Assembly: GCA_012178725.1 (NCBI GenBank) | Contig: GCA_012178725.1_3030.1 | Strand: one strand, 5' to 3' | From: a phage | Length of the DNA: 64,000 nt | Shown here: positions 1 to 64,000 of the stretch, piece after piece | Layout: each line of letters starts with the position of its first letter | Position numbering within the stretch: position 1 is the stretch's first letter | The notes under the pieces: generated by a model | What the model saw: only the letters and a program-made list of their open reading frames with translations | Databases searched by the model: none | What the model was told of the DNA's origin: nothing | Position numbers and translations under genes: made by a program

Positions 1-1
1 A

Positions 2-3000
2 ATGGCCGAGATTAAAAGAAAGTTCAGAGCAGAAGATGGTCTGGACGCAGGTGGCGATAAAATAATCAACGTAGCTTTAGCTGATCGTGCCGTAGGAACT
101 GACGGTGTTAACGTTGATTACTTAATTCAAGAAAACACAGTTCAACAATACGATCCAACTCGTGGATATTTAAAAGATTTTGTAATCATTTATGATAACC
201 GCTTTTGGGCTGCTATAAATGATATTCCAAAACCAGCAGGAGCTTTTAATAGCGTACGCTGGAGAGCGTTACGTACTGATGCAAACTGGACAACTGTTTC
301 ATCAGGACCTTATCAATTAAAATCGGGTGAATCAATTTCAGTTGATACTGCAGCTGGTAATGACATTACATTTACTTTACCATCTACCCCAATTGACGGT
401 GATACTATCGTTCTCCAAGATATTGGAGGAAAACCTGGAGTTAATCAAGTTTTAATTACAGCTCCGGTACAAAGCATTGTAAATTTTAGAGGTCAGCAAG
501 TACGTTCAGTACTAATGACTCATCCAAAATCACAGATAGTTTTAATTTTTAGTAATCGTCTGTGGCAAATGTATGTCGCTGATTATAGTAGAGAAGCTGT
601 AGTTGTAACGCCTGCGAGTCTCTATCAGGCGCAATCAAACGATTTTATCGTACGTAGATTTACTTCTGCTTCAGCAATTAATATTAAACTTCCAAGATTT
701 GCCAATCATGGCGATATTATTAATTTCGTTGATTTGGATAAATTAAATCCTCTTTATCACACAATTGTTACTACATATGATGAAACAACTTCAGTACAAG
801 AAGTTGGAACTCATTCCATTGAAGGTCGTACATCGATTGACGGTTTCTTGATGTTTGATGATAATGACAAATTGTGGAGATTGTTTGACGGGGATAGTAA
901 AGCACGTTTACGCATTATAACAACTAATTCTAATATTCGTCCAAATGAAGAAGTCATGGTATTTGGCGCGAATAATGGAACAACCCAAACAATTGAACTT
1001 CAGCTTCCGACTGATATTTCTGTTGGTGATACTGTCAAAATTTCCATGAATTACATGAGAAAAGGACAAACAGTTAAAATCAAAGCTGCCGGTGAAGATA
1101 AAATTGCTTCTTCAGTTCAATTGCTGCAATTTCCAAAACGTTCAGAATACCCACCTGAAACTAAATGGGTGACTGTTCAAGAATTAGTTTTTAATGGCGA
1201 AACCAATTATGTTCCAGTTTTACAGCTTGCTTATATCGAAGATTCCGATGGAAAATATTGGGTTGTACAGCAAAACGTTCCAACTGTAGAAAGAGTAGAC
1301 TCTTTAAATAATTCTACTAGAGCAAGATTAGGCGTAATTGCTTTAGCTACACAGGCTCAAGCTAATGCTGATCTAGAAAATTCTCCACAAAAAGAACTGG
1401 CAATTACTCCAGAAACGTTAGCTAATCGTACTGCTACAGAAACTCGTAGAGGTATTGCAAGAATAGCAACAACTGCGCAAGTAAACCAGGATACCACATT
1501 CTCTTTTGCAGATGACCTTATCATCACTCCTAAAAAGTTGAATGAAAGAACTGCTACAGAAACTCGTAGGGGTGTCGCTGAAATTGCTACGCAGCAAGAA
1601 ACTAATACAGGAACCGATGATACTACAATCATCACTCCTAAAAAGCTTCAAGCTCGCCAAGGTTCTGAATCATTATCTGGTATTGTAACCTTTGTATCTA
1701 CTGCAGGAGCTACTCCAGCTTCTAGCCGTGAATTAAATGGTACGAATGTTTATAATAAAAACACTAATAATTTAGTTGTTTCACCTAAAGCTTTGGATCA
1801 GTATAAAGCTACTCCAACACAGCAAGGTGCAGTAATTTTAGCAGTTGAAAGTGAAGTAATTGCTGGACAAAGTCAGGAAGGATGGGCAAATGTGGTTGTA
1901 ACGCCAGAAACGTTACATAAAAAGACATCAACTGATGGAAGAATTGGTTTAATTGAAATTGCTACGCAAAGTGAAGTTAACACAGGAACTGATTATACTC
2001 GTGCAGTCACTCCTAAAACTTTAAATGACCGTAGAGCAACTGAAAGTTTAAGTGGTATAGCTGAAATTGCTACGCAAGTTGAATTCGACGCAGGCGTCGA
2101 CGATACTCGTATCTCTACACCATTAAAAATTAAAACTAGATTTAATAGTACTGATCGTACTTCTGTTGTTGCTCTATCTGGATTAGTTGAATCAGGAACT
2201 CTCTGGGACCATTATACCCTTAATATTCTTGAAGCAAATGAGACACAACGTGGTACACTTCGTGTAGCTACACAGGTCGAAGCTGCTGCAGGAACATTAG
2301 ATAATGTTTTAATAACTCCTAAAAAGCTTTTAGGTACTAAATCTACTGAAGCGCAAGAAGGTGTTATTAAAGTTGCAACTCAGTCTGAAACTGTGACTGG
2401 AACGTCAACAAATACTGCTGTATCTCCAAAAAATTTAAAATGGATTGTGCAGAGTGAACCTACTTGGGCAGCAACTACTCTGATAAGAGGTTTTGTTAAA
2501 ACTTCATCTGGTTCAATTACGTTCGTTGGTAATGATACAGTAGGTTCAACACAGCCATTAGAATCATATGAGAAAAATGGTTATGCAGTATCACCATATG
2601 AATTAAACCGTGTATTAGCAAATTATTTGCCGTTAAAAGCAAAAGCTGCTGATACAAATTTATTGGATGGTCTAGATTCATCTCAGTTCATTCGTAGGGA
2701 TATTGCGCAGACAGTTAATGGTTCACTAACCTTAACCCAACAAACGAATCTGAGTGCCCCTCTTGTATCATCTAGTACTGCTACGTTCGGTGGATCAGTT
2801 TCAGCAAATAGTACATTAACTATTTCTAATACTGGAACAGCAACTCGATTGATTTTTGAGAAAGGACCTCAAACTGGAACAAACCCAGCCCAAACGATGA
2901 CTGTTAGAGTGTGGGGAAATCAATTTAGTGGGGAATTAGATACAACACGTTCTACCGTATTTGAAGTTAGTGATGAAACATCTAGTCATTTTTATTCTCA

Positions 3001-3871
3001 GCGCAATAAAGCCGGAAATATAACATTTAATATCAACGGTACAGTAACACCGATAAATGTTAATGCTTCAGGAACATTGAATGCAAATGGCGTAGCAACA
3101 TTTGGTAATTCAGTCACTGCAACTGGTGAAATTATTTCTCGAAGCGCAAATGCTTTCCGTGCTATTAACGGAAATTATGGTTTCATTGTTCGCAACGATG
3201 GATCAGTAACGAATTTTATGCTTACTGCATCGGGTGATCAGACTGGTGGATTCAATGGATTACGTCCTTTAGCTATCAATAATGCATCTGGTCAAGTAAC
3301 AATTGGCGAAAGTTTAATTATTGCCAAAGGTGCTACTATAAATTCAGGCGGTTTGACTGTTAACTCGAGAATTCGTTCTCAGGGTACTAAAACATCTGAT
3401 TTATATACCCGTGCACCAACATCTGAAACTGTAGGATTCTGGTCAATTGATATTAACGATTCAGCCACTTATAACCAGTTCCCGGGTTATTTTAAAATGG
3501 TTGAAAAAACTAATGAAGTGACTGGACTTCCATACTTAGAACGTGGCGAAGAAGTTAAATCTCCTGGTACACTGACTCAGTTTGGTAACACACTTGATTC
3601 GCTTTACCAAGATTGGATTACTTATCCAACGACACCAGAAGCGCGTACTACTCGCTGGACACGTACATGGCAGAAAACCAAAAGCTCTTGGTCAAGTTTT
3701 GTTCAGGTATTTGACGGAGGTAACCCTCCTCAACCATCTGATATCGGTGCTTTACCATCTGATAATGCTACAATGGGGAATCTTACTATTCGTGATTTCT
3801 TACGAATTGGTAATGTTCGCATTATTCCTGACCCAGTGAATAAAACTGTTAAATTTGAATGGGTTGAATAA
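2..3871 (+). CDS. 34: Long tail fiber proximal subunit gp34
   Basis: 1289-aa ORF starting MAEIKRKFRAEDGLDAGG; length and sequence match T4 gp34 as recalled; followed by 35-36-37-38. Confidence 0.95.
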   Translation: MAEIKRKFRAEDGLDAGGDKIINVALADRAVGTDGVNVDYLIQENTVQQYDPTRGYLKDFVIIYDNRFWAAINDIPKPAGAFNSVRWRALRTDANWTTVSSGPYQLKSGESISVDTAAGNDITFTLPSTPIDGDTIVLQDIGGKPGVNQVLITAPVQSIVNFRGQQVRSVLMTHPKSQIVLIFSNRLWQMYVADYSREAVVVTPASLYQAQSNDFIVRRFTSASAINIKLPRFANHGDIINFVDLDKLNPLYHTIVTTYDETTSVQEVGTHSIEGRTSIDGFLMFDDNDKLWRLFDGDSKARLRIITTNSNIRPNEEVMVFGANNGTTQTIELQLPTDISVGDTVKISMNYMRKGQTVKIKAAGEDKIASSVQLLQFPKRSEYPPETKWVTVQELVFNGETNYVPVLQLAYIEDSDGKYWVVQQNVPTVERVDSLNNSTRARLGVIALATQAQANADLENSPQKELAITPETLANRTATETRRGIARIATTAQVNQDTTFSFADDLIITPKKLNERTATETRRGVAEIATQQETNTGTDDTTIITPKKLQARQGSESLSGIVTFVSTAGATPASSRELNGTNVYNKNTNNLVVSPKALDQYKATPTQQGAVILAVESEVIAGQSQEGWANVVVTPETLHKKTSTDGRIGLIEIATQSEVNTGTDYTRAVTPKTLNDRRATESLSGIAEIATQVEFDAGVDDTRISTPLKIKTRFNSTDRTSVVALSGLVESGTLWDHYTLNILEANETQRGTLRVATQVEAAAGTLDNVLITPKKLLGTKSTEAQEGVIKVATQSETVTGTSTNTAVSPKNLKWIVQSEPTWAATTLIRGFVKTSSGSITFVGNDTVGSTQPLESYEKNGYAVSPYELNRVLANYLPLKAKAADTNLLDGLDSSQFIRRDIAQTVNGSLTLTQQTNLSAPLVSSSTATFGGSVSANSTLTISNTGTATRLIFEKGPQTGTNPAQTMTVRVWGNQFSGELDTTRSTVFEVSDETSSHFYSQRNKAGNITFNINGTVTPINVNASGTLNANGVATFGNSVTATGEIISRSANAFRAINGNYGFIVRNDGSVTNFMLTASGDQTGGFNGLRPLAINNASGQVTIGESLIIAKGATINSGGLTVNSRIRSQGTKTSDLYTRAPTSETVGFWSIDINDSATYNQFPGYFKMVEKTNEVTGLPYLERGEEVKSPGTLTQFGNTLDSLYQDWITYPTTPEARTTRWTRTWQKTKSSWSSFVQVFDGGNPPQPSDIGALPSDNATMGNLTIRDFLRIGNVRIIPDPVNKTVKFEWVE
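1380..2460 (+). repeat. Tandem ~40-aa coding repeats in the gp34 shaft (TPxxL..RxATExxxG..IATQ motif, at least 6 copies)
   Basis: Motif RTATETRRG(I/V)A(R/E)IAT and ITPKKL recur in the translation; the repeats also generate the spurious antisense ORFs at 1357-1660. Confidence 0.8.
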
Positions 3872-3879
3872 GAGGTATT

Positions 3880-4995
3880 ATGGAAAAATTTATGGCAGAG
3901 TTTGGACAAGGATATGTCCAAACGCCATTTTTATCGGAAAGCAATTCAGTAAGATACAAAATAAGCATAGCGGGTTCTTGCCCGCTTTCTACAGCAGGAC
4001 CATACGTTAAATTTCAGGATAATCCTATCGGAAATCAAACATTTAGCGCAGGCCTTCATTTAAGAGTTTTTGACCCTTCCACCGGAGCATTAGTTGATAG
4101 TAAGTCATATGCTTTTTCGACTTCAAATGATACTACATCAGCTGCTTTTGTTAGTTTCATGAATTCTTTGACGAATAATCGAATTGTCGCTATATTAACT
4201 AGTGGAAAGGTTAATTTTCCTCCTGAAGTAGTATCTTGGCTAAGAACCGCCGGAACGTCTGCTTTTCCATCTGATTCTGTATTGTCAAGATTCGACGTAT
4301 CATATGCTGCTTTTTATACTTCTTCTAAAAGAGCTATTGCATTAGAGCATGTTAAATTAAGTAATAGAAAAAGCACAGATGATTATCAAACTATTTTAGA
4401 TGTTGTATTTGACAGTTTAGAAGACGTCGGAGCTACCGGGTTTCCAAGAAGAACGTATGAAAGTGTTGAGCAATTCATGTCGGCGGTTGGTGGAACTAAT
4501 AACGAAATTGCGCGTCTACCAACTTCAGCTGCTATAAGTAAATTATCTGATTATAATTTAATTCCTGGTGATGTTCTTTATCTTAAAGCACAGTTATATG
4601 CTGATGCTGATTTACTTGCTCTTGGAACTACAAATATATCTATCCGTTTTTATAATGCATCAAATGGATATATTTCTTCAACACAAGCTGAATTTACTGG
4701 GCAAGCTGGGTCATGGGAATTAAAGGAAGATTATGTAGTTGTTCCAGAAAACGCAGTAGGATTTACGATATATGCACAAAGAACTGCACAGGCTGGTCAA
4801 GGCGGCATGAGAAATTTAAGCTTTTCTGAAGTATCAAGAAATGGCGGAATTTCAAAACCTGCAGAATTTGGCGTCAATGGTATTCGAGTTAATTATGTCT
4901 GTGAATCCGCTTCACCTCCGGATATAATGGTACTTCCTACACAAGCATCGTCTAAAACTGGTAAAGTGTTTGGACAAGAATTTAGAGAAGTTTAA
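3880..4995 (+). CDS. 35: Long tail fiber hinge connector gp35
   Basis: 371-aa ORF 8 nt after gene 34; sequence matches T4 gp35 as recalled. Confidence 0.93.
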   Translation: MEKFMAEFGQGYVQTPFLSESNSVRYKISIAGSCPLSTAGPYVKFQDNPIGNQTFSAGLHLRVFDPSTGALVDSKSYAFSTSNDTTSAAFVSFMNSLTNNRIVAILTSGKVNFPPEVVSWLRTAGTSAFPSDSVLSRFDVSYAAFYTSSKRAIALEHVKLSNRKSTDDYQTILDVVFDSLEDVGATGFPRRTYESVEQFMSAVGGTNNEIARLPTSAAISKLSDYNLIPGDVLYLKAQLYADADLLALGTTNISIRFYNASNGYISSTQAEFTGQAGSWELKEDYVVVPENAVGFTIYAQRTAQAGQGGMRNLSFSEVSRNGGISKPAEFGVNGIRVNYVCESASPPDIMVLPTQASSKTGKVFGQEFREV

Positions 4996-5000
4996 ATTGA

Positions 5001-5027
5001 GGGAGCCTTCGGGTTCCCTTTTTCTTT
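5001..5027 (+). terminator. Intrinsic terminator after gene 35 (UUCG-loop hairpin plus T-run)
   Basis: gggagcc-ttcg-ggttccc followed by ttttttcttt, 6 nt after the gene 35 stop. Confidence 0.7.
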
Positions 5028-5034
5028 ATAAATA
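5027..5034 (+). promoter_or_regulatory. T4-type late promoter (TATAAATA) for genes 36-37-38
   Basis: Exact TATAAATA about 24 nt upstream of the gene 36 ATG. Confidence 0.7.
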
Positions 5035-5057
5035 CTATTAAAATAAAGGGGCATACA

Positions 5058-5735
5058 ATGGCTGATTTAAAAGTAGGTTCAACAACTGGAGGCTCTGTCA
5101 TTTGGCATCAAGGAAATTTTCCATTGAATCCAGCCGGTGACGATGTACTCTATAAATCATTTAAAATATATACAGAATATAATAAACCACAAGCAACTGA
5201 TAACGATTTCGTTTCTAAAGCATCAGGTGGCACATATTTAAACAAAGTATCATTTAATGCAGGTGTACAAATCCCGTTTTCTAAAGACGGCGTAATTCAA
5301 ACAGGGAACATTAATGGTATTTTTCCTGGAGTTGATGATGGGGCCGATTTTACAGCAAACAACCTAGATATCGTTTCTTGGTATGGTGTTGGATTTAAAT
5401 CTTCATTAGGTAATTCAGGATATACGATATCCATTAATACTCGTACAGGCACAATTAATACTAAAGGCGGTGTTTACGCCTCTGGACAAGTTCGTTCAGA
5501 CATGGCTGCACCTGTTGCGGTTAACGATCTTACTCGTAAAGATTATGTTGATGGAGCAATAAATATTGTTACAGCAAACGCAAACTCTAGGGTATTACGC
5601 TCTGGAGACACTATGACAGGAAATTTAACTGCGCCAAACCTTTTTTCACAGAATCCTGCATCTCAACCCTCACATGTTCCACGATTTGACCAAATTGTTA
5701 TTAAGGATTCTGTTCAAGATTTCGGCTATTATTAA
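5058..5735 (+). CDS. 36: Long tail fiber distal connector gp36
   Basis: 225-aa ORF; N- and C-terminal sequence matches T4 gp36 as recalled. Confidence 0.93.
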   Translation: MADLKVGSTTGGSVIWHQGNFPLNPAGDDVLYKSFKIYTEYNKPQATDNDFVSKASGGTYLNKVSFNAGVQIPFSKDGVIQTGNINGIFPGVDDGADFTANNLDIVSWYGVGFKSSLGNSGYTISINTRTGTINTKGGVYASGQVRSDMAAPVAVNDLTRKDYVDGAINIVTANANSRVLRSGDTMTGNLTAPNLFSQNPASQPSHVPRFDQIVIKDSVQDFGYY

Positions 5736-5743
5736 GAGGACTT

Positions 5744-8700
5744 ATGGCTACTTTAAAACAAATACAATTTAAAAGAAGCAAAACTGCAGGAGCACGTCCT
5801 GCCGCTTCAGTATTAGCCGAAGGTGAATTGGCTATAAACTTAAAAGACCGTGTACTTTTTACTAAAGATGACCAAGGAAATATTATTGATCTGGGTTTTG
5901 CTAAAGGCGGTAGTATTGACGGGAATGTTATTCATACAGGCAATTATAACCAAACTGGCGATTATACTTTAAATGGCGTCTTCACTCAGACTGGTAATTT
6001 TAATTTAACTGGTATTGCTCGAGTAACTCGCGATATTATTGCCGCTGGGCAGATTATGACTGAAGGCGGAGAACTTATTACAAAAAGTTCAGGTACAGCG
6101 CATGTTCGTTTTTTCGATGGCAATAGTCGCGAACGTGGAATCATTTATGCCCCGGCTAATGACGGTTTAACTACACAAGTACTTAATATCAGGGTTCAAG
6201 ACTATGCCGCTGGCAGCGAAAGCACTTATGCATTTTCAGGCAGTGGCCTATTTACTTCACCTGAAGTATCAGCATGGAAATCTATTTCGTCTCCACAAAT
6301 TCTGACCAACAAAGTCATTACTAATAATAAATCTACGGGTGATTATGACATCTATTCGATGGCAGACAATGTTCCATTGTCTGAAAGCACTACTGCTATT
6401 AATCATCTTCGTGTCATGCGTAATGCCGTTGGTTCTGGTATTTTCCATGAAGTTAAAGATAATGATGGAATAACTTGGTATGCAGGTGATGGACTTGACA
6501 CCTATCTTTGGTCATTTACTTGGAGCGGCGGAATTAAATCAAGTCACTCAATTTCTATTGGTTTAACATCTGGTAGTAAAGATTATTCAATATTAGGACC
6601 ATCTAGTATTGCTTTAGGAGATAATGATACTGGATTTAAATGGCATCAAGATGGATATTATTTTAGCGTTAATAATGGAACAAAAACGTTTTTATTTAGT
6701 CCTAGCGAAACAACTAGCCTAAGAAAATTTGTAGCTGGATATTCTACTAACGGAACCGATTTAACTACTCCTCCAACTGAAAATTATGCTCTTGCTACTG
6801 TCGTGACATATCACGATAATAACGCGTTTGGAGATGGTCAGACTCTTTTAGGATATTATCAAGGCGGTAACTATCATCACTATTTCCGCGGCAAGGGTAC
6901 TACAAACATTAATACTCACGGCGGTTTGTTAGTTACTCCTGGTAATATTGACGTTATTGGTGGTTCTGTTAATATTGATGGTAGAAATAATGCTTCTACA
7001 CTGTTGTTTAGAGGTAACACAACTGGTAGTAGTTCAGTTGATAATATGACAATTTCCGTTTGGGGCAATACGTTTACTAATCCTAGTGAAGGCACCCGTA
7101 AAAATGTCATGGAAATTTCTGACGCAACTAGCTGGATGAGTTATATTCAAAGACTTACTACTGGTGAAGTAGAAATGAACGTTAACGGTTCATTTGAATC
7201 ATCCGGTGTTACTGCTGGAAATAGAGGAGTTCACACAACAGGCGAAATTTCATCTGGAGCAGTGAATGCTCTTCGCATTTGGAATGCAGATTATGGAGCT
7301 ATTTTTAGACGTTCAGAAGGTAGTCTTCATATTATTCCAACTGCTTATGGTGAAGGCAAAAATGGTGATATCGGTCCACTTCGTCCATTTAGTATTGCTT
7401 TGGATACTGGTAAGGTTGTTATTCCAGATTTAGAATCAAGTTATAACACGTTTGCTGCAAATGGCTACATTAAATTTGCTGGTCATGGCGCTGGCGCTGG
7501 TGGTTATGATATTCAGTATTCACAAGCTGCTCCTATTTTCCAAGAAATTGATGACGACGCTGTAAGCAAATATTATCCTATTGTTAAACAGAAGTTTCTA
7601 AACGGTAAATCCGTTTGGTCTTTAGGTACTGAAATTAATTCGGGTACATTCGTTATTCATCATCTGAAAGAAGATGGATCGCAGGGCCATACATCTCGTT
7701 TTAATCAAGACGGTACTGTTAACTTCCCGGATAACGTTCAGGTCGGCGGCGGTGAAGCTACTATTGCTCGTAATGGTAACATCTGGTCTGATATCTGGAA
7801 AACGTTTACTTCAGCAGGCGACGTAACTAATATTCGCGATGCTATTGCTACTCGCGTTGCCAAAGAAGGCGACACGATGACCGGCACTCTTTGGATTAAT
7901 AAAGATGCCGCTGGAATAGTTCTTAATCCTCCTTTGACCAGTGATTCATCATTTATTCGTTCTGATACGGCCGGGGCCAATAATTGGTATATTGGTAAAG
8001 GCGGTGCCGACAATGGTCTAGGTTTTTACAGTTACATTACACAAGGCGGTGTATACATAACAAATACCGGTGAAATATCGCTTTCTCCTCAAGGACAAGG
8101 AACATTTAATTTTAATAGAGACCGCCTTTATATAAATGCTAGTCAATGGGTTGCACATAAATCTGGCGCTTGGGGCGACCAATGGGGCTTAGAAGCTCCT
8201 GTATTTGTGGATTTTGGTAGTGTCAGTAATGACTGCTATTATCCTATTATTAAAGGAAAATCTGGTATTACTAACGAAGGATATTTTTCCGGCGTAGATT
8301 TTGGTATGCGACGCATTACTAATACATGGGCACAAGGTATTATTCGTGTAGGTAATCAGGAAAACGGTTCAGACCCACAAGCCATCTATGAATTCCACAG
8401 TAACGGTACTTTTTATGCCCCTAGCCTACTTAAGAGCAACAGAGTATCAGCAGGTGGCGGTGACCCTGTATGGGCCGGGCCATGTATTGTTCTTGGCGAT
8501 AATGACACAGGTCTAGTTTGGGAAGCAGATGGTATTTTCAACGCATATGCAAACGGCCAAGGTGTATTCAGTTTTAGAGCTGGTCTCGCACAAACATTCG
8601 GTAACGTAGCGTTAAACGTTAACGCAGGTATGTATGTTCGTGATAACATTGATGTTAACGACGTTTATATCCGTTCTGATATTCGTTGTAAGTCAGAAAT

Positions 8701-8995
8701 TAAGCTTATTAAGAACGCTCAAGAGAAATCTAAACTCTTAGGCGGCTATACTTATCTGCTTAAAAACTCTGTTACAGACGAAGTTAAACCATCTGCAGGT
8801 TTAATTGCTCAGGAAGTTCAAGAAGTATTGCCTGAACTTGTTTCTGAAGATAAAGAGACCGGACTGCTTCGTTTGAACTATAACGGTATTATCGGTTTAA
8901 ATACTGCTACAATCAACGAGCATACAGATGAAATCAAGGAATTGAAATCTGAAATTGCCGAATTGAAAGCATTAATTAAATCATTGATAAAATAA
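5744..8995 (+). CDS. 37: Long tail fiber distal subunit gp37 with C-terminal intramolecular chaperone domain
   Basis: 1083-aa ORF in the gene 37 position; last ~106 aa carry an SDxRxK autocleavage motif and a coiled-coil tail. Confidence 0.93.
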   Translation: MATLKQIQFKRSKTAGARPAASVLAEGELAINLKDRVLFTKDDQGNIIDLGFAKGGSIDGNVIHTGNYNQTGDYTLNGVFTQTGNFNLTGIARVTRDIIAAGQIMTEGGELITKSSGTAHVRFFDGNSRERGIIYAPANDGLTTQVLNIRVQDYAAGSESTYAFSGSGLFTSPEVSAWKSISSPQILTNKVITNNKSTGDYDIYSMADNVPLSESTTAINHLRVMRNAVGSGIFHEVKDNDGITWYAGDGLDTYLWSFTWSGGIKSSHSISIGLTSGSKDYSILGPSSIALGDNDTGFKWHQDGYYFSVNNGTKTFLFSPSETTSLRKFVAGYSTNGTDLTTPPTENYALATVVTYHDNNAFGDGQTLLGYYQGGNYHHYFRGKGTTNINTHGGLLVTPGNIDVIGGSVNIDGRNNASTLLFRGNTTGSSSVDNMTISVWGNTFTNPSEGTRKNVMEISDATSWMSYIQRLTTGEVEMNVNGSFESSGVTAGNRGVHTTGEISSGAVNALRIWNADYGAIFRRSEGSLHIIPTAYGEGKNGDIGPLRPFSIALDTGKVVIPDLESSYNTFAANGYIKFAGHGAGAGGYDIQYSQAAPIFQEIDDDAVSKYYPIVKQKFLNGKSVWSLGTEINSGTFVIHHLKEDGSQGHTSRFNQDGTVNFPDNVQVGGGEATIARNGNIWSDIWKTFTSAGDVTNIRDAIATRVAKEGDTMTGTLWINKDAAGIVLNPPLTSDSSFIRSDTAGANNWYIGKGGADNGLGFYSYITQGGVYITNTGEISLSPQGQGTFNFNRDRLYINASQWVAHKSGAWGDQWGLEAPVFVDFGSVSNDCYYPIIKGKSGITNEGYFSGVDFGMRRITNTWAQGIIRVGNQENGSDPQAIYEFHSNGTFYAPSLLKSNRVSAGGGDPVWAGPCIVLGDNDTGLVWEADGIFNAYANGQGVFSFRAGLAQTFGNVALNVNAGMYVRDNIDVNDVYIRSDIRCKSEIKLIKNAQEKSKLLGGYTYLLKNSVTDEVKPSAGLIAQEVQEVLPELVSEDKETGLLRLNYNGIIGLNTATINEHTDEIKELKSEIAELKALIKSLIK

Positions 8996-9000
8996 TAAAA

Positions 9001-9014
9001 GGGCCTTCGGGCCC
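9001..9014 (+). promoter_or_regulatory. GC hairpin with UUCG loop between genes 37 and 38
   Basis: gggcc-ttcg-ggccc directly followed by the GGAGG ribosome-binding site and ATG of gene 38. Confidence 0.5.
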
Positions 9015-9025
9015 TGGAGGTTTTT

Positions 9026-9805
9026 ATGGCAGTAGTAGGAATTCCTGGTTGGATTGGGACTTCAGCCGTCGCTGAAACAGGCCAGCGCTGGATGTCAGCG
9101 GCCTCTAGAGAATTGCGTCTAGGGAACCCATCTTGGATGTCACAATTCGCTGGACGCTCAAGAGAAATTATTCACACGCTTGGAGCAGACCATAACTTCA
9201 ATGGTCAATGGTTTCGTGACCGTTGTTTTGAAGCCGGCGGTGCTCCTATAGTGTTTAATATCACAGGCAACTTAGTATCATATTCTAAAGACGTTCCTTT
9301 ATTCTTCATGTATGGTGATACTCCTAACGAATATGTTACTTTGAATATTCATGGTGGTGTTCATATGTGGGGCCGAGGTGGTAATGGTAGCGTAAATGGA
9401 AGCCCAGGCACTAATGGTGGCGACGTAATCCAAAATGATATTGGTGGACGACTTCGTATTTGGAACTATGGCGTTATTGCATCAGGCGGCGGCGGTGGTG
9501 GTGCAGTGTCATTACAGAATAGCTGGGCACCAAATGCTACAGCAGGTGGCGGTGGTGGTAGACCGTTTGGCATCGGCGGAGGCGGCGTTAATTGGCCGGG
9601 TGGTAATGCTAGTTATGACGCGCCTGGCGGTGCCGGTTACACTTCCCAATTCGGCGGAGGCAATGGCGGTGATGCTGGAGGTCGGGGTGGAGATGGATGG
9701 GGTAATCACTTATCTAGATCCGGCGGTGGTGCTCCAGGTAGAGCGGTATTCGGTTCTTCACCATCATGGGGTGCAACAGGCACGATCTACGGTTCCTGGA
9801 TTTAA
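9026..9805 (+). CDS. 38: Tail fiber adhesin gp38, T2-type with glycine-rich motifs
   Basis: 259-aa ORF with several poly-Gly runs ([20 protein letters not shown]); T4 gp38 is a shorter chaperone without these. Confidence 0.85.
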
Positions 9806-9824
9806 ATGGTAATACCTCTCAGCA

Positions 9825-9832
9825 TATAAATA
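9825..9832 (+). promoter_or_regulatory. T4-type late promoter (TATAAATA) for holin gene t
   Basis: Exact TATAAATA about 19 nt upstream of the t ATG, followed by AAAGGAGGG. Confidence 0.7.
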
Positions 9833-9850
9833 TCCTTAAAAGGAGGGTCT

Positions 9851-10507
9851 ATGGCAGCACCTAGAATATCATTTTCGCCCTCTGATATTCTATTTGGTGT
9901 TCTAGATCGCTTGTTCAAAGATAACGCTACCGGGAAAGTTCTTGCTTCCCGGGTAGCTGTCGTAATTCTTTTATTTATGATGGCGATTGTTTGGTATAGG
10001 GGAGATAGTTTCTTTGAGTACTATAAGCAATCAAAGTATGAAACATACAGTGAAATTATTGAAAAGGAAAGAAATGCACGCTTTGAATCTGTCGCCCTGG
10101 AACAACTCCAGATAGTTCACATATCATCTGAGGCAGACTTTAGTGCGGTGTATTCTTTCCGCCCTAAAAACTTAAACTATTTTGTTGATATTATAGCATA
10201 CGAAGGAAGATTACCTTCAACAATAACTGAAAAATCACTTGGAGGATATCCTGTTGATAAAACTATGGATGAATATGCAGTTCATTTAAATGGACGTCAT
10301 TATTATTCTGACTCAAAATTTGCTTTTTTACCAACTAAAAAGCCTACTCCCGAAATAAACTACATGTACAGTTGTCCATATTTTAATTTGGATAATATCT
10401 ATGCTGGAACAATAACCATGTACTGGTATAGAAATGATCATATAAGTAATGACCGCCTTGAATCAATATGTGCTCAGGCGGCCAGAATATTAGGAAGGGC
10501 TAAATAA
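9851..10507 (+). CDS. t: Holin
   Basis: 218-aa ORF matching T4 holin T in length and sequence as recalled; hydrophobic segment near N-terminus. Confidence 0.93.
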   Translation: MAAPRISFSPSDILFGVLDRLFKDNATGKVLASRVAVVILLFMMAIVWYRGDSFFEYYKQSKYETYSEIIEKERNARFESVALEQLQIVHISSEADFSAVYSFRPKNLNYFVDIIAYEGRLPSTITEKSLGGYPVDKTMDEYAVHLNGRHYYSDSKFAFLPTKKPTPEINYMYSCPYFNLDNIYAGTITMYWYRNDHISNDRLESICAQAARILGRAK

Positions 10508-10780
10508 TTATTTGTTTGTATACATTTCTAAATATCTATATACACCCTCAAAACCCTCGTTGAATTCGTCGATGAGGGTTTTCTTATCTTCTTGAGTTAA
10601 TTCAGAAACAATTTTACGGAATGAATTCTGATTTAATTTTCTACCTTCATGCGTTACTCCAATCTCATTCAGAAATGCAATAAAATTAGCACGATTCTCA
10701 ACAATATCTTCTCTGGAAAATTTAATCAAAATAGACGCAACAGTAATAATTTCACGAACTGTATCAATGTTTTTATTCAT
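10508..10780 (-). CDS. asiA: Anti-sigma70 protein AsiA
   Basis: 90-aa ORF MNKNIDTVREIITVASILIKF..., matches T4 AsiA as recalled. Confidence 0.93.
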   Translation of the reverse strand: MNKNIDTVREIITVASILIKFSREDIVENRANFIAFLNEIGVTHEGRKLNQNSFRKIVSELTQEDKKTLIDEFNEGFEGVYRYLEMYTNK

Positions 10781-10792
10781 TAACTATACCAC

Positions 10793-10945
10793 TCAATTAG
10801 TTGACTTTGTTATAATATCATCAGACGCTTGATTTGTAAACTGGTCTGTGTTATTTTCTTCAAAAATTTTTTCTGCGAATTCCTTGAACGACTCACGTTC
10901 CTGAGCTACATTGTGCTCGATTACCTTTTCAAGATTATGACTCAT
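10793..10945 (-). CDS. Small ORF (50 aa) in the asiA.1 position
   Basis: Hand-called; its ATG overlaps the arn stop (ATGA); too short for the ORF track. Confidence 0.35.
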   Translation of the reverse strand: MSHNLEKVIEHNVAQERESFKEFAEKIFEENNTDQFTNQASDDIITKSTN

Positions 10946-11220
10946 TCGAAATAATCTTCAATTTCGTAATCATGGACATAAATCATTATAGTTTTTAATA
11001 CATCATCAATACTTTTTCCTGGAGCTGGAATTACGTAAAAATATCCTGCTTTTGAGAGGTCTTTATAAGTTCCAACCAAGAAATCATTATTCTCGAGATG
11101 TAATTCTTCAACTAATTCATTAACAATTGAATGGTATAAATTTGGTAGAAACTTATATAGCTTTTCTAGAGTATCAATTTTGATTGTGTATTGAACCACG
11201 GACTGAGAATCAATAATCAT
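10942..11220 (-). CDS. arn: Arn, anti-restriction (McrBC inhibitor)
   Basis: 92-aa acidic ORF between asiA and motA; size and position as T4 Arn. Confidence 0.8.
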   Translation of the reverse strand: MIIDSQSVVQYTIKIDTLEKLYKFLPNLYHSIVNELVEELHLENNDFLVGTYKDLSKAGYFYVIPAPGKSIDDVLKTIMIYVHDYEIEDYFE

Positions 11221-11303
11221 AGACCTTCCCCTTATGTTTCTGTTTGCGATTAGATTCTTTAAACGCTTTCTTCTTATCCTTATGAACAGAAGCTTTATTA
11301 AAA

Positions 11304-11522
11304 TTATGTTTTGCGACTAAATTGTTCATAGTGCTGAATTACCTCTCTTAAGCATTTACATGTGAATGAAAACTTTTTAGCTACACCACATTCAAATATA
11401 TGTTCTCTTAAATCACGTGTATCGGTATATCCCATCTCAACAATAAAATGCCGTATTAGATTTTTATCTTTATCATTGAGAGAATTAAAATAATCAGATT
11501 TTGAATTAATTTCCCTGGCCAA
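11304..11522 (-). CDS. Hypothetical protein (72 aa), arn.x region
   Basis: ORF in operon orientation; no recognisable motif. Confidence 0.55.
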   Translation of the reverse strand: MAREINSKSDYFNSLNDKDKNLIRHFIVEMGYTDTRDLREHIFECGVAKKFSFTCKCLREVIQHYEQFSRKT

Positions 11523-11802
11523 ATTGAATCACCTTCAGTTGACGTTTTAGCTCTTTTATCATCTCTTCGTTCATCGCAATATAAAGATCGCGTAAAGCAG
11601 GTTTTAGCATTCCATTTACTGGAGAACTAAATGGGCACACATAATCTTTTCCTACAAGCTTTTTAGTTAATTCCATATCACAGAACTGAAATGCCGGTTC
11701 ATTGGCATAAATTCCCCAATTAGTTGACATCATTTTATTGGCATATTCCAACGCCTGGATTTGATTCATAATTCCATCAATTTGAAACTTTTTAATATTC
11801 AT
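11506..11802 (-). CDS. Hypothetical protein (98 aa), arn.x region
   Basis: ORF overlapping its neighbours, typical T4 packing. Confidence 0.55.
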   Translation of the reverse strand: MNIKKFQIDGIMNQIQALEYANKMMSTNWGIYANEPAFQFCDMELTKKLVGKDYVCPFSSPVNGMLKPALRDLYIAMNEEMIKELKRQLKVIQFGQGN

Positions 11803-12263
11803 TAGTAAAGGTCCTCAGAGTAAAGTTCTTTTTCACTACCACCACGTTCAATACGTACTTGTCCAGCGTAAGTTGCAATAATCATTGCTTCTTCACGTGT
11901 CCAATAATTACTATATTGGTCAATAAATCCTTGGTCATCATCGCAAACTTGCTGAGTAACTAATTGAGGTTTAACTACATCTAAAACTTCTGCCATATCT
12001 TTAGAATAATGACGAGCACCTGGAATAATAAGAGTTCGTCCATCTTTTAATTTAAAACGATTGGCTGCGCAAACAATCCGTCGTTGATACTTTTGGTTTT
12101 CATCCCAATATGCAGTCTGCCAACAGATTTCAGGAACTTCTTTCAGAATATCTTCTTCTGTGCATTTATAACCATGCGCTTTAAATTTTTCAACAAGACT
12201 TTCTGGAGTCTCACGAGATAAAGGAACATTCAGCATTTTTAAACGATTAATAAATGGGTTCAT
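11802..12263 (-). CDS. Hypothetical protein (153 aa), arn.x region
   Basis: ORF with overlapping start/stop junctions. Confidence 0.6.
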
Positions 12264-12589
12264 TTAAACCATCCTTTAATACGCTGCCACAAAGTTTTCT
12301 GTTGAGCTTTGTTAACACCAATTGAACGAATAACTGGTTGAGATTCCTGGAATTCTTTATAATCAGCAAGGTAAATTTCGTAAGCTGCATCCGTAAATGA
12401 ACTTATCGCTGCCATAAAATTATTGCGAATACCTACTGGAGCATCTTTACTTTCACGAATAATCATGTATTTACCAGTCTTAATCTTTACGATAGTTCCA
12501 AGATAAGCTCCATGGTACCAGATGTCCCATCCCTCTTGAGTGGGTTCTGCGCAACGACGAAGTTCATTGACAATTTCTAACTTGTTCAT
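12260..12589 (-). CDS. Hypothetical protein (109 aa), arn.x region
   Basis: ATGA overlap with upstream gene. Confidence 0.6.
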
Positions 12590-12599
12590 TATTTATTCC

Positions 12600-13235
12600 T
12601 CACAGTTCAGATGCTACAGTGATTACAGCTTCAATGTTTTCTGCCGAGCGTTTAATGTCAAGATACACATTACCGTTTTTAGCGATTTTACATGACATTC
12701 CGATGTCAGTAAATTTCTGAATATGATGTTCCATCATTTTGTATCCAAAAATTCGCATATTTCCATTATTGTTAATTTCAAAATTACGAATTCCGTGAGT
12801 ACGTTTTTCTAAAATAGCGAGATAGTTACTGCGATAAGTTTCAACCTTTTTAAGAACAAATCCATTTTCATCTAAAAGTTTTAACATGAGGTCTTTATCT
12901 TCTTCCATATCAGAAGTAATTTCACGAGCTTTACGAGTTGCTCGTTTTTTCAGTAGTTCCGGAGCATTTTCCTGTGCATATAAAGTTGCTGCGTTTGAAA
13001 TAATATCCTGAGCTTCACCTGTAATGATTAATCCATCACCAGATTTCTCCACCAGGCCTTTTTTAATCAATACCCCAATATTACTATTAACTACTGCGTT
13101 ACCTAAATCTGGATGTACCTCACGAACTTCTACAGCTGTAATGAAATCTTTCTTAGCAATGGTAATTAAAATCGCAGCAGTTTTTTCATTCAGAACATCG
13201 TTAGAAGCTTTGATGATATAAGTTACTTTAGACAT
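12600..13235 (-). CDS. motA: Middle-promoter transcription activator MotA
   Basis: 211-aa ORF; length and sequence as T4 MotA. Confidence 0.93.
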   Translation of the reverse strand: MSKVTYIIKASNDVLNEKTAAILITIAKKDFITAVEVREVHPDLGNAVVNSNIGVLIKKGLVEKSGDGLIITGEAQDIISNAATLYAQENAPELLKKRATRKAREITSDMEEDKDLMLKLLDENGFVLKKVETYRSNYLAILEKRTHGIRNFEINNNGNMRIFGYKMMEHHIQKFTDIGMSCKIAKNGNVYLDIKRSAENIEAVITVASEL

Positions 13236-13276
13236 TTTCTAATCTCCGTAATTCTGTATCAGTAGTTGATAGTTGT

Positions 13277-13306
13277 ATAGTACCACAGTATGCTTTGGTT
13301 GTAAAC
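13277..13306 (-). promoter_or_regulatory. Early promoter (GTTTAC-N18-TACTAT) upstream of motA
   Basis: Reverse strand reads GTTTACaaccaaagcatactgtggTACTAT with an A/T-rich upstream tract. Confidence 0.6.
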
Positions 13307-13321
13307 CGTTTTGTGAAAAAA

Positions 13322-13357
13322 TTTTTAAAATAAAAAAGGGAGAGCCTCGGCTCTCCC
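13322..13357 (-). terminator. Intrinsic terminator after gene 52/motA.1
   Basis: gggagagc/gctctccc stem, then TTTTTTATTTT on the - strand. Confidence 0.65.
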
Positions 13358-13362
13358 TAAAA

Positions 13363-13512
13363 TTACTGCATGACTGTGATAACTGTCATGATAACACGTT
13401 GAATTCCGAACGCAAGAAGACCTCCTGCTATGGCTGGAACAACGCCTAAACCCGCCAGTAAAATGCTACCAGATACTAATGCAGCGCTTGTAATACCAAT
13501 GAATGGACTCAT
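13363..13512 (-). CDS. Small hydrophobic ORF (49 aa) in the motA.1 position
   Basis: Hand-called MSPFIGITSAALVSGSILLAGLGVVPAIAGG...; ATGA overlap with the gene 52 stop. Confidence 0.4.
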   Translation of the reverse strand: MSPFIGITSAALVSGSILLAGLGVVPAIAGGLLAFGIQRVIMTVITVMQ

Positions 13513-14837
13513 TTGATTTCCTCTAAATCTTTGGTGTATTCGGTAACTACATCAGTAGTTTTCCAATATTCGTTTTCTTCTTTTTTAGCTTTAGCTTCTT
13601 CAGCAAGTTTCTTTGCTTCATCGGAAGTCATATGAAAAATATTCATTCCAACTAGTTTATCAACATAAGAAGAATACATATCGATTTTCGAAAGTTCTTC
13701 GGTCAGTTCTTTACGAGTTTTACCCTGTACAACAATTTCACCTGAAATTACTTTCTTAATGAAATGTGCCTTGGCAAAGGCTAAACGAAAAGCTGACTCA
13801 GTTTCTTTGATTTTGTTATCAATTCGTTTTTGGACATAAGTTTTACGAACTTCAACAAAGTCTTTAATTAAATCAACTACGTTATCGTAAACTTGTAGTT
13901 TTCCTTTCTCATTAATAACCGTAATATTCTGAGAACGACGCTCAATCAACCCGAAGTCTTTCATAATTTTTGCGTGGCGTTCTTCTTCATTATCGCTCAA
14001 AGAATATTCTTTACGGAATTTAACTTTGAATCCAAAACCGTGCTCACCGCAAGCATCATCCCATGTAATGAAGCCTTTATCTTCAAGTGGGTCTAAAATT
14101 TTACTCACATAAGTTTCACGATCATACTTATACGGAATCTCAGTGATATGCATTTGAGTTCGTGAAGTAAACTTATATGTTCCACGAATTTCATATTGCC
14201 CATCAATTTCAACGACTTCACCACGAAATTCTGGGAATTCTACCTTCGGTTTAGTTACTTTCTTTCCTTGAAGAGCTTGCAGTACAGCTTTCTTAACAGA
14301 AGAAACACTATGAGGAAGAATGTAAGTTGCATAACCAGTTGCAATACCGGAAACACCATTAAGAAGAACAGTAGGAATAATAGGCAAATAGAAAGCAGGC
14401 GGAATGTGTTCTTTATCTTGATGTACCGGAGCATATTCAGTATCTTTATATACGTTATAGAAATTTTTACTTACACGAGCAAAAATATAACGACTTGCTG
14501 CTGCTTTTTGGACGGTACGAGAACCAAAGTTTCCTTGACCATCTAACAGAGGAAAGTTATTATTCCAAGTGTTAGCCATCAAAGCACCTGCGTCTTGCGC
14601 AGAGTTTTCACCATGATGATATCCAAGGTCCGCTACACCGCCTGCGATAGAAGCGAGTTTGTGAAACTTATCTTTATTTCCTCGTGCCAAATCAAGAGCT
14701 CGAGCAATAACAAATCGTTGAACTGGCTTAAATCCATCAATCATATTTGGAATGGCACGATTTTCAACCGTGTACATAGCATAAGCCAATGCTTCATTAT
14801 CAATGATACTTTTTAAATCGCGATTATTCAGTTGCAT
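13509..14837 (-). CDS. 52: DNA topoisomerase II medium subunit gp52
   Basis: 442-aa ORF matching T4 gp52 (GyrA-like) in length and sequence as recalled. Confidence 0.95.
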   Translation of the reverse strand: MQLNNRDLKSIIDNEALAYAMYTVENRAIPNMIDGFKPVQRFVIARALDLARGNKDKFHKLASIAGGVADLGYHHGENSAQDAGALMANTWNNNFPLLDGQGNFGSRTVQKAAASRYIFARVSKNFYNVYKDTEYAPVHQDKEHIPPAFYLPIIPTVLLNGVSGIATGYATYILPHSVSSVKKAVLQALQGKKVTKPKVEFPEFRGEVVEIDGQYEIRGTYKFTSRTQMHITEIPYKYDRETYVSKILDPLEDKGFITWDDACGEHGFGFKVKFRKEYSLSDNEEERHAKIMKDFGLIERRSQNITVINEKGKLQVYDNVVDLIKDFVEVRKTYVQKRIDNKIKETESAFRLAFAKAHFIKKVISGEIVVQGKTRKELTEELSKIDMYSSYVDKLVGMNIFHMTSDEAKKLAEEAKAKKEENEYWKTTDVVTEYTKDLEEIK

Positions 14838-14841
14838 AAAT

Positions 14842-14982
14842 TTACCATACTAGTGAATGTAGTGCCATAATAACATCAGAAATGAAAAGCACGACTTGAA
14901 TTAATCCGAACATTACTCCATAATATAGTGCTACTAATAAAGTAGCAAGGGCTAATGAATAGCCCAAGATTTTCTTAATCAT
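14842..14982 (-). CDS. Small membrane ORF (46 aa) in the 52.1 position
   Basis: Hand-called MIKKILGYSLALATLLVALYYGVMFGLIQ...; start overlaps the ac stop. Confidence 0.4.
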   Translation of the reverse strand: MIKKILGYSLALATLLVALYYGVMFGLIQVVLFISDVIMALHSLVW

Positions 14983-15133
14983 TAGTAGATAACAACACAA
15001 ATGTTAAATATGCACACATACCCTGGGCTAAAGCTTGCGAAAACACGCTGCTGGCATCAATACAGATAGTTAAAACACATGCTACTATCCAACAAATAAA
15101 TGAAATAACTCCTAATAATTTTGCAATATTCAT
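14975..15133 (-). CDS. ac: Small membrane protein in the ac position (52 aa)
   Basis: Hand-called MNIAKLLGVISFICWIVACVLTIC...; GAGGAAA ribosome-binding site; size and position as T4 ac. Confidence 0.5.
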   Translation of the reverse strand: MNIAKLLGVISFICWIVACVLTICIDASSVFSQALAQGMCAYLTFVLLSTND

Positions 15134-15140
15134 ATTTTCC

Positions 15141-15221
15141 TCACTGGCGTCCGAAGACGCCTTTAGTTTTAAGATTATTACGATAGAACTGCATCACATG
15201 TTCGTTATGGAAATTACTCAT
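15141..15221 (-). CDS. stp: Stp-position 26-aa peptide
   Basis: Hand-called [26 protein letters not shown]; ATG overlaps the ndd stop (TAATG); T4 Stp is 26 aa in this position. Confidence 0.6.
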
Positions 15222-15679
15222 TAATATGCCTGCAAAACAAATTTAAAGTTATCAGCCAACATACGGTTCATTTCTTCAAGTGTTTGATACTCAGAATGAT
15301 GATTACGAGTAAACGCCAAAGCTAACTGACCTTTACCAAATCCTGTCGTCAGAGGTTTCATCTTAGAAGCAGGCAGATAAAATACTGTGTATGGAACATT
15401 GTTATTTGCAATAGTACGTGCAAGCTGAGACCGACGTTGACGAATATGACTTAGAACTGCACTGAATCCTTGCTTAGAACGCTGATTACCTACATAAAAT
15501 CGTGCAGACACACATGGATTACTAAATGGACGACCATCTAATTTACTTACTAAAAAGTAAAATCCAGGTTTAGATAAAATGTCTTTATGCGGAGTTCCCA
15601 AAAACCATTCACCGCCCTTGATTGTGCCAATAACAGTTGCGCCTGCATTATTCAGATCAGTAACAGTCATGTATTTCAT
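15221..15679 (-). CDS. ndd: Nucleoid disruption protein Ndd
   Basis: ORF-track frame trimmed to the [13 protein letters not shown] start (152 aa, GAGGAAA ribosome-binding site); matches T4 Ndd. Confidence 0.9.
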
Positions 15680-15739
15680 ATTAATTTCCTCTAAATTATT
15701 TTCTACTCCAAGGCCGCATGAATACACGCGGCCATTAAA

Positions 15740-15955
15740 TTAATCGTCGCAGTCGACGCTCAATTCCCAAAACTCTTCTACGGTATAAGTTTCAATATCA
15801 TTTTCAATACAGAAACGTTCATTACTATTGTTTGCTAAAGTAGCGTTAACTGTCATTTTCTCGCTGGTACTCTTAAGAGGTGAAATACGAATTAACTGAT
15901 CACCGTTATCTAAACAAAAAATTTCACCAACTTTTACATCTTTAAAACTTTTCAT
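15740..15955 (-). CDS. Hypothetical protein (71 aa), ndd.x region
   Basis: ORF in operon orientation. Confidence 0.55.
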   Translation of the reverse strand: MKSFKDVKVGEIFCLDNGDQLIRISPLKSTSEKMTVNATLANNSNERFCIENDIETYTVEEFWELSVDCDD

Positions 15956-15963
15956 AATTCACC

Positions 15964-16074
15964 TCAAGGAGTATAAAATCCGAATGCAGTTGTTGACCAT
16001 CCCATCCAGTATGGGAAATTTGCACCAATGTAAAACATAAGAATATAAAACCAACCGCTCAGCAAATTCATCAT
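15964..16074 (-). CDS. Hydrophobic micropeptide (36 aa)
   Basis: Hand-called MMNLLSGWFYILMFYIGANFPYWMGW...; ATGA overlap with upstream stop. Confidence 0.35.
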   Translation of the reverse strand: MMNLLSGWFYILMFYIGANFPYWMGWSTTAFGFYTP

Positions 16075-16268
16075 TTTACACCGTTCCAAATTGTTTCAAC
16101 CACGGATTTTAAGCCATTTTGATGAATGTCCATTCCAACTACCGCCATCAAATAGATTCCAACTACAACTGAACCTAAGGCAAAAATCAGCATGAAAATG
16201 AATAAAGCCGGAAAAATATTATCGAAAAACCATTCAATAAATGTAAAAGCACTGCGTTTACGCTTCAT
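16071..16268 (-). CDS. Small membrane protein (65 aa)
   Basis: ORF-track frame trimmed to MKRKRSAFTF start, which has a GAGGA ribosome-binding site; one predicted membrane helix. Confidence 0.5.
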   Translation of the reverse strand: MKRKRSAFTFIEWFFDNIFPALFIFMLIFALGSVVVGIYLMAVVGMDIHQNGLKSVVETIWNGVK

Positions 16269-16275
16269 ATTTTCC

Positions 16276-16389
16276 TCACATAAATCCAAAGTAAACGTTT
16301 AATACATCAATCATTAAAACGATTGGGAATATACTCAAAACAACTAAAATTATAATTATATTCCATATAGCTTTAATAATCTTTTTCAT
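16276..16389 (-). CDS. Hydrophobic micropeptide (37 aa)
   Basis: MKKIIKAIWNIIIILVVLSIFPIV...; GGAGGA 7 nt upstream; the track's 82-aa version begins at a TTG inside the promoter. Confidence 0.45.
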   Translation of the reverse strand: MKKIIKAIWNIIIILVVLSIFPIVLMIDVLNVYFGFM

Positions 16390-16417
16390 TTTGTGTTCCT
16401 CCGTGGTTGATAGGGTA

Positions 16418-16447
16418 ATAATACCACAGAGGAACAGTCTTGTAAAC
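16418..16447 (-). promoter_or_regulatory. Early promoter (GTTTAC-N18-TATTAT)
   Basis: Canonical T4 early promoter architecture directly upstream of the 37-aa ORF. Confidence 0.6.
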
Positions 16448-16696
16448 AACTTTTTTAAAAATATTCGTAATAAATGTGAATACCAATCACTACTGCCGAA
16501 ACTTGCGCAACCCACCACGCACAAGCAATAAGTACAGAATTAAAAATTTTCATAATAACCTCATCACAAAAGTAAATGTTAAACAAATTACTGGAATACT
16601 AATTAACCAAACAAAACACCACCACAATGAACTCATAGTTCAATCTCAGCGATTTTCATTTTATTCTCCAAATCTGTATCAGTATTTGATAGTTGT

Positions 16697-16726
16697 ATAG
16701 TACCACGGTCCTTGTGGTATGTAAAC
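16697..16726 (-). promoter_or_regulatory. Early promoter (GTTTAC-N18-TACTAT) downstream of denB
   Basis: Same architecture and conserved leader CAACTATCAAATACTGATACAGA. Confidence 0.6.
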
Positions 16727-16741
16727 CATTTTGTGAAATTT

Positions 16742-17299
16742 TTAAATGGAAAGATACCATCCATTGTAGTTGCTTTTTCTTACAACCTTACGAAGGTCTT
16801 CTCTATCACCGATGAACTTCGGAGTGTACTGGATGACACCTGGATGAATTTCTTTAGTGTTGAATATAATTATACAGTCCGCGACCTGGTGATTTAGAAT
16901 GGGCCCTAGATTTATTCCAGAACCATATGGATACTCTCCGCTGCATCCTGTTGTTACAGAAATCCAACGTGAGTCAGTTTGATGTGTCTTAACTTCTACA
17001 CGGAGCCCGCAATATTTTGGATGTGCTAAAACATCCCATGCATATGTGTACGGATCATTGACATCTTCTTGGCCTTTATTGACATATCCGCTTAGCCAAT
17101 CTGCTACAAAAAACTCTGCGTACACAGCGATACGGCATCTTTCGATAACTTCTGTCTTATCCTGATTTGGGTTTTGTTTTAAAGAGTATCTTGCAGTATC
17201 AGCAATTTTGACCTTCATTTCACCAGTCAAGTCACTGTTCGATAGGGTAAATGTCGGAATCTGAAATAGTCTCTGTAGCCCCGGATTCGTTTTCTGCAT
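16742..17299 (-). CDS. denB: Endonuclease IV DenB
   Basis: 185-aa ORF in the denB position next to rIIB; size as T4 DenB. Confidence 0.85.
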   Translation of the reverse strand: MQKTNPGLQRLFQIPTFTLSNSDLTGEMKVKIADTARYSLKQNPNQDKTEVIERCRIAVYAEFFVADWLSGYVNKGQEDVNDPYTYAWDVLAHPKYCGLRVEVKTHQTDSRWISVTTGCSGEYPYGSGINLGPILNHQVADCIIIFNTKEIHPGVIQYTPKFIGDREDLRKVVRKSNYNGWYLSI

Positions 17300-17344
17300 T
17301 TAAACTTTCCTTTATGTCGGAATCACTGATATTCATATAATAAA

Positions 17345-17369
17345 TCATAAAACAAAAGGGCCGAAGCCC
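17345..17369 (-). terminator. Intrinsic terminator (GGGCUUCGGCCC plus U-run)
   Basis: On the - strand gggcttcggccc followed by TTTTGTTTTAT, between denB.1 and denB. Confidence 0.65.
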
Positions 17370-17374
17370 TTATT

Positions 17375-17569
17375 TTATTTGAATTGTGCAATTCTTTTCT
17401 CTAGACATTCAGCATAAGATTTCATTGAGATGAACTGTGAAAGCAGCAGTTCTTGCTCAACTGCACTAACCGTTAGAAACTTTGTGCTTTCTAAAAATTT
17501 GCTCAGTGCATTAATTTTGAGCATTAATTGATCGTATTCTTCTTTTACTCGTGCTTGATAACCTAACAT
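17375..17569 (-). CDS. Hypothetical protein (64 aa), denB.1 position
   Basis: ORF with AAGGAAA ribosome-binding site. Confidence 0.55.
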   Translation of the reverse strand: MLGYQARVKEEYDQLMLKINALSKFLESTKFLTVSAVEQELLLSQFISMKSYAECLEKRIAQFK

Positions 17570-17585
17570 AATTTTCCTTAGTTAA

Positions 17586-17597
17586 GGGCCGAAGCCC
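17586..17597 (-). promoter_or_regulatory. Intercistronic CUUCGG hairpin at the rIIB 3' end
   Basis: gggccgaagccc overlapping the rIIB stop; no U-run on the transcribed strand. Confidence 0.4.
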
Positions 17598-18536
17598 TTA
17601 TTTAAATTGTTCAGTAACGTCTTCAACTACTTCATATTGGCAGGTACGCATTTTAGCATCATTGTAATCAATCGGAATTGATACTACATCACGTGGATGT
17701 ACTTTAACTTTTACAACTCGGCTGGTTGAACTGCCAAAGTGACGAATATAAGATTTAGAACACACATGCAGACCACGAGAACAAGTTTGTGTATCATCGT
17801 CATTCACACGAGTACGCGGCATTTTAACTACTTTACCAGGACTGTTATCAAAGGTATTTGAGTGACAGTCAAAGTAATTGCTGCGAACTACTTTCCAAGC
17901 ATAGAAGTAACCATCTTCTGTAATTTCAATATCGTTTGCTACCAAGAAATCAAAAAGTCGAGATACCGCTTTCTGGCTTGGGTTTTCCAGCAGATTTTCC
18001 AAGAACGGAAAATAAAATTCAAAGTTTTCGCCTTTTTCCATCGAATCAAGAATACGATCAACCAAACCAGACCGCAATTCAATATTTTGATAGAATAAGC
18101 TTCCACCTTCAATTCGAACATCACCGGAAATATATTTTTCAACAGCGCGACGAACATTAATTTTTTGTGCCGCTTCTTCCAACTTATCCGCTACAAGCAG
18201 ATTAAGAATTTCCTGGAAGTTTGAATGAGTATTAGGAGTTGCGTTATAAGTTACACCGTCAACAGTAATTGAAATGAATTTTTTAGATGCATTCCAAATA
18301 ATGTCAGATTTAGCAACTGGAGCAATAACTGCATCGCTATTAACTTTAACTGTAATATCACCACTAATAGTAACTTTAGGGCGTTTAGCTTCTTCAGCAT
18401 TTTTCAAAACACGACGGATTGTGTCAACCGATACACCTTGCCAATCAGCCAATTCCTGTTGAGTGTAATTACCACTTGAATACAGTTTAACAATTTCAGC
18501 TTGTTCGTTTTTGGTCAGGCATTTAATATTGTACAT
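17598..18536 (-). CDS. rIIB: rIIB protein
   Basis: 312-aa ORF, length and synteny as T4 rIIB. Confidence 0.95.
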   Translation of the reverse strand: MYNIKCLTKNEQAEIVKLYSSGNYTQQELADWQGVSVDTIRRVLKNAEEAKRPKVTISGDITVKVNSDAVIAPVAKSDIIWNASKKFISITVDGVTYNATPNTHSNFQEILNLLVADKLEEAAQKINVRRAVEKYISGDVRIEGGSLFYQNIELRSGLVDRILDSMEKGENFEFYFPFLENLLENPSQKAVSRLFDFLVANDIEITEDGYFYAWKVVRSNYFDCHSNTFDNSPGKVVKMPRTRVNDDDTQTCSRGLHVCSKSYIRHFGSSTSRVVKVKVHPRDVVSIPIDYNDAKMRTCQYEVVEDVTEQFK

Positions 18537-18547
18537 AATTTTCCTTA

Positions 18548-20725
18548 TTAGGCCGCAAGGGCCTTCATAGTTTTAGCGATTTGGGAAACTTCATCATCAC
18601 TTAAAGAGTTGCGATAACCGATGAAGTCGGAAACAATACGGAATTTCTTGGTAAACTCAGCAACCATTTTATCACTGTTTTTTGAAGCATTATTTGATAA
18701 TACATCAAAAAGATTAGTTACTGTCCAGATGTCATGACCGATGGTATCTTTTCCACCATTAAAATATACACCGCGCAATGAACTAACTATATTAGCGAGT
18801 CGTGTATATTCTTCAGAAACTTCATCTGTACTGAAGTACTTCATCATAAAATCTAGTTCAGGATACTTGATAATTTTATCAATATATCGTTGAGCTGAAC
18901 TTGAATAACCTACGTACTTATCATAATCTACATCATCAAAAGCATCTACATATAAATCACGCAAAGCTTCAAAAATACATTGGCACTGACCGAGTTCTTT
19001 TACCTTTTTCTGTAAAAGCGGACGAATAACATAAAATTCATTAATGCCAATAAGATTAGCCATACGAATCAAAATATTCATAGATGGATGACAAAGAGAT
19101 GTAGTACCATCCATAGAGAAAATATCAGAACGATGCATATACGCTACATAACCAGTAATTTCATCTGCTTCTGATGTGAGCGTAAATAGTTCCTCTTTTT
19201 CCCATCGCCCATCTTTAATTTCAAATTTAAATGCTGTAGCAGCTTTAGGACGAGGAGCTTTACTTTTAACTACCTTTGGAATATAGCTTTTAACTAAAGC
19301 TTCAATTTCTGACAAATAATGAATGTTAACTTCATCACTTTCAAACATCGCCATAATATCAGGAAGTAAATCAATCTGCGATTCTACTTCCGGATTAATA
19401 AACAGAAGACGCTCATTGTGATGAATATTCAAAGTGTTATTAAATTCACTATCATCTAACGCGTGTGCTAATCCACGGACAATATTAACACGATTTTTAA
19501 TATTATCAATAACGATATTAATTTTTGTTGCATTAATACCAAACAGACGATAACTTGATGCAACGGCTGAAGTTTCATGACTTTGCTTAATGCGCTTCAG
19601 TCGAGGGTCAAGATTTACTTCATACACAACTCCTGCATTACATAACTTACTATCAGGTTCAAACATGCTTTGCATCTTCTTATATGACAGATTTTTAGTC
19701 GTAAATTTGACTGAATTACTAATCATATAATCTCGAGCAGAATATCCCATCTTCATCAATTCACGATATGTGTGACGAGGAGATGTAGATTCTTTAAATC
19801 GTTTTACATCTTCATTAAATGCTTTCTCACTGAGTTCTTTAACTCGTTCAATAATATTTTTACGAGTGCGATCATCCAGTGAAAGAGCCTCGCGAGATGG
19901 AGCAATATCAAGTGAACCCATTGGAAACTTAATGTAATTCACTTCATTGCGAATGCTTAGCCAGTTACGGTCTCTAATAACACCATCGATAGGATAAACA
20001 ATACCGCCATAGATAGCATACAATCCGCCGCGATCAGGCCAGTATCTTTCTGGATTTACACCGTAATAGTCATCAAAATCTGGAAAATAATCAATTTCGC
20101 GGTCAAGACCATTAATGATAGCCAAATCTTTGAATGGTCGCATGATATAAGAAACTTCATAAGCAAAGTTTCTAAAGTCTTTTTCTTCAACTGGAACTAC
20201 AATTTCAATACCAGTTTTATCATCTGGACCCATTTCTTTTACGAATGTAGGTTTAATCTGTGGACCATCACCATCCATATAAGCTACATAACCACGAATT
20301 TCACCTTTATGATACGAAGTAATACTAAATGTATCAGTATAACTAAACGGAGATTTAGAACCTAAACCAAATCCGCCAATGAAATCGTTAGATTCAGCCT
20401 TAGATGAACTGAAGTATGAATTATACAACCCAGGAGAATTATCATCACCTTGAATATCAAAATCACTCATACCCGGACCAAAATCTCGACAAACAAATCG
20501 TGGGTCTAAACGTCCAGGAATTTGTATGATAAATTTTTCAGGATTTCCATTAAGTGCATGAGCATCAATCATGTTAGTAATCAATTCACGGACTACTGCG
20601 CGAATCTTGTTTGTATACAAATCAGATGATAGAATTTTAAATACTTTAGGATTTGCTGCGATGCTAAATGCTTTTGATTTAGAACCATTACCAAGAATTG
20701 TTTCTTTTTCAGTGGTGATAATCAT
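18548..20725 (-). CDS. rIIA: rIIA protein
   Basis: 725-aa ORF, length, sequence and synteny as T4 rIIA. Confidence 0.95.
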
Positions 20726-20735
20726 AATTTCCTCA

Positions 20736-20939
20736 TTAATTCATATTACGTTTAATAACTTCGGCAACTTCTAGTAGTTCATCTTTAGTTGCAGTGTCGG
20801 ATTGAATTTTATCTCTAATATCTTTAAAGCGGTTTTTAAATTCTTCGGCTTCTCCCATATCGAAAAAGCGTTGAATGATTCTATATTCTCGATGAACTGC
20901 TTTATCAAAAAGTTCTAAATTTACTTTATATGATTTCAT
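20736..20939 (-). CDS. Hypothetical protein (67 aa), rIIA.1 position
   Basis: ORF immediately upstream of rIIA. Confidence 0.6.
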
Positions 20940-20964
20940 TTCAATATCCTCATTTGCCCAATTA

Positions 20965-20994
20965 ATTATACCACATCCTTGTGGTAAAGTAAAC
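20965..20994 (-). promoter_or_regulatory. Early promoter (GTTTAC-N18-TATAAT) upstream of rIIA.1/rIIA
   Basis: Reverse strand reads GTTTACtttaccacaaggatgtggTATAAT; the -35 overlaps the gene 39 stop. Confidence 0.65.
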
Positions 20995-22811
20995 TACTGG
21001 CTCATCCATTCTTTACGAAGGTCAGCATTATCTCCCATGAGCATTTCAAAAAGCTCTTTCCAGTTCTCAGGAAGTTTAACAACATCATATACTGGATTTT
21101 GAATCATCTCACGATATTCAGATTTTTCCAAAGAGCCAAGTCCTTTAATATAACGGATGCTATGTTTAGGTAGAGCATCTTTGGCACTCTCATATTCAGC
21201 GACTGTATAAAACCATTCTTGTTTTTTACCGACCTGAGCGATGATTACAGGAGTTTTGACAAAGCGAATTCGTCCTTGCTCAAACAGTTCTGGCCAATTA
21301 CTAAAAAATCCAAGAAGAGAAGGATAAATGCTTCCTAGACCATCATGGTCAGCATCAGTCATAATAGCAATATTATGATAATTCAAGTTTTCAGCTTTTT
21401 CACCAAGAACTAGACCAGTGATTGCGCAAATATCAAACAGTTCTTTGTTTTTAAGCATATCTGCATAAGACATACCCCAGCTATTAAGAACTTTACCACG
21501 CAATGGATAACCACCGTGAAGTTCTTTATCACGAACATCAATAAGATATCCGATAGCAGAATCACCCTCAGTCAAGAAAAGAGTAGTGTCAGCATCTTTA
21601 CCGCAAAGATTCGCTTTGATATGTTTATGAACCTTAGCTTTAGAAGCCTTTTTAGCTGCTTTAGTTTCTGCTGCTTTTTCTGCCGCCAATTTACGAGCCA
21701 AAGCAGCTTCAATAATCGGCATTAGAATTGCTTCATTATTTAGAATAGCACGTGAAATCTTTTTAGCATCAAGTTGAATATGACTACGGATTTCACCAAA
21801 TGGAGAAGTCAAACGCTCTTTAGTTTGAGAATCAAATCGCATGTTTTTCATATCACGAACAAACATAACGATAGTCAAACATTCTTTGACACGCGCTTTG
21901 GTTACATCAATTTTGAACTTACGTTTGATTTGTGGAATAAGGTCTTCACAAATATCATCCATAACACAGTCAATGTGATGGCCACCATTCTTAGTATGAA
22001 TGTTATTCACATAAGTTAATTGACGAAAACCATCCGGTGAACGACCAACTGCAATAGAACAATTTTCTTGTTCTTGAACGATAGCATGCTCATCATATTG
22101 GCGTGCATATTTCTTAAAATTACCCTGAACCTTTTTACCATTAAAGGTAAATTGAATATCAGGATAAACAACAGCAAGTGTCTGGAGACGATCTAGTGTA
22201 ATGTCAAGATAAACTTGGGACAGCTCATTAGTTTCAAATGACATAAAATCAGGAATGAAAGTAACACGAGTTCCTTTCCATTTTCCTGGAATAGTTTCCC
22301 ATGATTTATTTTCCATGCCATTTGAACAACGAACTACAATATTATTTTGACCATCGCCAGTTTCACCAACAAACATCACAGAAAAAATGTTAGTTAAACT
22401 AGAACCAACACCGTTCATACCGCCGGTGACGCGTTCTTTATCATCACCGAAGTTACCACCTGCTTTTGGAATAGTCCATGCAGCAACAGGACCAGGAATT
22501 TCTTCACCGGTAGGTGTTTTAACCATCGCTTGTGGAATACCGCGACCGTTATCTTCAACTGTTACTTGATTGTTTTTAATAGTAACGTTAATTTTATTTG
22601 CGAATTTAAACTTAGTACGAATACCTTCATCTACTGAGTTATCGATAATTTCATCAATAAGCTTAACAAGACCAGGTACATACTGAACACTTTCCCATTT
22701 ACCAAACAGAAAGCGCTCATGCATTTCATTAGCAGAAGAACCAATGTACATGCCGCTACGCTTTTTGATATGTTCAATATCGCTCAGAATTTTAATTTCA
22801 TTCTTAATCAT
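20994..22811 (-). CDS. 39: DNA topoisomerase II large subunit gp39, uninterrupted
   Basis: 605-aa ORF from MIKNEIKIL (the track's first M is a GTG one codon upstream) with GyrB ATPase and Toprim regions in one frame. Confidence 0.93.
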   Translation of the reverse strand: MIKNEIKILSDIEHIKKRSGMYIGSSANEMHERFLFGKWESVQYVPGLVKLIDEIIDNSVDEGIRTKFKFANKINVTIKNNQVTVEDNGRGIPQAMVKTPTGEEIPGPVAAWTIPKAGGNFGDDKERVTGGMNGVGSSLTNIFSVMFVGETGDGQNNIVVRCSNGMENKSWETIPGKWKGTRVTFIPDFMSFETNELSQVYLDITLDRLQTLAVVYPDIQFTFNGKKVQGNFKKYARQYDEHAIVQEQENCSIAVGRSPDGFRQLTYVNNIHTKNGGHHIDCVMDDICEDLIPQIKRKFKIDVTKARVKECLTIVMFVRDMKNMRFDSQTKERLTSPFGEIRSHIQLDAKKISRAILNNEAILMPIIEAALARKLAAEKAAETKAAKKASKAKVHKHIKANLCGKDADTTLFLTEGDSAIGYLIDVRDKELHGGYPLRGKVLNSWGMSYADMLKNKELFDICAITGLVLGEKAENLNYHNIAIMTDADHDGLGSIYPSLLGFFSNWPELFEQGRIRFVKTPVIIAQVGKKQEWFYTVAEYESAKDALPKHSIRYIKGLGSLEKSEYREMIQNPVYDVVKLPENWKELFEMLMGDNADLRKEWMSQ

Positions 22812-22838
22812 CACTTATCCTCGTTTGGTTTCGGGAAT

Positions 22839-22866
22839 ATTATACTCCGGTAATCATAAAGCTAAA
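22839..22866 (-). promoter_or_regulatory. Middle promoter (MotA box GCTTTA plus -10 TATAAT) upstream of gene 39
   Basis: Reverse strand reads tttaGCTTTAtgattaccggagTATAAT, 12-nt spacing typical of MotA-dependent promoters. Confidence 0.55.
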
Positions 22867-22880
22867 GGCCCGAAGGCCTT
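22867..22880 (-). terminator. CUUCGG hairpin (possible terminator) after the lipoprotein gene
   Basis: aggcccgaaggcct; downstream sequence only moderately U-rich. Confidence 0.45.
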
Positions 22881-23153
22881 TTATTTAAAACGGATAGTCG
22901 AATCCTTGAAGAATAGACCAGAACATACGGTTCCTTCTACTTTCTGCCCGGTAGGTCCAATAGCGCGAAATCCAGTATGTTGGAAATCATTTTCAGAGCA
23001 ACCGAACCAATTGTATCCAGTGATTTCAATATTAGTAAAACCGCTTGATGACAAAATTTTGGTTGCATTATCAGCATCAGTACATCCTGCTAAAGACACT
23101 GCTAATACTAATGCTGCGATAGAACGATTAATATATTTCATAATTTCACTCAA
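22881..23153 (-). CDS. Predicted lipoprotein (90 aa)
   Basis: Signal peptide with lipobox LAGC; alternative start at MKYINR. Confidence 0.6.
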   Translation of the reverse strand: MSEIMKYINRSIAALVLAVSLAGCTDADNATKILSSSGFTNIEITGYNWFGCSENDFQHTGFRAIGPTGQKVEGTVCSGLFFKDSTIRFK

Positions 23154-23517
23154 ATTTAATGGCTTGAAGAAGACTAATAATTCTCAAGCGACTTCTTTCA
23201 TCTTTAACTGTAAAAGAAAGAGGGTCACCAGATTTCATAGTGATGGTGCATCCAAAATCAAAATCTTCTGTAACTTCTTCGAAGAAGTCAAATTCTTCAT
23301 CATAAATTAGAACATTACTCTGAAAGCTGTGAAGAATTTTTCCATCATTTCCAGATGCTGTACTAATCATTGTAACATTATGACCTTTCATATCTTCAAC
23401 GATAAATTCGCTTGTAGATATTACTGCATTAATAGAACCGTTCCTATGAATAGCAGAAAATAGATATTTCTTTTCTTCACCTTCGCGAACACGATATTTC
23501 TTACCGATTTTAAACAT
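23146..23517 (-). CDS. Hypothetical protein (123 aa)
   Basis: ORF in operon orientation. Confidence 0.55.
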   Translation of the reverse strand: MFKIGKKYRVREGEEKKYLFSAIHRNGSINAVISTSEFIVEDMKGHNVTMISTASGNDGKILHSFQSNVLIYDEEFDFFEEVTEDFDFGCTITMKSGDPLSFTVKDERSRLRIISLLQAIKFE

Positions 23518-23519
23518 AA

Positions 23520-23696
23520 TTACCCTTTAAGTAAGTCGTAAAATCCACCATTCACATGCTTAGGAGCAGAAGGCCGACGAGTAGACAAACGATGACATTT
23601 AGGGCAAACATCATTTTCTCGTTCAGAAATCTTTTTAATTTTTTCATATTCATGCCCGCAATCTTCGGATTGGCATTTATAATCATACATTGGCAT
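23520..23696 (-). CDS. Zinc-ribbon protein (58 aa)
   Basis: Hand-called MPMYDYKCQSEDCGHEYEKIKKISERENDVCPKCHRL...; two CxxC pairs; below ORF-track cutoff. Confidence 0.4.
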   Translation of the reverse strand: MPMYDYKCQSEDCGHEYEKIKKISERENDVCPKCHRLSTRRPSAPKHVNGGFYDLLKG

Positions 23697-23698
23697 AA

Positions 23699-24124
23699 TT
23701 ATTCCTTAAAGTGTGCTTTCAACATCTGATACAAGGACCATGCCTGTTCATTATTTTCAATAGTAACTTTCATGACCGGGAATTCTGTGAAATCTTCTAT
23801 TTGTTCTTGCTCTTTCTCTTCCTGCTCTTGCTCTTCAGCTGCCTGGTATGGATTTTCAACTTCATCAAAGAACCCAGCTTCGCTAGTAGAAAGCCAGATA
23901 AAGTTTTCGTCAAGGATATCACCATGTGTTGCATATCCAACTGTGCCAGTAGATGTCACAATTTTAGTAGGACGACCAAGATGGTCAACATCTAAAATTT
24001 TAAAAGGATGCATACCTAAACGGCGCGCATAGATTCCGTTATCAGTATGATCTTTAATAAAATTTTCTTGAGCTTGTTTATTTTTAAATTGATACCATTT
24101 ATTAACTTCAAATTTAATAGCCAT
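23699..24124 (-). CDS. Hypothetical acidic protein (141 aa), goF position
   Basis: Size and position as T4 goF; sequence identity not verified. Confidence 0.55.
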
Positions 24125-24339
24125 TAATAAGTTTCCTTCCAGTAAGTTGTGCCATCTTCAGTAATTTCACGAAATACACCGTAAATTGGTTGTTTATCAC
24201 CAACCTTTTCATACACATAAACCGAAGTCAAGTGAGTAAACTTAACGGTATGTTCTTTTTGAACTACTACCAAATCTGGATCGAATAGTACATCTTCAAA
24301 TTCGTCATTAGTGCAATTCTGAACAATTTTACGTTTCAT
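24124..24339 (-). CDS. Hypothetical protein (71 aa), cef position
   Basis: Size and position as T4 cef; not verified. Confidence 0.5.
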
Positions 24340-24352
24340 TACAATTTCCTCA

Positions 24353-24634
24353 TTAATTGAACAGTGGAGCGATGCGTTTCAGAAGAGTAGCAGCACCTTT
24401 AGCGAATTTTACATCATGAAAAACAGTTTCTTCTTCCGTTACAACACGAGCTTTAATGTTTTCACAATCCCAATTTTTGCGAACAATCTTCAAAAGCTGC
24501 AGTAAATCTTTACATTCAGCAATATCGATAACACATCCACGAGAATCTTCCATTATCGCACGATAACCGTAAGCCATACCATAATCATTGAAAGATTGCT
24601 CGATGATAATTAAATTTTCCATTTTATTCTCCAA
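24353..24634 (-). CDS. Hypothetical protein (93 aa)
   Basis: ORF downstream of a promoter-like element. Confidence 0.55.
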   Translation of the reverse strand: MENKMENLIIIEQSFNDYGMAYGYRAIMEDSRGCVIDIAECKDLLQLLKIVRKNWDCENIKARVVTEEETVFHDVKFAKGAATLLKRIAPLFN

Positions 24635-24719
24635 GTTGTTTTCTGTATCAGTAGTTGATATTGATATAGTACCATAATCAACTACTGATGTATATAGTTT
24701 TATGAAAAAATTTTAAACT

Positions 24720-25211
24720 TTATGCATAGCGAGCTTTGCTATAGTGTTTAATCCAACTTTCAGGAATGACTTTGTATGTTCCTAAAAATACCGCGTTGTA
24801 TAACTTAACGCCATCTTCTACCCATTGATCAGTAATGTATGCACACATAGCGCGAGTACGGTTAACAACACCTTCCTCACCTTCAGTAAATTCAAACTCA
24901 TAAGGAGCAACGAACTTAATAGCCTGACCGAGTTTCCACTTAAAGTCTACACCTACATGCGAAGTATCAATCGTTTCAATTCCTTTAGCGGGAACAGCTT
25001 TCAAAAACGCAGGCTCAAGAAATTTCCATCGAACATAACCAAACTGAGGTTTAGACATTCCATCTTTAGGAATGATACGCACTTTTACTTCAGAATCTTC
25101 ATCTTTAACACCATGTTTAAGCTGAATGCTTACGACTTCAACCAATTTTCCTGCTGCTTTAGAACGGGATTTATCAGATACACGAGCAATTTCACCGATA
25201 TTAATATTCAT
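24720..25211 (-). CDS. motB: MotB-like DNA-binding protein
   Basis: 163-aa ORF in the motB position upstream of dexA. Confidence 0.75.
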   Translation of the reverse strand: MNINIGEIARVSDKSRSKAAGKLVEVVSIQLKHGVKDEDSEVKVRIIPKDGMSKPQFGYVRWKFLEPAFLKAVPAKGIETIDTSHVGVDFKWKLGQAIKFVAPYEFEFTEGEEGVVNRTRAMCAYITDQWVEDGVKLYNAVFLGTYKVIPESWIKHYSKARYA

Positions 25212-25255
25212 AATTATCTCTCACTTGTTAAAAAGATTTTATACTCCGCAGGACC

Positions 25256-25285
25256 ATTATACTCTGGTCCCAAGAGTTTGTAAAC
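25256..25285 (-). promoter_or_regulatory. Early promoter (GTTTAC-N18-TATAAT) upstream of motB
   Basis: Reverse strand reads GTTTACaaactcttgggaccagagTATAAT. Confidence 0.6.
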
Positions 25286-25785
25286 TAGCTTACACGAACA
25301 TTAATCACTGCGCTGCGAGGAACTACAGAGTACTCTCCAGCATGAACTACGTTCAGAAGTTCAACACCATCTTCAATCCACTGATCAGTTACCCAACCGC
25401 CAATCGGATTCGCGAATGGACGACGAATATAAACTGCCTTACACAACAAATCAGTCGGGTCTTCAATTTTTTCAACTGGTGTTACATACATAGAAACTAA
25501 ATCCATATCAATATGGGATTTTTCTTGTTCTTCTTTTTCAATTTCTGTCAATAAATTGAAATCTTCTTCATAGATGATGAATGATGATACCCTTCCATAA
25601 TAGTTTCTAATTTCCATGTACACTGTACCAATGAGAATTCCGCTATTAACACTAATAACAGTAAAAGGATATCCGCCAGTTGTACCAAGAAGTTCCCAAA
25701 ACTTGCTATCAGTCGTATTCGACATTGTCTGGAAATCAATTTCAGATGGTTTTTTCATTTGATACGTAGTATTAATTTTAATCAT
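25285..25785 (-). CDS. MotB paralog (166 aa)
   Basis: C-terminus GGWVTDQWIEDGVELLNVVHAGEYSVVPRS aligns with the MotB C-terminus YITDQWVEDGVKLYNAVFLGTYKVIPES. Confidence 0.6.
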   Translation of the reverse strand: MIKINTTYQMKKPSEIDFQTMSNTTDSKFWELLGTTGGYPFTVISVNSGILIGTVYMEIRNYYGRVSSFIIYEEDFNLLTEIEKEEQEKSHIDMDLVSMYVTPVEKIEDPTDLLCKAVYIRRPFANPIGGWVTDQWIEDGVELLNVVHAGEYSVVPRSAVINVRVS

Positions 25786-25794
25786 AATTTTCCT

Positions 25795-26307
25795 TTAATC
25801 TAAGGTAATAAAGCCTTTTAATTCGGCATGCGATTTGCGAAACATTACTTGATGCCCACCAATGATAACTTGATCATCTGGCACTTCATAAATCGCAATG
25901 TACATTCCACGATCTTTTAAGTCTTCACGCTCTTCTCGAGTAAACCATCTCATTATATCATATTCACTAGCGAAAGCAAAATGATATAATGCAATAAACC
26001 ACAATGGAATATAATTTTCAATTCGTGAATAATCTTTATTCCATTTAGTTTTAATAGCATCATTAGCATTTTCAACTAATAACTTATCATCGTGCGGAAT
26101 AGGAATACTTTCATGACTTTCATAATTATCGCTATGATGATGAAATGACGATGAATTAATACCGCAAAATTTTAGCCAAGTTCGAGTTTTCATAGAATCA
26201 AATCCACGATAAGGAGTTGATTGAACACATAACTCTTGCCTAATTTTCATTATACCACTATCATCATTTAATGCGCTAAACGATGATTCAACACGATAAA
26301 TTTTCAT
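25795..26307 (-). CDS. Hypothetical protein (170 aa)
   Basis: ORF-track frame trimmed to MKIYRVESSF, which has a GAGGA ribosome-binding site; the longer start lies upstream of the promoter. Confidence 0.55.
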   Translation of the reverse strand: MKIYRVESSFSALNDDSGIMKIRQELCVQSTPYRGFDSMKTRTWLKFCGINSSSFHHHSDNYESHESIPIPHDDKLLVENANDAIKTKWNKDYSRIENYIPLWFIALYHFAFASEYDIMRWFTREEREDLKDRGMYIAIYEVPDDQVIIGGHQVMFRKSHAELKGFITLD

Positions 26308-26334
26308 TTTATTATCCTCAGTAGCTATGGTGTT

Positions 26335-26364
26335 ATAATACCACAACTGACCGAGGAAGTAAAC
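26335..26364 (-). promoter_or_regulatory. Early promoter (GTTTAC-N18-TATTAT) downstream of dexA
   Basis: Reverse strand reads GTTTACttcctcggtcagttgtggTATTAT. Confidence 0.6.
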
Positions 26365-26370
26365 AACTTT

Positions 26371-27054
26371 TTATCGTTTAGTTGGAAGAGATAGAGGATC
26401 GCATTCTTCCTCTGATGGAGCGTCTTCTAGACCCATAGCGTATCGCAAAGCATACTTCATCATCAGGATGTCTTTCGCACAGTCATGAATAGAATCATGT
26501 GCAACGAATCCATCTAAAGTTCCCTTTGGAAGAGGACATGTGGTCATATCACGAACAAGCAGAAGTGCTTCAATTCTGGTACGAATATCACGCTGATTCC
26601 AGAATTTACACGGTTCTAACTTAAATGTGTCAAGCTCATTCTCAGAAACACCATTAAGACGTTGAATATCACGAATGAGATCGACTAAAATTGGAAAATC
26701 AAACGACATTCCACGGCACCAGCCTTGAGATTTCCAAGGATCGATATTATGCGCATTGATGTAATCATTAAATTTTGCAATACCATCGATAGTGCTTACA
26801 TCTTCATCTGATGGTGCAATATTTTTTCTAGCTTCAGGTGATTGATTTTTCCACCATTCGATAGTGCTTTTAGTAAAAAGACGATGTCCTTTTTGGCTTT
26901 TTAAATCAAATTTGATTTTAATGCCGCGTGAAACTAATTCATCAAATGTTTCAACAACTTCCGGGTTAGGGTCAAAAGCAATTACAGCCAAATCAATAAC
27001 AGCTGCTTTTTCACCACTTCCCATCGTTTCAAAATCTATAATAAAATCAAACAT
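26371..27054 (-). CDS. dexA: Exonuclease A DexA
   Basis: 227-aa ORF with DEDD-type exonuclease N-terminus; length as T4 DexA. Confidence 0.9.
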   Translation of the reverse strand: MFDFIIDFETMGSGEKAAVIDLAVIAFDPNPEVVETFDELVSRGIKIKFDLKSQKGHRLFTKSTIEWWKNQSPEARKNIAPSDEDVSTIDGIAKFNDYINAHNIDPWKSQGWCRGMSFDFPILVDLIRDIQRLNGVSENELDTFKLEPCKFWNQRDIRTRIEALLLVRDMTTCPLPKGTLDGFVAHDSIHDCAKDILMMKYALRYAMGLEDAPSEEECDPLSLPTKR

Positions 27055-27311
27055 TAAATTTTCCTTGCTAAATCGCGAATTTGACCTACAGTATAGTCTT
27101 GAATATAAACTTTATTGATAGGCTCATCAATAAATTTTGCCATAGATTCAATGTCTTTTTGTATTTCTTCAAGACTGTATACTATCTTTAAAGCTTTTTC
27201 GCGAATAGTAATATTTTCAGGACCCTGATTTTCTTTAATGACAGCTTTAACATTTGCCATAAGAGATTTAAATTGGTACCAACTTAATTCAATCATTAAT
27301 AATCGCCTCAT
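27054..27311 (-). CDS. Hypothetical protein (85 aa), dexA.1 position
   Basis: ORF overlapping the dexA start. Confidence 0.6.
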   Translation of the reverse strand: MRRLLMIELSWYQFKSLMANVKAVIKENQGPENITIREKALKIVYSLEEIQKDIESMAKFIDEPINKVYIQDYTVGQIRDLARKI

Positions 27312-27549
27312 AAAGATAGCTAATTTCGCCTAAAACATAATCATTAATTGTAACAGTTTTCACTTCACCGCAAAAGAATTCTAACGCAATTAAATCTCGT
27401 TCAATTTCTTCTAATTGAAGCATCAACTTATTAGATTCAATTTTTACAGTTTCACGATTTTTACCATGAGCAATTTCATAAATTTCGCTAATTTTATCCT
27501 GAAGAAAATAAAACTGATCTTTAGTTATTTCCACGAATAGCTTCCTCAA
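27289..27549 (-). CDS. Hypothetical protein (86 aa), dexA.2 position
   Basis: ORF in operon orientation. Confidence 0.55.
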   Translation of the reverse strand: MRKLFVEITKDQFYFLQDKISEIYEIAHGKNRETVKIESNKLMLQLEEIERDLIALEFFCGEVKTVTINDYVLGEISYLYEAIIND

Positions 27550-27588
27550 ATTTAATCAATAATTTACAGACACTTTCATCTAGTGTAA

Positions 27589-27780
27589 TTACCGTATCTG
27601 TATTACTGTGATATGATTGTTTTCAATTCGTTTAATTGCTAATATAGTATCACTTATAAGATAAAGCTTATGAAGGAGCTCAGCTCCTGTTACCATAACA
27701 TTAAGATTATCTTGCTTATTAGTATGCTTCCTTATACCATCTATTAGACGATTTAAATATTTTGAATTGATGTTAATCAT
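27589..27780 (-). CDS. Hypothetical protein (63 aa)
   Basis: Short ORF between dda and dexA.2. Confidence 0.4.
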   Translation of the reverse strand: MININSKYLNRLIDGIRKHTNKQDNLNVMVTGAELLHKLYLISDTILAIKRIENNHITVIQIR

Positions 27781-27786
27781 ATATCC

Positions 27787-29106
27787 TCACACATAAAACA
27801 CATCATAACGACCACGAGTGACACCAACATAAAGAAGCTGCTGAGCTAATTCAGCATCTGCATAATGAATACAAGGCGTATAAATGAAAGCACGGTCTAC
27901 AGACATACCCTGCGCTTTATGGAATGTTGATGCAGGAAGTGCTTTCACTTTACTAAACTGTGATTTAGCATCCCAAAAATCGCTCCACGGAGCTTTTCCG
28001 CCTTTGTTCCAATTTTTATAAGTTTCTGCTGTTTTACCTAAAAATAGGTTAAACTTATACAATTCTTCATCAGATGAAATTATTTTAATCTTTTCACGAT
28101 AATATTCATCATCGCCATAAGTTTCTACTGTTAAATCCCAATGACGAATTAAGTATTCCCCAGAAACACCACGAGCTTTAACAAACGTTGATGTATACTC
28201 TGCTTCTATAATACGAACTAATTGTCCGTTATTAAAAATAATTTCTGACACAGGCTTTCCATCAATTTTATATGTTTTAATTAATGGTTCCTGCATTACA
28301 ATAATTTCACCGACAATAAAATCTTTATCAGTTTCAAAAATCTTTTTACGAATGATGTTATTTAACTTGTCAACAGATTTATTCGTAAATGCCATTACGC
28401 GATTTTCAAACAAATCATCTAGTGATTTTACGATTGAAAAATAATTTACCATAAAATCGCGTAAAGCAGTATCACCAGTAAATCCACGTACTCCATGCCC
28501 GTCAACAACTTTGTCATAAATCCACTTACCGTTGCGAACGTCAGTAGCTACATCAATAATAGGAGCATTACTGCGTTTAACTTCAGTGAGTTCACACTGA
28601 TAAAAATCTTTATGTGTAAAGAATGGACTGATATAAGCAGTATTTTCTCCTGGGTCAACAGGTCTAATTTGCTTATTATCACCTATTCCAATTATAGTAC
28701 ACCACGGCGGGATAGTTGAAAGCAGAATTTTAAATAGCTTTCTATCATACATTGACACTTCATCGCAGATTAATACCCTGCATTTAGCTAAATCTGGTAC
28801 TTCCTTCTGCTCAAAAAGAACGTTTTCTTCATATGTTACTGGGTTAATTTTAAGAATACTATGAATAGTACTTGCTTCTTTCCCTGATAGTTTTGAAAGA
28901 ATCTTTTTAGCTGCATGAGTAGGAGCTGCTAAAATAATACCAGTTTCACCCGTAGATATTAAAGCTTCAATGATGAATTTGGTAAGAGTAGTCTTACCGG
29001 TGCCAGCAGGTCCATTAATAGTTACATGATGTTTCTTTTCTTTAATAGCCTTCATAACAATGTTAAAGGCATTTTTCTGGCCTTCGGTCAAATCATCAAA
29101 TGTCAT
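27787..29106 (-). CDS. dda: DNA helicase Dda
   Basis: 439-aa ORF with Walker A GPAGTGKTT; length as T4 Dda. Confidence 0.95.
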   Translation of the reverse strand: MTFDDLTEGQKNAFNIVMKAIKEKKHHVTINGPAGTGKTTLTKFIIEALISTGETGIILAAPTHAAKKILSKLSGKEASTIHSILKINPVTYEENVLFEQKEVPDLAKCRVLICDEVSMYDRKLFKILLSTIPPWCTIIGIGDNKQIRPVDPGENTAYISPFFTHKDFYQCELTEVKRSNAPIIDVATDVRNGKWIYDKVVDGHGVRGFTGDTALRDFMVNYFSIVKSLDDLFENRVMAFTNKSVDKLNNIIRKKIFETDKDFIVGEIIVMQEPLIKTYKIDGKPVSEIIFNNGQLVRIIEAEYTSTFVKARGVSGEYLIRHWDLTVETYGDDEYYREKIKIISSDEELYKFNLFLGKTAETYKNWNKGGKAPWSDFWDAKSQFSKVKALPASTFHKAQGMSVDRAFIYTPCIHYADAELAQQLLYVGVTRGRYDVFYV

Positions 29107-29414
29107 CGTAAATTCCCTGCAATTGGTATACTAACAATACGCCCAGTATCTAAAATTCGCTGATATAATCTTTGTGTGTCTACGTCAGGCTTAACATGTT
29201 TAACTTCTATTTTATTAAACCAAAACTTACGTGGAGTCTCAACTAATCTTGGAATTCCCTTACCTAAAGCTAGTCGATACTGTTCTTTAAGAGTAGTAAA
29301 TACTTTATCAGCAATCTTCCATTCAAAAAATACAGCAGGACGATGTTCATCAAGCGGAACTGGCGCCGTAAATCCGTCTTTGTCTCGGTAAACTATCGCA
29401 TATACATAAACCAT
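29103..29414 (-). CDS. Hypothetical protein (103 aa), dda.1 position
   Basis: ATGA overlap with dda. Confidence 0.6.
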   Translation of the reverse strand: MVYVYAIVYRDKDGFTAPVPLDEHRPAVFFEWKIADKVFTTLKEQYRLALGKGIPRLVETPRKFWFNKIEVKHVKPDVDTQRLYQRILDTGRIVSIPIAGNLR

Positions 29415-29415
29415 A

Positions 29416-30162
29416 TTATCCTCGGATAAGTTTAAAAATTGAACAATTTAGCGGGTATCCTCTTTTCAGTTTAAGTTTATCAATAAAAGACAAGTTTTGA
29501 TACCGCTCTACACCTTGAATAATTTTATCACACATATCATATTGCATTTCTGCTTCTGACAACTTTTTCACAATTTTCCAATCCGAGCCTTTAAGAAGAA
29601 CGTTCAGTTTAACAACTTCAGCGCCTTCTGCTATGCGAGAACCATCAATACGAGCTTTAAGTGCTATAATCCTTAGCTTAATGTCAGAGGTCTGTTTTGA
29701 TTTAGAAAGCTGAGAAATGTGTTCAATTCGATTTTCACGTTTTTTCTGTATAGCTTTAATTTGATTATAAGTCTTTTTGATTTTAGCCCATTTCTTTTCA
29801 TCTAAATTTAGTTTATGAACTTTTTTCGCAGATGAACGACCAATTCGCAAAGCAAATAAATCCCGTTTTTCAATTAACTCCTCTAAAGTATAATCAGAAC
29901 GAAATGTATTATACTTTTTCTTTACTGCAATAACATTCCCTTTAATGTATCCAACGTTATTATCAAAACGTTCTAATGATAATTTCTCTCCTTCAATACG
30001 ATTATCAAAAGGTTCTCCCGAGTAAGCACAAACTTTTTGATCTAAAATGTTCTTAATGTAATTGAAGTCTAAGTTAAAATCTTTAGAACGTCTTTTTGCA
30101 GATGCCTGAGTATGCTCTAAACGACGTTTAATTTTACGAATTTGGTTATTAGACAGCTTCAT
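29416..30162 (-). CDS. srd: Srd-position protein (248 aa)
   Basis: Basic ORF between dda.1 and modA as in T4; identity by synteny and size only. Confidence 0.6.
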   Translation of the reverse strand: MKLSNNQIRKIKRRLEHTQASAKRRSKDFNLDFNYIKNILDQKVCAYSGEPFDNRIEGEKLSLERFDNNVGYIKGNVIAVKKKYNTFRSDYTLEELIEKRDLFALRIGRSSAKKVHKLNLDEKKWAKIKKTYNQIKAIQKKRENRIEHISQLSKSKQTSDIKLRIIALKARIDGSRIAEGAEVVKLNVLLKGSDWKIVKKLSEAEMQYDMCDKIIQGVERYQNLSFIDKLKLKRGYPLNCSIFKLIRG

Positions 30163-30198
30163 ATTTTTCTCACATCTTACGGACGGTTAACTACTTAT

Positions 30199-30228
30199 AC
30201 TATAACATTTTTACTTCAGCTTGTAAAC
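30199..30228 (-). promoter_or_regulatory. Early promoter (GTTTAC-N18-TATAGT) upstream of srd
   Basis: Reverse strand reads GTTTACaagctgaagtaaaaatgtTATAGT. Confidence 0.55.
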
Positions 30229-30285
30229 AACTTTATGTAAAAATGCTTTAAAAATTTCATGGTATAATGAATCTAAGTCCTTCCA

Positions 30286-30888
30286 TTATAGATTAAATCC
30301 TTCAAAATCAAGAGTATAGATAGTGTATGTTGAATACTTTTTGTACTCATATCTATCTGCAATTCTAAATACACTTCCAGCTGGTATCATTACTTCTTGT
30401 TCATCTGAAACTAATTCCATATTACGATAACGATGGCTATCCGGAAACTTAAAGTTTGGATTGTATTCTTTACAGCGCAGAGCTTTTATAGCATACTCCT
30501 GGAAATTGAATACCATAGGAGCTTTGAATTCAAAAATAACTTGTGTGTTATACTCTAAACCAGAAGCAAAATGTAGAGCTATATTTTTATCATATGAAGC
30601 TGATACGACTTTATCAAATGTAATAATATCAATTCCTTGATTTAACACCTGCTTAGTCTCAGCTGGAACACCTCTCCAAAGAGGTTTATCGTTTGGAACC
30701 AAACGAGATTTGATTATTTCATTTAACCAAGTATGGTCATCTGGCTTATTAGTAATACAATGAATTAAAAGTTCAATTTCAGATAAATTAAACCCTTCAG
30801 AAAGTAATTCTTCACGAATAGAAGCACGCACCGATGCATCCATTGATTTTATTTTAAAATCTTTTAGTTGCATTACTGAGTATTTCAT
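30286..30888 (-). CDS. modA: ADP-ribosyltransferase ModA
   Basis: 200-aa ORF with R-S-E motifs (LWRG, SAS, EQEVMIPAGS); length as T4 ModA. Confidence 0.88.
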   Translation of the reverse strand: MKYSVMQLKDFKIKSMDASVRASIREELLSEGFNLSEIELLIHCITNKPDDHTWLNEIIKSRLVPNDKPLWRGVPAETKQVLNQGIDIITFDKVVSASYDKNIALHFASGLEYNTQVIFEFKAPMVFNFQEYAIKALRCKEYNPNFKFPDSHRYRNMELVSDEQEVMIPAGSVFRIADRYEYKKYSTYTIYTLDFEGFNL

Positions 30889-31508
30889 TCAACTACCTCA
30901 ATATCATAAACTTTAAATGTTCCAAATGAATCGTGTAATTTTTCTTTTGAAATAGAAGTTATTCTATACTTTCCAATTGGAATCATCCATTCTTGTTCAC
31001 GCACAATCATCATTAAGTTATCAGTACGCTCTGAATCTAATCCATCAGTATCTTCATACGTGTACTTAAACTCAGTATTAGGAGAAGAAAGTATAATATC
31101 GCTGATATGGTCAGAATAATTAAAAGCTTTATTAGTTTTTAAGCGAAGTATTATTTTAGTAAAATATTCAGCATAAGAAAAAGAACATGCTGTGAGCAAA
31201 CTAGTAGTAAATGAATCTACTCTATTCGTTGAAAACACTTCTCCAACTTGTAAATCTTTAATAAGTTCTTCTGTTGATTTTGATATACCACGATATAGCT
31301 GATAAGGAGATTTAGTTAAATGCTTTTTAATGATTTTATTCAACTGCCTATGAAGAGCTTCATTCTTTTTGGCTTCCATACATTGCCAAAGAATTGACTG
31401 TTCAAAGTCAGTAAATTTTTCACAGACCTTTTTATACATATCATATTGAAAATCAACGCTTTCAGCTTTTATAGATAACTGTTCAACATCTGCAAGATTA
31501 ATAATCAT
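30885..31508 (-). CDS. modB: ADP-ribosyltransferase ModB
   Basis: 207-aa ORF with LYRG and EQEWMIPIG motifs; ATGA overlap with modA. Confidence 0.88.
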   Translation of the reverse strand: MIINLADVEQLSIKAESVDFQYDMYKKVCEKFTDFEQSILWQCMEAKKNEALHRQLNKIIKKHLTKSPYQLYRGISKSTEELIKDLQVGEVFSTNRVDSFTTSLLTACSFSYAEYFTKIILRLKTNKAFNYSDHISDIILSSPNTEFKYTYEDTDGLDSERTDNLMMIVREQEWMIPIGKYRITSISKEKLHDSFGTFKVYDIEVVE

Positions 31509-31534
31509 GATAGCCTCCGTATACTTCAGAAGCT

Positions 31535-31564
31535 ATCATATCATTGTTAGAAAGGAAAGTAAAC
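31535..31564 (-). promoter_or_regulatory. Early promoter (GTTTAC-N18-TATGAT) upstream of modB
   Basis: Reverse strand reads GTTTACtttcctttctaacaatgaTATGAT. Confidence 0.55.
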
Positions 31565-31575
31565 AACTTTTTGAA

Positions 31576-31758
31576 TTATTTTGCCCAGGGAGCCCAAGGC
31601 GGAGGGTCAAGATGGTATGAAGCTAGTTCTTCTAGAAGAGCATCTGGGGCTTCAATTCCATAATTCTGTAATACTATACGGTACTCTTTCTTATAATCAC
31701 TAGAATCATTCTGGATATTCGTAGAATGATTATCTTCTAACATCTCAAATAAATCCAT
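31576..31758 (-). CDS. Hypothetical protein (60 aa)
   Basis: Short acidic ORF. Confidence 0.45.
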   Translation of the reverse strand: MDLFEMLEDNHSTNIQNDSSDYKKEYRIVLQNYGIEAPDALLEELASYHLDPPPWAPWAK

Positions 31759-31766
31759 ATTAATTC

Positions 31767-32237
31767 CTAGCGATAAAAACCAAAGTGACGATTAGCTTCA
31801 ACAATCTTTCTTTCTTCTTCAGACATTCTCCAGCGTAGTCCAACATCAAAATGAGCCCAGACCATCCTAACAAATGCATTTATATCTTTAATATCTTCAA
31901 TAATGAATGTTTTACTTTTAAAAGGTTGACTCGCTAATTTAACTTTATCGTCTTCAAACATGTCAAAAAGACCATATTCATGAGCTCTTTTATAGCCTTT
32001 AATAGTTAAAGCTTCAGAAGAAGAAAATGGTGAATCTGTATTCTGCAAAATATCTTCAGTATGCTTTATAATTAGAATAACATTTTCTGGATATTTTCTT
32101 TCTTTTATATCTTTAATTAAAATATCCGGATTTTCTGCTAAAGGAATAATTAACGAGCATTTTTTATCAAGTGTATTTACTGATTTACCTTCTTTAGACA
32201 TAAATTCTATTGAATAATGTTTTGCTACTTCAATCAT
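31767..32237 (-). CDS. Hypothetical protein (156 aa), mrh region
   Basis: ORF in operon orientation. Confidence 0.55.
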
Positions 32238-32394
32238 GTGATTTCCTTTTGCCTACTAATGGACCATCAGGAATTTTGTTTTCCTGGATATATTTCTCAT
32301 TTTCTTCCATCATTTTACTGCCAATTTTAAGAAGCAAATCCAAGGCTTCATTTGCTTTAGCCTTTGCCTCTTCTAACGTCATATCTTTGGTCAT
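32230..32394 (-). CDS. Small ORF (54 aa)
   Basis: Hand-called [25 protein letters not shown]...; ATGA overlap with upstream stop. Confidence 0.35.
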
Positions 32395-32594
32395 GATTTA
32401 TCACCATAGATGTCTCTCATCAATTTAAGCGCTGAGCGTTCTAATTTCTTTTCTTTCTCAGCACTAATCATTGATTTCATCCATTCTTCTGACTCGTTCT
32501 GCATTTCTTTATTTGCCTGTTCAACCCAACCATCATCAATATACATTGAGTTTGGTCTATTGAACCATTCAAGAATCTTCTTGAGAGCTTTCAT
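32391..32594 (-). CDS. Hypothetical protein (67 aa)
   Basis: ORF in operon orientation. Confidence 0.5.
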
Positions 32595-33063
32595 TTATTT
32601 TACCTAAAACAATAGTAGGAGCATCGTCAAATTTATGAATTTTTAGCAAATTTGGATTTAACTTATTCCATAAAGAGGTAATAAAATATGATAGCGCACT
32701 TTCGTCCGTAATTATAAATTTATTTCCTTTATCTATTTTCCAATCATATATTGAATCATATGAATAGAAGGATAACGGTTTATTATAATATGCTTCACTA
32801 ACATCAATATAGTTAGATTTAGTAAATGCTTGAATTGCCATAAATGGAGAATTTTGTACAGTTTCAATAATTCCGATCTTTTTAAGTTTTATTTCAACAT
32901 CTTCTGGAATTGGCATTGAAATAAAATCTTCTACTAGATACATATTATTGTCATATCTTTTATCAATCATTACTGCTACGGTAATTGGAACATCCTTAAC
33001 AAACGCCATACTAATACTATTGATAGACATTTCAAACAAAATTGCTTCCATAATTTTCCTCAA
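32569..33063 (-). CDS. Hypothetical protein (164 aa), mrh position
   Basis: Size and position similar to T4 mrh; not verified. Confidence 0.55.
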
Positions 33064-33401
33064 TCACAAGATGTAGATGAACAACTAGAATCACAAGAAC
33101 TTCCACATGAATCGCCCGCCCATACATGAATAGGAACATTAGTATCATATGAATCAGAACTAGACTGTGTTTTCTGTGTGTTAGATGATGTAGTAGGTAC
33201 TGACCAGCGCCAAGGATTTTTATAATATTCTTGGGCTTCTTCATAAGTCATAGTAACTGCTTCTACTGTTCCATCTCCCATATAAACATACTCAACTACA
33301 GTTAAAGGAAGATAGTCATTTGAAATAGGAACTACACCTTCTCCCGGAGTTGTAGAGAAAAAATCTGTAAAGAAATTTTTAAACCAATTAAAGATAAACA
33401 T
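33060..33401 (-). CDS. Hypothetical protein (113 aa) with Cys/Ser-rich C-terminal tail
   Basis: C-terminus [20 protein letters not shown]. Confidence 0.55.
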
Positions 33402-33607
33402 TACAAAAAGCCTCTTTTGAATTCGACTTGCTTCTTACCATAATCATACCGAATCTCTGCATTAAATTCGACAGAACCATCTGCGTACATCATAAATGAA
33501 TGCACAACAACTTCTGTAGACCATGGCTGTAGTTCATATTTCTTCATTACATGCCGTGAAATGATAATATCTAAATCTTCATTTGGTTTAATCCAACGAT
33601 TTAACAT
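33401..33607 (-). CDS. Hypothetical protein (68 aa)
   Basis: First gene after an early promoter. Confidence 0.5.
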   Translation of the reverse strand: MLNRWIKPNEDLDIIISRHVMKKYELQPWSTEVVVHSFMMYADGSVEFNAEIRYDYGKKQVEFKRGFL

Positions 33608-33633
33608 AGCGCTCTCCTCTATAAGATAATTTT

Positions 33634-33663
33634 ATTATACCATACTCATTTTGGAAAGTAAAC
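33634..33663 (-). promoter_or_regulatory. Early promoter (GTTTAC-N18-TATAAT)
   Basis: Reverse strand reads GTTTACtttccaaaatgagtatggTATAAT. Confidence 0.6.
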
Positions 33664-33698
33664 CATTTAAATGAAAAAAGGACTCCCGAAGGAGTCCT
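33664..33698 (-). terminator. Intrinsic terminator after soc
   Basis: aggactcc-UUCG-ggagtcct then TTTTTTCATTT on the - strand. Confidence 0.65.
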
Positions 33699-33703
33699 TA
33701 AAT

Positions 33704-33949
33704 TTATTCACCAGTTACTTTCCACAAATCTTCATTTGCAGCAATCCATTCAGTACGTTGATTTTCTTCATATACTGTAGAATATGCTGCTTTTTCTGAA
33801 GGGAATGTCTGGTAATGTGCACCAGAAATTTTGTGAACGTCAGAATAAAGAGGGAAAGCTACAGAAATTTCCTTTCCTTCAATTTTCTTATTTCCATCTA
33901 ATTTCTGCTCAAATGTTTTGATATTAACATAACCGCGAGTACTAGCCAT
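33704..33949 (-). CDS. soc: Small outer capsid protein Soc
   Basis: 81-aa ORF MASTRGYVNIKTFEQKLDGNKK..., matches T4 Soc. Confidence 0.93.
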   Translation of the reverse strand: MASTRGYVNIKTFEQKLDGNKKIEGKEISVAFPLYSDVHKISGAHYQTFPSEKAAYSTVYEENQRTEWIAANEDLWKVTGE

Positions 33950-33979
33950 GTAATTCTCCTTTTATTTAAATTACATGAT

Positions 33980-33987
33980 TATTTATA
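33980..33987 (-). promoter_or_regulatory. Late promoter (TATAAATA) for soc
   Basis: Exact TATAAATA on the - strand about 30 nt upstream of the soc ATG. Confidence 0.7.
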
Positions 33988-34032
33988 ATAAATTCTCGCG
34001 GCTTTTAAGTCGTCGTTTATTTAAACGAGCTA

Positions 34033-34551
34033 TTAATAGCCTCGGTCTTGACGAGCGAAATTTTCAGCATTTTTCAGATAATAAAGTTTAAATATTTCTT
34101 CAGCTGACATTCCAAGAGCAATAAATTTATTCATGAAAAAGTGAAATTGGTCAATCAGTTCAAATTTAATTTCAAGCTGATCTTCAGGAGATAAGTCTTG
34201 AATTTTCTTGGATTGCATTTCAGAATAACGTTTCTTCCAAGGTTTCCATACGGCAGAAGCTTCTTTTTCACCATTACTCATACCACCAAGAGAAGTATAT
34301 AGCTCGCGAGTTTCATCTGCGATATAATCGTCTTGGTTTCGCAACCAAGCAAGAACTTCTCCTGCAGTTTCAAGTGAATCAGGATGACGATTTGTTTCTG
34401 GTTTATCATTAGCCAAACGAATCTGTAAATGCCGCTGCATATCAAGCATAACCTGCAGTGGGTCAATATTGTGCATAATATTCTCAGCATATGCACGAGT
34501 TGCTTTATCAACACCTTCGATCAAATGAGCGCATTCATTAAAGTGAGCCAT
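34033..34551 (-). CDS. 56: dCTPase/dUTPase gp56
   Basis: ORF-track frame trimmed to MAHFNECAHLIEGVD (172 aa, AGGAAA ribosome-binding site); matches T4 gp56. Confidence 0.9.
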   Translation of the reverse strand: MAHFNECAHLIEGVDKATRAYAENIMHNIDPLQVMLDMQRHLQIRLANDKPETNRHPDSLETAGEVLAWLRNQDDYIADETRELYTSLGGMSNGEKEASAVWKPWKKRYSEMQSKKIQDLSPEDQLEIKFELIDQFHFFMNKFIALGMSAEEIFKLYYLKNAENFARQDRGY

Positions 34552-34622
34552 TATTTTTCCTTTCAATTCATGGGTTAGTAGATTAATTATACAATAAATA
34601 TATAAAGCAATAAGGAGGACAT

Positions 34623-34823
34623 ATGGTACAAAAATTAATGGCACTTGTTAATGCCATAAAAGGTAATAAAAAACGTATAGCTTTTACTATTTCTGCTATG
34701 GTAGGAATTTTACTCTGGAACTTTATTCTATCACCTGTTGCAATTGCACATGGTATTAATATTCCAGTAGTTACTCTTGATACATTTGTAGATTTAGCAT
34801 TTGCTTTAGTTGGGTTGATTTAA
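34623..34823 (+). CDS. Small membrane protein (66 aa), divergent orientation
   Basis: AAGGAGG ribosome-binding site 5 nt before ATG; two hydrophobic segments; stop overlaps the gene 61 stop (TTAA). Confidence 0.55.
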   Translation: MVQKLMALVNAIKGNKKRIAFTISAMVGILLWNFILSPVAIAHGINIPVVTLDTFVDLAFALVGLI

Positions 34824-35848
34824 ATCTTAGCATATTTAGATAGCCGCATTTTAGCCATCAACCCCTGGGCAATATTATTTTTCATATATTCCATAATTTG
34901 TTCAGGGGTTGCACCTTCCTTTCTAATCATATCATTAACATCTTTTGATTTCCAGGGAGATTTATCCCAAAACATAACCCTTTCTCCTGCATCAACTAAT
35001 TTAGTCATTCGCTTAATAGTGTCAGGATGACGAGGTTCATTATCTAAAACCCACACTCGTCTATCTTTAAATGGAACAACTTCTAGGTCTAATTGACCAC
35101 CCGTAATAGCTATACCATTTTCAATAAAAAGTGAATCTATAGGTCCTTCTAGAACATATACATCACCATCTTTAACTCGTTCGACTCCATAGATTTTTGT
35201 TGCTTCAGGATAAGCTTTGATGGTGATATATTTTTGGGGAGCATCTTTCTTTAATGCACGTCCTTGAAAAGACTCAGCTTTTCCATTAGCATTATAAATT
35301 GGAATAACAAGACGAGGCTCAGGTATTTCCTTTTTATATGTTCCCGGTGCTATACTATTAACTAATTTAGGCCATTCGGTTGTAAACCAAAGATATTTCC
35401 ATTTATCCTTTGGAATACAACGAGCTTTTACATATTTTATAATTGGATGGTCTTCCGCCAATTTATCTAATCTAACACATGACAGAAGAGATTTAATTAT
35501 TTTCTTCTCAGGTTGTTTAGGAAGTTCTTTAGGTTTTTCTACTGGACGACTTTTACCTTTTTCTTTTCTTATTTCAAAGATATACTCACGATATAAATCG
35601 GGTTCAAACTCCTTTAAATATATTCCGATTGGCGCATGATAGTTACAGTTATAACAATGAATATTTCCTTCATTATTATCGCCATAATACCATCCACGAG
35701 CTTTATTCTGGTCGGTTTTTGAATCTCCACAAACAGGGCATCTAAACCGTAATTTAAAAGTTGAACTATTATTTACTTGTGTGAATTTAGGTAAATGAGC
35801 TAATGCACGGTATGCAAACTCATTATCAATCCAAGGTATTGATGACAT
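34820..35848 (-). CDS. 61: DNA primase gp61
   Basis: 342-aa ORF with zinc ribbon (CPVC...CYNC) and Toprim region; length as T4 gp61. Confidence 0.95.
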   Translation of the reverse strand: MSSIPWIDNEFAYRALAHLPKFTQVNNSSTFKLRFRCPVCGDSKTDQNKARGWYYGDNNEGNIHCYNCNYHAPIGIYLKEFEPDLYREYIFEIRKEKGKSRPVEKPKELPKQPEKKIIKSLLSCVRLDKLAEDHPIIKYVKARCIPKDKWKYLWFTTEWPKLVNSIAPGTYKKEIPEPRLVIPIYNANGKAESFQGRALKKDAPQKYITIKAYPEATKIYGVERVKDGDVYVLEGPIDSLFIENGIAITGGQLDLEVVPFKDRRVWVLDNEPRHPDTIKRMTKLVDAGERVMFWDKSPWKSKDVNDMIRKEGATPEQIMEYMKNNIAQGLMAKMRLSKYAKI

Positions 35849-35850
35849 TT

Positions 35851-36015
35851 TTACTCTTCTTTTTCTTTAGATTCCTCTTTTTTCTTTTTAGGAATCTGTT
35901 CAGGACCTTTATTTACTACAGCGCCTGATGTTGTTCCAGTAGAGATATTTTCAGGATTACCACCTGAATCTCCAGCGACCATATCTTCTTTGATAAATTC
36001 TTTATATGTTTTCAT
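35851..36015 (-). CDS. Small ORF (54 aa), 61.1 position
   Basis: Hand-called MKTYKEFIKEDMVAGDSGGNPENIS...; start inside a 49-bp repeat. Confidence 0.4.
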   Translation of the reverse strand: MKTYKEFIKEDMVAGDSGGNPENISTGTTSGAVVNKGPEQIPKKKKEESKEKEE

Positions 36016-36061
36016 ATTAACCTCTATTCATAAAAGCATTAAAAATTTGGTCATCAATAGA
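36013..36061 (-). repeat. Direct repeat copy 1 (49 bp): gene tail, stop and next ATG
   Basis: catattaaCctctattcataaaagcattaaaaatttggtcatcaataga; 48/49 identical to 36371-36419. Confidence 0.85.
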
Positions 36062-36373
36062 TGGTGCAGTAATATTTTCTGCATCATTTAGCAAATCATT
36101 AATTTCATCAAATAGCATAACACATGTACCTTTATTTCCTGTAATTGTTACTGCGCAATTACGAACGTTTTCTTTATTAAATTTTAGGTTAATATTTTCG
36201 TAATGAAAATCCTTTAATGCTGAATATATTTTTAAAATAAAATTGTCTTTTACTACAATAAACCCAACCTCACTATTAAAACGTGGTTCATGGAAACTGT
36301 AATAAACCTTTTCATCTATAAAATCGTATGAAATTTTTTCCATTTTTAAATATGAAAATTCAGAACTATACAT
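36017..36373 (-). CDS. Hypothetical protein (118 aa), paralog A
   Basis: Ends SIDDQIFNAFMNRG, the same tail as the neighbouring 208-aa protein. Confidence 0.55.
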   Translation of the reverse strand: MYSSEFSYLKMEKISYDFIDEKVYYSFHEPRFNSEVGFIVVKDNFILKIYSALKDFHYENINLKFNKENVRNCAVTITGNKGTCVMLFDEINDLLNDAENITAPSIDDQIFNAFMNRG

Positions 36374-36419
36374 ATTAATCTCTATTCATAAAAGCATTAA
36401 AAATTTGGTCATCAATAGA
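36371..36419 (-). repeat. Direct repeat copy 2 (49 bp)
   Basis: See copy 1. Confidence 0.85.
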
Positions 36420-37001
36420 AACATTTACTTTAGACTGTTTTTCAGATGGCAATTCATATCCACATATTACAATTTTATGATCAATATCAAAATACACAGA
36501 AGCAATATGATTAATGATATTTTCAGTGAAGTCTAAATCGACATCAATATCTTTTTGACCAAAGCCCAAAGGATAAATAATGCGAGTAATTCGATTATCT
36601 TTAACAAAGATTCCACCGACATACTCTGTACTGCGTTTAAAGTCTACACGCCGACGAAATGAAAAATATTCAGGCTCTTTATGAGCTCGGCTCATAGGAC
36701 ACAACGAATAACTAGAATAAGAGATGTCAAATCCTACGCCTTCGATATGAGCCAAAGTGTCATGATTAAACCAATTATAATCGTACGCCAAATCCATTAG
36801 ATTATAATATGTAAAAGGCACCGGATTAACATCATTAGTCACAAGCATGTAATTAGCAACTGCTATAATTTCATTGTTTTTAACGAATACAAACCGTGAT
36901 TGATGCGAATGACCTGGACCCGCGTTTTCACGATTAATGATATAACACTGGGCACCTTTATATTTGTATGTATCTTTGCACTTGTGCATTTGATAGAGCA
37001 T
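36375..37001 (-). CDS. Hypothetical protein (208 aa), paralog B
   Basis: Ends SIDDQIFNAFMNRD; 61.2 position. Confidence 0.6.
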   Translation of the reverse strand: MLYQMHKCKDTYKYKGAQCYIINRENAGPGHSHQSRFVFVKNNEIIAVANYMLVTNDVNPVPFTYYNLMDLAYDYNWFNHDTLAHIEGVGFDISYSSYSLCPMSRAHKEPEYFSFRRRVDFKRSTEYVGGIFVKDNRITRIIYPLGFGQKDIDVDLDFTENIINHIASVYFDIDHKIVICGYELPSEKQSKVNVSIDDQIFNAFMNRD

Positions 37002-37294
37002 TATTCACCTACCACTTCAGCGATGATATTTTTGTTATTAAAGTTTTTATCGCAATACAGAACATAATTATACTGCATTACACCACCAGACTTAAGCTGT
37101 TTTTGCACTTCAGCTTTCATTTCAGGACGATCGCGCTTAACGATATTCATAATATCTGCTTCAATTTGAGTTTCAACCTCAGTCTGATCAGCAGTCATAG
37201 ACCATTCGCACAAATCTTTATCATAACCTGCCATAGCAGGCTGAGCAGCACAAGAAGCTAAAGCAAAAATTGTAGCAAAAATAAATTTTTTCAT
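37001..37294 (-). CDS. sp: Spackle periplasmic protein
   Basis: 97-aa ORF with signal peptide MKKFIFATIFALASCAAQPAMA; size and position as T4 sp. Confidence 0.85.
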   Translation of the reverse strand: MKKFIFATIFALASCAAQPAMAGYDKDLCEWSMTADQTEVETQIEADIMNIVKRDRPEMKAEVQKQLKSGGVMQYNYVLYCDKNFNNKNIIAEVVGE

Positions 37295-37322
37295 GATAAT
37301 CTCCTCAGTAGTTTATGTTTAT

Positions 37323-37352
37323 ATAGTATCTCAATTTCCAACAAAAGTAAAC
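37323..37352 (-). promoter_or_regulatory. Early promoter (GTTTAC-N18-TACTAT) upstream of sp
   Basis: Reverse strand reads GTTTACttttgttggaaattgagaTACTAT. Confidence 0.55.
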
Positions 37353-37354
37353 AG

Positions 37355-37654
37355 CTATTTTAAAACTTCTGCGTAATCACATGTTACAAACTGTTTCTCT
37401 AGCTTAACGATCTTACGAAAGTATCTTTTACATTGACGAATCTGTCGCTTAGTAGGGCGCACAGCAAACTTAATAAATTCCACTCGACCAAATGGAGGGC
37501 TTTCTTCTGATGGAATATCTAACACCAATTCCCACGTATCTGCAATAAGTGCTTTGAATTGCGTATTTTTCCTGACGTTATACGGAGTAGGTTTAAATAA
37601 AACAATATGCATATTATCCTCGGCAATCCACTTCACATACTTTCTTGTCATCAA
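37355..37654 (-). CDS. Hypothetical protein (99 aa), 61.4 position
   Basis: Basic ORF. Confidence 0.55.
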   Translation of the reverse strand: MMTRKYVKWIAEDNMHIVLFKPTPYNVRKNTQFKALIADTWELVLDIPSEESPPFGRVEFIKFAVRPTKRQIRQCKRYFRKIVKLEKQFVTCDYAEVLK

Positions 37655-37796
37655 TGAAAGCTTTAACTAATGCTTTATTAACTTCAGCATACTGAGTAGT
37701 AGCCCATTGAACGTCATCTTTCATCATTGTGATTTCTTTAGTAAACATGCTTTCATTCTTAAACCATCCCATAAAAACTACCTTTACCAATTCCAT
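37614..37796 (-). CDS. dmd: Dmd-position 60-aa protein (antitoxin against RnlA/LsoA)
   Basis: 60-aa ORF immediately downstream of gene 41, as T4 dmd; identity by synteny and size. Confidence 0.7.
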   Translation of the reverse strand: MELVKVVFMGWFKNESMFTKEITMMKDDVQWATTQYAEVNKALVKAFIDDKKVCEVDCRG

Positions 37797-37825
37797 AACA
37801 ATCTCCTCATTTAACCAACAAGACT

Positions 37826-37855
37826 ACTATACCATAGTCTCGTCAGCTTGTAAAC
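37826..37855 (-). promoter_or_regulatory. Early promoter (GTTTAC-N18-TATAGT) upstream of dmd
   Basis: Reverse strand reads GTTTACaagctgacgagactatggTATAGT; the -35 overlaps the gene 41 stop. Confidence 0.55.
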
Positions 37856-39282
37856 TAAAATTTTAATTCATTCGCCAAAGCATCTAACTGAGCTCGAGTG
37901 GATTCATTTCTTTGATAGCGATTCTGCTCAGCCTGAATCTGTTGTGAACCTGCTACTTCGTTCACTTCAGTTGGAGTAGAATCTTGTTCAATTTCTACCC
38001 ATTTCTGATTTCCCTTTTGAACACCCATCAAAAACTTATTCCACTTATTCTTATCGCCATATCGTGATTTGATTTGCTTAATGAGTTGTTGTTCAGCAGC
38101 TGCTAGCTCCTCGGTTTCAATGACCGCAAGCATAAAATCGGCTGTTGCTGGAAGACCGGCAGATTCTGCAATATCGCTCATGTTAACATCAGAAGAGTCC
38201 CAAGCTTGTTTACCGACCTGTGCTGCAGTCCAAAGAACAGTTTCGGTTTCAACAGCCAGAGCACGCAATTCCTCTGCAATAGCTTTAACAGTTGTGTAAC
38301 TATTTTCTGAATAAACTCGGATGCGACAAGATTTACAAATACCCAGATAATCTACAATAATGATTGTTGGAACAAAATTCTTCTTGAGCTTCAATTCATT
38401 CAAGAGAGACCTGAATGTATTAGCGTCTGCTCCACCAGTAGGATACTGTTTAACGATTAAACGACCAAGAGTAGATTTCTCACGCCATTTTTCCATTTTT
38501 CCTTTATACTCAGCGTAAGAAATATGCCCATCATCAATGTCATCAAGAGAAACATCAAGCATATTAGCATCAATACGCTTAGCACAGACTTCTTCTGCCA
38601 TTTCCATGGAAATGTAAAGAACATTATGTCCGAGCTGCAAATAATCTGCTGCCAATGAACACAGACCTAATGACTTACCAACGTTAACGCCAGCCATTAA
38701 AACGTTCAGTGTTCCAGTCTCAGCTCCGCCTTTAGTAATTTTATTTAGAATTCTGAGTTTAAATGGAACTTTACGAGCTTTATTCATATAAGATAGCCAG
38801 CGTGCTTCGTAGTCATCCATCCAATCATGACCAACGTAGCTATCAAATGAAATTGATAATGCTTGGCGCATGATGTCAGGAATAGCACCAACATCCGGCA
38901 TTTTCTTATTTCGTTTTTCCGGAGGAAGCTCAGCATTAGTTTGAATTTCGATTATTTTAGACGTAGCATTAAACATCGCCCTTTGCTGAACATATTTTTC
39001 TGTTTCTTTTACTAACCAGCTGTGGTCTTCTGGAGAATCAGCCAGTTTTGAAATAAGTGTTTTTACACCAGAATATTCTGTTTCAGTAAATGAACTATTT
39101 TCTAATGCAACATTTAACGCATTAATAGATGGAACGCTATGGTACTCATTAACATGAGATTTAATTAATTTGAATGTATTTTTAGCTGGACCACTTTCAA
39201 AATATTCTGAATCCATATATGGCCAAACTTTTGAAAAATAAGCTTGATCAAATATAAGATGAGAAAGAATAATTTCTACCAC
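37855..39282 (-). CDS. 41: Replicative DNA helicase gp41
   Basis: 475-aa ORF, DnaB-like; length as T4 gp41. Confidence 0.95.
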   Translation of the reverse strand: MVEIILSHLIFDQAYFSKVWPYMDSEYFESGPAKNTFKLIKSHVNEYHSVPSINALNVALENSSFTETEYSGVKTLISKLADSPEDHSWLVKETEKYVQQRAMFNATSKIIEIQTNAELPPEKRNKKMPDVGAIPDIMRQALSISFDSYVGHDWMDDYEARWLSYMNKARKVPFKLRILNKITKGGAETGTLNVLMAGVNVGKSLGLCSLAADYLQLGHNVLYISMEMAEEVCAKRIDANMLDVSLDDIDDGHISYAEYKGKMEKWREKSTLGRLIVKQYPTGGADANTFRSLLNELKLKKNFVPTIIIVDYLGICKSCRIRVYSENSYTTVKAIAEELRALAVETETVLWTAAQVGKQAWDSSDVNMSDIAESAGLPATADFMLAVIETEELAAAEQQLIKQIKSRYGDKNKWNKFLMGVQKGNQKWVEIEQDSTPTEVNEVAGSQQIQAEQNRYQRNESTRAQLDALANELKF

Positions 39283-39291
39283 ACTTACTCC

Positions 39292-39654
39292 TTAAAAGAA
39301 TTTAAATTTTTTCTTTGACCTTTTATTAAATGCATCTTGCAGTTGCATTGTAATACATTTTTCTACATGAGGAGCTAACTCAGCTTTTCTTTCTTGGTCA
39401 AGAACAGCAAAGTCCATTACGACTTTTCCATCAACCCAATCTAATTTTGTCACATACACAATGTGTGTAGAACCATCTTCTAGTTTAATGACAATCTCCT
39501 GGATAACATTTTCCATGGCAGATTTAATTATCTTAAGAGATTCATTAAAAAGACGTTCTTTTCTTTCTTCTTCCCCCTCCGAAGAGGGGGATTCATCGAT
39601 AATTTCTAGATCTAAATCTAAATCATCTTTATTCATTAAATTCTTCCATATCAC
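39292..39654 (-). CDS. 40: gp40-position protein
   Basis: 120-aa ORF between uvsX and 41; contains an in-frame UUCG hairpin (ccccctccgaagaggggg). Confidence 0.6.
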   Translation of the reverse strand: MIWKNLMNKDDLDLDLEIIDESPSSEGEEERKERLFNESLKIIKSAMENVIQEIVIKLEDGSTHIVYVTKLDWVDGKVVMDFAVLDQERKAELAPHVEKCITMQLQDAFNKRSKKKFKFF

Positions 39655-40810
39655 TTAACTGTTCGAGGTCAGTTTCTAAATCAGCAGCTGATTTACTTTT
39701 ACTTTCTGGAGATTTAAATTTTTCAACCTTTGAGTTAATCAATTCATCAACTTCAGCTTCAACAATTTCATTACTATCAATAGCACCTAACTGATAAGCA
39801 CGTTTAATAGCATCTCGGAATGGTTGATGCTTAAATAAAGGACCCCAGAATGTAGTGCAGTTGGTATCTTTTGCACGCCAAGATTTTTCTTCGCGAATCA
39901 TCTCGCCGGTTTCTTCGTCAAGAAATTCACGAGCATACCAACCATTCTTAGGTTTTACTACAAATCCTAATTCTAGAGCCATATCTAACAATCCAGAATA
40001 AGGATCGATACCACCGTCAAATTTAACATCAATAAAGAATTTACTTTTTTCTTTAACGGTACGAGATTTTTCTACATTTAGAACAAATTGATACCCTTGA
40101 AGATCAGAACCATCTTTAATCTGACGCTTACCGATAATGAATACGGTATCAGCCGAATACATTACGCCTGTACCACCTGTCATCACGGTTTTACTAAACA
40201 TTTCAATTGTTTCAATTGTATGGTTAACCGCAACACATGGAATATTTTTAATGCTAAAGTAAGGAGTAACAATACGGAATAATGACTTCAGTGATTTAGC
40301 ACGAGTCATATCTGCCACAGATTTTTCATTCAAGGCATCTTCCGTTTCTTTCTTAGAAGCCATATTACCAATTGAGTCGATGAATACTATAACCTTTTCA
40401 CCACGCTCAATAGCTTCAAGCTGATTCACCATATCAATTTTCAGCTGTTCAACTGATTGAATTGGCGTATGAATTACACGTTCCGGGTCAACTCCCATGG
40501 ATCGCAAATAAGCTGGAGTAATACCAAATTCGCTATCATAGAATAGACAAACTGCGTCAGGATATTTGTTCAAATATGCCGCAACCATAGTCAAAGACAT
40601 ATTTGATTTAAAGTGTTTAGAAGGCCCTGCGAAAATAGTTAAACCAGACTGCATACCGCCATCAATCGCACCAGAAATAGCAATATTAAGCATTGGGATT
40701 TTTGTACGGATTACATCCTTTTCATTAAAGAATTTAGATGTAGTCAGTTCAGCAGTCATTTTAGAAGTGGAAGCTTTAATCAAACGGGATTTTAAATCTG
40801 CAATAGACAT
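39629..40810 (-). CDS. uvsX: Recombinase UvsX (RecA-like)
   Basis: 393-aa ORF with Walker A GPSKHFKS; matches T4 UvsX. Confidence 0.95.
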   Translation of the reverse strand: MSIADLKSRLIKASTSKMTAELTTSKFFNEKDVIRTKIPMLNIAISGAIDGGMQSGLTIFAGPSKHFKSNMSLTMVAAYLNKYPDAVCLFYDSEFGITPAYLRSMGVDPERVIHTPIQSVEQLKIDMVNQLEAIERGEKVIVFIDSIGNMASKKETEDALNEKSVADMTRAKSLKSLFRIVTPYFSIKNIPCVAVNHTIETIEMFSKTVMTGGTGVMYSADTVFIIGKRQIKDGSDLQGYQFVLNVEKSRTVKEKSKFFIDVKFDGGIDPYSGLLDMALELGFVVKPKNGWYAREFLDEETGEMIREEKSWRAKDTNCTTFWGPLFKHQPFRDAIKRAYQLGAIDSNEIVEAEVDELINSKVEKFKSPESKSKSAADLETDLEQLSDMEEFNE

Positions 40811-40887
40811 TCATTTTTTCCATAGGCATCATTATATTTTCCTCACTGGTTAAAGATAGAGTAATTATAACACAATAAATTTAGGCA

Positions 40888-41736
40888 TTAATCAACTGCT
40901 ATTGGATGAATAGCATTAAACTTATGAAATGCTTCTGATTTTTCTTTACGAGAAACACACATGCGAAGAACCTTTAATGGCTCGTCTTCTTCACCCAACG
41001 ATTTTCGTTTTTCAATATTAGAAGTTTTCCAACGAGCTTGCTCTGGAAACTCTCTATTGATTTGCTCAAGCGCTCTATTATGTTTAGAATTACTACGAAT
41101 TGAACTGCACCCGCCAGGAGCTTGTGCTTTTCCAGATACAACCAGATATTTGAACAAGGCCAAATGCGGATAACCTTGATTAATTAAATTGAGAAATGCA
41201 TACATATCTTCGCATAAATCAATTTTTCCATACCCAATTTGTTCTGTCGTAAGTTTTCCGAGATCATACCATGTATTCGTGAATCCATATGAATTTTCAC
41301 GATAATTACCCCAAGATGAAGTAATTTTAAAAATAGGTAGACGAGCATGGCCATGATAATACCCACAATCCATGGCATCCTCAACATATTGAATCAATTC
41401 ATAGAACTGTTCACGAGTCAATTGATTGACTTTATCCACACAACGACGATCATCTCTTTTTCGCATTGAACTCATACGAATAGTAGTATCATCGTCAATC
41501 ATCCAGATTCGTTGACCTGCATACATATCAGTAATTGCTTTACGAGTACCAGCAATTCCATTTACATCATCAGGAATAGTTATAATTTTAGCTCTAGACC
41601 CATAGGCATCATAATAAGCTTTTTCTTCGTGTTCACGCACTACAATATGGGGTTCATAATCAGTCGGAAACATATCAAGGGCAGAAACTGCCCCAACACG
41701 CTGATAACTTGGAATTACGAATTGAATCATTTCCAC
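40888..41736 (-). CDS. Glycosyltransferase at the beta-gt locus (not T4 beta-gt)
   Basis: 282-aa ORF with DxD-like motif (WMIDDDTT); T4 beta-gt is 351 aa and unrelated in sequence. Confidence 0.6.
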   Translation of the reverse strand: MEMIQFVIPSYQRVGAVSALDMFPTDYEPHIVVREHEEKAYYDAYGSRAKIITIPDDVNGIAGTRKAITDMYAGQRIWMIDDDTTIRMSSMRKRDDRRCVDKVNQLTREQFYELIQYVEDAMDCGYYHGHARLPIFKITSSWGNYRENSYGFTNTWYDLGKLTTEQIGYGKIDLCEDMYAFLNLINQGYPHLALFKYLVVSGKAQAPGGCSSIRSNSKHNRALEQINREFPEQARWKTSNIEKRKSLGEEDEPLKVLRMCVSRKEKSEAFHKFNAIHPIAVD

Positions 41737-42467
41737 TCACCGTTATAATCTTTTTTCACAATATGAGTTTCGCCAGTATTCCACCAATGATCAACCAAGT
41801 AAAAATGACGAGAATATACATGAAGACTTCCAACATTCCATATAATAGAACCTGCTTTATACTGACGAGTTGAATCGCCTGCATTCAAATCAGATACTAA
41901 TTTATCTAATACGTATTTTTGCCATGCATAATCATTACGGAATCCGAAGACCACGTCATTTGAGCGCATGTTAACAACCGCATTGATTTTCTTGTCACGA
42001 ATCAGATACTGTACGGTATTCGTACACATGAAATCTGACATGCCATCTTTATTGTAGTCAAATTGCATGGATGGACGAGTATAAATCATGATACCACGTC
42101 GAGAATCAGGATTTTGACCAAGTTCAGCTAAACACATATCATATTGAGCATAGTTATCTTCTGACCAGATAGCCCAACCATAATTCGAGTTAATTTCACC
42201 TTTAGAAGATGCTACTTGTTGCCAAATCTTCGGTGTTTCACCCGGAATATCTTTAACGAACAAGCTCTTAGATTTATACCATTCAAGTTCACGCTGAATG
42301 TATTCATCATTAAGAGCGCCAAAAATAAACGGTTCATCTGCTATAAATGATGCGCCAATAATTTCAATAGTTTTAACGCCAGTTTTATCAACTACGAAAT
42401 CTTTTTCTTTTAATGCAAGCCCCAAATGAAGACGGATTTCTTCAACTGTCATAGAGTCACTAATCAT
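41727..42467 (-). CDS. 42: dCMP hydroxymethylase gp42
   Basis: 246-aa ORF; thymidylate-synthase-like; length as T4 gp42. Confidence 0.93.
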   Translation of the reverse strand: MISDSMTVEEIRLHLGLALKEKDFVVDKTGVKTIEIIGASFIADEPFIFGALNDEYIQRELEWYKSKSLFVKDIPGETPKIWQQVASSKGEINSNYGWAIWSEDNYAQYDMCLAELGQNPDSRRGIMIYTRPSMQFDYNKDGMSDFMCTNTVQYLIRDKKINAVVNMRSNDVVFGFRNDYAWQKYVLDKLVSDLNAGDSTRQYKAGSIIWNVGSLHVYSRHFYLVDHWWNTGETHIVKKDYNGEWK

Positions 42468-42620
42468 TTAAACCTCAATTGATACATTCATATTTAACTT
42501 GTAACAGTAATAAACCCCAACCTAAAATAATAGTTGGAATCATAAGAGGAACCGTTACACTATAGTATATACTTATTATAACCATCAAGATTAAAAGCAA
42601 CACTGCTATAATTTTGCTTT

Positions 42621-42872
42621 TCATTCTTTCTCTCTGATGATAATTACCTGATTTGGATGTGCAGACTTTTTGGTTTCACCCGCAATTGACCAAATGAATG
42701 TAATAAACCAACCAATAATTGACCAATTAAACAGTAAAGATGTGAAAAAGATTCCTACTGTCGATTTTGACCCACGCATCAAGGCGATAAACCATGGAAG
42801 CATGTATATAATAATAGCCAACACACCTGAAACTAAAACCATAAAAATTGAACCTGCTACTAAAGTTTCCAT
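42621..42872 (-). CDS. imm: Superinfection immunity protein Imm
   Basis: 83-aa ORF with two membrane helices; size and position as T4 Imm. Confidence 0.75.
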   Translation of the reverse strand: METLVAGSIFMVLVSGVLAIIIYMLPWFIALMRGSKSTVGIFFTSLLFNWSIIGWFITFIWSIAGETKKSAHPNQVIIIREKE

Positions 42873-42879
42873 GTTTTCC

Positions 42880-43260
42880 TCACTTAGTCAAATTTTTTAC
42901 ACATGAATTATAAGAATTCACTACATACTCCATCGGAGCATTTTTACCAGTACGCCATTGGTAATTATTAGCCCAATTAGCCCAAAGCTCGGCGCAGTAG
43001 TTTTCAATTTTTTCTTCGCGTGTAATTACATCCGAATTACGATATGCTTGAGCAGATTCATCTGGACGAATAGCTTCGTCAAAATTCGCCTGCATTTGTT
43101 CGACTGTTTGCTTTGGAGCTTCTTTATAACACTTGACATTAGGATTATAAAACTTGCTTGAACAGTTTACAATTTTTCCTGCATCAGACTGATTTACTAC
43201 CGGTCCTTGATCTACACAACCAGTAAGACCTAATGCAATAACCAAAATAGTGATTTTCAT
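42880..43260 (-). CDS. Predicted lipoprotein (126 aa)
   Basis: Signal peptide with lipobox LTGC. Confidence 0.55.
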   Translation of the reverse strand: MKITILVIALGLTGCVDQGPVVNQSDAGKIVNCSSKFYNPNVKCYKEAPKQTVEQMQANFDEAIRPDESAQAYRNSDVITREEKIENYCAELWANWANNYQWRTGKNAPMEYVVNSYNSCVKNLTK

Positions 43261-43272
43261 AATAATTTCCTC

Positions 43273-43524
43273 TTAAAACTTAACAAATAACTTTAAAGCA
43301 TCTTCAGTTTTAATTCCTTTTCTTACACCCATAACAGAAATTGGCTGTGACTGAAATTTTCCTTTACCATTATAAATTTCTAATCCAGTCACCATTCCAT
43401 TTTGTTCTATAATACCGTAAGTGTTACCTTCATTTTCAAATTCTTTAACTTTAAAAAGTTTATTCGCTTTTTCTGCGTTAACAACTTTTAAATTTTGAAT
43501 AAAATTAGTTTGAATATTTTTCAT
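43273..43524 (-). CDS. Hypothetical protein (83 aa)
   Basis: First gene after a duplicated promoter-leader cassette. Confidence 0.55.
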   Translation of the reverse strand: MKNIQTNFIQNLKVVNAEKANKLFKVKEFENEGNTYGIIEQNGMVTGLEIYNGKGKFQSQPISVMGVRKGIKTEDALKLFVKF

Positions 43525-43582
43525 TTTGTGTTCCTCCGTAGTTGATAGTTGTATAGTACCACAGAGGAACGGTCTTGTAAAC
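43524..43582 (-). repeat. Promoter-leader cassette copy 2
   Basis: About 55 bp nearly identical to 16389-16447, including -35, -10, ribosome-binding site and ATG. Confidence 0.75.
43552..43581 (-). promoter_or_regulatory. Early promoter (GTTTAC-N18-TACTAT)
   Basis: Reverse strand reads GTTTACaagaccgttcctctgtggTACTAT. Confidence 0.6.
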
Positions 43583-43654
43583 AGTTTTGTGAAAAAATTT
43601 TTAATGAATCCAAAAGGTCCAGAATCATCTGTTTTTCATAAGTATAGATTTATA

Positions 43655-43686
43655 TTACTTGTATGAAAAAGGGACCCGGAGGTCCC
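43655..43686 (-). terminator. Intrinsic terminator after gene 43
   Basis: gggacc-UCCG-ggtccc then TTTTTCATAC on the - strand. Confidence 0.65.
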
Positions 43687-43699
43687 CAGATTTATTCTA

Positions 43700-46396
43700 T
43701 CAGCCAAACAGGAAGTCTAACGAAGCTTTTTCTTCATAGTCCATACCAGCCGATTCACACATACCCGCAAGCGGTTTAACAAACGATTTTTGGAACAAAG
43801 TTGAGTAGTCAATCCAAGACAGTACGTCAGAACGAATTTCTTTTGGAAGTTCTGTGCCCGACGGCCAAGCAATACACTTGTCACCAAATGGATTTCCTTC
43901 ACGTAATGGAAGAACCATTACCTTATTTCCATCCAAAATTGGAGCTACACCTAAACCGCTAACAGCTCGACGATAAGTTAGCACACCACGAATATGGAAC
44001 GGGCATTTAAATCCTGGCCAACCTTTATCATCATATTTCGCTATATCGTTCGCAGTTTTTACTTCAGCAATAACTTTATAGTCAAGTTGACGATATTCTT
44101 TCTCGAAGTTCTTGTAATATTCTTGGACAGACTCTTCACCTTCCTGAAGAATACGACGAATACTTTCTTCAAGAGCTTCTTGGACCGCTTTAGGCGTTGA
44201 ACTTTGCTGAGTTTCCATACCCATGATTTTTAGATGCGGTTCAGCAAATCGCTTATCTTCCATATCATAAACATTCAGAGCATAACGCTTTTTCGCTTTC
44301 CAAAATCCACCAACGCCCTTTGAACCAAGCGGAGGGCAAGAAATAGCTTCACGGTCCATATGCATCAGATGCTCGCGGTTATTCATATAATCACATAACT
44401 CACGATATGCAACATCAATCATAGGTTCCATCTTTTTCTTACCGAACTGATTCATAAATTCAACTAAATCGTTCTGCTCTTTGAATCGGTCAAGACCAAC
44501 TTTTTCAATAACTTTATCTACACAAACATATACCGAATCAGTATCACCTGCTGCAATGAAATCTTCACCATTAGTTCCGCATACTTTATTCAGATATTCA
44601 TTAATTTTACGAGCAATCCACTGAATACCGACTTGGCCAAAAATTGTGATAGCAGTAGCATTTCGCAAATCATAGTAACGGAAATGAATATTACCAAGAG
44701 CACCATAAAGACTGTTAATGAGAATTTTACGGTTCAGCTGATTTGTGTTAGCAAGTGTAGCAGCTTTTTCACATTCCTCAATCAGACTATTGAGAACAGA
44801 TTCAGTATAATTCGATAGCTCATTTAAGAAATCATCACTGAACTTAACATATCGTTCAACTTCTGGTTTAGTTGAACAGGACCCTGCGCCTTTCATAATA
44901 ATCTTTTTAATAGCTTCGGCATTCATTTCTTCAGCGAACATTTTCTTTTTCCAATCTTTACGCTGGAAAAATACTTTAGCGATTTCCTTTGGAATGATAC
45001 CTTCTTGATGCTTATCATACATCCATCCATTCGGAGAACAAGAATATTCATCACTTGGTTTAGGAGCTGTTCCTGCGATATATTCATGAATTGGATGAAC
45101 TTTAAACTGTCCACGAATAGTCTCAGGACTAATGTTAACCTGACGAATAATGCTCGGATACAGAGACGTCAAGTCAAAACTCATAATATATCGACGAGCA
45201 ATTGGTTTAGGTTCAAACACAAATGCACCCGGAAAACTCTGTTTAACGTGCGAACCTTGTTGAGGAATAACCTTATGTTCACCTTTCAATGAGTTAAAAA
45301 TAATAGCATCCCAAGTTTTAATAGGACTCATTACACCAGAAAAAGGCATTTTAGCGTAATAAGACATACTTAAAACTAGATCGATAAACCCGCGAATTTT
45401 ATCAATTGCTTGAACTGATTCTACGTCAATGATGTTATAACTAATGTATCGTTGATGATTAGTCTCACGAAGTTTATTAATAGGACCGTCGTATGGTAAT
45501 TTACCTTTTTTGGTTTCATGTTGAGCAACTGATTCCAAAGAGAATGACGGCAAATTAGTAAAAGCGAATTTCTTGTACAAATCTAAATAATCAAGAATAG
45601 ATACGCCATCAATAGAATAAATTTCTTTGCTACCGTACATATTTTGAATTAGTTTAGATTTTACTCGACCGATTGGAGAGAAACGTTTCATACTGCGTTC
45701 GCCCAGAATCATTTTAACACGATTCATGATATACGGAACGTCAAATCCCTCAATATTCCAACCAGTAAAAATAGCAGGTCGTTTCTGTTCCCAGAGATTG
45801 ATATATTCCATGAGCATATCACGCTCATTATCGAATGGCATATAAATTACTCGGTCAAGAATTTCTTGAGGAACTTCATCACCACCTTCACAGTCAAGCT
45901 TAGCAGCTAACTTTGCATCCCATTTTGATACTGAACCGTACATTGAATTCAAAAGGTCGAAAACATAAAAACGATCGTCAATTGAATCGTAATGAGTGAT
46001 AGCATCAATTTCATATTCAGCTTTCATTGGGTCAGGAAATTTATCACCAGTAACCTCAATGTCACAGTTAGCTACACGAACAAATTTTCGGTCATAAACA
46101 ATTTCTGAACCATATGTATCACTGATATAAGCGAGTTTAAAATCGTTCATACCGAGAGCTTCAAGACCGATGTCTTCCATTCGCTTCATCCAATCTCGAG
46201 CATCTTTCATTGATGGAAATTTTTGAGGAGCACAGTTTTTACCATAGATGTCTTTGTATTTTGACTCTTCCTTACAATGCCTAAACATAGTCGGAAGATA
46301 TTCTACTTCACGGGTACGTTCCTTTCCATTTTCATCAATATAACGTTCAACAATGTTATTTCCGACTGTTTCAATAGAGATATAAAATTCTTTCAT
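43700..46396 (-). CDS. 43: DNA polymerase gp43
   Basis: 898-aa ORF with family B polymerase motifs (DTDS, YGDTDS-like); length as T4 gp43. Confidence 0.97.
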   Translation of the reverse strand: MKEFYISIETVGNNIVERYIDENGKERTREVEYLPTMFRHCKEESKYKDIYGKNCAPQKFPSMKDARDWMKRMEDIGLEALGMNDFKLAYISDTYGSEIVYDRKFVRVANCDIEVTGDKFPDPMKAEYEIDAITHYDSIDDRFYVFDLLNSMYGSVSKWDAKLAAKLDCEGGDEVPQEILDRVIYMPFDNERDMLMEYINLWEQKRPAIFTGWNIEGFDVPYIMNRVKMILGERSMKRFSPIGRVKSKLIQNMYGSKEIYSIDGVSILDYLDLYKKFAFTNLPSFSLESVAQHETKKGKLPYDGPINKLRETNHQRYISYNIIDVESVQAIDKIRGFIDLVLSMSYYAKMPFSGVMSPIKTWDAIIFNSLKGEHKVIPQQGSHVKQSFPGAFVFEPKPIARRYIMSFDLTSLYPSIIRQVNISPETIRGQFKVHPIHEYIAGTAPKPSDEYSCSPNGWMYDKHQEGIIPKEIAKVFFQRKDWKKKMFAEEMNAEAIKKIIMKGAGSCSTKPEVERYVKFSDDFLNELSNYTESVLNSLIEECEKAATLANTNQLNRKILINSLYGALGNIHFRYYDLRNATAITIFGQVGIQWIARKINEYLNKVCGTNGEDFIAAGDTDSVYVCVDKVIEKVGLDRFKEQNDLVEFMNQFGKKKMEPMIDVAYRELCDYMNNREHLMHMDREAISCPPLGSKGVGGFWKAKKRYALNVYDMEDKRFAEPHLKIMGMETQQSSTPKAVQEALEESIRRILQEGEESVQEYYKNFEKEYRQLDYKVIAEVKTANDIAKYDDKGWPGFKCPFHIRGVLTYRRAVSGLGVAPILDGNKVMVLPLREGNPFGDKCIAWPSGTELPKEIRSDVLSWIDYSTLFQKSFVKPLAGMCESAGMDYEEKASLDFLFG

Positions 46397-46404
46397 AGAT
46401 ATTC

Positions 46405-46435
46405 CTTAGTTTATAGCCCGAGTTATTAGGCTCTT
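46405..46435 (-). promoter_or_regulatory. Putative gp43 translational operator hairpin next to the ribosome-binding site
   Basis: Leader GAGCCUAAUAACUCGGGCUAUAAACUAAGGAAUAUCU-AUG; hairpin immediately 5' of AAGGAA. Confidence 0.4.
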
Positions 46436-46444
46436 GATATATTA

Positions 46445-46470
46445 TACTCCAAATAAGGGGCCGAAGCCCC
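46445..46470 (-). terminator. GGGGCUUCGGCCCC hairpin after regA (terminator-like), with TATAAT just downstream
   Basis: Hairpin followed by UUAUUUGGAGUAUAAU on the - strand. Confidence 0.55.
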
Positions 46471-46474
46471 TTGC

Positions 46475-46843
46475 TTAATTACCAATCGTATATTTAGGAA
46501 CGAGTTTCCATTCATGTTTTTGTTTAAAAGAAATAACTCGGAAGTTATTAGTTAAATCTTTCATAAAAGTTCTTTGACCAGGAACGATTTCAATCAGTCC
46601 CCAATCTTCTAACAACCATGCAATCGAATCACGACGAACTTCATCTTCTTCTGTCATTTCAACTTGGCGACCATCCATACGAAGCATTTCTTTAAAATGA
46701 ACGATATAGTATAGTCCTTTTTTCTGAAGAATATGACAGGACTGATACAGAACTTTATCTTTATTATTAGCAATTCCCATACGAGTCAAAGTTTCTTTTA
46801 CTTTCAGAAAATCTTCAGGTTTTTTAAGAGTAATTTCAATCAT
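46475..46843 (-). CDS. regA: Translational repressor RegA
   Basis: 122-aa ORF matching T4 RegA as recalled. Confidence 0.93.
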   Translation of the reverse strand: MIEITLKKPEDFLKVKETLTRMGIANNKDKVLYQSCHILQKKGLYYIVHFKEMLRMDGRQVEMTEEDEVRRDSIAWLLEDWGLIEIVPGQRTFMKDLTNNFRVISFKQKHEWKLVPKYTIGN

Positions 46844-46844
46844 T

Positions 46845-47408
46845 TTACCATTCCAATGCTAGTTTTTTGAGTTGTTTCTGTTCTTTTACGTTCTTAGTCA
46901 CTTCTTTCAAAAAATCATCCGTGACTAAACCTTTTAGTTCTTTTAATACTAAAGGAAGTTTTCCATTTTTAGTAAGAATTGATTTATAGTTAATTGCATC
47001 ATTTGTATTAACTTGATACCGTTTAGCAAGTAACTTAATAATCAATACTTCGGTGGAATCTTCAACCAGTTTTGCCCATTTACCATATCTTTTACCACGA
47101 GGAACTGCAGCCATTAGATAATTAAAATGAGCTTCATCACTTAAGCCTGATCCAATTAAATTCATAGCATATACAGCTGGCATGCACTCTGGAAATTGTG
47201 ATAATGCATTTTCGACCATGAATTTTGAATAATCTTTTTGAGCAATAGAGCATTTAGTTTTATTATTGATAGCTCCAATTATTTCAAAAAATTCATTTTC
47301 AGCTTTTTCTTTAAAAGAATCAGCAGCGGATTGGACAGCTGTCCAATCTTTTGAATACCAAGCAACTTGATGCTCGTTTAATTGAATATCATCTTCAAAT
47401 AAGCTCAT
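46845..47408 (-). CDS. 62: Clamp loader small subunit gp62
   Basis: ORF-track frame trimmed to [14 protein letters not shown] (187 aa), start overlapping the gene 44 stop. Confidence 0.9.
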
Positions 47409-47409
47409 A

Positions 47410-48369
47410 TCACTTCCACTGCATTTCACATGCTAATTGAATGAAAAGATAAGCTAAATGTAATTCAGTGTTAGCTGCAATACCATGATACTGATTATTT
47501 TCGCCGACAATTTCGTACATACGAATAATACTCTGTGGAGTTACACGTGAATAGATTTCTTCGGCAAGTTTACCCACGAACCACGAATAATCGGCTGCAT
47601 ATTTTGGTGCTAAAGCTCTGAGTTGTTTAACATCTTTATTTTTGAGAGACTCAAGAACATCATCAATAGCACCACGATCGTTAGTAACCAGTGATAAAAT
47701 ACCAGCATCCAAAACACCTTTAGATGAATAACTATCGAGCTCGCCAATAGTTTTACGAAAATCAGGAAAATTCTTTTTAACCAAAGCTGCTACAACTTTC
47801 ATATCAGCTATAGCAATTCCTTCATGCTTACAGATTTCAGTCAATCGACGAATCATCTGCTTCATCATTTCAATTTTATCTTCATCGGTCGGTTGACCGA
47901 ATGTAATAACTCGGCAGCGTGACTGGAGAGGTTTAATAATACCATCAATATTGTTAGCAGTAATAATAATACTACAGTTTGAACTATAAGCTTCCATAAA
48001 GGAACGAAGATGTCGCTGAGACTCTGCTAACCCTGAGCGGTCAAATTCATCAATAACGATTACTTTTTGACGACCATCAAATGAAGCTGCGCTGGCAAAA
48101 TTAGTCAAAGGACCACGAACGAAATCAATTTTACAATCTGATCCATTCACAAACATCATATCAGCATTTACATCATGACACAATGCTTTTGCTACAGTTG
48201 TTTTACCTGTTCCTGGAGAAGGAGAATGAAGAATAATATGTGGAATCTTACCTTTACTTGTAATAGATTTAAAGGTTTCTTTATCAAAGGCGGGAAGAAT
48301 ACATTCATCGATAGTAGATGGACGATATTTCTGTTCAAGAATGTGTTCTTTTTCATTTACGGTAATCAT
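47410..48369 (-). CDS. 44: Clamp loader large subunit gp44
   Basis: ORF-track frame trimmed to [17 protein letters not shown] (319 aa, GAGGAA ribosome-binding site); AAA+ Walker A GTGKTT. Confidence 0.93.
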
Positions 48370-48401
48370 AATTTCCTCATTCAAGTTTTAGTGTAAATTA
48401 T

Positions 48402-48419
48402 AAAGGGCCGAAGCCCTTT
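48402..48419 (-). promoter_or_regulatory. Intercistronic CUUCGG hairpin between genes 45 and 44
   Basis: taaagggccgaagcccttta; identical 20-mer also at 53981-54000. Confidence 0.45.
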
Positions 48420-48420
48420 A

Positions 48421-49107
48421 TTAAAAATCGTGGGTAGAATCAGCTTCAAGAGCTACTACATAATTCGCGTGTTCACCTTCAAATTTAGCAGCACCTTGTT
48501 TACCTTTTGCCCAGAGCAGAAGTTTATAATTTCCTGGTTGCATTTTCATATTTGCCATATTGATAATGAAATTAAATGTATTTTCACCATCATAATCACC
48601 AAGAGTCAAAGAATATTTAACACGGGTCAAAGCAGAATCTTCTACTTTATTAAAACCGTTAATTACGATTTTACCTTCTTTTACTGTGATAGCAATTGTA
48701 TCAATCTGCAGACCACGAGATACACGCAACAGTTGTTGAAGGTCTTCAGCTTTAATTTCAGTAACAACAGATGCTACCGGGAATGGAATCGGTTTATTAG
48801 GAGCAACTACTGTACTCGGATCGGCTGCTGGCCAAAAAATTGTTGAGCGGGCATCAGCAATTTTAATATTTCCATCTTCTGACTGGGAAATTTCTGCATC
48901 ATCATTAACTAGAGACAGAATACCGAGAAAACCGTTCAAATCGTAAATCGCTACATCAAAATCAATAACGTCAGAAATATTTGCTTCCGCATAAGTTGTA
49001 CCATTAACTGCACGAGTCATAATAAATTGACCTGATTTAAGCATAATACCGGAGTTAATAGTAGCGAAATTTTTAAGCAGAGCAGTAGTATCTTTAGACA
49101 GTTTCAT
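48421..49107 (-). CDS. 45: Sliding clamp gp45
   Basis: 228-aa ORF; length as T4 gp45. Confidence 0.93.
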   Translation of the reverse strand: MKLSKDTTALLKNFATINSGIMLKSGQFIMTRAVNGTTYAEANISDVIDFDVAIYDLNGFLGILSLVNDDAEISQSEDGNIKIADARSTIFWPAADPSTVVAPNKPIPFPVASVVTEIKAEDLQQLLRVSRGLQIDTIAITVKEGKIVINGFNKVEDSALTRVKYSLTLGDYDGENTFNFIINMANMKMQPGNYKLLLWAKGKQGAAKFEGEHANYVVALEADSTHDF

Positions 49108-49162
49108 GTAATTTCCTTCAATTCAAATGAGATTTAATTTTATAACTAATTTAATAAAGCAA

Positions 49163-49552
49163 TTAACGATTAAAATCAGCCGCAATTGTTTCAGCGACAA
49201 TTTGAGCAGCAACAATTAGACGTTCATCTGCATTACCGCAATAATCATCTTCAAGGCGTTCACCACATGAAGTCATAATAAATTTAGCACCGGCGTTTAG
49301 GGATTCTGTAGTATGTTTGCGCATTAGTTCAATCCATTTATTACTTACTTCACGATCGATAGCTTCATAATACGCATGACGAGCAGGTGCAGATTTAATT
49401 TTGTTCTGAATAACTTCCATTGCGTTATCAGAAAGAGACAAAACCCATGCTCGACGAATTTTATTTTGATTTTGTGGATTTGATTCAGAACGCACGTGTT
49501 TTGGCTGAATATCTTTTACATCAACAGTATAATTCACAGTAATTTTAGTCAT
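49163..49552 (-). CDS. rpbA: RNA polymerase binding protein RpbA
   Basis: 129-aa ORF between 46 and 45 as in T4. Confidence 0.8.
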
Positions 49553-49561
49553 AATACACCT

Positions 49562-49750
49562 TTAATCATAATAATCAGTAACAGTCCAAGCTTCATTTCT
49601 ATTGGACATTATTTTTGTATATTCTGCTTTAAATGCATTCTTAAGCATAGATTCAGTAACTATATGCTCTTCATTAGAAAAATTATTTCTCAGAATATAT
49701 CGTTTTATTTCAGGAATAGTTAATAGATGCTGTCCAGTTGAATATTCCAT
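49562..49750 (-). CDS. Hypothetical protein (62 aa), 45.2 position
   Basis: Short ORF downstream of gene 46. Confidence 0.5.
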   Translation of the reverse strand: MEYSTGQHLLTIPEIKRYILRNNFSNEEHIVTESMLKNAFKAEYTKIMSNRNEAWTVTDYYD

Positions 49751-49805
49751 GTTTTTCCTCCATAGAGATTATACTCTAATAAATTAAAGCATAATCTCTT
49801 ATAAA

Positions 49806-51488
49806 TTAAACCATTACAGTAAATCGACCAACTTTCTTCATTTGAAGATGCTGACCATATTCTTGCGGGTCATGGTCTTTATGTGAAATTATAAAAACAT
49901 TAGTGTTTTTCATTGAATTTATAATATTAGCTACACCTTTAATACCTTCGGCATCAAATGACCCATCAAACACTTCATCGAGTATTAATGTACTAATACT
50001 AACACCAGATACAATAGAAGCAATATCACGCCAAGTAAATAAAAGAGCAATATCAATTCGTGCTTTTTCACCTTCACTAAATGAAGCATAACTAAAATCT
50101 TCACGACCACGGGATTTAATTGTCTCATTAAATTCTTCATCTAATGTAAACACATAATCCGCTTCCATTATTTTAAGATAATGGTTAATCTGCTTATTAA
50201 ATAATGGAATGTACTTTTTAATAATAGCACCTTTAATACCAGAATCTTTGAGCATATCAGTCAAAATTCCTCTGTGGTATTTTTCCATTACTAAATTAGT
50301 TTTTGTCTTAACAATTTTATCAAGTTCTTCTTGAAGCAGTGCTATTTCATCAGCATGGTCAATAAACTCAGAAGATGCTTTTTCTATAGCCGCTTTAACC
50401 TTTTTAGCTTTATCTACCGTCGTGATTAGAGATTGCTTTTTATTGCGAATATCATTTGCCAACGACTGTTGGGTTTTAATATTATCTCGGTATTCATCAA
50501 CAAGAACTTTTAAATTATCACGGTGTGTTGAAAGCTGTTCAAACGAATGCGTACATTCAGAAACTTTATCTTTAATTTTAGAAACAACTTTATCACCGGA
50601 ACTTAATTGTGACAAGCAGGTTGGACATAATCCACCTTCGTGATACATATTAATGACTTTATTATACGAGTCAATTTTTGATTTAATTAAAACTGCTTCT
50701 TGACCGATTTTATTAAATGCATCAGTCGGGTCTTCATCTAAAACAATATTAACTAATCTTTCATTAGCTTCTTCTATTTCCGATTTTAGCGTTCTAGCTT
50801 CTTTTGCCAAATCATCATACATATTTTGAAGACGAGTAAGGTTGTCACCCGTTAATTTTTTCTGGCGTTCAACGTTATCATTATATATTTTAATTTGTTG
50901 GATAATACTATCTTTTTTAACATCAAGCACTTGGTTTTGTGAATTTAATTCACGTATTAGTGCTTTATTAAGCTTATCCATTTCAGCTAATGTTCCTACC
51001 TCAAGCAGGTCTTCCACAAGCTTTCTTCGCGCAGGGGTCGACAAACCCATGAAAGGGGTATACCCTGCTGTACCAAGGACAACAATCTGCTTGAAACTGG
51101 CATATGACATTCCGATAAGCTGTTCAAATTCTGCTTGGAAATCTTTACTGCTGGCAGATTCATTAAGACGTGTACCGTTAACGGTGATTTCGAAAACGTT
51201 CGGTTTTTGTCCTCTTTTGATATAGTACTTTTTCTCATCATATTCCATCCACAGTTCAACTAAAAGTTCTTTCTTATTTGTGCTGTTTATTAATTGACCT
51301 TTCTTTACATCACGAAATGGCTTACCAAAAAGCCCAAATGTGATGGCTTCTAACATAGTAGACTTACCACCGCCATTTCGGCCAGTAATAAGAGTTTTTT
51401 GAACCTTATCTAATTGAATGTCAACTCCATTTTGACCAACTGACATTATATTTTTATATTTTACTCTATTAAGTTTAAATGATTTCAT
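49806..51488 (-). CDS. 46: Recombination nuclease subunit gp46 (SbcC/Rad50-like)
   Basis: 560-aa ORF with Walker A GRNGGGKST and coiled coil; length as T4 gp46. Confidence 0.93.
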   Translation of the reverse strand: MKSFKLNRVKYKNIMSVGQNGVDIQLDKVQKTLITGRNGGGKSTMLEAITFGLFGKPFRDVKKGQLINSTNKKELLVELWMEYDEKKYYIKRGQKPNVFEITVNGTRLNESASSKDFQAEFEQLIGMSYASFKQIVVLGTAGYTPFMGLSTPARRKLVEDLLEVGTLAEMDKLNKALIRELNSQNQVLDVKKDSIIQQIKIYNDNVERQKKLTGDNLTRLQNMYDDLAKEARTLKSEIEEANERLVNIVLDEDPTDAFNKIGQEAVLIKSKIDSYNKVINMYHEGGLCPTCLSQLSSGDKVVSKIKDKVSECTHSFEQLSTHRDNLKVLVDEYRDNIKTQQSLANDIRNKKQSLITTVDKAKKVKAAIEKASSEFIDHADEIALLQEELDKIVKTKTNLVMEKYHRGILTDMLKDSGIKGAIIKKYIPLFNKQINHYLKIMEADYVFTLDEEFNETIKSRGREDFSYASFSEGEKARIDIALLFTWRDIASIVSGVSISTLILDEVFDGSFDAEGIKGVANIINSMKNTNVFIISHKDHDPQEYGQHLQMKKVGRFTVMV

Positions 51489-51503
51489 TTTGTATCCAAT
51501 TGT

Positions 51504-52358
51504 TCACAATGAAGAAAATTCTTTAACTAAAGCCTGTAATGAAGCCTCTATTGGATATCCATTCTTAACTAACATTTTCCTAAACATTACATGTTTAGGA
51601 CGATTATATGATATCCACAATTCATACAATTTATCTTTATTATCCCAATGATAGCCTTTTCGTCGAGATGCTATATGAGCTTTTCTAATCTCCGGATTTT
51701 TCCAACTAGCAGCTACTGAATTTGATATAGCTATTTTATATTCAGGTTTTGATAAAGCAGCACGAACAGCCTTTTGGTGTTTAATTTTATTTTCTTCGTT
51801 ATTAAACCATTCCCTTGAAGCCATTGAAATTTTTTGTTTTGTTTTAAAATTATTTAATCTTTCTTTATTATCTTTCCTATTTTTTGCTACTGAAAAATAT
51901 TTTAATGCCCTTTCTCTAGCAGCATTTCTATTTTGCGGATTTGAATAATACTGTTGAAGCCTTTTTGATATTGTGTCACTTACATCTTGTTTTATAAAAC
52001 TATATTCAGCAGCTATTAAATCAACTTCGGCTAAAGATAAATTTTTATATGTTTTTCCTGACATCATTCTATTTAAAGCATTTAGCATTTTTCCATTTTT
52101 ACCTTTTGCTAATAAGAAGTGTGCTTTAAAATGATTAAAATGACTTAAATTAACTAAATTCCATGTAGATTTTAAATATTCAGGAAATATTGATTTAGGA
52201 AGCACGTGGTGTGCTTCCGTTTTACCTGGAGTTTTAACAGTTGAATTCACAGAAATAAAATTAATGTAAGACTTGGCGTCTTCTTCACTCAACGCTAATT
52301 TTTCAACTAATTCCTTTATTAAAAATTCATCATTAATGTCAAGTTTAAAATTCTTCAC
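51504..52358 (-). CDS. Free-standing HNH homing endonuclease with C-terminal basic repeats
   Basis: 284-aa ORF with EAHHVLPKS...WNLVNLSHFNHFKAH HNH-like motif; GTG start overlapping upstream stop (GTGA). Confidence 0.7.
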   Translation of the reverse strand: MKNFKLDINDEFLIKELVEKLALSEEDAKSYINFISVNSTVKTPGKTEAHHVLPKSIFPEYLKSTWNLVNLSHFNHFKAHFLLAKGKNGKMLNALNRMMSGKTYKNLSLAEVDLIAAEYSFIKQDVSDTISKRLQQYYSNPQNRNAARERALKYFSVAKNRKDNKERLNNFKTKQKISMASREWFNNEENKIKHQKAVRAALSKPEYKIAISNSVAASWKNPEIRKAHIASRRKGYHWDNKDKLYELWISYNRPKHVMFRKMLVKNGYPIEASLQALVKEFSSL

Positions 52359-52570
52359 AAAAGATTCCTTTTAATGTATCTTTTAGACCATTCTATCATA
52401 TCATCATAATCTAAAAAGTATTCATCAAATTCAGCCATGCAAACAACACCTTGTGCTGCTTTTGATGTGATATAAATTATTCCAACATATCTAGAATCTT
52501 CTTCGGTGTAATCAATATTTGCTATGAATTCATCGTTAATGTCAAATGTCGAAAACTTCACAGTATGCAT
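52355..52570 (-). CDS. Hypothetical protein (71 aa from ATG)
   Basis: ORF-track frame trimmed to MHTVKFSTFDINDEF; N-terminus homologous to the HNH ORF N-terminus. Confidence 0.45.
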   Translation of the reverse strand: MHTVKFSTFDINDEFIANIDYTEEDSRYVGIIYITSKAAQGVVCMAEFDEYFLDYDDMIEWSKRYIKRNLL

Positions 52571-52805
52571 CCTTAATACAAGATACAGCCATATCTCGCA
52601 ATGATTTAGGTGTGTCATTATCTAAAATGTTGAAGTTAAAGGATACAGCCCAGTCAGTGCAGACCGTAACCTTTTTAATACAATTATCTTCAACCTCTAG
52701 CGGTTCAAACCAATATTCAATAATTTCTTTATGACCAATATCATCTTTTACTTCGCATTCAAAATGCTGACTCATCATAACATTTTTAAATTCATCAAAA
52801 GTCAT
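52542..52805 (-). CDS. Hypothetical protein (87 aa)
   Basis: ORF whose start overlaps the gene 47 stop. Confidence 0.5.
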   Translation of the reverse strand: MTFDEFKNVMMSQHFECEVKDDIGHKEIIEYWFEPLEVEDNCIKKVTVCTDWAVSFNFNILDNDTPKSLRDMAVSCIKDAYCEVFDI

Positions 52806-53821
52806 TGTGTTGCCTCTACATATAGCTGATTTGCATATTGAATAAGTGCTTCACGATCAGAATCAGTGATGTCTGGAATTGCATTAATATACTCTTCCAT
52901 TAATGTCTGAAGCGATTGAACTTCAACTTCTTCACTGTCATCTGACTCGACAGAGTTATCAATCTTTGACACAACTCGTAATGAATGCACAACTTTTTCT
53001 AGTTCAGATTCGAACTTCGTTAGATTTTTGTCTACTTCAGTTACTATAACACGTACTGATAGATTTGTAAAATCTTTATAGTCAATTTTTCCCTTAAATG
53101 GATATTGAATTCGACGATGCCAGGTAGTGTTGTTTGGAATAAATTCCATTCGTTCTGTTTCTGTATCAAACATCCAGAACCCGCGAGGGTCATTCTCGTC
53201 ACCTGCAGTTAGTGTCCATGGTGTCCCAATATATCTGACGTTAGCAGCCTCAGAGATAGTATGGAAGTGACCAGACCACACCTCTTTATAAGTCTTAAGG
53301 AAATCAGGTTCAAGACCGTGAGATTTCATTCCTTTATAAAAATAAAATCCATTCAGTTCCCAGTGACCAACGCAAAAAGAAGCAGATGAAGTTTTGATGT
53401 GTTCAAGAATTTCACCAGTATTTTCTTCACACATCCAAGGAATTAAATCAATCAAACATCCGTCAAAATCTACTGTAGTAGGCTTATCATATACTTTAAC
53501 ATTAGGATATTTAGCCAAAAGCTCAGTAGAAGCATTTGGAGTTAAAGTATTTTTAAAGTGCATATCATGGTTTCCTACAACAGTATGCAGGGTAATACCA
53601 GCATCATCAAGCATTTGAACTATTTCACGGGCGAATTCCATAGTTTTATGTGTGATTGCTTTTCGCACATCAAAAATATCGCCGTATTGAATCCATGTAG
53701 TAATTCCATTTTTCTTAGAATATTCTATTGCCTGTTTAATTCCATCCAACTGAATGGATTGAACCCACTCATCATCGGCTTTAACACCTAAATGCCAATC
53801 ACCTAAATTTAAAATTTTCAT
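52802..53821 (-). CDS. 47: Recombination nuclease subunit gp47 (Mre11-like)
   Basis: 339-aa ORF with phosphoesterase motifs (GDWH, GNHD); length as T4 gp47. Confidence 0.93.
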   Translation of the reverse strand: MKILNLGDWHLGVKADDEWVQSIQLDGIKQAIEYSKKNGITTWIQYGDIFDVRKAITHKTMEFAREIVQMLDDAGITLHTVVGNHDMHFKNTLTPNASTELLAKYPNVKVYDKPTTVDFDGCLIDLIPWMCEENTGEILEHIKTSSASFCVGHWELNGFYFYKGMKSHGLEPDFLKTYKEVWSGHFHTISEAANVRYIGTPWTLTAGDENDPRGFWMFDTETERMEFIPNNTTWHRRIQYPFKGKIDYKDFTNLSVRVIVTEVDKNLTKFESELEKVVHSLRVVSKIDNSVESDDSEEVEVQSLQTLMEEYINAIPDITDSDREALIQYANQLYVEATQ

Positions 53822-53981
53822 ATATCAAGAACCGTCATTGAAATGCAAAATAAAATTATTGAAATAAATCCATCTGGAGTGCTAAAGAACCCAATCCAAC
53901 ATGCTCTAGTGAATAGATAAAATGCGAGAAAAAGTATCACATATCCAAGAAATATCATTATATCAAACTCCGTATAAAGCT

Positions 53982-53999
53982 AAAGGGCCGAAGCCCTTT
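53982..53999 (-). promoter_or_regulatory. CUUCGG hairpin at the alpha-gt 3' end, followed by TATAAT
   Basis: taaagggccgaagcccttta overlapping the alpha-gt stop; same 20-mer as at 48401. Confidence 0.5.
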
Positions 54000-55200
54000 A
54001 TTTTGTAATAATGTCAAACTGTTCTTTAAAGCAGAAGCTTGAATCTTGATGCTGATACAAAAATTCATAAGCTTTTTCGCGTTCGCGGTCATAAAGAGTT
54101 CGATCAGATGACAGTTCTTTAATACGTTCAAATGTTGATTCCATGTCATTTTCATCAAACCAAATGATACCGCTATCATGCGAGGTCAAAGGAGTATTAT
54201 CAACACGGAATTTTAAATTTTCGCCAGTAGATTTCCAAAATACCGGAATTGTTCCACATGCACCAAGCTCGAGATGAGTATATTCTAAAGAACGTTGTAG
54301 ATATTTTTTATCCAACTTACTCAACTGATAACCAAAACCGGATTTACTCATACGTTCAAGCATTTCGCTATTTACATAACGGTCAAGAATTTGCGTTGGC
54401 AAATTAGGAGCAATTTTAATTTGGTCTACTTGATGAAGACGATAATACTCGTATGGAATTCCTTTTTCTTTAATAGGAATGAACGCTGGAGAACGTTCCA
54501 GACCTTCCATAATAGTACTTAGTCCTGCAGGTTTAAGATGTTTTTCATGAAAATCAAACATCTGATAAAAACCTTTCCATGTAGTCGTACGACCAATCCA
54601 ACGGTTGATATTCATGTTAATTTCAGAAACATCTTTCCAGTAGGTTGATCGAACCTTCGCAATATCCATCGGAGGTTGAAAGTTATATACTGTCGGTGCT
54701 TCTTCAATATCATCAAACAGAGAAACTGTTTCAGGATACCATTCTTTCATCAGAACTTTATTAAAATCACCATTATCAGAATGGCTAAAAATAACATCAG
54801 CTCGACGAACAGTTTCTTCTAATCCCAAATTTCGGCGCAAAGAAAGAGAAGAATGGTCATGTTGATAAACTACAACACGAACAGAAGGTTTAATGTTATC
54901 AATAATTTTTTTATAGTTATTAATAGTGTCTTCTTCAACCGAAGTAGCAGGAACTGAATTGATAATTAGAATATCACAATCATTTACCAGCTTAAGTGTT
55001 TTATCATATTCTTTTGCCAATAAAACCGGAATTGAAAATGATTTATAATCATGCGCGCAATTACGAGTAAATGATTTATCTTTAGCATAAACCAAAGTTA
55101 CTTCATGACCATTCTTAATAAACCAATCACGTTGCTCAAGAGAAAATTTAGTTACACCACAACCTTCAAGACCTCGAGCCATAAAAATACATACTTTCAT
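53998..55200 (-). CDS. agt: DNA alpha-glucosyltransferase
   Basis: 400-aa ORF MKVCIFMARGLEGCGVTKFSLEQRDWF...; matches T4 alpha-gt. Confidence 0.95.
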   Translation of the reverse strand: MKVCIFMARGLEGCGVTKFSLEQRDWFIKNGHEVTLVYAKDKSFTRNCAHDYKSFSIPVLLAKEYDKTLKLVNDCDILIINSVPATSVEEDTINNYKKIIDNIKPSVRVVVYQHDHSSLSLRRNLGLEETVRRADVIFSHSDNGDFNKVLMKEWYPETVSLFDDIEEAPTVYNFQPPMDIAKVRSTYWKDVSEINMNINRWIGRTTTWKGFYQMFDFHEKHLKPAGLSTIMEGLERSPAFIPIKEKGIPYEYYRLHQVDQIKIAPNLPTQILDRYVNSEMLERMSKSGFGYQLSKLDKKYLQRSLEYTHLELGACGTIPVFWKSTGENLKFRVDNTPLTSHDSGIIWFDENDMESTFERIKELSSDRTLYDREREKAYEFLYQHQDSSFCFKEQFDIITK

Positions 55201-55224
55201 TTAATATCCTCTTTGTTTTGGTTT

Positions 55225-55270
55225 ATTTTACCAAAAATTTATAAAGCAATATAGGAGCCGAAGCTCCTAT
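55225..55270 (-). promoter_or_regulatory. UUCG hairpin plus putative MotA-box middle promoter upstream of alpha-gt
   Basis: Reverse strand reads ataggagcUUCGgctcctat then attGCTTTAtaaatttttggTAAAAT. Confidence 0.4.
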
Positions 55271-55443
55271 CCACATAATACGCCATACAGAGGCTCGTTA
55301 GAACTTTTAAATTTTATGCGCTTATATTTTATAGTTCCTTCTGCTTTAGCTTTATCATGAGACTCTTTAAAGCGTCTCATCATTTCCTCTTTAGAGGAAC
55401 GAATTTTATTATAATCTATTTCAGAAGTCTGGGTGTTCATCTT

Positions 55444-55650
55444 TCATAACTGCCACCATTTTTTGACTTGATAAGAATCAACCCACACTTTCATATTAGG
55501 GTCTGCTCTTACAATAGGAGGATTAACTTCTTTAATTGAACTATCATGGTATTCTTTTTCAGAAATTTTCACACAAAGATGACCATTCAAAGATTCAGTA
55601 AATCCTGCATTAATTTTAAGACGCTTGAATTTTACGTGTGTAAGCATCAA
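55444..55650 (-). CDS. Hypothetical protein (68 aa)
   Basis: ORF between alpha-gt and 55. Confidence 0.45.
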   Translation of the reverse strand: MMLTHVKFKRLKINAGFTESLNGHLCVKISEKEYHDSSIKEVNPPIVRADPNMKVWVDSYQVKKWWQL

Positions 55651-55933
55651 TCATATCCTCAATTTGCGATCTAGTAGTCTTCCAAAGAATACTGATGAGT
55701 TCATCGTTATATGGCTGTTTTAGAATATCCCGACTTTTCTTGATAGCATATTCGTATTGAGCAAAATTATTATTTTCAGCTGCAATCTGAGCGTGCTTAT
55801 AAAGACGATTCAGTTCGCGTTTGTTTTTAGACAATAACTTATTTGCTTTTCTTTCTGCTTCAAGACGGTTCTTTTCTTCAATAGAAGAAATAAGCTTTTC
55901 CACTTCATCATTAATTTCGGGTTTATCAGTCAT
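55616..55933 (-). CDS. Hypothetical protein (105 aa)
   Basis: ORF in operon orientation. Confidence 0.5.
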   Translation of the reverse strand: MTDKPEINDEVEKLISSIEEKNRLEAERKANKLLSKNKRELNRLYKHAQIAAENNNFAQYEYAIKKSRDILKQPYNDELISILWKTTRSQIEDMIDAYTRKIQAS

Positions 55934-55934
55934 A

Positions 55935-56153
55935 TTATTTCTCTAATATAAAATAAAAATCATCATCTGTTAAATGATACCGATAGTTTAATTCTACACC
56001 ATTAGATTTAAAAGCGGTATCATACGGATTTTCTGGATCAATATCAATGTCAAGAGCTAAAACTTCCCTGAGATACATTTTAAGTAAATAGGGAATAGCT
56101 TCAACTTCAGGTATTTCTTCCAAGAATCCGGAGAGGTTAATCGTTAGCCTCAT
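55935..56153 (-). CDS. Hypothetical protein (72 aa)
   Basis: Start overlaps the gene 55 3' end. Confidence 0.5.
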
Positions 56154-56694
56154 ATAAAAAATCCAAACTAGGAGAATCGTCTACAACACTTTTCTTTTCA
56201 GCCCCCGGTGTTCTATAGGTTGATTCTTCGTAATGCGTCATTTTATCGTAGATGTCTTGAATAAAAGTTTCATCTACTAACGCAACCATATCGTCGTCAC
56301 GACTGTCATAGACATTGTGAACGAAGTAACTATATTTCTTTGCAACTTCCTTACGTTCTTTTTTAATACGCTGGACGAATGCATTAAAACAAGCTTGAGT
56401 TATATATGCATGTGGGTTTTTATATTTCGTTTCATCAAAATTATGAAGCCCCTTAATAGAAGCTTCTATACCATCTGCAATCATTTCTTGTTTCCAAGAC
56501 TGGGTGTATCCTGAAAAGTTGAAACGTTTAGATAAGCCTTCTGCAATAAGCATAATGGCTAATCCGATAGTATCATTTTGACGAACTACTTTATTTGGGT
56601 CTTTATTATTTGCTAATTCTGTTTTCCAATCAATAATAGCTTGTAAAAGCTCTTTATTGTTTACGTAATTATATTTAGGCTTAGTTTCTGACAT
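56137..56694 (-). CDS. 55: Late-transcription sigma factor gp55
   Basis: ORF-track frame trimmed to [17 protein letters not shown] (185 aa, GAGGTGAAA ribosome-binding site); matches T4 gp55. Confidence 0.93.
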
Positions 56695-56772
56695 TTTCAC
56701 CTCTTAGCTCAATTCATAGATCTATTATATCATAATATTTGAAGATCTATCTTAAAGCATAGAGGATATCAG

Positions 56773-57042
56773 TTATCTAAGTAAACAGTATGCTTGGAAT
56801 ACTTTCTCCATCATCTTTTTAAATTCATGAATATCTATATAATGACTAGTTAGATCAGCATGATATAAAAAGTCTAAAAACTTTTCATGTGTACTAACAT
56901 ATTCACTTTCATTTAATTCAGAAACATGGCTTTCCCAATATCCAACACCAGTCTTATTTGGGAAAAATGAAATTTTCATGTATTGGTCAACATAGAAAAT
57001 GCCATAATTTTCAATAGTAATAGAAATATTAATAAATTTCAT
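56773..57042 (-). CDS. Hypothetical protein (89 aa)
   Basis: ORF. Confidence 0.5.
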   Translation of the reverse strand: MKFINISITIENYGIFYVDQYMKISFFPNKTGVGYWESHVSELNESEYVSTHEKFLDFLYHADLTSHYIDIHEFKKMMEKVFQAYCLLR

Positions 57043-57260
57043 ACATTCATCAACTTAGCCGCTTCAAGAGCTGCATCTAGTGAATCAAATTGGTCAACGT
57101 ATTCAATCAATTCACCATAATTGGCATATAACCACCATTGGCTAAATTCATACTCAAGGATGAATCCGTTTCCTTCAATTTGAGTTAAACCAATGCCATT
57201 TGTATTTACTTCATATCCAGCAAGACGCAAATCGTTAATAAGAGCTTCGTTCATATTCAT
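57039..57260 (-). CDS. Hypothetical protein (73 aa)
   Basis: ATGA overlap with neighbour. Confidence 0.5.
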   Translation of the reverse strand: MNMNEALINDLRLAGYEVNTNGIGLTQIEGNGFILEYEFSQWWLYANYGELIEYVDQFDSLDAALEAAKLMNV

Positions 57261-57583
57261 ACCTTAGCAATTTTCAGGTCAGCAAATTTTTTCTTGCGTT
57301 GATTTTTCATACGACGAATAGTTTTATCGGAAATTTCATGCTTTTGATAAGCTTTAGATTCTACGCCAAAAGCTTTAACATCAAATTCCGACAAGATATA
57401 TTGAACCAGCAATTCACGGACAGTATTACGTCCAATTTTCTGATCATTCTGTTTCATCGTCTGATGAAGCTCTTTTTCCCATTTATCCAAAATTTGAGGA
57501 GTTACAATATCGCCTTTTTCTAGCAAAGAAACTACTTTATCATATGCGTAAGAATTGATGGCGTTTTTAATTTGAATAGTCAT
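57257..57583 (-). CDS. Hypothetical protein (108 aa)
   Basis: ORF. Confidence 0.55.
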   Translation of the reverse strand: MTIQIKNAINSYAYDKVVSLLEKGDIVTPQILDKWEKELHQTMKQNDQKIGRNTVRELLVQYILSEFDVKAFGVESKAYQKHEISDKTIRRMKNQRKKKFADLKIAKV

Positions 57584-57604
57584 ACATTATCCTCAATTGC
57601 GTTA

Positions 57605-57635
57605 AAATTTTATTATCCAAAAAGGGCCGAAGCCC
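57605..57635 (-). terminator. Intrinsic terminator (GGGCUUCGGCCC plus U5)
   Basis: gggccgaagccc followed by TTTTTGGATAAT on the - strand. Confidence 0.6.
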
Positions 57636-57836
57636 TTAGCTAAACTTTTTGGCACCCTTCCAGCCTTCATACATCATTGCGGCTGATATTAATATTGCTC
57701 CTGAGCAACTTGAATATTTGTGATTCCAAAACCAGTTTAGAAAAACTTCGTCATCAATACCTTGTGCTATCATATTTTCAAAGAACTGACGACGAGCTTC
57801 GGCAATTCGCTGCGATAATTTAGATTCAGGATTCAT
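57636..57836 (-). CDS. Hypothetical protein (66 aa)
   Basis: ORF. Confidence 0.5.
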   Translation of the reverse strand: MNPESKLSQRIAEARRQFFENMIAQGIDDEVFLNWFWNHKYSSCSGAILISAAMMYEGWKGAKKFS

Positions 57837-57968
57837 TTAAATTTTCCAATTACCATTTTCATCAATAAATTTAATCCAGTCATTTACTGACCACTTAGTT
57901 GTATCGCCTTTTGGAGTAACATTTAAAGTGTATAACCCCTGCTTAAAAAGCATTCGTTTAATATTCAT
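57837..57968 (-). CDS. Small ORF (43 aa)
   Basis: ORF-track frame trimmed to MNIKRMLFKQ, which has a GAGGAAAA ribosome-binding site. Confidence 0.35.
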   Translation of the reverse strand: MNIKRMLFKQGLYTLNVTPKGDTTKWSVNDWIKFIDENGNWKI

Positions 57969-57975
57969 ATTTTCC

Positions 57976-58269
57976 TCAGCTGTAACGATAACATTCGTTT
58001 GATTTGCGCTTAGCAACTCGTTGAGATGTATTATAATCAAAATCATCGTCAATGTAAACTGATTTTTTCAACTTTCTTACTTCACCACGCAGTTGACGAT
58101 TCAATTCATTCTTAACCTCTGAATCAACACCTCGCATACGTCGCCATTTATCTGAACGAAAAATGTTTTCAACCATATCTTTATGACTTACCCCATCAGG
58201 AGCTTTACGCTTTCCGAAATAGTCATAATCACGAACTTTCAAGTCTTTACGACGATACGTTTTACCCAT
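57976..58269 (-). CDS. Highly basic protein (97 aa)
   Basis: ORF-track frame trimmed to MGKTYRRKDLKVRDYDYFGKRK; Lys/Arg-rich. Confidence 0.5.
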   Translation of the reverse strand: MGKTYRRKDLKVRDYDYFGKRKAPDGVSHKDMVENIFRSDKWRRMRGVDSEVKNELNRQLRGEVRKLKKSVYIDDDFDYNTSQRVAKRKSNECYRYS

Positions 58270-58444
58270 GGAGTTTAATTTCCTTAGCAACTGAACTAAA
58301 TACAGCACGATCACAAATCATGTGTTTATGTAACTTAAGTATAAGATAATAAACATCATAACCATTTACGTAAGTAACACGAACAACATTACCATTAATA
58401 AAATAATATTGTCCCTTTTTAATTTCTTTATCAACCACAACCAT
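58262..58444 (-). CDS. Hypothetical protein (60 aa)
   Basis: ORF just downstream of an early promoter. Confidence 0.4.
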   Translation of the reverse strand: MVVVDKEIKKGQYYFINGNVVRVTYVNGYDVYYLILKLHKHMICDRAVFSSVAKEIKLHG

Positions 58445-58474
58445 ATCAAATCCTCAAAGGCAATTCATATGTTA

Positions 58475-58504
58475 ATAATACCACGGTTTGAACTTGTTGT
58501 AAAC
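58475..58504 (-). promoter_or_regulatory. Early promoter (GTTTAC-N18-TATTAT)
   Basis: Reverse strand reads GTTTACaacaagttcaaaccgtggTATTAT. Confidence 0.6.
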
Positions 58505-58564
58505 AACTTTGTGAAAAATATTTTAGGGAATGATAAGAAGGGAACGATAGCTTAGAATGGTAAT

Positions 58565-58597
58565 ATACAGAATGTAAGAAAGAAAGGCCCAGAGGGC
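58565..58597 (-). terminator. Intrinsic terminator after the nrdH-like gene
   Basis: GC stem ggccc/gggcc then TTTCTTTCTTAC on the - strand. Confidence 0.55.
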
Positions 58598-58602
58598 CCA
58601 TC

Positions 58603-58926
58603 TTAGTCTTCTATGATATCTCTATCATATCCAAGTGAAATGAGAGTTTCTTTGAAGTGTTTAATGTTCTTTTGTCTGGAATCATTAATGAAAATGACTG
58701 GATAACGAATGTTAAGAGATGTGAATCCAGCGCGTTTAGCAAGAGATACAATCAGTTGACGATCATACTCAATCTTACCATTATTAGTAAGAACTTTATA
58801 AAAAGTAAAAGGAACATTGAGCTCCTTTAGAAGTTTTGTAACTGATTGACATCCAGGACAACGACCTACTTCATCTGGAATTCCATAGACTTCAATCTTA
58901 TTCTTTAAGTTCGAGTTTTGTTCCAC
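58603..58926 (-). CDS. NrdH/glutaredoxin-like redoxin, putative GTG start
   Basis: ORF-track frame with VYGIPDEVGRCPGCQS redox motif; ATG-initiated version has an implausible hydrophobic N-extension. Confidence 0.5.
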   Translation of the reverse strand: MEQNSNLKNKIEVYGIPDEVGRCPGCQSVTKLLKELNVPFTFYKVLTNNGKIEYDRQLIVSLAKRAGFTSLNIRYPVIFINDSRQKNIKHFKETLISLGYDRDIIED

Positions 58927-59209
58927 GAGAAATAATTCCTTGGTAAGCCCAATAAGGAGGATTAACAGAATCCTCACCAGAGTTTTCTTCAGGAAAATAA
59001 ACCTGGATAACGAAGCCGGATTCATCAAAGGTAAAATAAACCGTAGGCAGTTCACCTAACAAATCGGCACGAGCGTTGATTTCTTCGAGGTCTTGTTCAC
59101 GTCCAGCCCAGAAGCTTGGGTTCAGACTACATTCATAGAAATAATAGTCATTACCGAACATATCAAAACCATTCCAACTCTCTACTACATACCGCTCAAA
59201 ACTAATCAT
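58898..59209 (-). CDS. Hypothetical protein (103 aa)
   Basis: ORF. Confidence 0.5.
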   Translation of the reverse strand: MISFERYVVESWNGFDMFGNDYYFYECSLNPSFWAGREQDLEEINARADLLGELPTVYFTFDESGFVIQVYFPEENSGEDSVNPPYWAYQGIISRGTKLELKE

Positions 59210-59211
59210 AA

Positions 59212-59427
59212 TTAATCCTTTTTATCAAGAACCGCATTCAGCTTGTTAGTAATTTTATCCAGACGCTCATTGAACTCACTAGAAGATAAGCCCTTTTCTG
59301 GAGAAATTAAACTAATCACGAAAAATATAGCAATAAAAGGAATAAGGAAAATAGCTCCAACTGCCATAAACAGAAAGAATGTTACAGTTGTAAGAAAATC
59401 AGCTAAACCTTTACGAAATTTATACAT
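59212..59427 (-). CDS. Small membrane protein (71 aa)
   Basis: One strongly hydrophobic helix. Confidence 0.5.
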   Translation of the reverse strand: MYKFRKGLADFLTTVTFFLFMAVGAIFLIPFIAIFFVISLISPEKGLSSSEFNERLDKITNKLNAVLDKKD

Positions 59428-59542
59428 ATTTTACCCTTAATTGATTAACCAAGCATTGATAAGCACTAAACTATATTGCGAATAAAATTCTGGACCAAAA
59501 TGAAAAATCATATCATTTATAGTGTCCATAATATAATTCAAT

Positions 59543-60013
59543 TTAATCATGTTTCCACACCCCATCGGTATTTGACCAAAGTCGCTGATTATCTGATCCT
59601 CGCCACAGCTTTTTAGTCGGAAGATTTTTCTCATACTTCCCATCAATAATAACATCAACATATTTAAGCATTTCTAGTTGTTTAATATCTTCAAACTTAT
59701 ATCCTGTCCACAACCAAATGCTTTTATTGGGATAAAGATTTTTTACTGTTTGAACCACAGAGTGAATCACGTCTCTGTTATCAGGATAAAGAGGGTCACC
59801 TCCGGTTATAGTTAATCCTTCTATATAATCATTATTCAAACATTCAATCAATTGTTCTAGTGTTTCACCAGTAAATGGAATACCATTTCTAGCATTCCAT
59901 GTTGATTTATTATAACACCCTTCGCATTTATGCAAACAACCTGTAACGAAAAGAACGACCCTGCATCCAGGGCCATTCACAAAATCACAGGGATAAAATC
60001 TATCGTAATTCAT
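59543..60013 (-). CDS. nrdG: Anaerobic ribonucleotide reductase activase NrdG
   Basis: 156-aa ORF with radical-SAM cluster motif CLHKCEGC; length as T4 NrdG. Confidence 0.93.
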   Translation of the reverse strand: MNYDRFYPCDFVNGPGCRVVLFVTGCLHKCEGCYNKSTWNARNGIPFTGETLEQLIECLNNDYIEGLTITGGDPLYPDNRDVIHSVVQTVKNLYPNKSIWLWTGYKFEDIKQLEMLKYVDVIIDGKYEKNLPTKKLWRGSDNQRLWSNTDGVWKHD

Positions 60014-61827
60014 TGGTGTTTAACCCTATGCATGATTTCTTTATTTTTACCGAGATTAAATCCGCGTTCGTTCGGATTTCCCAAATAACCACATGTTCTT
60101 CTTATTGTGTTCATCTTTTTAGGATCAGTTTCTCCACAAATAGAACAAACAAATCCGTTTTCAGTAGGAGTCATTTCATGGGTACTTCCACATGTAAAAC
60201 ATTTATCTACTGGCATATTAACACCAAAATAATCTAAATGTTGTGCAGCATAATCCCATACGGCCTCAAGACCCTTTAAGTTATTTTTCATATCAGGAAG
60301 TTCAACATAAGAAATGTGACCACCTGTCGCAATGAAATGATATGGCGCTTCACGAGAAATCTTTTCAAACGGAGTAATATTTTCTTCTACTGAAACGTGG
60401 AAACTGTTAGTGTACCAGCCTTTATCGGTAACATCTTTTACACTTCCATATTTTTCTGTATCAAGTTTACAGAAGCGATAACAAAGGTTTTCAGCAGGAG
60501 TAGAATACAAACTAAAAGCAAACCCAGTTCTTTCAGTCCACTGTTTAAGACGAGCATTCATTTTAGTTAAAATTTCTCGTCCAATATCACGACCTACAAG
60601 AATATTCAATTCGTGAATACCAATGTATCCTAGAGACACTGAACTTCTGCCATTTTTAAATAACTCAATTATATCGTCATCAGGTTTAAGACGAACCCCG
60701 AATGCACCTTCTTGGTAAAGAATAGGAGCAACAGTTGCTTTAACTCCTTTTAAGGAACTAATTCTACACATCAAAGCTTCAAAACACAAATCCATTCGCT
60801 CATTGAACAATTCGATAAATTTCTGTTCATTGAACTGTGTTCCAATATAAGAATCTAATGCGATACGAGGAAGATTCAGTGTTACAACACCAAGATTATT
60901 ACGTCCATCAAGAATTTCATTACCAGTCGAATCTTTCCATACGCTCAAGAAACTACGGCAACCCATCGGAGAAACAGGAACAGATGAACCAGTGATAGCT
61001 TTATTGTTCTTAGCTGAAATAATATCAGGATACATCCTTTTGCTTGCGCACTCTAGAGCAAGCTGTTTAATATCATAGTTTGGATCGTCTTTATAAAGAT
61101 TAACACCTTCTTCAACAAACATAACAAGCTTAGGGAAAATAGGAGTTATCCCATCACGACCAAGACCTTTAATACGATTTTTCAGAATTGCTTTCTGAAT
61201 CATTCGTTCAGTCCAGTCAGTTCCCGTACCAAATGTAATTGTTACAAAAGGTGTTTGCCCGTTTGAACTAAAGAGAGTATTTACTTCATATTCATAAGCT
61301 TGGAATGCATCGTATACGTCTTTTTCTGTTTTAGATTGAGCATAATTCAGTGCATCGGCGATTTGCCATTTTTCTGCATCCTCAATATGTTTTGCATAGG
61401 TGCGTTTAACATAAGGAGAAAGTACTTTATCTACATTAGCAAAAGTCGTTCCGCCATATTGATGGGAAGCAACCTGTGCAGTAATTTGTGCCATAATTGC
61501 AGTAGCAACGCCAATTGATTTAGGAGTTTCAATCTGTGCATTACCAAGCTTAAATCCGTTCTCAAGCATTCCTTTTAAATCTACTAAACAGCAATTAGTA
61601 AATGGAAGAGCAGGGGAATAATCAATATCATGGAAATGAATAATTCCGCTTTCATGCGCTTTCATAATAAAAGACGGGACCATATTTTTGGCAATGTGTT
61701 TAGACACAATACCAGCCATAAGGTCCCGTTGAGTTGGAAAAACACGAGAATCTTTATTAGCATTCTCGTTTAAAAGGTCTTTATTAGTTTTATGAATCAA
61801 TCCTTCAATTTCTTTTTCAATTGTCAT
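60010..61827 (-). CDS. nrdD: Anaerobic ribonucleotide reductase NrdD, uninterrupted
   Basis: 605-aa continuous ORF with C-terminal glycyl-radical motif RRTCGYLG and CxxC zinc site. Confidence 0.95.
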   Translation of the reverse strand: MTIEKEIEGLIHKTNKDLLNENANKDSRVFPTQRDLMAGIVSKHIAKNMVPSFIMKAHESGIIHFHDIDYSPALPFTNCCLVDLKGMLENGFKLGNAQIETPKSIGVATAIMAQITAQVASHQYGGTTFANVDKVLSPYVKRTYAKHIEDAEKWQIADALNYAQSKTEKDVYDAFQAYEYEVNTLFSSNGQTPFVTITFGTGTDWTERMIQKAILKNRIKGLGRDGITPIFPKLVMFVEEGVNLYKDDPNYDIKQLALECASKRMYPDIISAKNNKAITGSSVPVSPMGCRSFLSVWKDSTGNEILDGRNNLGVVTLNLPRIALDSYIGTQFNEQKFIELFNERMDLCFEALMCRISSLKGVKATVAPILYQEGAFGVRLKPDDDIIELFKNGRSSVSLGYIGIHELNILVGRDIGREILTKMNARLKQWTERTGFAFSLYSTPAENLCYRFCKLDTEKYGSVKDVTDKGWYTNSFHVSVEENITPFEKISREAPYHFIATGGHISYVELPDMKNNLKGLEAVWDYAAQHLDYFGVNMPVDKCFTCGSTHEMTPTENGFVCSICGETDPKKMNTIRRTCGYLGNPNERGFNLGKNKEIMHRVKHQ

Positions 61828-62297
61828 TTTAAACTCTTTCTAAGCTGCTTCTTAAATGAAGCTATTAACTGTGTTTTGGTGTCAGATTCATTATATTCAA
61901 ATCCTCTTTGAAGCATCTCGGCCATCATTTCCTCTTTTCCTAAACGAGAAAATTCCTTTGATTTATCTCCAACAAAGTTAGGGTGAATATTATTTTGGGT
62001 GTAATCGGATTTTAAATAAGTAAGTAAATTTTCTAACCATTCAAGATAATCAACACCTTGTCCCTTTAAGCCAGAACGATTAAATTTGTGCTTCATTTGA
62101 CCTTCTGCGGCATTGCAGAGATTACAAAGCAATCCACGTACCTTTCCTGCTTTTGGTCCATTTAATTCATGGTCATGATCGAGGTGATTAGCTTGAACAT
62201 CAGGATTTAGTTCTCGTTGGCAAATTAAGCATTTACCGTTTTGTGCATCATAAAATTTCTGTTTTTCTTCTTTATATAATTTGCCAGTCAATAACAT
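61824..62297 (-). CDS. 49: Endonuclease VII gp49
   Basis: 157-aa ORF with zinc-binding cysteines; length as T4 gp49. Confidence 0.93.
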   Translation of the reverse strand: MLLTGKLYKEEKQKFYDAQNGKCLICQRELNPDVQANHLDHDHELNGPKAGKVRGLLCNLCNAAEGQMKHKFNRSGLKGQGVDYLEWLENLLTYLKSDYTQNNIHPNFVGDKSKEFSRLGKEEMMAEMLQRGFEYNESDTKTQLIASFKKQLRKSLK

Positions 62298-62337
62298 AAT
62301 AAACCCTTACCTTAAATAGATAAGGGTATTTATTATT

Positions 62338-62514
62338 TCAAGTATTGTAAAACATTCGATGCAATCGCTTATATTGTCGAATCATCTTTTTAGTAGGACG
62401 AGAATAAGTTCCTATACAAGTGGTCATATTAGGGTCAGTAGGACTTCCTTTAATAAAAAGTTTCCAAACCTTACCACCATTTAACTTTTCAGTATAAATT
62501 AATTCGGTTTTCAT
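62338..62514 (-). CDS. Small basic ORF (58 aa)
   Basis: Hand-called MKTELIYTEKLNGGKVWKLFIKGSPTDPNM...; TAATG overlap with upstream stop. Confidence 0.35.
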   Translation of the reverse strand: MKTELIYTEKLNGGKVWKLFIKGSPTDPNMTTCIGTYSRPTKKMIRQYKRLHRMFYNT

Positions 62515-62978
62515 TAAAATGCTCGGTCAGAAAAAGAAATTTGAGTTTCAAGCCATTCAATATATTCTGCCGCGGCTTGCATTAAATTTCCTTCATAATC
62601 ATCAATATCTTTTTTCAACGCCGATTTAGATAATGCGTATGAAATGCGTTCACCCTGAAATCCAGCTTTAGGTTTATGAAGAACTTGATCAATTCGTTCT
62701 ACAACTTCTTCAATTTCGCCATTTTCTGCGGATTCAGTATTCCACAAGCACCAATACGTAATTGGCTTATCATAGATGTTAATAATCTTTCCATCAGAAA
62801 GTTCAATTTCAATAATTCCAGTATCAGGTTCTATGTCATCTTCACATTCTTTTGCAAGTTCACGAACTTTAAAGACAGTACCTGCACTAAGTTCCGGCCA
62901 GTAATTACACAACCCTTTATCAACACGATTAATTCTAAACCACTTATCTACTGCAATCATGTCCCATCTCCATATCAA
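62514..62978 (-). CDS. Hypothetical protein (154 aa), pin-region
   Basis: ORF between 49 and nrdC. Confidence 0.55.
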   Translation of the reverse strand: MIWRWDMIAVDKWFRINRVDKGLCNYWPELSAGTVFKVRELAKECEDDIEPDTGIIEIELSDGKIINIYDKPITYWCLWNTESAENGEIEEVVERIDQVLHKPKAGFQGERISYALSKSALKKDIDDYEGNLMQAAAEYIEWLETQISFSDRAF

Positions 62979-63083
62979 TTAAGTCATTTATTGTTGGTTC
63001 ATTATATACTGTTTCTTCATCAGTGTAAACCGGTTCTTCCGGCTCTGGCTCTACAGTTTCCCATCTAGCCGCCCACCAAGGTT

Positions 63084-63404
63084 TTATAGCGTAATCCATT
63101 CTCGTACTATCTGAGTTACTACACGTTCACGGGGCTCGACTAGTTCAACAGTCGGAACTGCATAATACCAGTCAGAATGATAAGAACCTGACCGAGATTC
63201 ATTTACCGCTACATGTACATTATGTTTTGGACTAAAGTAAACACACTGACGATATTGGCATTTACCATCTTGCACCCAGTCTTCTATTTCGATAGGTTTA
63301 AGATAGTCGGAAAAATCGAAATCATAGTTTTCCGAAAATGCATCATGGTCTTCGATGATTTCGCTCAGAACTGCATCAACATCTAATTTATTTTCAATAG
63401 TCAT
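63084..63404 (-). CDS. Hypothetical protein (106 aa)
   Basis: ORF. Confidence 0.5.
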   Translation of the reverse strand: MTIENKLDVDAVLSEIIEDHDAFSENYDFDFSDYLKPIEIEDWVQDGKCQYRQCVYFSPKHNVHVAVNESRSGSYHSDWYYAVPTVELVEPRERVVTQIVREWITL

Positions 63405-63414
63405 TTTTCACCAA

Positions 63415-63624
63415 TTAATTTCGCAATTTATTAAGTTCTTCATAATCAATCCAGGATTCTAATCCTGATGGCAAATCAGATTCAATTTCCCAAAGAAGTT
63501 CTTCAATTTTATGAAGACGATCTAGTTCTTCAGCAGGAATAGTAACCATTGACGGAGCTCTTGCTACATTAATATCGTAAATCATATTTACCCCAGTTTG
63601 ACCATACAATCGCCGTATTTCCAC
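63415..63624 (-). CDS. Hypothetical protein (69 aa)
   Basis: ORF. Confidence 0.5.
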   Translation of the reverse strand: MEIRRLYGQTGVNMIYDINVARAPSMVTIPAEELDRLHKIEELLWEIESDLPSGLESWIDYEELNKLRN

Positions 63625-63803
63625 TTAGAAATAGACTTTTCACCGTTAGAATAATAAACTTCGAGTTTAGCACGATTATTTTTAATTTGAATAACCTTGG
63701 CTGTCATCAAAGTTCCATACCCATAATAAACTGCAACTTCATCACCTACATATACAGCGCTTCCGCGGTAATCGTGAATATAGTCAGTTCCTTCGAGCAT
63801 CAT
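63588..63803 (-). CDS. Hypothetical protein (71 aa)
   Basis: ORF. Confidence 0.5.
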   Translation of the reverse strand: MMLEGTDYIHDYRGSAVYVGDEVAVYYGYGTLMTAKVIQIKNNRAKLEVYYSNGEKSISKWKYGDCMVKLG

Positions 63804-64000
63804 TTAAAATATTCTCGCAGTTGGTCAAATCCACCAATATGACTTCCATCAGGAGCAAATACCTGAGGCATTGTCAAGCCGATTTGAGTATCACGACCTA
63901 GTTTAGTCAGAAGCTCAGCGATTTTCTCATCATCAAAAACACCTTTTTCCGGCATAATGTTGATAAATTCAAACGGCTGTTTCTTCACGGTCAAAAGACG
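63800..64000 (-). CDS. nrdC: Glutaredoxin/thioredoxin NrdC, 5'-truncated by window end
   Basis: C-terminal 64 aa TVKKQPFEFINIMPEKGVFDDEKIAELL...DQLREYFK match the T4 NrdC C-terminus; start lies beyond position 64000. Confidence 0.85.
   Translation of the reverse strand, partial: RLLTVKKQPFEFINIMPEKGVFDDEKIAELLTKLGRDTQIGLTMPQVFAPDGSHIGGFDQLREYFK

Follow-up and report, generated by a model that had tools for sequence, protein, structure and literature searches.

The distal long-tail-fibre subunit gp37 of a T-even phage ends in a predicted self-cleaving intramolecular chaperone domain

The C terminus of gp37, the distal subunit of the long tail fibre in this T-even phage, very probably is an intramolecular chaperone (IMC) of the Peptidase_S74/endosialidase-chaperone family. 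The domain comprises aa 978–1083 (106 amino acids, 11.75 kDa; positions 8675–8992, plus strand) and is predicted to be released from the precursor, a mechanism that we infer from homologous proteins. It occupies the extreme end of the chain, i.e. the last 106 of 1083 residues, and the gene that follows encodes an adhesin of the GP38 family.

The window (the whole 64-kb stretch of DNA that was analysed) comes from a T-even phage (Tequatrovirus) and includes the module for its long tail fibres. Its backbone shares 97% identity with phage RB18 over 24 kb, and the region of genes 37 and 38 shows at most 92% nucleotide identity to deposited phages, e.g. PECP20. Gene 37, which encodes the precursor of the distal subunit (1083 amino acids, 116.6 kDa), was taken from the listing of open reading frames and extends from 5744 to 8995 on the plus strand, with its last codon at 8992 and its stop codon at 8993–8995. 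In Tequatrovirus phages, the genes hit by megablast bear the annotation 'long tail fiber distal subunit'. Two open reading frames upstream (3880–4995 and 5058–5735) stand where the T2 record has genes 35 and 36, and the frame downstream of gene 38 (9851–10507) lies at the position of holin t. In many database records, the whole gene 37 frame is entered as a plain 'long tail fiber distal subunit' and carries no mature-peptide feature.

The first-pass annotation had proposed a profile search for a Peptidase_S74-type domain as a check on its reading of the gp37 C terminus, and this search returned a clear match. The Pfam profile PF13884 ("Chaperone of endosialidase") scored 50.6 bits against the C-terminal fragment (E 2.4e-13) and 45.4 bits against the whole of gp37, compared with a curated gathering score of 22. 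The match covers profile positions 1–57/58, with position 1 exactly on S978, and corresponds to a core of aa 978–1033 (8675–8842, plus strand) that includes the motif AGLIAQEV. The profiles CDC37_C, TMF_TATA_bd, and FapA also aligned weakly to the coiled-coil tail; they stayed below their cut-offs and were set aside as matches to a low-complexity helix.

When the last 164 residues of gp37 were compared with all PDB sequences by phmmer, the gp37 construct of Salmonella phage S16 (6F45_A) was found with an E-value of 3.4e-28; among solved structures, it is the nearest relative. The two sequences align collinearly, from NDTGL in the tip region through to the final residue, and the ∼60 residues that precede the domain align to the β-helical tip of S16 gp37. 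The ICA domain of MyRF (7DC3) was matched at E 0.015 by phmmer and at E 2e-08 by a profile built from ten homologues, which also matched the phage tail fibre 8JOV (E 1.9e-06). The same profile aligned the autochaperone of φ29 gp12 (3GUD) at E 0.53, well below significance. The deposited chain of 3GUD, the released fragment of φ29 gp12, begins at the equivalent serine (SDERHK).

The domain starts with the sequence SDIRCK (aa 978–983; 8675–8692, plus strand), which occurs once in gp37 and contains the predicted catalytic Ser-978 (codon 8675–8677) and Lys-983. In the alignment with 7DC3, SDIRCK faces ADLRAK at the position of the Ser-587/Lys-592 dyad of MyRF, with alanine in place of the serine found here; we take the crystallised sequence to be that of an S587A variant. 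The predicted scissile bond connects R977 and S978 (codons cgt tct; 8672–8677, plus strand), as judged from the sequence and from the start of the Pfam profile. A cut at this bond is predicted to leave a mature gp37 of 977 residues (104.8 kDa; 5744–8674, plus strand) that ends in DVYIR, in keeping with the position of S978 and with published junctions. The junctions of gp37 (DVYIR^SDIRCK, the caret marking the cut) and of T2 gp37 (NVYIR^SDIRLK) are both of the published ..VYIR^SD.R.K type. The first-pass annotation had placed the beginning of the last 106 residues at SDIRCK and had given the mature protein ∼977 residues; coordinates and residue count are exact, and the arithmetic is correct for cleavage N-terminal to S978.

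The serine and the lysine five residues downstream are retained in all nine alignment rows that cover the site, the sequence of this phage included. Further invariant columns are G..AGLIAQ.V..LPE.V and LNYN. Between the arginine and the lysine of the motif, this phage has cysteine; V, S, or L is found in the remaining aligned homologues, and leucine in T2 and T5. Because this position is variable, the cysteine is weak counter-evidence. The first-pass annotation had also described S-D-x-R-x-K as the signature of endosialidase- and T5-type chaperones. This holds for T5 (SDARLK) and likewise for T2 (SDIRLK) and S16 (SDRRIK), but not for endosialidase K1F, which reads SNGERK. The defining element is therefore the serine together with the lysine at +5 rather than the full hexapeptide.

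The heptad-like terminal helix noted in the first-pass annotation is borne out by both repeat pattern and structure prediction. Over the last 28 residues, seven of the eight a/d positions in a single register are isoleucine or leucine, and AlphaFold2 predicts one continuous α-helix for aa 1046–1082 (model residues 79–115; 8879–8989, plus strand; block pLDDT 83–95). We presume that this helix forms a trimerising coiled coil; in MyRF, trimerisation is mainly driven by a C-terminal triple coiled coil (PMC8326128). The AlphaFold2 model (mean pLDDT 74.5) consists of a short helix, a β-hairpin, a helix, a second hairpin, and the long helix. It depicts a monomer of what is natively a trimer with intertwined chains, and within that limit its layout would be compatible with the solved IMC/ICA folds (3GW6, 7DC3). 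Model residues 1–15, which contain the cleavage site, are disordered (pLDDT <50). The homologue set comprised 12 proteins retrieved with the 116-residue C terminus as query, all of them short frame calls of 87–170 amino acids; the alignment is small and shallow, and the quality of the model is therefore probably limited.

Gene 38 (9026–9805, plus strand) encodes a T2/S16-type adhesin of 259 amino acids that matches PF05268 (GP38, E 5.1e-83) and PF21721 (Gp38_N, E 7.6e-21). Its N terminus carries three tryptophans (W9, W22, and W37). In S16, gp38 attaches by three tryptophans to the base of the β-helix of gp37 (PMC6851490); W9, W22, and W37 are probably their equivalents. Between the stop codon of gene 37 and the Shine–Dalgarno sequence of gene 38 (GGAGG) lies a hairpin, AGGGCC-TTCG-GGCCCT (9000–9015, plus strand). 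T2 has a hairpin with a TTCG loop at the same place, but with a different stem (GAGGGC/GCCCTC).

By homology, gp37 would mature as follows. The heptad helices of three gp37 chains would assemble into a coiled coil. This would bring the chains into register and start off the folding of the β-structured trimeric tip, C-terminal end first. Once the tip has folded, the Ser-978–Lys-983 dyad, with K983 activating S978, would cut its own chain between R977 and S978. Departure of the chaperone trimer (∼3 × 11.75 kDa) would expose a flat tip of three DVYIR strands, on which gp38's N-terminal attachment domain, with its three helices and three tryptophans, could then dock. The predicted C terminus of the mature 104.8-kDa chains at R977 therefore defines the docking surface of gp38, and the docked adhesin would provide receptor binding.

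The step of self-cleavage could instead be carried out by a separate protease of host or phage, acting on a genuine folding module of the IMC type. The original work on T2 by Drexler et al. in 1986 is said to have shown the processing without naming a protease, which would leave room for such an enzyme. However, both residues of the dyad are present and conserved in this phage. Published work ascribes the cleavage of endosialidase-type chaperone domains to a Ser–Lys dyad. Ser-911 and Lys-916 of the endosialidase endoNF are equivalent to Ser-587 and Lys-592 of MyRF (PMC8326128), cleavage in both proteins is blocked when either residue of the dyad is mutated, and it needs the trimer (PMC8326128, PMC3742440). 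Moreover, the corresponding domain of S16 is described as autocleaved (PMC7917993, PMC7289586). We consider removal by a separate protease very unlikely, and self-cleavage by the dyad probably applies to gp37 of this phage as well.

Alternatively, the domain might escape cleavage and serve as a trimerisation domain that stays on the mature fibre, with gp38 bound elsewhere or alongside it. The low AlphaFold2 confidence around the cleavage site is compatible with such retention, which nothing else specifically favours. In S16, on the other hand, the face of gp37 that binds gp38 is exposed only once the IMC is gone (PMC7917993), and gp37 of T2 and T6 is reported to be cleaved before it is capped (PMC3157838). 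The gp38 of this phage possesses the Gp38_N domain as well as the three tryptophans. Because a retained domain would occupy the docking face of gp38, we regard retention as very unlikely and favour release of the chaperone.

By tblastn, homologues of the domain were found in 1563 phage records, nearly all of them in tail fibre or tailspike genes, and one record carries the explicit annotation "chaperone of endosialidase". vB-Eco-KMB39 has the domain with 100% identity, and Bp7 with 97%. Identities of at least 95% are seen in 44 phages; after a gap, nine records follow at 80–90%, and most lie at ∼60%. Conceivably, but most improbably, this distribution marks a distinct 'Bp7/KMB39' subtype, in which the cysteine of SDIRCK or the longer coiled coil might alter the timing or control of cleavage, or in which the released trimer might have a second role. 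If such a subtype existed, self-cleavage could, for example, be redox-sensitive; altered cleavage and a second role are both ideas drawn from differences in sequence only. Just two details are particular to this domain, namely the cysteine within SDIRCK and a coiled coil that exceeds that of T2 by ∼11 residues, and neither has evident significance.

Finally, a chance resemblance produced by a short motif and a generic coiled coil can practically be dismissed: S-D-x-R-x-K is indeed short, and translating the window in all frames yields only one further copy, at 53362, which is a chance occurrence with a stop codon a few residues on. Taken alone, the motif would be insufficient as evidence, but the Pfam and 6F45 E-values across the domain and the spread of homologues over phage tail fibre and tailspike genes refute this reading.

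The analysis thus supports a self-cleaving chaperone at the C terminus of gp37, as suggested by homology, and the underlying concept is already known. It has been published for S16, processing has been described for T2, and a cut at this junction has been predicted in Tequatrovirus phages. The domain has its own Pfam family, and one deposited genome contains it with identical sequence. The assignment is of use for annotation and for virion proteomics, where a gp37 of ∼105 kDa rather than 117 kDa would be expected. It also bears on the engineering of chimeric tail fibres, since swaps of gp37 and gp38 would have to leave the chaperone untouched, as well as the DVYIR junction before it.

The parallel drawn in the first-pass annotation, the reported removal of the gp37 C terminus in T2-type fibres, fits well. 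T2 gp37 (LC348380) also ends in a Peptidase_S74 domain that is followed by gp38; the profile match (60.8 bits) starts at S1243, and the domain spans aa 1243–1341. Cleavage of gp37 and subsequent capping by gp38 have been reported for T2 and T6 (PMC3157838). The T2 domain is only ∼35–38% identical to that of this phage and, with 99 amino acids, stops ∼11 residues short of the end of the heptad helix seen here. The complete gp37 of T2 is longer (1341 versus 1083 residues).

Similar to gp37 of this phage, S16 gp37 is a distal long-tail-fibre subunit with a domain at its extreme C terminus that starts with SDxRxK, contains the AGLIAQEV core, and closes with a terminal helix. According to the summary of Dunne et al. 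2018 given in PMC7917993, the last 113 residues of S16 gp37 are an intramolecular chaperone that is autocleaved after trimerisation at DLNVS^SDRRIKK. Its removal exposes the docking face for gp38 (PMC7917993), and in both phages the next gene encodes a GP38-family adhesin, the product of which docks after cleavage in S16. The two domains differ in length (106 residues in this phage versus 113 with a small insertion in S16) and in the residues before the cut (DVYIR versus DLNVS). Despite substantial divergence in sequence, the proteins remain clearly alignable.

The Yersinia Tequatrovirus phages fPS-2, fPS-65 as well as fPS-90 share the DVYIR junction and also have gp38 adhesins, but read SDGRLK instead of SDIRCK. 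Their gp37 is predicted to be cleaved at DVYIR^SDGRLKI, and their three DVYIR strands would make up a flat tip that receives the tryptophans of gp38 (PMC7917993); in these phages as in ours, the cut is a prediction.

Among the more distant relatives, the eukaryotic homologue is the ICA domain of MyRF (7DC3). The L-shaped tail fibre protein pb1 of T5 is counted among the proteins with autoproteolytic C-terminal IMC domains (PMC7289586). As in gp37, its Peptidase_S74 domain is found at the C terminus of the fibre (40.5 bits, start at S1264), with ∼15% identity to the domain of this phage, and the database record of pb1 carries the annotation that the protein binds O-antigen. In T5, the receptor is bound by the mature fibre tip itself, and a gp38-like cap is not known in that phage.

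The C-terminal domain of endosialidase K1F (endoNF; PDB code 3GW6), the founding member of Peptidase_S74, belongs to a tailspike enzyme rather than to a fibre. It is longer than the domain of gp37 (154 amino acids) and has large insertions; pairwise identity amounts to ∼8–11%, as calculated from partly misregistered alignments. The Pfam profile recognizes it with 39.6 bits, and profile position 1 extrapolates to S911 (SNGERK916). In the MAFFT alignments with T5 and K1F, the N-terminal motif was shifted by a few columns, and Pfam profile coordinates were used instead. By these coordinates, the predicted start of the domain coincides with the known or expected cut serine in T2 gp37, T5 pb1, and K1F.

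Judged by sequence identity, the locus of genes 37 and 38 (window positions 5744–9805) is a mosaic. The backbone of the window is ∼97% identical to phage RB18, and the best identity of the 37–38 region to any deposited phage is 92%. Phage vB-Eco-KMB39, whose predicted chaperone domain is identical to that of the window, aligns to bases 1–3605 of the query with 94.9% identity. This alignment ends within gene 38, indicating that the specificity region of gp38 is of different origin.

In gp37, a Pfam search matched residues 450–551 (window positions 7091–7396) to PF21446, Gp34_trimer, with 33.2 bits (cut-off 27). PF21446 is the trimerization domain of the proximal long-tail-fiber subunit; this match suggests that the shafts of gp34 and gp37 have a domain in common.

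Within the predicted cleavage motif SDIRCK of gp37, Cys-982 (window positions 8687–8689) is located between the conserved arginine and the predicted catalytic lysine. T2 and T5, in contrast, possess a leucine at the equivalent position, and the other aligned homologues feature valine, serine, or leucine. Cys-982 is part of a subtype present with at least 95% identity in 44 deposited phages; below this level lies a gap, followed by nine records at 80–90% identity and a remainder mostly at ∼60%. Translated in all six frames, the window contains a single additional match to S-D-x-R-x-K, SDQRKK on the plus strand (positions 53362–53379); its reading frame runs into a stop codon a few residues later, and the match was therefore rejected as a chance occurrence.

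The protein database matches were solely short ORF calls. Five of them, proteins P0001–P0005, retrieved with the 116-residue C terminus of gp37, comprise 121–170 amino acids, are annotated as “tail fiber domain-containing protein,” and correspond to gp37 C termini that start at internal methionine codons; P0001 is identical to Met-963 to Lys-1083 of the window's gp37. All five are encoded on ∼166-kb contigs labeled Escherichia coli. Upstream of these calls, gene 37 appears split or miscalled on the phage-sized contigs, whereas its ORF is intact in the window.

In the window, the stop codon of gene 37 is followed by a hairpin and then by the Shine-Dalgarno sequence and start of gene 38 (GGAGGTTTTTATG). 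The hairpin (AGGGCC-TTCG-GGCCCT, positions 9000–9015) combines a G+C-rich 6-bp stem with a TTCG loop and was scored as terminator-like on both strands in a scan. Stable C(UUCG)G intercistronic hairpins have long been known from T4-type phages, and the 37/38 hairpin probably belongs to them. T2 possesses a hairpin at the same position (GAGGGC-TTCG-GCCCTC, 8067–8082 of the T2 record L001) with an identical TTCG loop but a different stem; the stem is thus maintained by compensatory changes.

Follow-up and report, generated by a model that had tools for sequence, protein, structure and literature searches.

According to a note in the T4 RefSeq record, gp38 of the T2 subfamily is unrelated to gp38 of T4 and is itself the adhesin. 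The question raised by gene 38 in the stretch of 64,000 nucleotides analysed here (hereafter the window) is which of these two proteins it encodes and, if it is an adhesin, which receptor is recognised. The gene lies on the plus strand at 9026..9805, with an ATG start and the stop codon within these coordinates, and its product is a protein of 259 aa. It begins 30 nt after the ORF of gene 37 (5744..8995, plus strand), which encodes the distal long-tail-fibre subunit of 1083 aa, the partner carrying gp38, and is covered over its full length by PHROG 1699. It ends 45 nt before a 218-aa ORF, the holin gene t (9851..10507, plus strand). Both neighbours were identified as gp37 and T holin using Pfam and PHROGs, which establishes the gene order 37-38-t in the window.

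Gp38 stands out by its glycine content. With 65 of its 259 residues (25.1%), it ranks highest by far among the window's 64 ORFs with a length of 100 aa or more (median 5.2%, 95th percentile 8.3%), an enrichment far above chance for this genome. Glycine accounts for 12% of residues 1-115 and 35% of residues 116-259, with runs of GGGGGG (154-159), GGGGG (174-178), GGGG (184-187), GGG (210-212) and GGG (233-235). At the nucleotide level, the 3' half of gene 38 forms the 400-nt stretch with the highest GC content of the 64 kb (0.56, compared to a mean of 0.35 with a standard deviation of 0.036).

Pfam assigned residues 1-42 to Gp38_N (PF21721; E=8e-21, 74.3 bits, cut-off 25) and residues 47-259 to the GP38 adhesin family (PF05268; E=5e-83, 278.7 bits, cut-off 25), the same pair that is found in T2 gp38. 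In addition, PHROG 2056 ('tail fiber protein; host specificity') covers residues 1-259, and a phmmer search against the PDB retrieved the receptor-binding domain of PP01 gp38 (9v85, E=8e-73) and S16 gp38 in the gp37-gp38 tip complex (6f45_D, E=6e-50), which are its sole relatives among solved structures. NCBIfam contains no model for either the T2-type or the T4-type gp38. These matches establish the family membership of the protein and agree with the initial annotation, which had proposed a T2-type receptor adhesin rather than the T4-type chaperone.

If gp38 were a chaperone of the T4 type, it would help gp37 to fold and be absent from the virion, and gp37 itself would bind the receptor. Gene 38 does occupy the same slot as T4 gene 38, and many GenBank records call near-identical proteins 'distal long tail fiber assembly catalyst' or 'long tail fiber assembly chaperone'. 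However, these labels were inherited from the annotation of T4. Full-length homology to T4 gp38 in a protein devoid of glycine motifs, as would be expected of a T4-type chaperone, was not found: BLASTP between the two proteins gave an E-value of 2.1 and no meaningful alignment, which refutes a T4-type identity at the sequence level. T4 gp38 matched neither adhesin family and indeed no Pfam family at all, whereas gp38 of the window matches both. Together with the distinction made in the T4 RefSeq note and a gp37 that ends in a Peptidase_S74 domain as in T2 and S16, not in the Collar/fibre-repeat tip of T4, this makes the chaperone reading extremely improbable. [quoted passage not shown] None of the results speaks against its assignment as an adhesin. 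The label 'T2-type' stands for the family and can be refined within it, as T2 gp38 itself is just 53% identical. Judged by its sequence, the protein belongs to the nearer, OmpF-specific subgroup of RB51, Bas47, Bas38, fPS-2 and FL33.

The arrangement of gp37 was examined as well. Its C-terminal intramolecular chaperone was placed at residues 978-1083 (8675..8992, plus strand), with Pfam Peptidase_S74 at 978-1033, and its last 170 residues align with S16 gp37 (6f45_A, E=8e-31). The Peptidase_S74 domain is present in T2 gp37, while it is missing from T4 gp37, where Collar and Phage_fiber domains are found. By these domains, the gp37-gp38 system corresponds to the T2/S16 arrangement and not to that of T4. 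A DVYIR^SD motif at residues 973-979 predicts autocleavage after R977, which would release a fragment of 106 residues. In the fPS paper, a cleavage site was proposed for fPS-2 through homology with the S16 site, and the same motif occurs in gp37 of the window.

By homology to S16, PP01 and T2, trimerisation of gp37 would be assisted by the intramolecular chaperone at its C-terminus, which would then cut itself off after R977. One gp38 molecule would cap the exposed gp37 tip, inserting W9, W22 and W37 of its N-terminal domain into gp37. The remainder of gp38 would form a beta-helix from which two glycine-rich excursions pack as a lattice of polyglycine-II helices, and five loops at the far end of this lattice would establish the initial, reversible contact to an outer-membrane protein, predicted from the loop sequence to be the porin OmpF. 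According to the fPS paper, gp38 of T2-like phages is generally viewed as having a dual role as adhesin and chaperone, in which it would be obligatory for the folding of gp37, acting first as its chaperone and then staying attached. Since gp37 of the window has its own intramolecular chaperone, and gene 38 amber mutants of T6 were reported to have a normal virion morphology yet fail to adsorb, we regard such a dual role as improbable and retain the reading of gp38 as an adhesin that caps the tip.

The architecture of gp38 was examined in an alignment of 61 homologues built from a database search, which was used both for the conservation profile and for AlphaFold2. The resulting model has a mean pLDDT of 85.3, with values below 50 for residues 1-17, which is to be expected if this domain folds against gp37. 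When the model was compared to the PDB using Foldseek, 9v85 (TM 0.91, target-normalised; rmsd 1.8 Å) and 6f45_D (TM 0.82) were found, and beyond these gp38 structures all matches had an E-value above 2. According to the model, the fold is a beta-helix with a polyglycine-II sandwich. The restriction of the matches to gp38 structures fits the description of the S16 structure, in which the polyglycine-II sandwich was published as a fold lacking other relatives.

The N-terminal attachment domain spans residues 1-46 (9026..9163, plus strand) and includes Gp38_N (residues 1-42) as well as W9, W22 and W37. These three tryptophans are invariant in alignments with T2, T6, AR1 and S16; according to the description of the S16 structure, three tryptophans anchor S16 gp38 to the tip of the gp37 trimer. 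Residues 1-61 (9026-9208) alone also match another adhesin family, PHROG 1121. Moreover, the 'gp38' of RB16/Lw1-type phages is 50-59% identical to gp38 of the window over residues 1-64, and the tail-fibre adhesin of Salmonella phage SSU5 matches residues 8-45, indicating a docking module that is common to otherwise unrelated tip proteins. The attachment domain is followed by the first part of the beta-helix domain (residues 47-115; 9164..9370, plus strand), which is modelled as beta strands with a pLDDT above 90 and is 96-100% identical to OmpF-class relatives. Next, the polyglycine-II sandwich or specificity region comprises residues 116-238 (9371..9739, plus strand), as delimited by the conservation profile, the loop mapping and the Foldseek match to the receptor-binding domain in 9v85. 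The protein ends with the C-terminal strands of the beta-helix (residues 239-259; 9740..9802, plus strand), where a conserved end motif and conserved alignment columns are found and where strands are modelled at 239-243, 247-250 and 253-255.

Within the specificity region, the initial annotation had described poly-glycine motifs separating short variable segments. As reported by Trojet et al. (2011), five conserved glycine-rich motifs (GRM) separate hypervariable segments (HVS), and the pattern observed here is this GRM/HVS design. The motifs are located at residues 116-121 (GRM1), 154-159 (GRM2), 174-187 (GRM3), 210-222 (GRM4) and 233-238 (GRM5). Across the 61 homologues, the frequency of the top residue amounts to 0.95 for GRGGNG (116-121), 0.99 for GGGGGG (154-159) and 0.84 for GRM3, with a range of 0.66-0.99 over all five motifs, compared to 0.34-0.53 for the segments between them. 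Carrying the loop definitions of PP01 through the alignment placed the distal loops, by homology, at residues 122-127 (A), 163-172 (B), 186-190 (C), 205-209 (D) and 223-231 (E). The description is therefore well supported, by the invariant motifs and variable loops as well as by a fold that matches gp38 only.

The same G-rich DNA contains two overlapping ORFs, which were previously considered spurious: one of 125 aa on the plus strand (9435..9812), in the +1 frame relative to gene 38, and one of 65 aa in antisense (9512..9709, minus strand). Gene 38 was compared by codon position to four relatives of equal length. Compared to NHEP10, the differences are distributed as 9/4/69 over codon positions 1/2/3, corresponding to 72 synonymous and 3 non-synonymous codons, and the DNA is approximately 10% diverged yet the protein is 98.8% identical. 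This third-position bias together with the high protein identity indicates strong purifying selection on gp38. Both reading frames are intact in the window as well as in the majority of close relatives, as they would be if they were real genes embedded in gene 38. Nevertheless, GGN-rich codons give no stops in those frames, so that open frames are to be expected. The substitutions, including those within the antisense ORF, fall overwhelmingly on third codon positions of gene 38, and this pattern leaves the alternative products less conserved on the same DNA, with 75-83% for the plus-strand ORF and 79-86% for the antisense ORF compared to 96-98% for gp38. The plus-strand ORF is furthermore interrupted by a stop in FL33. 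Based on the substitution pattern, the lower conservation and this stop, embedded genes were rejected and their existence seems hardly credible; both ORFs are best regarded as spurious.

To assign a receptor, the domains of gp38 were compared separately, and the variable segments were mapped against adhesins with known receptors. Over residues 116-259, gp38 is 99% identical to RB51, 97% to Bas47, 97% to fPS-2 and 95% to FL33, all of the OmpF class, compared to 56% for T2 (FadL/OmpF), 53% for AR1 (OmpC), 51% for T6 (Tsx) and 48% for S16 (OmpC). The dependence on OmpF was shown by knockout and complementation for Bas47 (AlbertHofmann), by experiment for FL33, on Yersinia for fPS-2 and fPS-90, and by RB-TnSeq for RB51. 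For RB51, Bas38 and Bas47 it was found in both K-12 and O157:H7. Loops B-E of the window protein are identical to those of RB51, Bas38, Bas46 and Bas47. Its Q208 aligns with Q206 of RB51, which is the OmpF state of a reported OmpF/OmpW switch: according to a preprint, Q206L in RB68 redirects the receptor to OmpW in K-12. When this substitution was sought in the deposited GenBank record of RB68, gp38 was found to be the same as that of RB51 at this position, both with Q, and the OmpW switch thus rests on the preprint's own stock. Based on the 95-99% identity to OmpF adhesins, the E. coli porin OmpF is very likely the receptor, and binding to it would be predicted.

Some doubt follows from the observation that single HVS changes can alter specificity. 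The primary receptor might be another one, e.g., OmpW, OmpC or OmpF plus a second receptor, depending on the host background or on S122 and S126. These two residues of distal loop A are the only ones in residues 47-259 that are shared by no validated OmpF binder, where T and N are found instead, and they occur only in relatives such as NHEP10, for which no experimental receptor data were found. Receptor switches by HVS substitution are known not only from RB68 Q206L but also from SV76 compared to T2 and from PST compared to T6. However, both loop-A changes are conservative (S/T and S/N), and loops B-E with the switch residue are the same as in RB51, Bas38 and Bas47, a clade whose OmpF identity held in K-12 as well as in O157:H7. 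Since adhesin phylogeny also reliably predicts the receptor in the gp38 family, a primary receptor other than OmpF is considered rather unlikely, and OmpF remains the predicted receptor.

Comparison to relatives at the nucleotide level points to a mosaic structure of the fibre-tip locus. Starting at about 9450 and extending through the holin gene, the window hardly differs from RB51, with 2 mismatches in 9450-9871. Going upstream, the number of mismatches rises to 18 in 9300-9449 and then to as many as 71 per 100 nt. On the 5' side of this transition, the nearest relative is Bas47, with 2-11 mismatches per 100 nt. Consequently, gene 38 is Bas47-like over its first 425 nt (about 91-96% nucleotide identity) and RB51-like over its last 355 nt (2 mismatches), and the attachment domain is 98% identical to Bas47 and 54% to RB51. 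A putative recombination junction was placed at 9450..9502 (plus strand), ending at the GGGGGG codons of GRM2 (9485-9502). From these patterns we infer that gene 38 is a natural chimera with its junction beside GRM2.

A second mosaic transition is present in gene 37 around 7540-7850. Residues 1-600 of gp37 are RB51/FL33-like (96-100%), except for a segment around 101-200, where each of the four relatives in the comparison shows an identity of approximately 78%. Over residues 700-1083, gp37 resembles that of Bas47 and NHEP10 (90-98%), with an identity to FL33 of no more than 17-34%. Both the distal portion of gp37 and the attachment domain of gp38 are thus Bas47-like and travel together, as expected of docking surfaces. 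The chimera could be a recent one, in which a part of Bas47 type with the attachment domain, the beta-helix and loop A was joined to a part of RB51 type with loops B-E, S122 and S126 tuning the recognition of OmpF. This is a speculative scenario that we consider unlikely on balance. If S122 and S126 did alter the OmpF alleles or hosts that are recognised, it would represent natural shuffling guided by a glycine motif that tunes the host range within one receptor class. At a larger scale, the backbone of replication genes (20-44 kb of the window) is 97% identical to Tequatrovirus RB18, and Bas47, which is closest to the fibre tip, is a Mosigvirus. This combination of a Tequatrovirus backbone and a Mosigvirus-like tip points to an exchange of tail-fibre modules between genera. 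The combination is already known, as Bas38 from the BASEL collection, also a Tequatrovirus, shows the same.

As for the expression of the locus, the T4 late-promoter motif TATAAATA occurs in 3 copies in the 64 kb, at 5027-5034 (plus strand), 9825-9832 (plus strand) and 33980-33987 (minus strand), compared to approximately 10 expected from shuffled sequences. Two of the three copies are located just 5' of gene 36 (start 5058) and of holin gene t (start 9851), which suggests avoidance of the motif outside genuine late promoters. The copy at 5027..5034 is likely where the late transcript of genes 36-37-38 begins. Between genes 37 and 38, an intercistronic hairpin (AGGGCC-UUCG-GGCCCU; 9000..9015, plus strand) is followed by the Shine-Dalgarno sequence GGAGG (9016-9020). 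With a fold energy of -12.3 kcal/mol, this UUCG hairpin is not significantly better than shuffled sequences (z=-1.44).

NCBI already lists the exact protein of 259 aa under the accession EEY7270235.1 ('receptor-recognizing protein [Escherichia coli]'; contig of 167,174 bp). It is part of a 123-member cluster at 90% that includes gp38 of RB51 and RB68. Homologues were retrieved in 807 phage records, the best of which is 98.8% identical. Gp38 of the window is therefore an ordinary, already known and catalogued textbook T2-type adhesin. Several homologues are filed under bacteria (E. coli, Salmonella enterica and even Bacillus cereus). Their contigs measure approximately 165-171 kb and probably represent phage genomes that were assembled in the course of sequencing bacteria. 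One homologue of 303 aa has Peptidase_S74 fused to GP38, which likely arose when the end of gene 37 was wrongly called together with gene 38 as a single ORF. Proteins that are 94-98.5% identical to gp38 of the window carry the catalyst and chaperone labels mentioned above, which are a T4-derived misannotation of T2-type adhesins. The value of the present assignment lies mostly in correct annotation, as many GenBank records still mislabel this family owing to the T4 gene naming. In addition, a predictable receptor (OmpF) helps the choice of phages for cocktails.

Among the known systems, T4 gp38 shares with gp38 of the window the gene name and the slot between genes 37 and t, but it is a protein of 183 aa with an unrelated sequence that lacks both glycine motifs and Pfam adhesin domains. 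T2 gp38 (FadL/OmpF) has the two Pfam domains, the GRM/HVS layout and a gp37 partner with the S74 chaperone domain in common with it, and differs by an identity of 53% overall and 56% in the specificity domain, with other variable loops. The structurally characterised gp38 proteins of S16 (6f45) and PP01 (9v85), both OmpC binders, share the attachment domain, the beta-helix and the polyglycine-II sandwich. The specificity domains of S16 gp38 and of AR1 gp38, used as a proxy for PP01, are respectively 48% and 53% identical to that of the window, and the distal loops of S16 and PP01 differ from it, consistent with a different porin. The closest system is the OmpF subgroup, i.e. RB51, Bas47 (AlbertHofmann), Bas38 (AugustSocin), fPS-2 and FL33, with proteins of 259 aa (257 aa for RB51), the same gene order 37-38-t, and an identity of 90-98% overall and 95-99% in the specificity domain. 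From this subgroup, gp38 of the window differs by S122 and S126 in loop A instead of T and N, and by the apparently chimeric nature of its gene.

Follow-up and report, generated by a model that had tools for sequence, protein, structure and literature searches.

Early promoters of a T4-like phage share a start-region block that probably reflects common descent and recombination of short promoter–leader cassettes

Early promoters of the window

Within the window, i.e., the whole 64,000-nt stretch of phage DNA analyzed here, bases 12000–18000 were 96.7% identical to phage T4 (motA–rIIB) and showed the T4 gene order, 52–motA.1–motA and rIIB–denB–ndd.6...ndd. Bases 24300–25300 were 100% identical to phage AR1, and bases 43000–44000 were 99.9% identical to PhiZZ30 and 97% identical to T2. 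These identities, together with the T4-type gene order, assign the window to a Tequatrovirus, with the minus strand as the early-gene strand; judged by its sequence, the source phage is T4-like and about 97% identical to T4. The features considered below are as follows, each promoter being named after the lowest coordinate of its −10 hexamer.

12600–13235, minus strand: motA (211 aa), the gene behind the first promoter
13236–13270, minus strand: motA leader of 35 nt, G-poor and predicted to be unstructured, with the Shine–Dalgarno (SD) sequence GGAG at 13244–13247
13253–13276, minus strand: exact 24-nt block at motA, with the discriminator ACAACT at 13271–13276, the predicted +1 A at 13270, and AUCAACUACUGAUACAGA at 13253–13270
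13277–13306, minus strand: core of PmotA, with −35 GTTTAC at 13301–13306, an 18-nt spacer ending in TGG, and −10 TACTAT at 13277–13282
13307–13326, minus strand: UP-like A/T-rich tract AAAAATTTTTTCACAAAACG of PmotA, 5' of the −35
13337–13358, minus strand: terminator-like G+C-rich hairpin with a 9-bp stem, 6 GC pairs, and a T-run tail (TTTTTTATTTT), following motA.1 and directly upstream of PmotA; in a PeSL-type (promoter-early stem-loop) cassette, this is the "stem-loop" portion
16387–16460, minus strand: ndd.4-type promoter, the 84-nt partner (86%) of the 43553 cassette, with −35 at 16442–16447, −10 TATTAT at 16418–16423, predicted +1 at 16411, and ATG at 16389
16633–16669, minus strand: SD GGAGAATAAAA at 16659–16669 and an 8-codon mini-ORF (MKIAEIEL-stop) at 16633–16659
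16673–16745, minus strand: promoter between denB and ndd.6, with −35 GTTTAC at 16721–16726, −10 TACTAT at 16697–16702, the block (1 mismatch) at 16673–16696, and predicted +1 at 16690
24642–24708, minus strand: promoter between motB and an AR1-type orf010, with −35-like ATATAC at 24690–24695, −10 TACTAT at 24666–24671, a block variant at 24642–24665, predicted +1 at 24659, ATG at 24622, and a 13-bp inverted repeat (24677–24689/24647–24659) flanking the −10
43522–43595, minus strand: promoter 3' of gene 43, before an RB51ORF048-type ORF, with −35 at 43577–43582, −10 at 43553–43558, a partial block at 43538–43552, predicted +1 at 43546, SD GGAGG at 43533–43537, and ATG at 43524
58450–58526, minus strand: fifth member of a 77-nt repeat (repeat search, 65%), with UP tract, −35, and extended −10 in common and a different leader

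A first-pass annotation of this DNA had counted 12 or more promoters of the form GTTTAC-N18-TAnnAT, and the count held: the pattern was matched 15 times in the window (14 times on the minus strand), while 0.29 matches were expected. A position-weight-matrix scan detected 17 early-promoter-like sites in the window, all on the minus strand, the two additional ones being at 30199 and 37826. In contrast, a generic sigma-70 scan of the window (TTGACA/TATAAT) revealed no enrichment, with 61 matches vs. 70 expected, indicating that the enrichment is obtained only with the T4-specific pattern.

The sites at 13277, 16697, 24666, and 43553 had been described as sharing the −35, the −10, an upstream A/T tract, and a block downstream of the −10. 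This was correct for the −10 and the tract. The extended −10 and −10 read TGG plus TACTAT at all four sites, and the A/T-rich UP-like tract AAAAATTTTTTCACAAAAC or near variants of it lay 5' of the −35 at each; the upstream tract TTCACAAAAC was exact at two sites and had one mismatch at the remaining two. The UP tract of 13277 recurred at 43553 (19/20 positions), at 24666 (17/20), and, with an indel, at 16697. On the other hand, an exact GTTTAC was found at three of the four sites (13277, 16697, and 43553), 24666 having ATATAC (4/6) at the correct spacing, and 43553 carried only the first 15 nt of the block (ACAACTATCAACTAC, 43538–43552), followed directly by the SD GGAGG. The distance from the −35 to the −10 (TAnnnT) fell within the 17–18 nt of T4-type early promoters. 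All sites were on the early-gene strand, and each was followed by an SD and an ATG 19–38 nt downstream of the predicted +1. All four were orthologous to T4 early promoters, at T4 positions 163644 (motA), 167057 (ndd.6), 6601 (cef/motB spacer), and 27051 (gene 43/imm.1 spacer), PmotA being base-for-base identical to its T4 counterpart at 163644. The earlier reading of these sites as canonical T4 early promoters is upheld by the 96.7% identity to T4, by the orthologous T4 sites, and by a +1 rule that matches three mapped starts (see below). The four sites thus show every sequence-level characteristic of T4 early promoters and can be assigned as predicted sigma-70-dependent early promoters of a T4-like phage.

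The 24-nt block at the transcription start

The 24-nt block ACAACTATCAACTACTGATACAGA occurred on the minus strand exactly at 13253–13276, with one mismatch at 16673–16696, and with three mismatches at 24642–24665, none being expected by chance. A search of the accessible literature yielded no relevant paper containing, naming, or discussing this block and no genome-wide map of T4 start sites. The starts of three other T4 early promoters, at 150727, 41225, and 35662, are available from primer extension (PMC6024815), and in our own scan of the T4 genome each of them lay exactly 7 nt beyond the −10 hexamer. By this rule, the +1 would be the A between ACAACT and TCAAC, the seventh base after the −10, and the predicted starts in the window are 13270, 16690, 24659, and 43546. 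The block would then be composed of a 6-nt discriminator (ACAACT), predicted to be untranscribed, and the predicted first 18 transcribed bases AUCAACUACUGAUACAGA, of which the first A is the +1. Since 6 of its 24 bases lie upstream of the predicted start, only the other 18 would represent initial transcribed sequence. The leaders at the four sites were 22–37 nt long and ended in a GGAG-type SD.

The first half of the block, ACAACTATCAAC, simply fits best a weak consensus that T4-type early promoters all have in common around the +1. In 29 T4 early promoters outside the block family, the majority bases after the −10 were A-n-(no G)-C-Y-T-A-T-C-A-A-M-T-A, with 0.1–0.65 bit each, and the block agreed with this consensus at nearly every position. 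The G content of early leaders was 8.8% vs. 18.8% for the genome, and in IMG/VR contigs selected solely by their UP/−35 sequence (TTTCACAAAANNGTTTAC), a diverse range of T4-like phages had N4-CTATCAA following the −10. Taken together, the consensus in the 29 promoters, the G-poor leaders, and the IMG/VR recurrence identify the first half as a class-wide start-site feature. Such a feature is recognized in the literature in a general way: published early promoter logos extend to the start site, and apart from their canonical elements, T4 early promoters have been noted to show "additional regions of consensus" (Hinton 2010, PMC2988021). Most likely, the first half is maintained because selection acts on the choice of start site and on initiation or escape of the host RNA polymerase.

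Mosaic structure of the promoter–leader copies

An independent repeat search recovered a 77-nt family with five copies (13252, 16672, 24641, 43528, and 58450) and an 84-nt pair (16378/43513) with 86% identity. These repeats end at or just after the ATG, and none enters the coding sequence past the first codons; larger duplicated gene cassettes, considered as the source of the similarity, were therefore ruled out, the repeats being only 77–84 nt long. The first-pass annotation had itself raised such duplications as an explanation that would account for the leader conservation, and this explanation failed because the block is common to copies with unrelated spacers. Between copies, the 14 variable bases of the spacer were identical at a random level (3–6/14), whereas 12–19 of the 20 nt upstream of the −35 were identical (17–19/20 where no indel shifts the ungapped register), as were 11–15 of the first 15 nt 3' of the −10. 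The copies are thus mosaic, with unrelated spacers between near-identical flanks.

In an annotated phage collection, the −10 plus block was present in 3135 copies in 539 phage records, all with Tequatrovirus-type hosts, with about 5.8 copies per genome, and at least one perfect block copy was retained in 478 of the 539 genomes. Much less information came from IMG/VR, where scanning with the exact pattern of the second half returned mostly chance matches in unrelated phage genes and few T4-like copies. In T4, the full block was found before motA, ndd.6, imm.1, and e.8 and in the cef/motB spacer, and shortened or partial forms before nrdC.10, nrdC.8, and frd.3. T4 Pimm.1 and Pndd.6 were identical over 57 nt, from the −10 through ATGAAAATCGCT (codon 4), which argues for common descent rather than convergence. 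In the window, the stop codon of the mini-ORF behind the 16697 promoter overlaps the ndd.6 start (ATGA), and the first 12 nt of the mini-ORF are those of the T4 imm.1 start, so that the mini-ORF looks like a carried-over piece of imm.1.

A scan with GGTACTATACAACTATC, which covered IMG/VR and metagenomes as well as T4 and the window, returned 69 unique T4-like family promoters, among which the invariance of ACAACTATC arises partly by construction, as the scan pattern contained it. These promoters fell into six unrelated spacer classes, five of which stood before 3–4 different genes, and, depending on the phage, one of four spacer classes preceded the frd.3-type gene. Within orthologous gene groups, the block's second half was variable, 3-nt indels included. 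Phages with a MotA 100% identical to that of the window carried a different promoter and leader resembling those of distant relatives, with homology resuming at ACGGAGATTA; both motA promoter alleles were common among sequenced phages, and the alternative one is ancestral-looking. Gene-specific regulation of motA by its leader had also been considered and was rejected, since an identical MotA occurs with another promoter and leader. Downstream of gene 43, the sequence common to T4 and the window ran up to ...CAACTAC; the two then diverged, the window continuing with GGAGGAAC and an 83-aa ORF and T4 with TGATACGGATTTGGAGAATGAA, before rejoining at the imm.1 ATG.

The second half, TACTGATACAGA, is the mark of one paralogous leader lineage confined to Tequatrovirus. 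It would act as a G-poor, unstructured spacer that keeps a RegB-cleavable SD open, and some sequence-specific role for it may exist; nothing was found in favour of a sequence-specific protein site in the block. Each promoter with its short leader, SD, and start codon would constitute a dispersed repeat of about 80 bp, and the copies would descend from one another, with segments still being swapped through gene conversion or homologous recombination. The conserved patches, namely the UP/−35, the −10 plus start region, and the SD plus ATG, would be where crossovers fall, leaving the flanks identical but the spacers and downstream ORFs different. The mosaic patterns fit recombination among promoter cassettes, and we consider it probable (roughly 0.8) that the similarity of the block reflects common descent and recombination of short promoter–leader cassettes and not an RNA motif.

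The conserved leader had originally been taken as a hint of a shared 5' RNA element, with fold prediction proposed as a check. This prediction gave no stable structure from the +1: the leaders were unstructured, with minimum free energies of −0.2 to −4.7 kcal/mol and z-scores of −1.2 to +1.1 against shuffles, and none of the 33 T4 leaders or the 15 window leaders had z < −2 when folded from the +1. A stable 5' RNA structure was rejected on these near-zero z-scores. More broadly, the transcribed part AUCAACUACUGAUACAGA could be a cis-acting RNA signal of a small immediate-early regulon (motA, ndd.6, imm.1, e.8, orf010, and others), possibly read by a protein such as S1, RegB, RNase G/E, or some early shut-off factor, or serving as a 5' stabilizer. 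Such a signal would agree with the near identity of the 18 nt in three window copies and the roughly six copies per genome in 539 genomes next to unrelated spacers, with the RegB-type SDs behind all copies, and with a small hairpin in the isolated 24-mer (z −2.8). However, the sole hairpin candidate, a 4-bp AUCA/UGAU stem, had just −0.6 to −1.9 kcal/mol in the real leader context, and natural variants abolish it without compensation (ACT-GATACGG, with 3 nt deleted, ACTAATACGG, and ACTACTAATACGG; UGAU to UAAU also occurs), even before the same gene within one orthologous group. Moreover, some phages in which MotA is the same have a wholly different leader before motA, and the published RegB/S1 determinant is located 3' of GGAG and not upstream of it. 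A search of Rfam over the whole window gave no match at the gathering score and only chance-level matches on the terminator hairpin near motA. With a quarter of the block (6/24 bases) predicted to be untranscribed in addition, the proposed shared RNA element was not supported, and an RNA signal of this kind is unlikely.

Epsilon-like enhancers are known in phage leaders, and the leader considered here is C/A-rich and lies upstream of the SD; pairing with 16S rRNA to enhance translation would fit this arrangement. Nevertheless, the 18-mer's most stable duplex with 16S rRNA of E. coli had −11.4 kcal/mol vs. −12.4 ± 1.8 kcal/mol in shuffles, and the longest Watson–Crick match was 5 nt vs. 6.4 nt in shuffles, so an enhancer of this type is hardly credible. 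Together with the unstructured leaders and the empty Rfam search, this result led us to reject a structured or rRNA-pairing element. The palindromic DNA ATCA-N5-TGAT (+1 to +13) might instead be bound as an operator by a DNA-binding protein of phage or host origin that modulates a subset of early promoters, possibly with a role in early-promoter shut-off, which is not understood according to the review literature. The 4+4 palindrome lies exactly at the start site, and at 24666 a second, inverted copy in the spacer places two copies on either side of the −10. Yet the palindrome is weak, 3-nt deletion variants alter the half-site spacing, and the inverted copy at 24666 is equally explained as one of many promoter-spanning hairpins. 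With its presence limited to about 6 of T4's early promoters, which number roughly 36–40, it cannot explain a general shut-off, and we regard such an operator as very unlikely. Independent convergence of each promoter on the same optimum, with neither common descent nor exchange, would account for the first 14 bases, which equal the class consensus, but it is most improbable in view of the identity over 24 to 57 nt, which takes in bases outside the consensus as well as the opening codons of unrelated ORFs, the limitation of the second half to one genus, and the spacer modules that are also shared in mosaic fashion.

The repeats should be annotated as strong early promoters with their leaders rather than as an RNA gene or a riboswitch-like element. 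They also provide a sequence-level picture of the mixing of small early genes in T4-type phages, in which the UP/−35 patch and the −10/start-site patch would serve as linkers, allowing a gene to gain another spacer or upstream neighbour without losing expression.

Read-through hairpins and likeness to known systems

A separate observation concerned RNA that reads through the promoters from upstream. In T4, the spacer was complementary to its own downstream sequence over at least 7 perfect base pairs in 10 of 36 own pairs vs. 4.3% of cross pairs, with a duplex energy of −10.9 vs. −7.1 kcal/mol for cross pairs (p = 0.002). When folded from the −35, as in read-through transcripts, the RNA had strong predicted structure (z < −2) at 16 of the 33 T4 promoters, whereas promoter-started RNA did not, and 7 of 15 window promoters (16418, 24666, 25256, 26335, 31535, 37826, and 43553) had z-scores of −3 or lower. 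At 43553, a spacer arm (43558–43570) is predicted to pair with a leader/SD arm (43530–43542) in read-through RNA only (−19.7 kcal/mol, z −5.5), and at 16418, arms at 16423–16436 and 16394–16407 are predicted to sequester the SD in read-through RNA (z −4.4). The predicted probability that the SD is unpaired at 16418, 43553, 26335, and 31535 was 0.10–0.33 in read-through vs. 0.73–0.96 in promoter-initiated RNA (0.18 vs. 0.85 at 43553; 0.10 vs. 0.87 at 16418). The read-through fold at 24666 (−20.2 kcal/mol, z −4.6) forms a hairpin that does not cover the SD, and a promoter-embedded SD hairpin was absent at 13277 and 16697. Since the motA and ndd.6 copies lack it, the hairpin does not explain the block. 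The ndd.4 hairpin differed between the window and T4 at six positions, four of them in the stem and all C-G to U.G, one adding a pair and one in the loop; these substitutions preserve the pairs, which hints at selection at the RNA level.

Whether early promoters lie, as a wider design, inside hairpins formed by their own spacer and their own leader/SD and present only in read-through RNA is doubtful on the present structure predictions, although possible; the conserved leaders would then be one aspect of this design. Transcripts from their own promoters would in that case be the only ones from which many small early genes are translated and exposed to RegB, and the sequences that span the promoter would also provide the homology patches for shuffling of cassettes. 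The frequency of promoter-spanning hairpins that would hide the ribosome-binding site at early promoters, in read-through RNA only, is possibly worth specialist attention, and promoter-coupled translation would have a modest upside if it proved general and new.

T4 early promoters have reportedly been compiled by Liebig and Ruger in 1989 and by Miller et al. in 2003. They have been reviewed by Hinton (2010, PMC2988021). The window sites resemble these promoters (Pe, e.g., PmotA) in the −35 GTTTAC, the 17/18-nt spacing, the TGn, the TAnnnT, and the UP tract, as well as in their location on the early-gene strand directly before the SD and ATG of small early genes. Nothing essential differs, apart from the degenerate −35 (ATATAC) of the 24666 copy.

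The motA mRNA is a classical RegB substrate. The RegB/S1 cleavage consensus in early T4 SDs is GG*AGRAYARAA (Durand et al. 2006, cited in PMC3014915), and the SDs after the block fit it: GGAGAATAAAA was a perfect match to GGAGRAYARAA at both 16659–16669 and 24622–24632, and the motA SD region GGAGATTAGAA (13237–13247) agreed at 10/11 positions. As this consensus lies downstream of the block, the block is not part of the known determinant.

Inhibitory hairpins with an embedded late promoter have been described at the translation starts of the T4 genes e, soc, 49, and I-TevI (PMC3014915). The sites at 43553, 16418, 26335, and 31535 are alike in that the SD is predicted to be paired in read-through RNA; in contrast to those genes, the embedded promoter is early here and the effect is predicted only, and the motA and ndd.6 copies are without such a structure. 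If the predicted design holds, the scheme of these four genes would extend to about half of the T4-type early promoters.

A further close parallel is offered by the PeSLs of T4-type phages, which, according to two papers (Arbiol 2010, PMC2839356; Comeau 2014, PMC4122927), comprise about 100 bp of conserved sequence from an AT-rich tract to the SD/ATG, with a stem-loop upstream of the −10, in the spacer separating −35 from −10, or overlapping the −10. As described there, PeSLs occur in many dispersed copies in plastic early regions, at the boundaries of insertions, deletions, and replacements between close relatives, with crossovers located by mapping to the interval from the −10 to the SD/ATG; the exchange at ndd.4/.5 in the T4/PST pair is a published example. 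The window shows the corresponding features. A composite element is present at many intergenic sites (the 77–84-nt repeats, with about 5.8 copies per genome in the 539 records). A stem-loop accompanies each of the four sites, namely the terminator hairpin at 13337–13358 for 13277, a 6-bp stem inside the spacer (UACCAC/GUGGUA) for 16697, 13-bp arms flanking the −10 for 24666, and a 13-bp hairpin spanning the −10 for 43553. Breakpoints inside the element are seen at the motA upstream region, at the gene 43/imm.1 spacer, and in the mosaic of spacer classes and genes. The four sites therefore correspond to PeSLs as described in these papers, PeSL being a loosely defined concept.

In the published system, neighbouring elements recombine to give mini-circle intermediates, detected by inverse PCR on infected cells (Arbiol 2010). 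Several differences deserve mention. For the T4/PST pair, the stem-loop is placed by the authors just upstream of the promoter, while many of the hairpins found here span the promoter, with the spacer pairing with the leader/SD, and the stem-loops are read there as terminators or attenuators and not as SD-sequestering structures. The promoter-spanning hairpins overlap with the RB49 stem-loops described as "overlapping the −10" (PMC2839356/PMC4122927). T4 early promoters and PeSL shuffling are thus known phenomena, and the block is a feature of a known kind in a close relative of T4; as the PeSL mechanism is already published, our analysis provides confirmation and detail of it rather than a discovery.

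Predicted promoter-spanning hairpins in read-through RNA

The spacer of an early promoter is predicted to pair with the sequence directly 3' of its own -10 or with the Shine-Dalgarno sequence (SD) at 7 of the 15 early promoters in the window and at 16 of the 33 in T4. The predicted hairpins in the window, with promoters named by their -10 coordinate, were as follows.

16394-16436, minus strand, promoter-spanning hairpin, promoter 16418 (ndd.4-type)
24647-24689, minus strand, promoter-spanning hairpin, promoter 24666 (motB/orf010)
25211-25285, minus strand, promoter-spanning hairpin
26307-26364, minus strand, promoter-spanning hairpin, promoter 26335
31508-31564, minus strand, promoter-spanning hairpin, promoter 31535
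37796-37855, minus strand, promoter-spanning hairpin
43530-43570, minus strand, promoter-spanning hairpin, promoter 43553 (downstream of gene 43)

Because one arm lies in the spacer, which is carried only by transcripts arriving from upstream, these strong hairpins (z of -3 to -6 relative to shuffled controls) are predicted in read-through RNA only, and the transcripts initiated at the same promoters are predicted to be open. At promoters 16418, 43553, 26335, and 31535, the SD would be concealed by the read-through hairpin.

Probable exchange of promoter parts

The IMG/VR loci L036, L037, and L040 encode MotA proteins that are 100% identical to that of the window, yet the upstream ORF, the promoter spacer, and the leader are all completely different over the approximately 150 nt upstream of motA (compare 13236-13356 in the window), and these parts resemble the versions of distant relatives whose MotA is 50-69% identical. 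Two promoter alleles of motA are thus circulating within Tequatrovirus; the alternative allele was present at an identity of at least 95% in about 137 phage records. In MZ234027.1 and MZ234031.1, the match to the motA promoter region of the window was broken into two pieces approximately 490 bp apart with an annotated "hypothetical protein" between them, so that in these phages the promoter cassette and motA appear to be separated by an inserted extra ORF.

At the frd.3-type gene, which lies outside the window, the leader and the upstream tract were constant in all phages (metagenome and IMG/VR loci and T4 146846). The 16-nt spacer fell into four unrelated classes across different phages (e.g., L070, L097, L163, L164, L169, L195, and T4 146846), as if the spacer alone had been swapped by short-patch conversion.

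Downstream of its promoter, ndd.6 is preceded by a mini-ORF whose stop codon overlaps the ndd.6 start codon (ATGA).

16633-16659, minus strand, mini-ORF MKIAEIEL*, 8 codons

The mini-ORF begins with the same 12 nt as T4 imm.1, suggesting that a promoter cassette was copied along with a short piece of the gene next to it.

Other repeats and motif matches in the window

36013-36061 and 36371-36419, direct repeat of 49 nt, identity 98%, copies 358 nt apart
36017-36373 (118 aa) and 36375-37001 (208 aa), minus strand, adjacent ORFs with the common C-terminus SIDDQIFNAFMNR
7804-7833, plus strand, GTTTAC-N18-TAnnAT match
near 1400-2330, internal direct repeats, 68-nt and 28-nt units
near 7480-9733, internal direct repeats, GGY-rich 25-nt units
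17356-17381, 17584-17609, 46456-46481, 48403-48428, 53983-54008, and 57622-57647, hairpin AAGGGCCGAAGCCCTT

The 49-nt repeat corresponds to the shared C-terminus plus the SD/ATG junction, and the two ORFs appear to be tandem partial paralogues. The sole plus-strand promoter motif match lies within the late tail-fibre gene region, has neither a UP tract nor TGn nor an SD/ATG context, and probably arose by chance. The internal direct repeats (1403-2326 and 7480-9733) lie inside the long tail-fibre genes. The six intergenic copies of the G+C-rich palindromic hairpin, some of which score as terminator-like on both strands, are probably intergenic stem-loops typical of T4-type genomes.

Follow-up and report, generated by a model that had tools for sequence, protein, structure and literature searches.

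Locus and gene order

The window, a 64,000-nucleotide stretch of phage DNA, carries three very small genes between ndd and gene 52, all on the minus strand. Read along that strand, the genes are the following:

15221–15679, minus strand: ndd, nucleoid disruption protein, 152 aa (ORF list; Pfam PF06591, 317.8 bits; T4 annotation of the homologous locus)
15141–15221, minus strand: stp, the 26-aa Stp peptide (identity to T4 Stp; PF08133; PHROG 6763)
14975–15133, minus strand: ac, acridine-sensitivity membrane protein, 52 aa (ORF list; T4 annotation; PHROG 2501)
14842–14982, minus strand: 52.1, predicted membrane protein, 46 aa, DUF7396 (PF24129, 81.9 bits; T4 annotation)
13509–14837, minus strand: gene 52, topoisomerase II medium subunit, 442 aa (ORF list; annotation of homologous loci)

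A previous sequence-only reading of this DNA had called three tiny genes of 26, 52, and 46 aa at this position, and both the minus-strand sequence and the ORF list agree. The length of 46 aa for 52.1 is counted from its ATG; the mechanical ORF list gives a TTG-started form of 52 aa (14842–15000). The names ndd, stp, ac, 52.1, and 52 are exactly those annotated in T4 records at the homologous locus. A 701-nt region matched 582 phage records; its DNA identity is 99.9% with Escherichia phage vB_EcoM_Maryam and about 97% with T4. As judged from its sequence, the source phage is a Tequatrovirus, a relative of T4 and not T4 itself, and the region corresponds to the ndd–stp–ac–52.1–52 early-gene block of a T4-type phage. 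Since these T4 genes were already known, the gene part of the finding is a rediscovery. Ac has 52 aa here versus 51 aa in T4, with an extra Thr preceding the C-terminal ND; this Thr-insertion variant has been described in a 2025 preprint (bioRxiv 10.1101/2025.06.30.662393). In most GenBank records, including the closest one, stp is left unannotated, an omission that matters for surveys of anti-restriction functions and PrrC triggers.

The 26-aa ORF had been proposed to occupy the position at which T4 encodes Stp. Over all 26 residues, the peptide matches annotated T4 Stp (100% identity), leaving no difference at the peptide level. It scores 75.3 bits against the Pfam "Anticodon nuclease activator family" (PF08133; cut-off 25; full length, 1–26) and matches PHROG 6763 with E = 4e-21. 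The location between ndd and ac, the gene order, and the TAATG overlap with ndd are likewise those of T4 stp. Stp is an inhibitor of type Ic restriction (EcoprrI) and an activator of the PrrC anticodon nuclease (reviewed in PMC3014915), and identity with the characterized T4 peptide suggests that the peptide encoded here would have both activities. Residues 1–18 are the same as in T4, and the motif HNEHVMQ(F/W)(Y/H)R is kept in all collected homologues. The N-proximal 18 residues carry the function of Stp, while loss of the C-terminal 8 codons lowers activity moderately (PMC3014915). A largely dispensable C-terminus fits with this part of the peptide being free to hold an RNA element.

The ndd stop overlaps the stp start in TAATG, and the 52.1 start overlaps the ac stop in ATGATTAA; both overlaps had been noted in the sequence-only reading, and both are found on the minus strand. 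At the stp/ac junction (UGA-GGAAAAU-AUG), 7 nt separate stop and start, and the stop overlaps the Shine-Dalgarno (SD) sequence (U-GAGG). Gene 52 begins 4 nt past the 52.1 stop (TAA-AUUU-AUG). The chain thus has the anatomy of termination–reinitiation, in which stops and starts overlap or lie a few nt apart and the SD sits inside or abuts the upstream ORF. From this layout, translation of ndd–stp–ac–52.1–52 is probably coupled through the tight junctions themselves and not through the hairpin described below.

A UUCG hairpin at the 3' end of stp

The end of stp and the start of ac hold four further features:

15146–15161, minus strand: perfect 6-bp C(UUCG)G hairpin, GGCGUC-UUCG-GACGCC (GGCGTCTTCGGACGCC) (sequence, fold, synonymous-encoding test, conservation)
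15139–15142, minus strand: ac SD, GAGG
15131–15133, minus strand: ac start codon
15131–15161, minus strand: 31-nt junction module, comprising the hairpin, 2–3 variable nt, and UGAGGAAAAUAUG (stp stop over SD, then the downstream start)

The hairpin spans stp codons G21, V22, F23, G24, and R25 plus the first base of Q26, and AGUGAGGAAAAUAUG comes next. It lies 3 nt upstream of the ac SD, with the stp stop 2 nt past the stem and the ac AUG 12 nt away. A perfect hairpin within stp, just before the ac ribosome-binding site, was the central observation of the sequence-only reading. The sequence agrees, and fold prediction recovers the hairpin in both the minimum free energy (MFE) and centroid structures. 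In isolation, the 16-mer folds at −10.0 kcal/mol. The 141-nt region as a whole has an unremarkable fold z-score of −0.75, and the local hairpin alone stands out. In T4-type sequence, CUUA/UGAG pairs reaching the SD lengthen the hairpin in the MFE structure, an extension absent from the predicted folds of VR7- and Bp7-type junctions. A scan of positions 14300–16000 with Rfam 15 covariance models gave no match at E ≤ 1 on either strand.

In GenBank MK327929 (D5505), the hairpin carries the ARNOLD label "putative terminator." It resembles intrinsic terminators in being a short G+C-rich hairpin and an ARNOLD candidate, but a T-rich tail is present only on the antisense strand, where it is not conserved. 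On the sense strand, the tail is AGUGAGGAAAAUAUG, with no U-tract after the hairpin, and the plus (antisense) strand is the only one on which the terminator scan reports the site. A canonical intrinsic terminator on the sense strand was ruled out, as there is no U-tract. Our literature search found no paper discussing the stp hairpin: neither stp nor terminators come up in a T4 omics paper (PMC9697503), and the Ac preprint cited above leaves the hairpin unmentioned.

Perfect UUCG hairpins of at least 6 bp number 11 on the minus (early-gene) strand of the window and one on the plus strand. The dinucleotide-shuffle expectation has a mean of 0.03 for CGAA loops, which in a plus-strand scan is the matching count, and 0.13 for TTCG loops, so the class is enriched roughly 100-fold or more on the minus strand. 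Given 11 such hairpins where about 0.03–0.13 are expected, the stp hairpin is more than a chance occurrence. In nine of the 11 minus-strand cases, the hairpin either straddles a stop codon or stands right behind one, and what comes next is promoter-like sequence or an SD with an AUG. The layout of hairpin and then SD recurs at 17583–17600 on the minus strand (TAAGGGCUUCGGCCCUUA-ACUAAGGAAAAUUAUG) and at 9000–9015 on the plus strand, ahead of the SD of the next gene. Within coding sequence, the stp hairpin is joined by only one other, in gene 40 (39572–39591).

The C(UUCG)G mRNA hairpins of T4 were reportedly described by Tuerk et al. in 1988, in volume 85 of PNAS (page 1364). The stp hairpin is a member of this class. 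It has the UUCG loop, the C:G closing pair, and a G+C-rich stem of 6 perfect pairs, and it is found where a cistron ends, on the sense strand of early genes. Class members usually have an (A)AGGGC stem and mostly stand just after the stop, whereas the stp hairpin has a GGCGUC stem and, although on the transcribed strand at the stp/ac boundary, sits inside the last stp codons. UUCG tetraloops were first noticed in T4 mRNA (history in PMC4371310). We regard the gene identities and the hairpin class assignment, taken together, as practically certain. The sequence-only reading was right in its gene calls but did not recognize that the hairpin belongs to the known T4 class; as one of an abundant, long-known group, the stp hairpin is less special than that reading implied.

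Conservation among relatives

Stp loci were gathered by tblastn (799 records), by a degenerate DNA pattern for the N-terminal end of Stp (33 IMG/VR loci), and from individual records. The pattern proved more productive than an Ndd-based related-locus search, which yielded only 5 loci. The stem is kept in Tequatrovirus (T4 type), Dhakavirus (Bp7 type, ...GACGCU), and Gaprivervirus, where variants include a UUUG loop in VR7, GGGCGCC in TH22, and GGUGUC in IME281-like sequences. An unrelated peptide and an unconserved hairpin, which would have spoken against the sequence-only reading, are thus not what was found: the hairpin is kept in three Tevenvirinae genera.

Across 16 distinct junctions, 97.9% of cells are paired, compared with 25–55% when the 3' partner is slid by 1–3 columns. 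Three silent or neutral stem changes occur (C3>U, A12>G, and C16>U), all of which preserve pairing through G·U. No double compensatory change was found in the 16 distinct junctions, and covariation is one-sided, with no excess over the shuffle control.

More distant homologues separate the peptide from the RNA. Siphovirus Stp homologues (Kagunavirus G AB-2017, ZCEC5, and RP180; Drexlerviridae ZL19) keep KGVFGK without the hairpin, using the codons GGG/GGA GTG TTT GGA AAA. Conservation of the peptide alone therefore does not yield the hairpin. Retention of KGVFGK in siphoviruses also means that the C-terminal motif is conserved in its own right and that the hairpin is an overlay peculiar to the T-even lineage. 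Closer to T4, the Stp C-terminus of T2/TOPO13-type phages reads otherwise (NFGILG(F/S)K...), and the hairpin is missing. One stem pair is broken in FelixPlatter (R25H) and FriedrichZschokke (R25S), where the hairpin is predicted to retain about −4.5 kcal/mol; a 1-nt insertion occurs in vB_EcoM_FB. The hairpin-less T2/TOPO13 types and the stem-breaking isolates indicate that the hairpin is useful but not essential.

Codon choice

Because covariation cannot prove structure here, we used codon choice instead. The peptide GVFGRQ allows the stem only with wobble bases C, C, (C), A, and C, and the native codons GGC GTC TTC GGA CGC have exactly those. Their usage fractions among the genes of the window are 0.15, 0.08, 0.25, 0.30, and 0.13, giving a joint P of 1.2e-4. 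None of the 1,536 synonymous ways of encoding GVFGRQ folds more stably than the native one, which shares first place, and the codon-usage-weighted probability of an MFE at or below the native value is 1.7e-4. All five free wobble positions thus take the pairing-maximizing value against the codon bias of the phage itself. The structure is therefore under selection as RNA, in addition to the peptide that it encodes. The hairpin is real and under selection, yet ordinary for this phage group.

A conserved junction beside a variable slot

Within the 31-nt module, positions T34–A42 and A44–G46 of UGAGGAAAAUAUG are invariant, and T43 is nearly so, in 16 distinct Tevenvirinae junctions despite the differing downstream gene. 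A 40-nt version of the junction matched 535 phage records, 304 of them at ≥99%. Between stp and 52.1, we found at least four unrelated or very distant types of hydrophobic ORF, each of 45–55 aa: Ac; MKFVHG..., which is distantly Ac-like; MIILVFIEL...; and MTSVFSF.../MQTVFTF.... These cassette types are spread over genera regardless of taxonomy, with the MIILVFIEL type present in Bp7 (Dhakavirus), TH22 (Gaprivervirus), and AugustSocin (Tequatrovirus). The next gene past the cassette, 52.1, is nearly invariant.

Some genomes carry more than one cassette. FriedrichZschokke has two in tandem, and in IME281-like contigs an stp-cassette-52.1' segment is fused to a 'stp-cassette segment at a GAGTAAT microhomology. 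In FriedrichZschokke, the first cassette ends in the very sequence (GGTTCTAAAAATAGTTGAGGAGAATATTATG) that forms the 3' end of stp and its junction in T2/TOPO13. The T2-type stp allele appears to stem from a deletion that removed the hairpin and fused stp, at about codon 18, with the terminal part of a cassette gene.

PeSL elements (Arbiol et al. 2010, PMC2839356; PMC4122927) are similar in that a conserved stem-loop motif borders a variable cassette in a hyperplastic region. They differ in having an early promoter after the stem-loop, whereas the stp hairpin is followed by an SD and a start codon within 12 nt and overlaps coding sequence. No promoter-like site was found between the hairpin and the ac AUG, and the early sigma-70-type promoter of PeSL elements is thus missing. 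The indel or cassette boundary of PeSL elements does have a counterpart here, in the form of at least four cassettes, and tandem cassettes, after an invariant junction. It is conceivable, although we consider it rather unlikely, that the 31-nt block of hairpin and UGAGGAAAAUAUG serves as a dual "adapter," in which an RNA structure overprinted on the Stp C-terminus also provides, with 52.1, a docking site for small membrane-protein cassettes exchanged or stacked among T-even genera. If so, it would be a promoter-less, translation-coupled counterpart of PeSL elements.

Discussion

What the hairpin does can be argued from its class and its position. The sequence-only reading had suggested translational coupling or control of RNA processing, which is plausible as a hypothesis. 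Our favored reading, held tentatively and at less than even confidence, is that it acts as an mRNA stability or boundary element; we rank this first because of the analogy with the hairpin class and the position at the end of a cistron. On a polycistronic early transcript, the hairpin would mark a cistron boundary, refolding fast behind ribosomes and blocking 3'→5' exonucleases, and it could possibly pause or weakly terminate RNA polymerase. The upstream ndd–stp segment would be protected, and its decay would be uncoupled from that of the downstream ac–52.1–52 segment. Intercistronic stabilizer hairpins include the REP sequences in E. coli malE–malF and stem-loops in the Rhodobacter puf operon. 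Like these, the stp hairpin is a stable stem-loop placed between cistrons, one that could halt 3' exonucleases so that segments of the mRNA would differ in stability. Unlike them, the stp hairpin is much shorter and embedded in coding sequence, and its stabilizer role is putative. We count against the boundary reading that ribosomes translating stp would melt the hairpin at each passage, making its occupancy dependent on the translation load of stp. The missing sense-strand U-tract, the one-sided covariation, and the natural variants that lack or break the hairpin weigh against it as well.

The hairpin might instead control translation of ac, or of whichever cassette follows, by limiting independent 30S loading or backward sliding of the post-termination ribosome and so making expression dependent on finishing stp. 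This is possible but doubtful. The stp stop overlaps the ac SD with the AUG 7 nt on, hairpin, SD, and AUG form a single 31-nt block that is near-invariant while the downstream gene varies, the same hairpin-then-SD layout is seen at the two other sites in the window, and the T4-type MFE extension touches the SD. However, that extension is not predicted for VR7- or Bp7-type junctions, and the computed SD accessibility of the native sequence, 0.345, does not differ from the codon-weighted recoding mean of 0.368, with 54% of recodings at least as accessible. TOPO13-type phages, moreover, express this ac gene from behind a junction of another kind that has no hairpin, UUGAGGAGAAUAUUAUG. A separate "insulator" model, in which the hairpin keeps the ac SD single-stranded, was rejected; the partition-function accessibility of the SD/initiation region is average among the 1,536 synonymous recodings. 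We judge it unlikely that the junction owes its conservation chiefly to service as a recombination boundary, making it a PeSL analogue without a promoter and with a minor RNA role, in which the hairpin-SD-AUG block and 52.1 would supply homology arms for cassette swaps. Such a boundary would account for the invariant block. The cassette types distributed independently of phylogeny, the tandem double cassettes in FriedrichZschokke and the IME281-like contigs, and the stem-loop/promoter motifs reported at indel boundaries in the same ndd region (PMC4122927, Comeau et al. 2014) are consistent with such a boundary. Homology arms, however, need neither a hairpin nor the most stable of 1,536 encodings, stem substitutions in diverged genera keep pairing, and the promoter that defines PeSL elements is missing after the hairpin.

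Two further readings are far less probable. One would have the palindrome serve the opposite strand by intrinsically terminating antisense transcription (plus-strand, late-direction) that enters the early genes: the plus-strand stem is followed by TTTAGTTTTA, the terminator scan detects it, and the antisense form of the hairpin keeps a stability of −9.1 kcal/mol. Yet the T-rich tail is the reverse complement of L-K-T-K codons and is lost in Gaprivervirus-type junctions (AGTTAATTTCAG), and the nearest plus-strand late-promoter consensus, at 9825, is >5 kb upstream with several plus-strand terminator-like sites between. The UUCG loop is on the minus strand in 11 of the 12 perfect (at least 6-bp) hairpins of the window, which points to the sense RNA. 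It is equally improbable that the hairpin is a functionless by-product of the GVFGRQ peptide. The amino acid sequence does intrinsically permit a 6-bp stem, no double compensatory change occurs among the 16 junctions, and natural variants that lack or break the hairpin are viable. Against this stand the five wobble positions, all pairing-maximizing despite codon bias (P about 1e-4), the siphovirus homologues with the same peptide and no hairpin, and the roughly 100-fold or greater enrichment of the hairpin class on the minus strand.

Knowledge of UUCG hairpins in T4 mRNA goes back to 1988. With textbook T4 genes and a hairpin class already known, the finding matters little as such. What it adds is modest: evidence from codon choice for dual coding, a cassette slot with fixed borders, and a proposed origin of the T2-type Stp allele. 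In the stp hairpin, nature provides a clear case of RNA structure written over a peptide-coding sequence by nothing more than synonymous codon choice. The position of ac, in turn, is a swappable slot with fixed borders, which is relevant to current work on the roles of Ac and its neighbors.

Cassette slot at the ac position

Among the homologous loci collected (L-numbers), the position corresponding to ac in the window (14975-15133) proved to be a cassette slot, occupied by at least four distinct hydrophobic ORFs of 45-55 aa. The types found there, named by their N-terminal residues where they are not Ac itself, were:

Ac
MKFVHG...
MIILVFIEL...
MTSVFSF/MQTVFTF...

Across the loci compared (L013-L019, L021, L022, L043, L055, L056, L058 and L059), every type was flanked by the same junction upstream, comprising the stp hairpin, the stp stop overlapping the Shine-Dalgarno sequence (SD) and the downstream start, and by the same 52.1 gene downstream. 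The ORF types were intermingled among Tequatro-, Dhaka- and Gaprivervirus rather than sorted by genus. Separately, the ac frame of a T2 stock (L013 799-832, record PV958097) stops early at codon 11, where ATT TCA reads ATT TAA; given this premature stop, ac is apparently inactivated in that stock.

Variant stp loci

IME281-like contigs of ~170.5 kb (L043 6163-6560; L048) carry a tandem duplication at the stp locus, in which a unit of stp, cassette and truncated 52.1 is joined through GAGTAAT microhomology to a second unit of stp and cassette that lacks the stp start. The hairpin and SD are present at both of the two stp copies. In T2 (L013) and TOPO13 (L014), the DNA encoding the Stp C-terminus, together with the downstream junction, is that of the 3' end of the first cassette gene of FriedrichZschokke (L018; 930-960). 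This identity suggests that the T2-type stp allele derived through a deletion in which the hairpin would have been lost along with the greater part of a cassette. In vB_EcoM_FB (L057, MT682711), the 3' arm of the hairpin contains a 1-nt insertion (GGACCGC) and stp is frameshifted into the downstream gene; the insertion is either genuine or an artefact of sequencing.

Other hairpins and late promoters in the window

Three further hairpins were considered:

39572-39591, minus strand: 8-bp UUCG hairpin, UCCCCCUC-UUCG-GAGGGGGA, within an ORF of 114-120 aa
14929-14947, minus strand: hairpin TGCUACUUUAUUAGUAGCA, then CUAUAUUAUG, within 52.1
9000-9015, plus strand: UUCG hairpin AGGGCCUUCGGGCCCU, the sole plus-strand member in the window of the class of perfect UUCG hairpins

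The first of these is, besides the stp hairpin, a second UUCG hairpin embedded in coding sequence, where it encodes ...ESPSSEGE...; its ORF lies between uvsX-like and gene 41-like ORFs and is, by position, gene 40. Both OE5505 and D5505 (GenBank MK327929) list the hairpin within 52.1 as an ARNOLD terminator. A promoter-like site, TTGCTA-17-TATTAT, overlaps this hairpin; lying ~80-110 nt ahead of gene 52, the site is possibly gene 52's own promoter. The plus-strand hairpin lies directly against GGAGGUUUUUAUGG, where the plus-strand gene that comes next has its SD and start; terminator scoring also picks this hairpin up on the minus strand. Across the whole window, shuffling predicts 10.25 (sd 3.42) copies of the late-promoter consensus TATAAATA, and each of the 100 shuffles held at least three; the actual number is only three, a low count that fits a window of mostly early and middle genes.

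Unannotated stp genes and siphovirus homologues

Most T4-like phage records in GenBank leave stp unannotated, and often 52.1 as well. Even the closest record (L003, PQ799574; 99.9% identical) has no stp annotation, and Stp tblastn matches in such records usually fall under 'Ndd' or 'none'.

Stp homologues, mostly unannotated, are also carried by siphoviruses of 40-50 kb, including Kagunavirus, Drexlerviridae and many Salmonella phages (contigs L009, L010, L011, L012 and L023-L051). A second siphovirus Stp type retains only an N-terminal core of 10 residues, and one siphovirus contig (L033) has stp fused in frame with the following ORF. Raoultella phage RP180 shares 90% DNA identity with the window over the first 72 nt of stp, a resemblance that implies horizontal transfer of stp between Straboviridae and siphoviruses.
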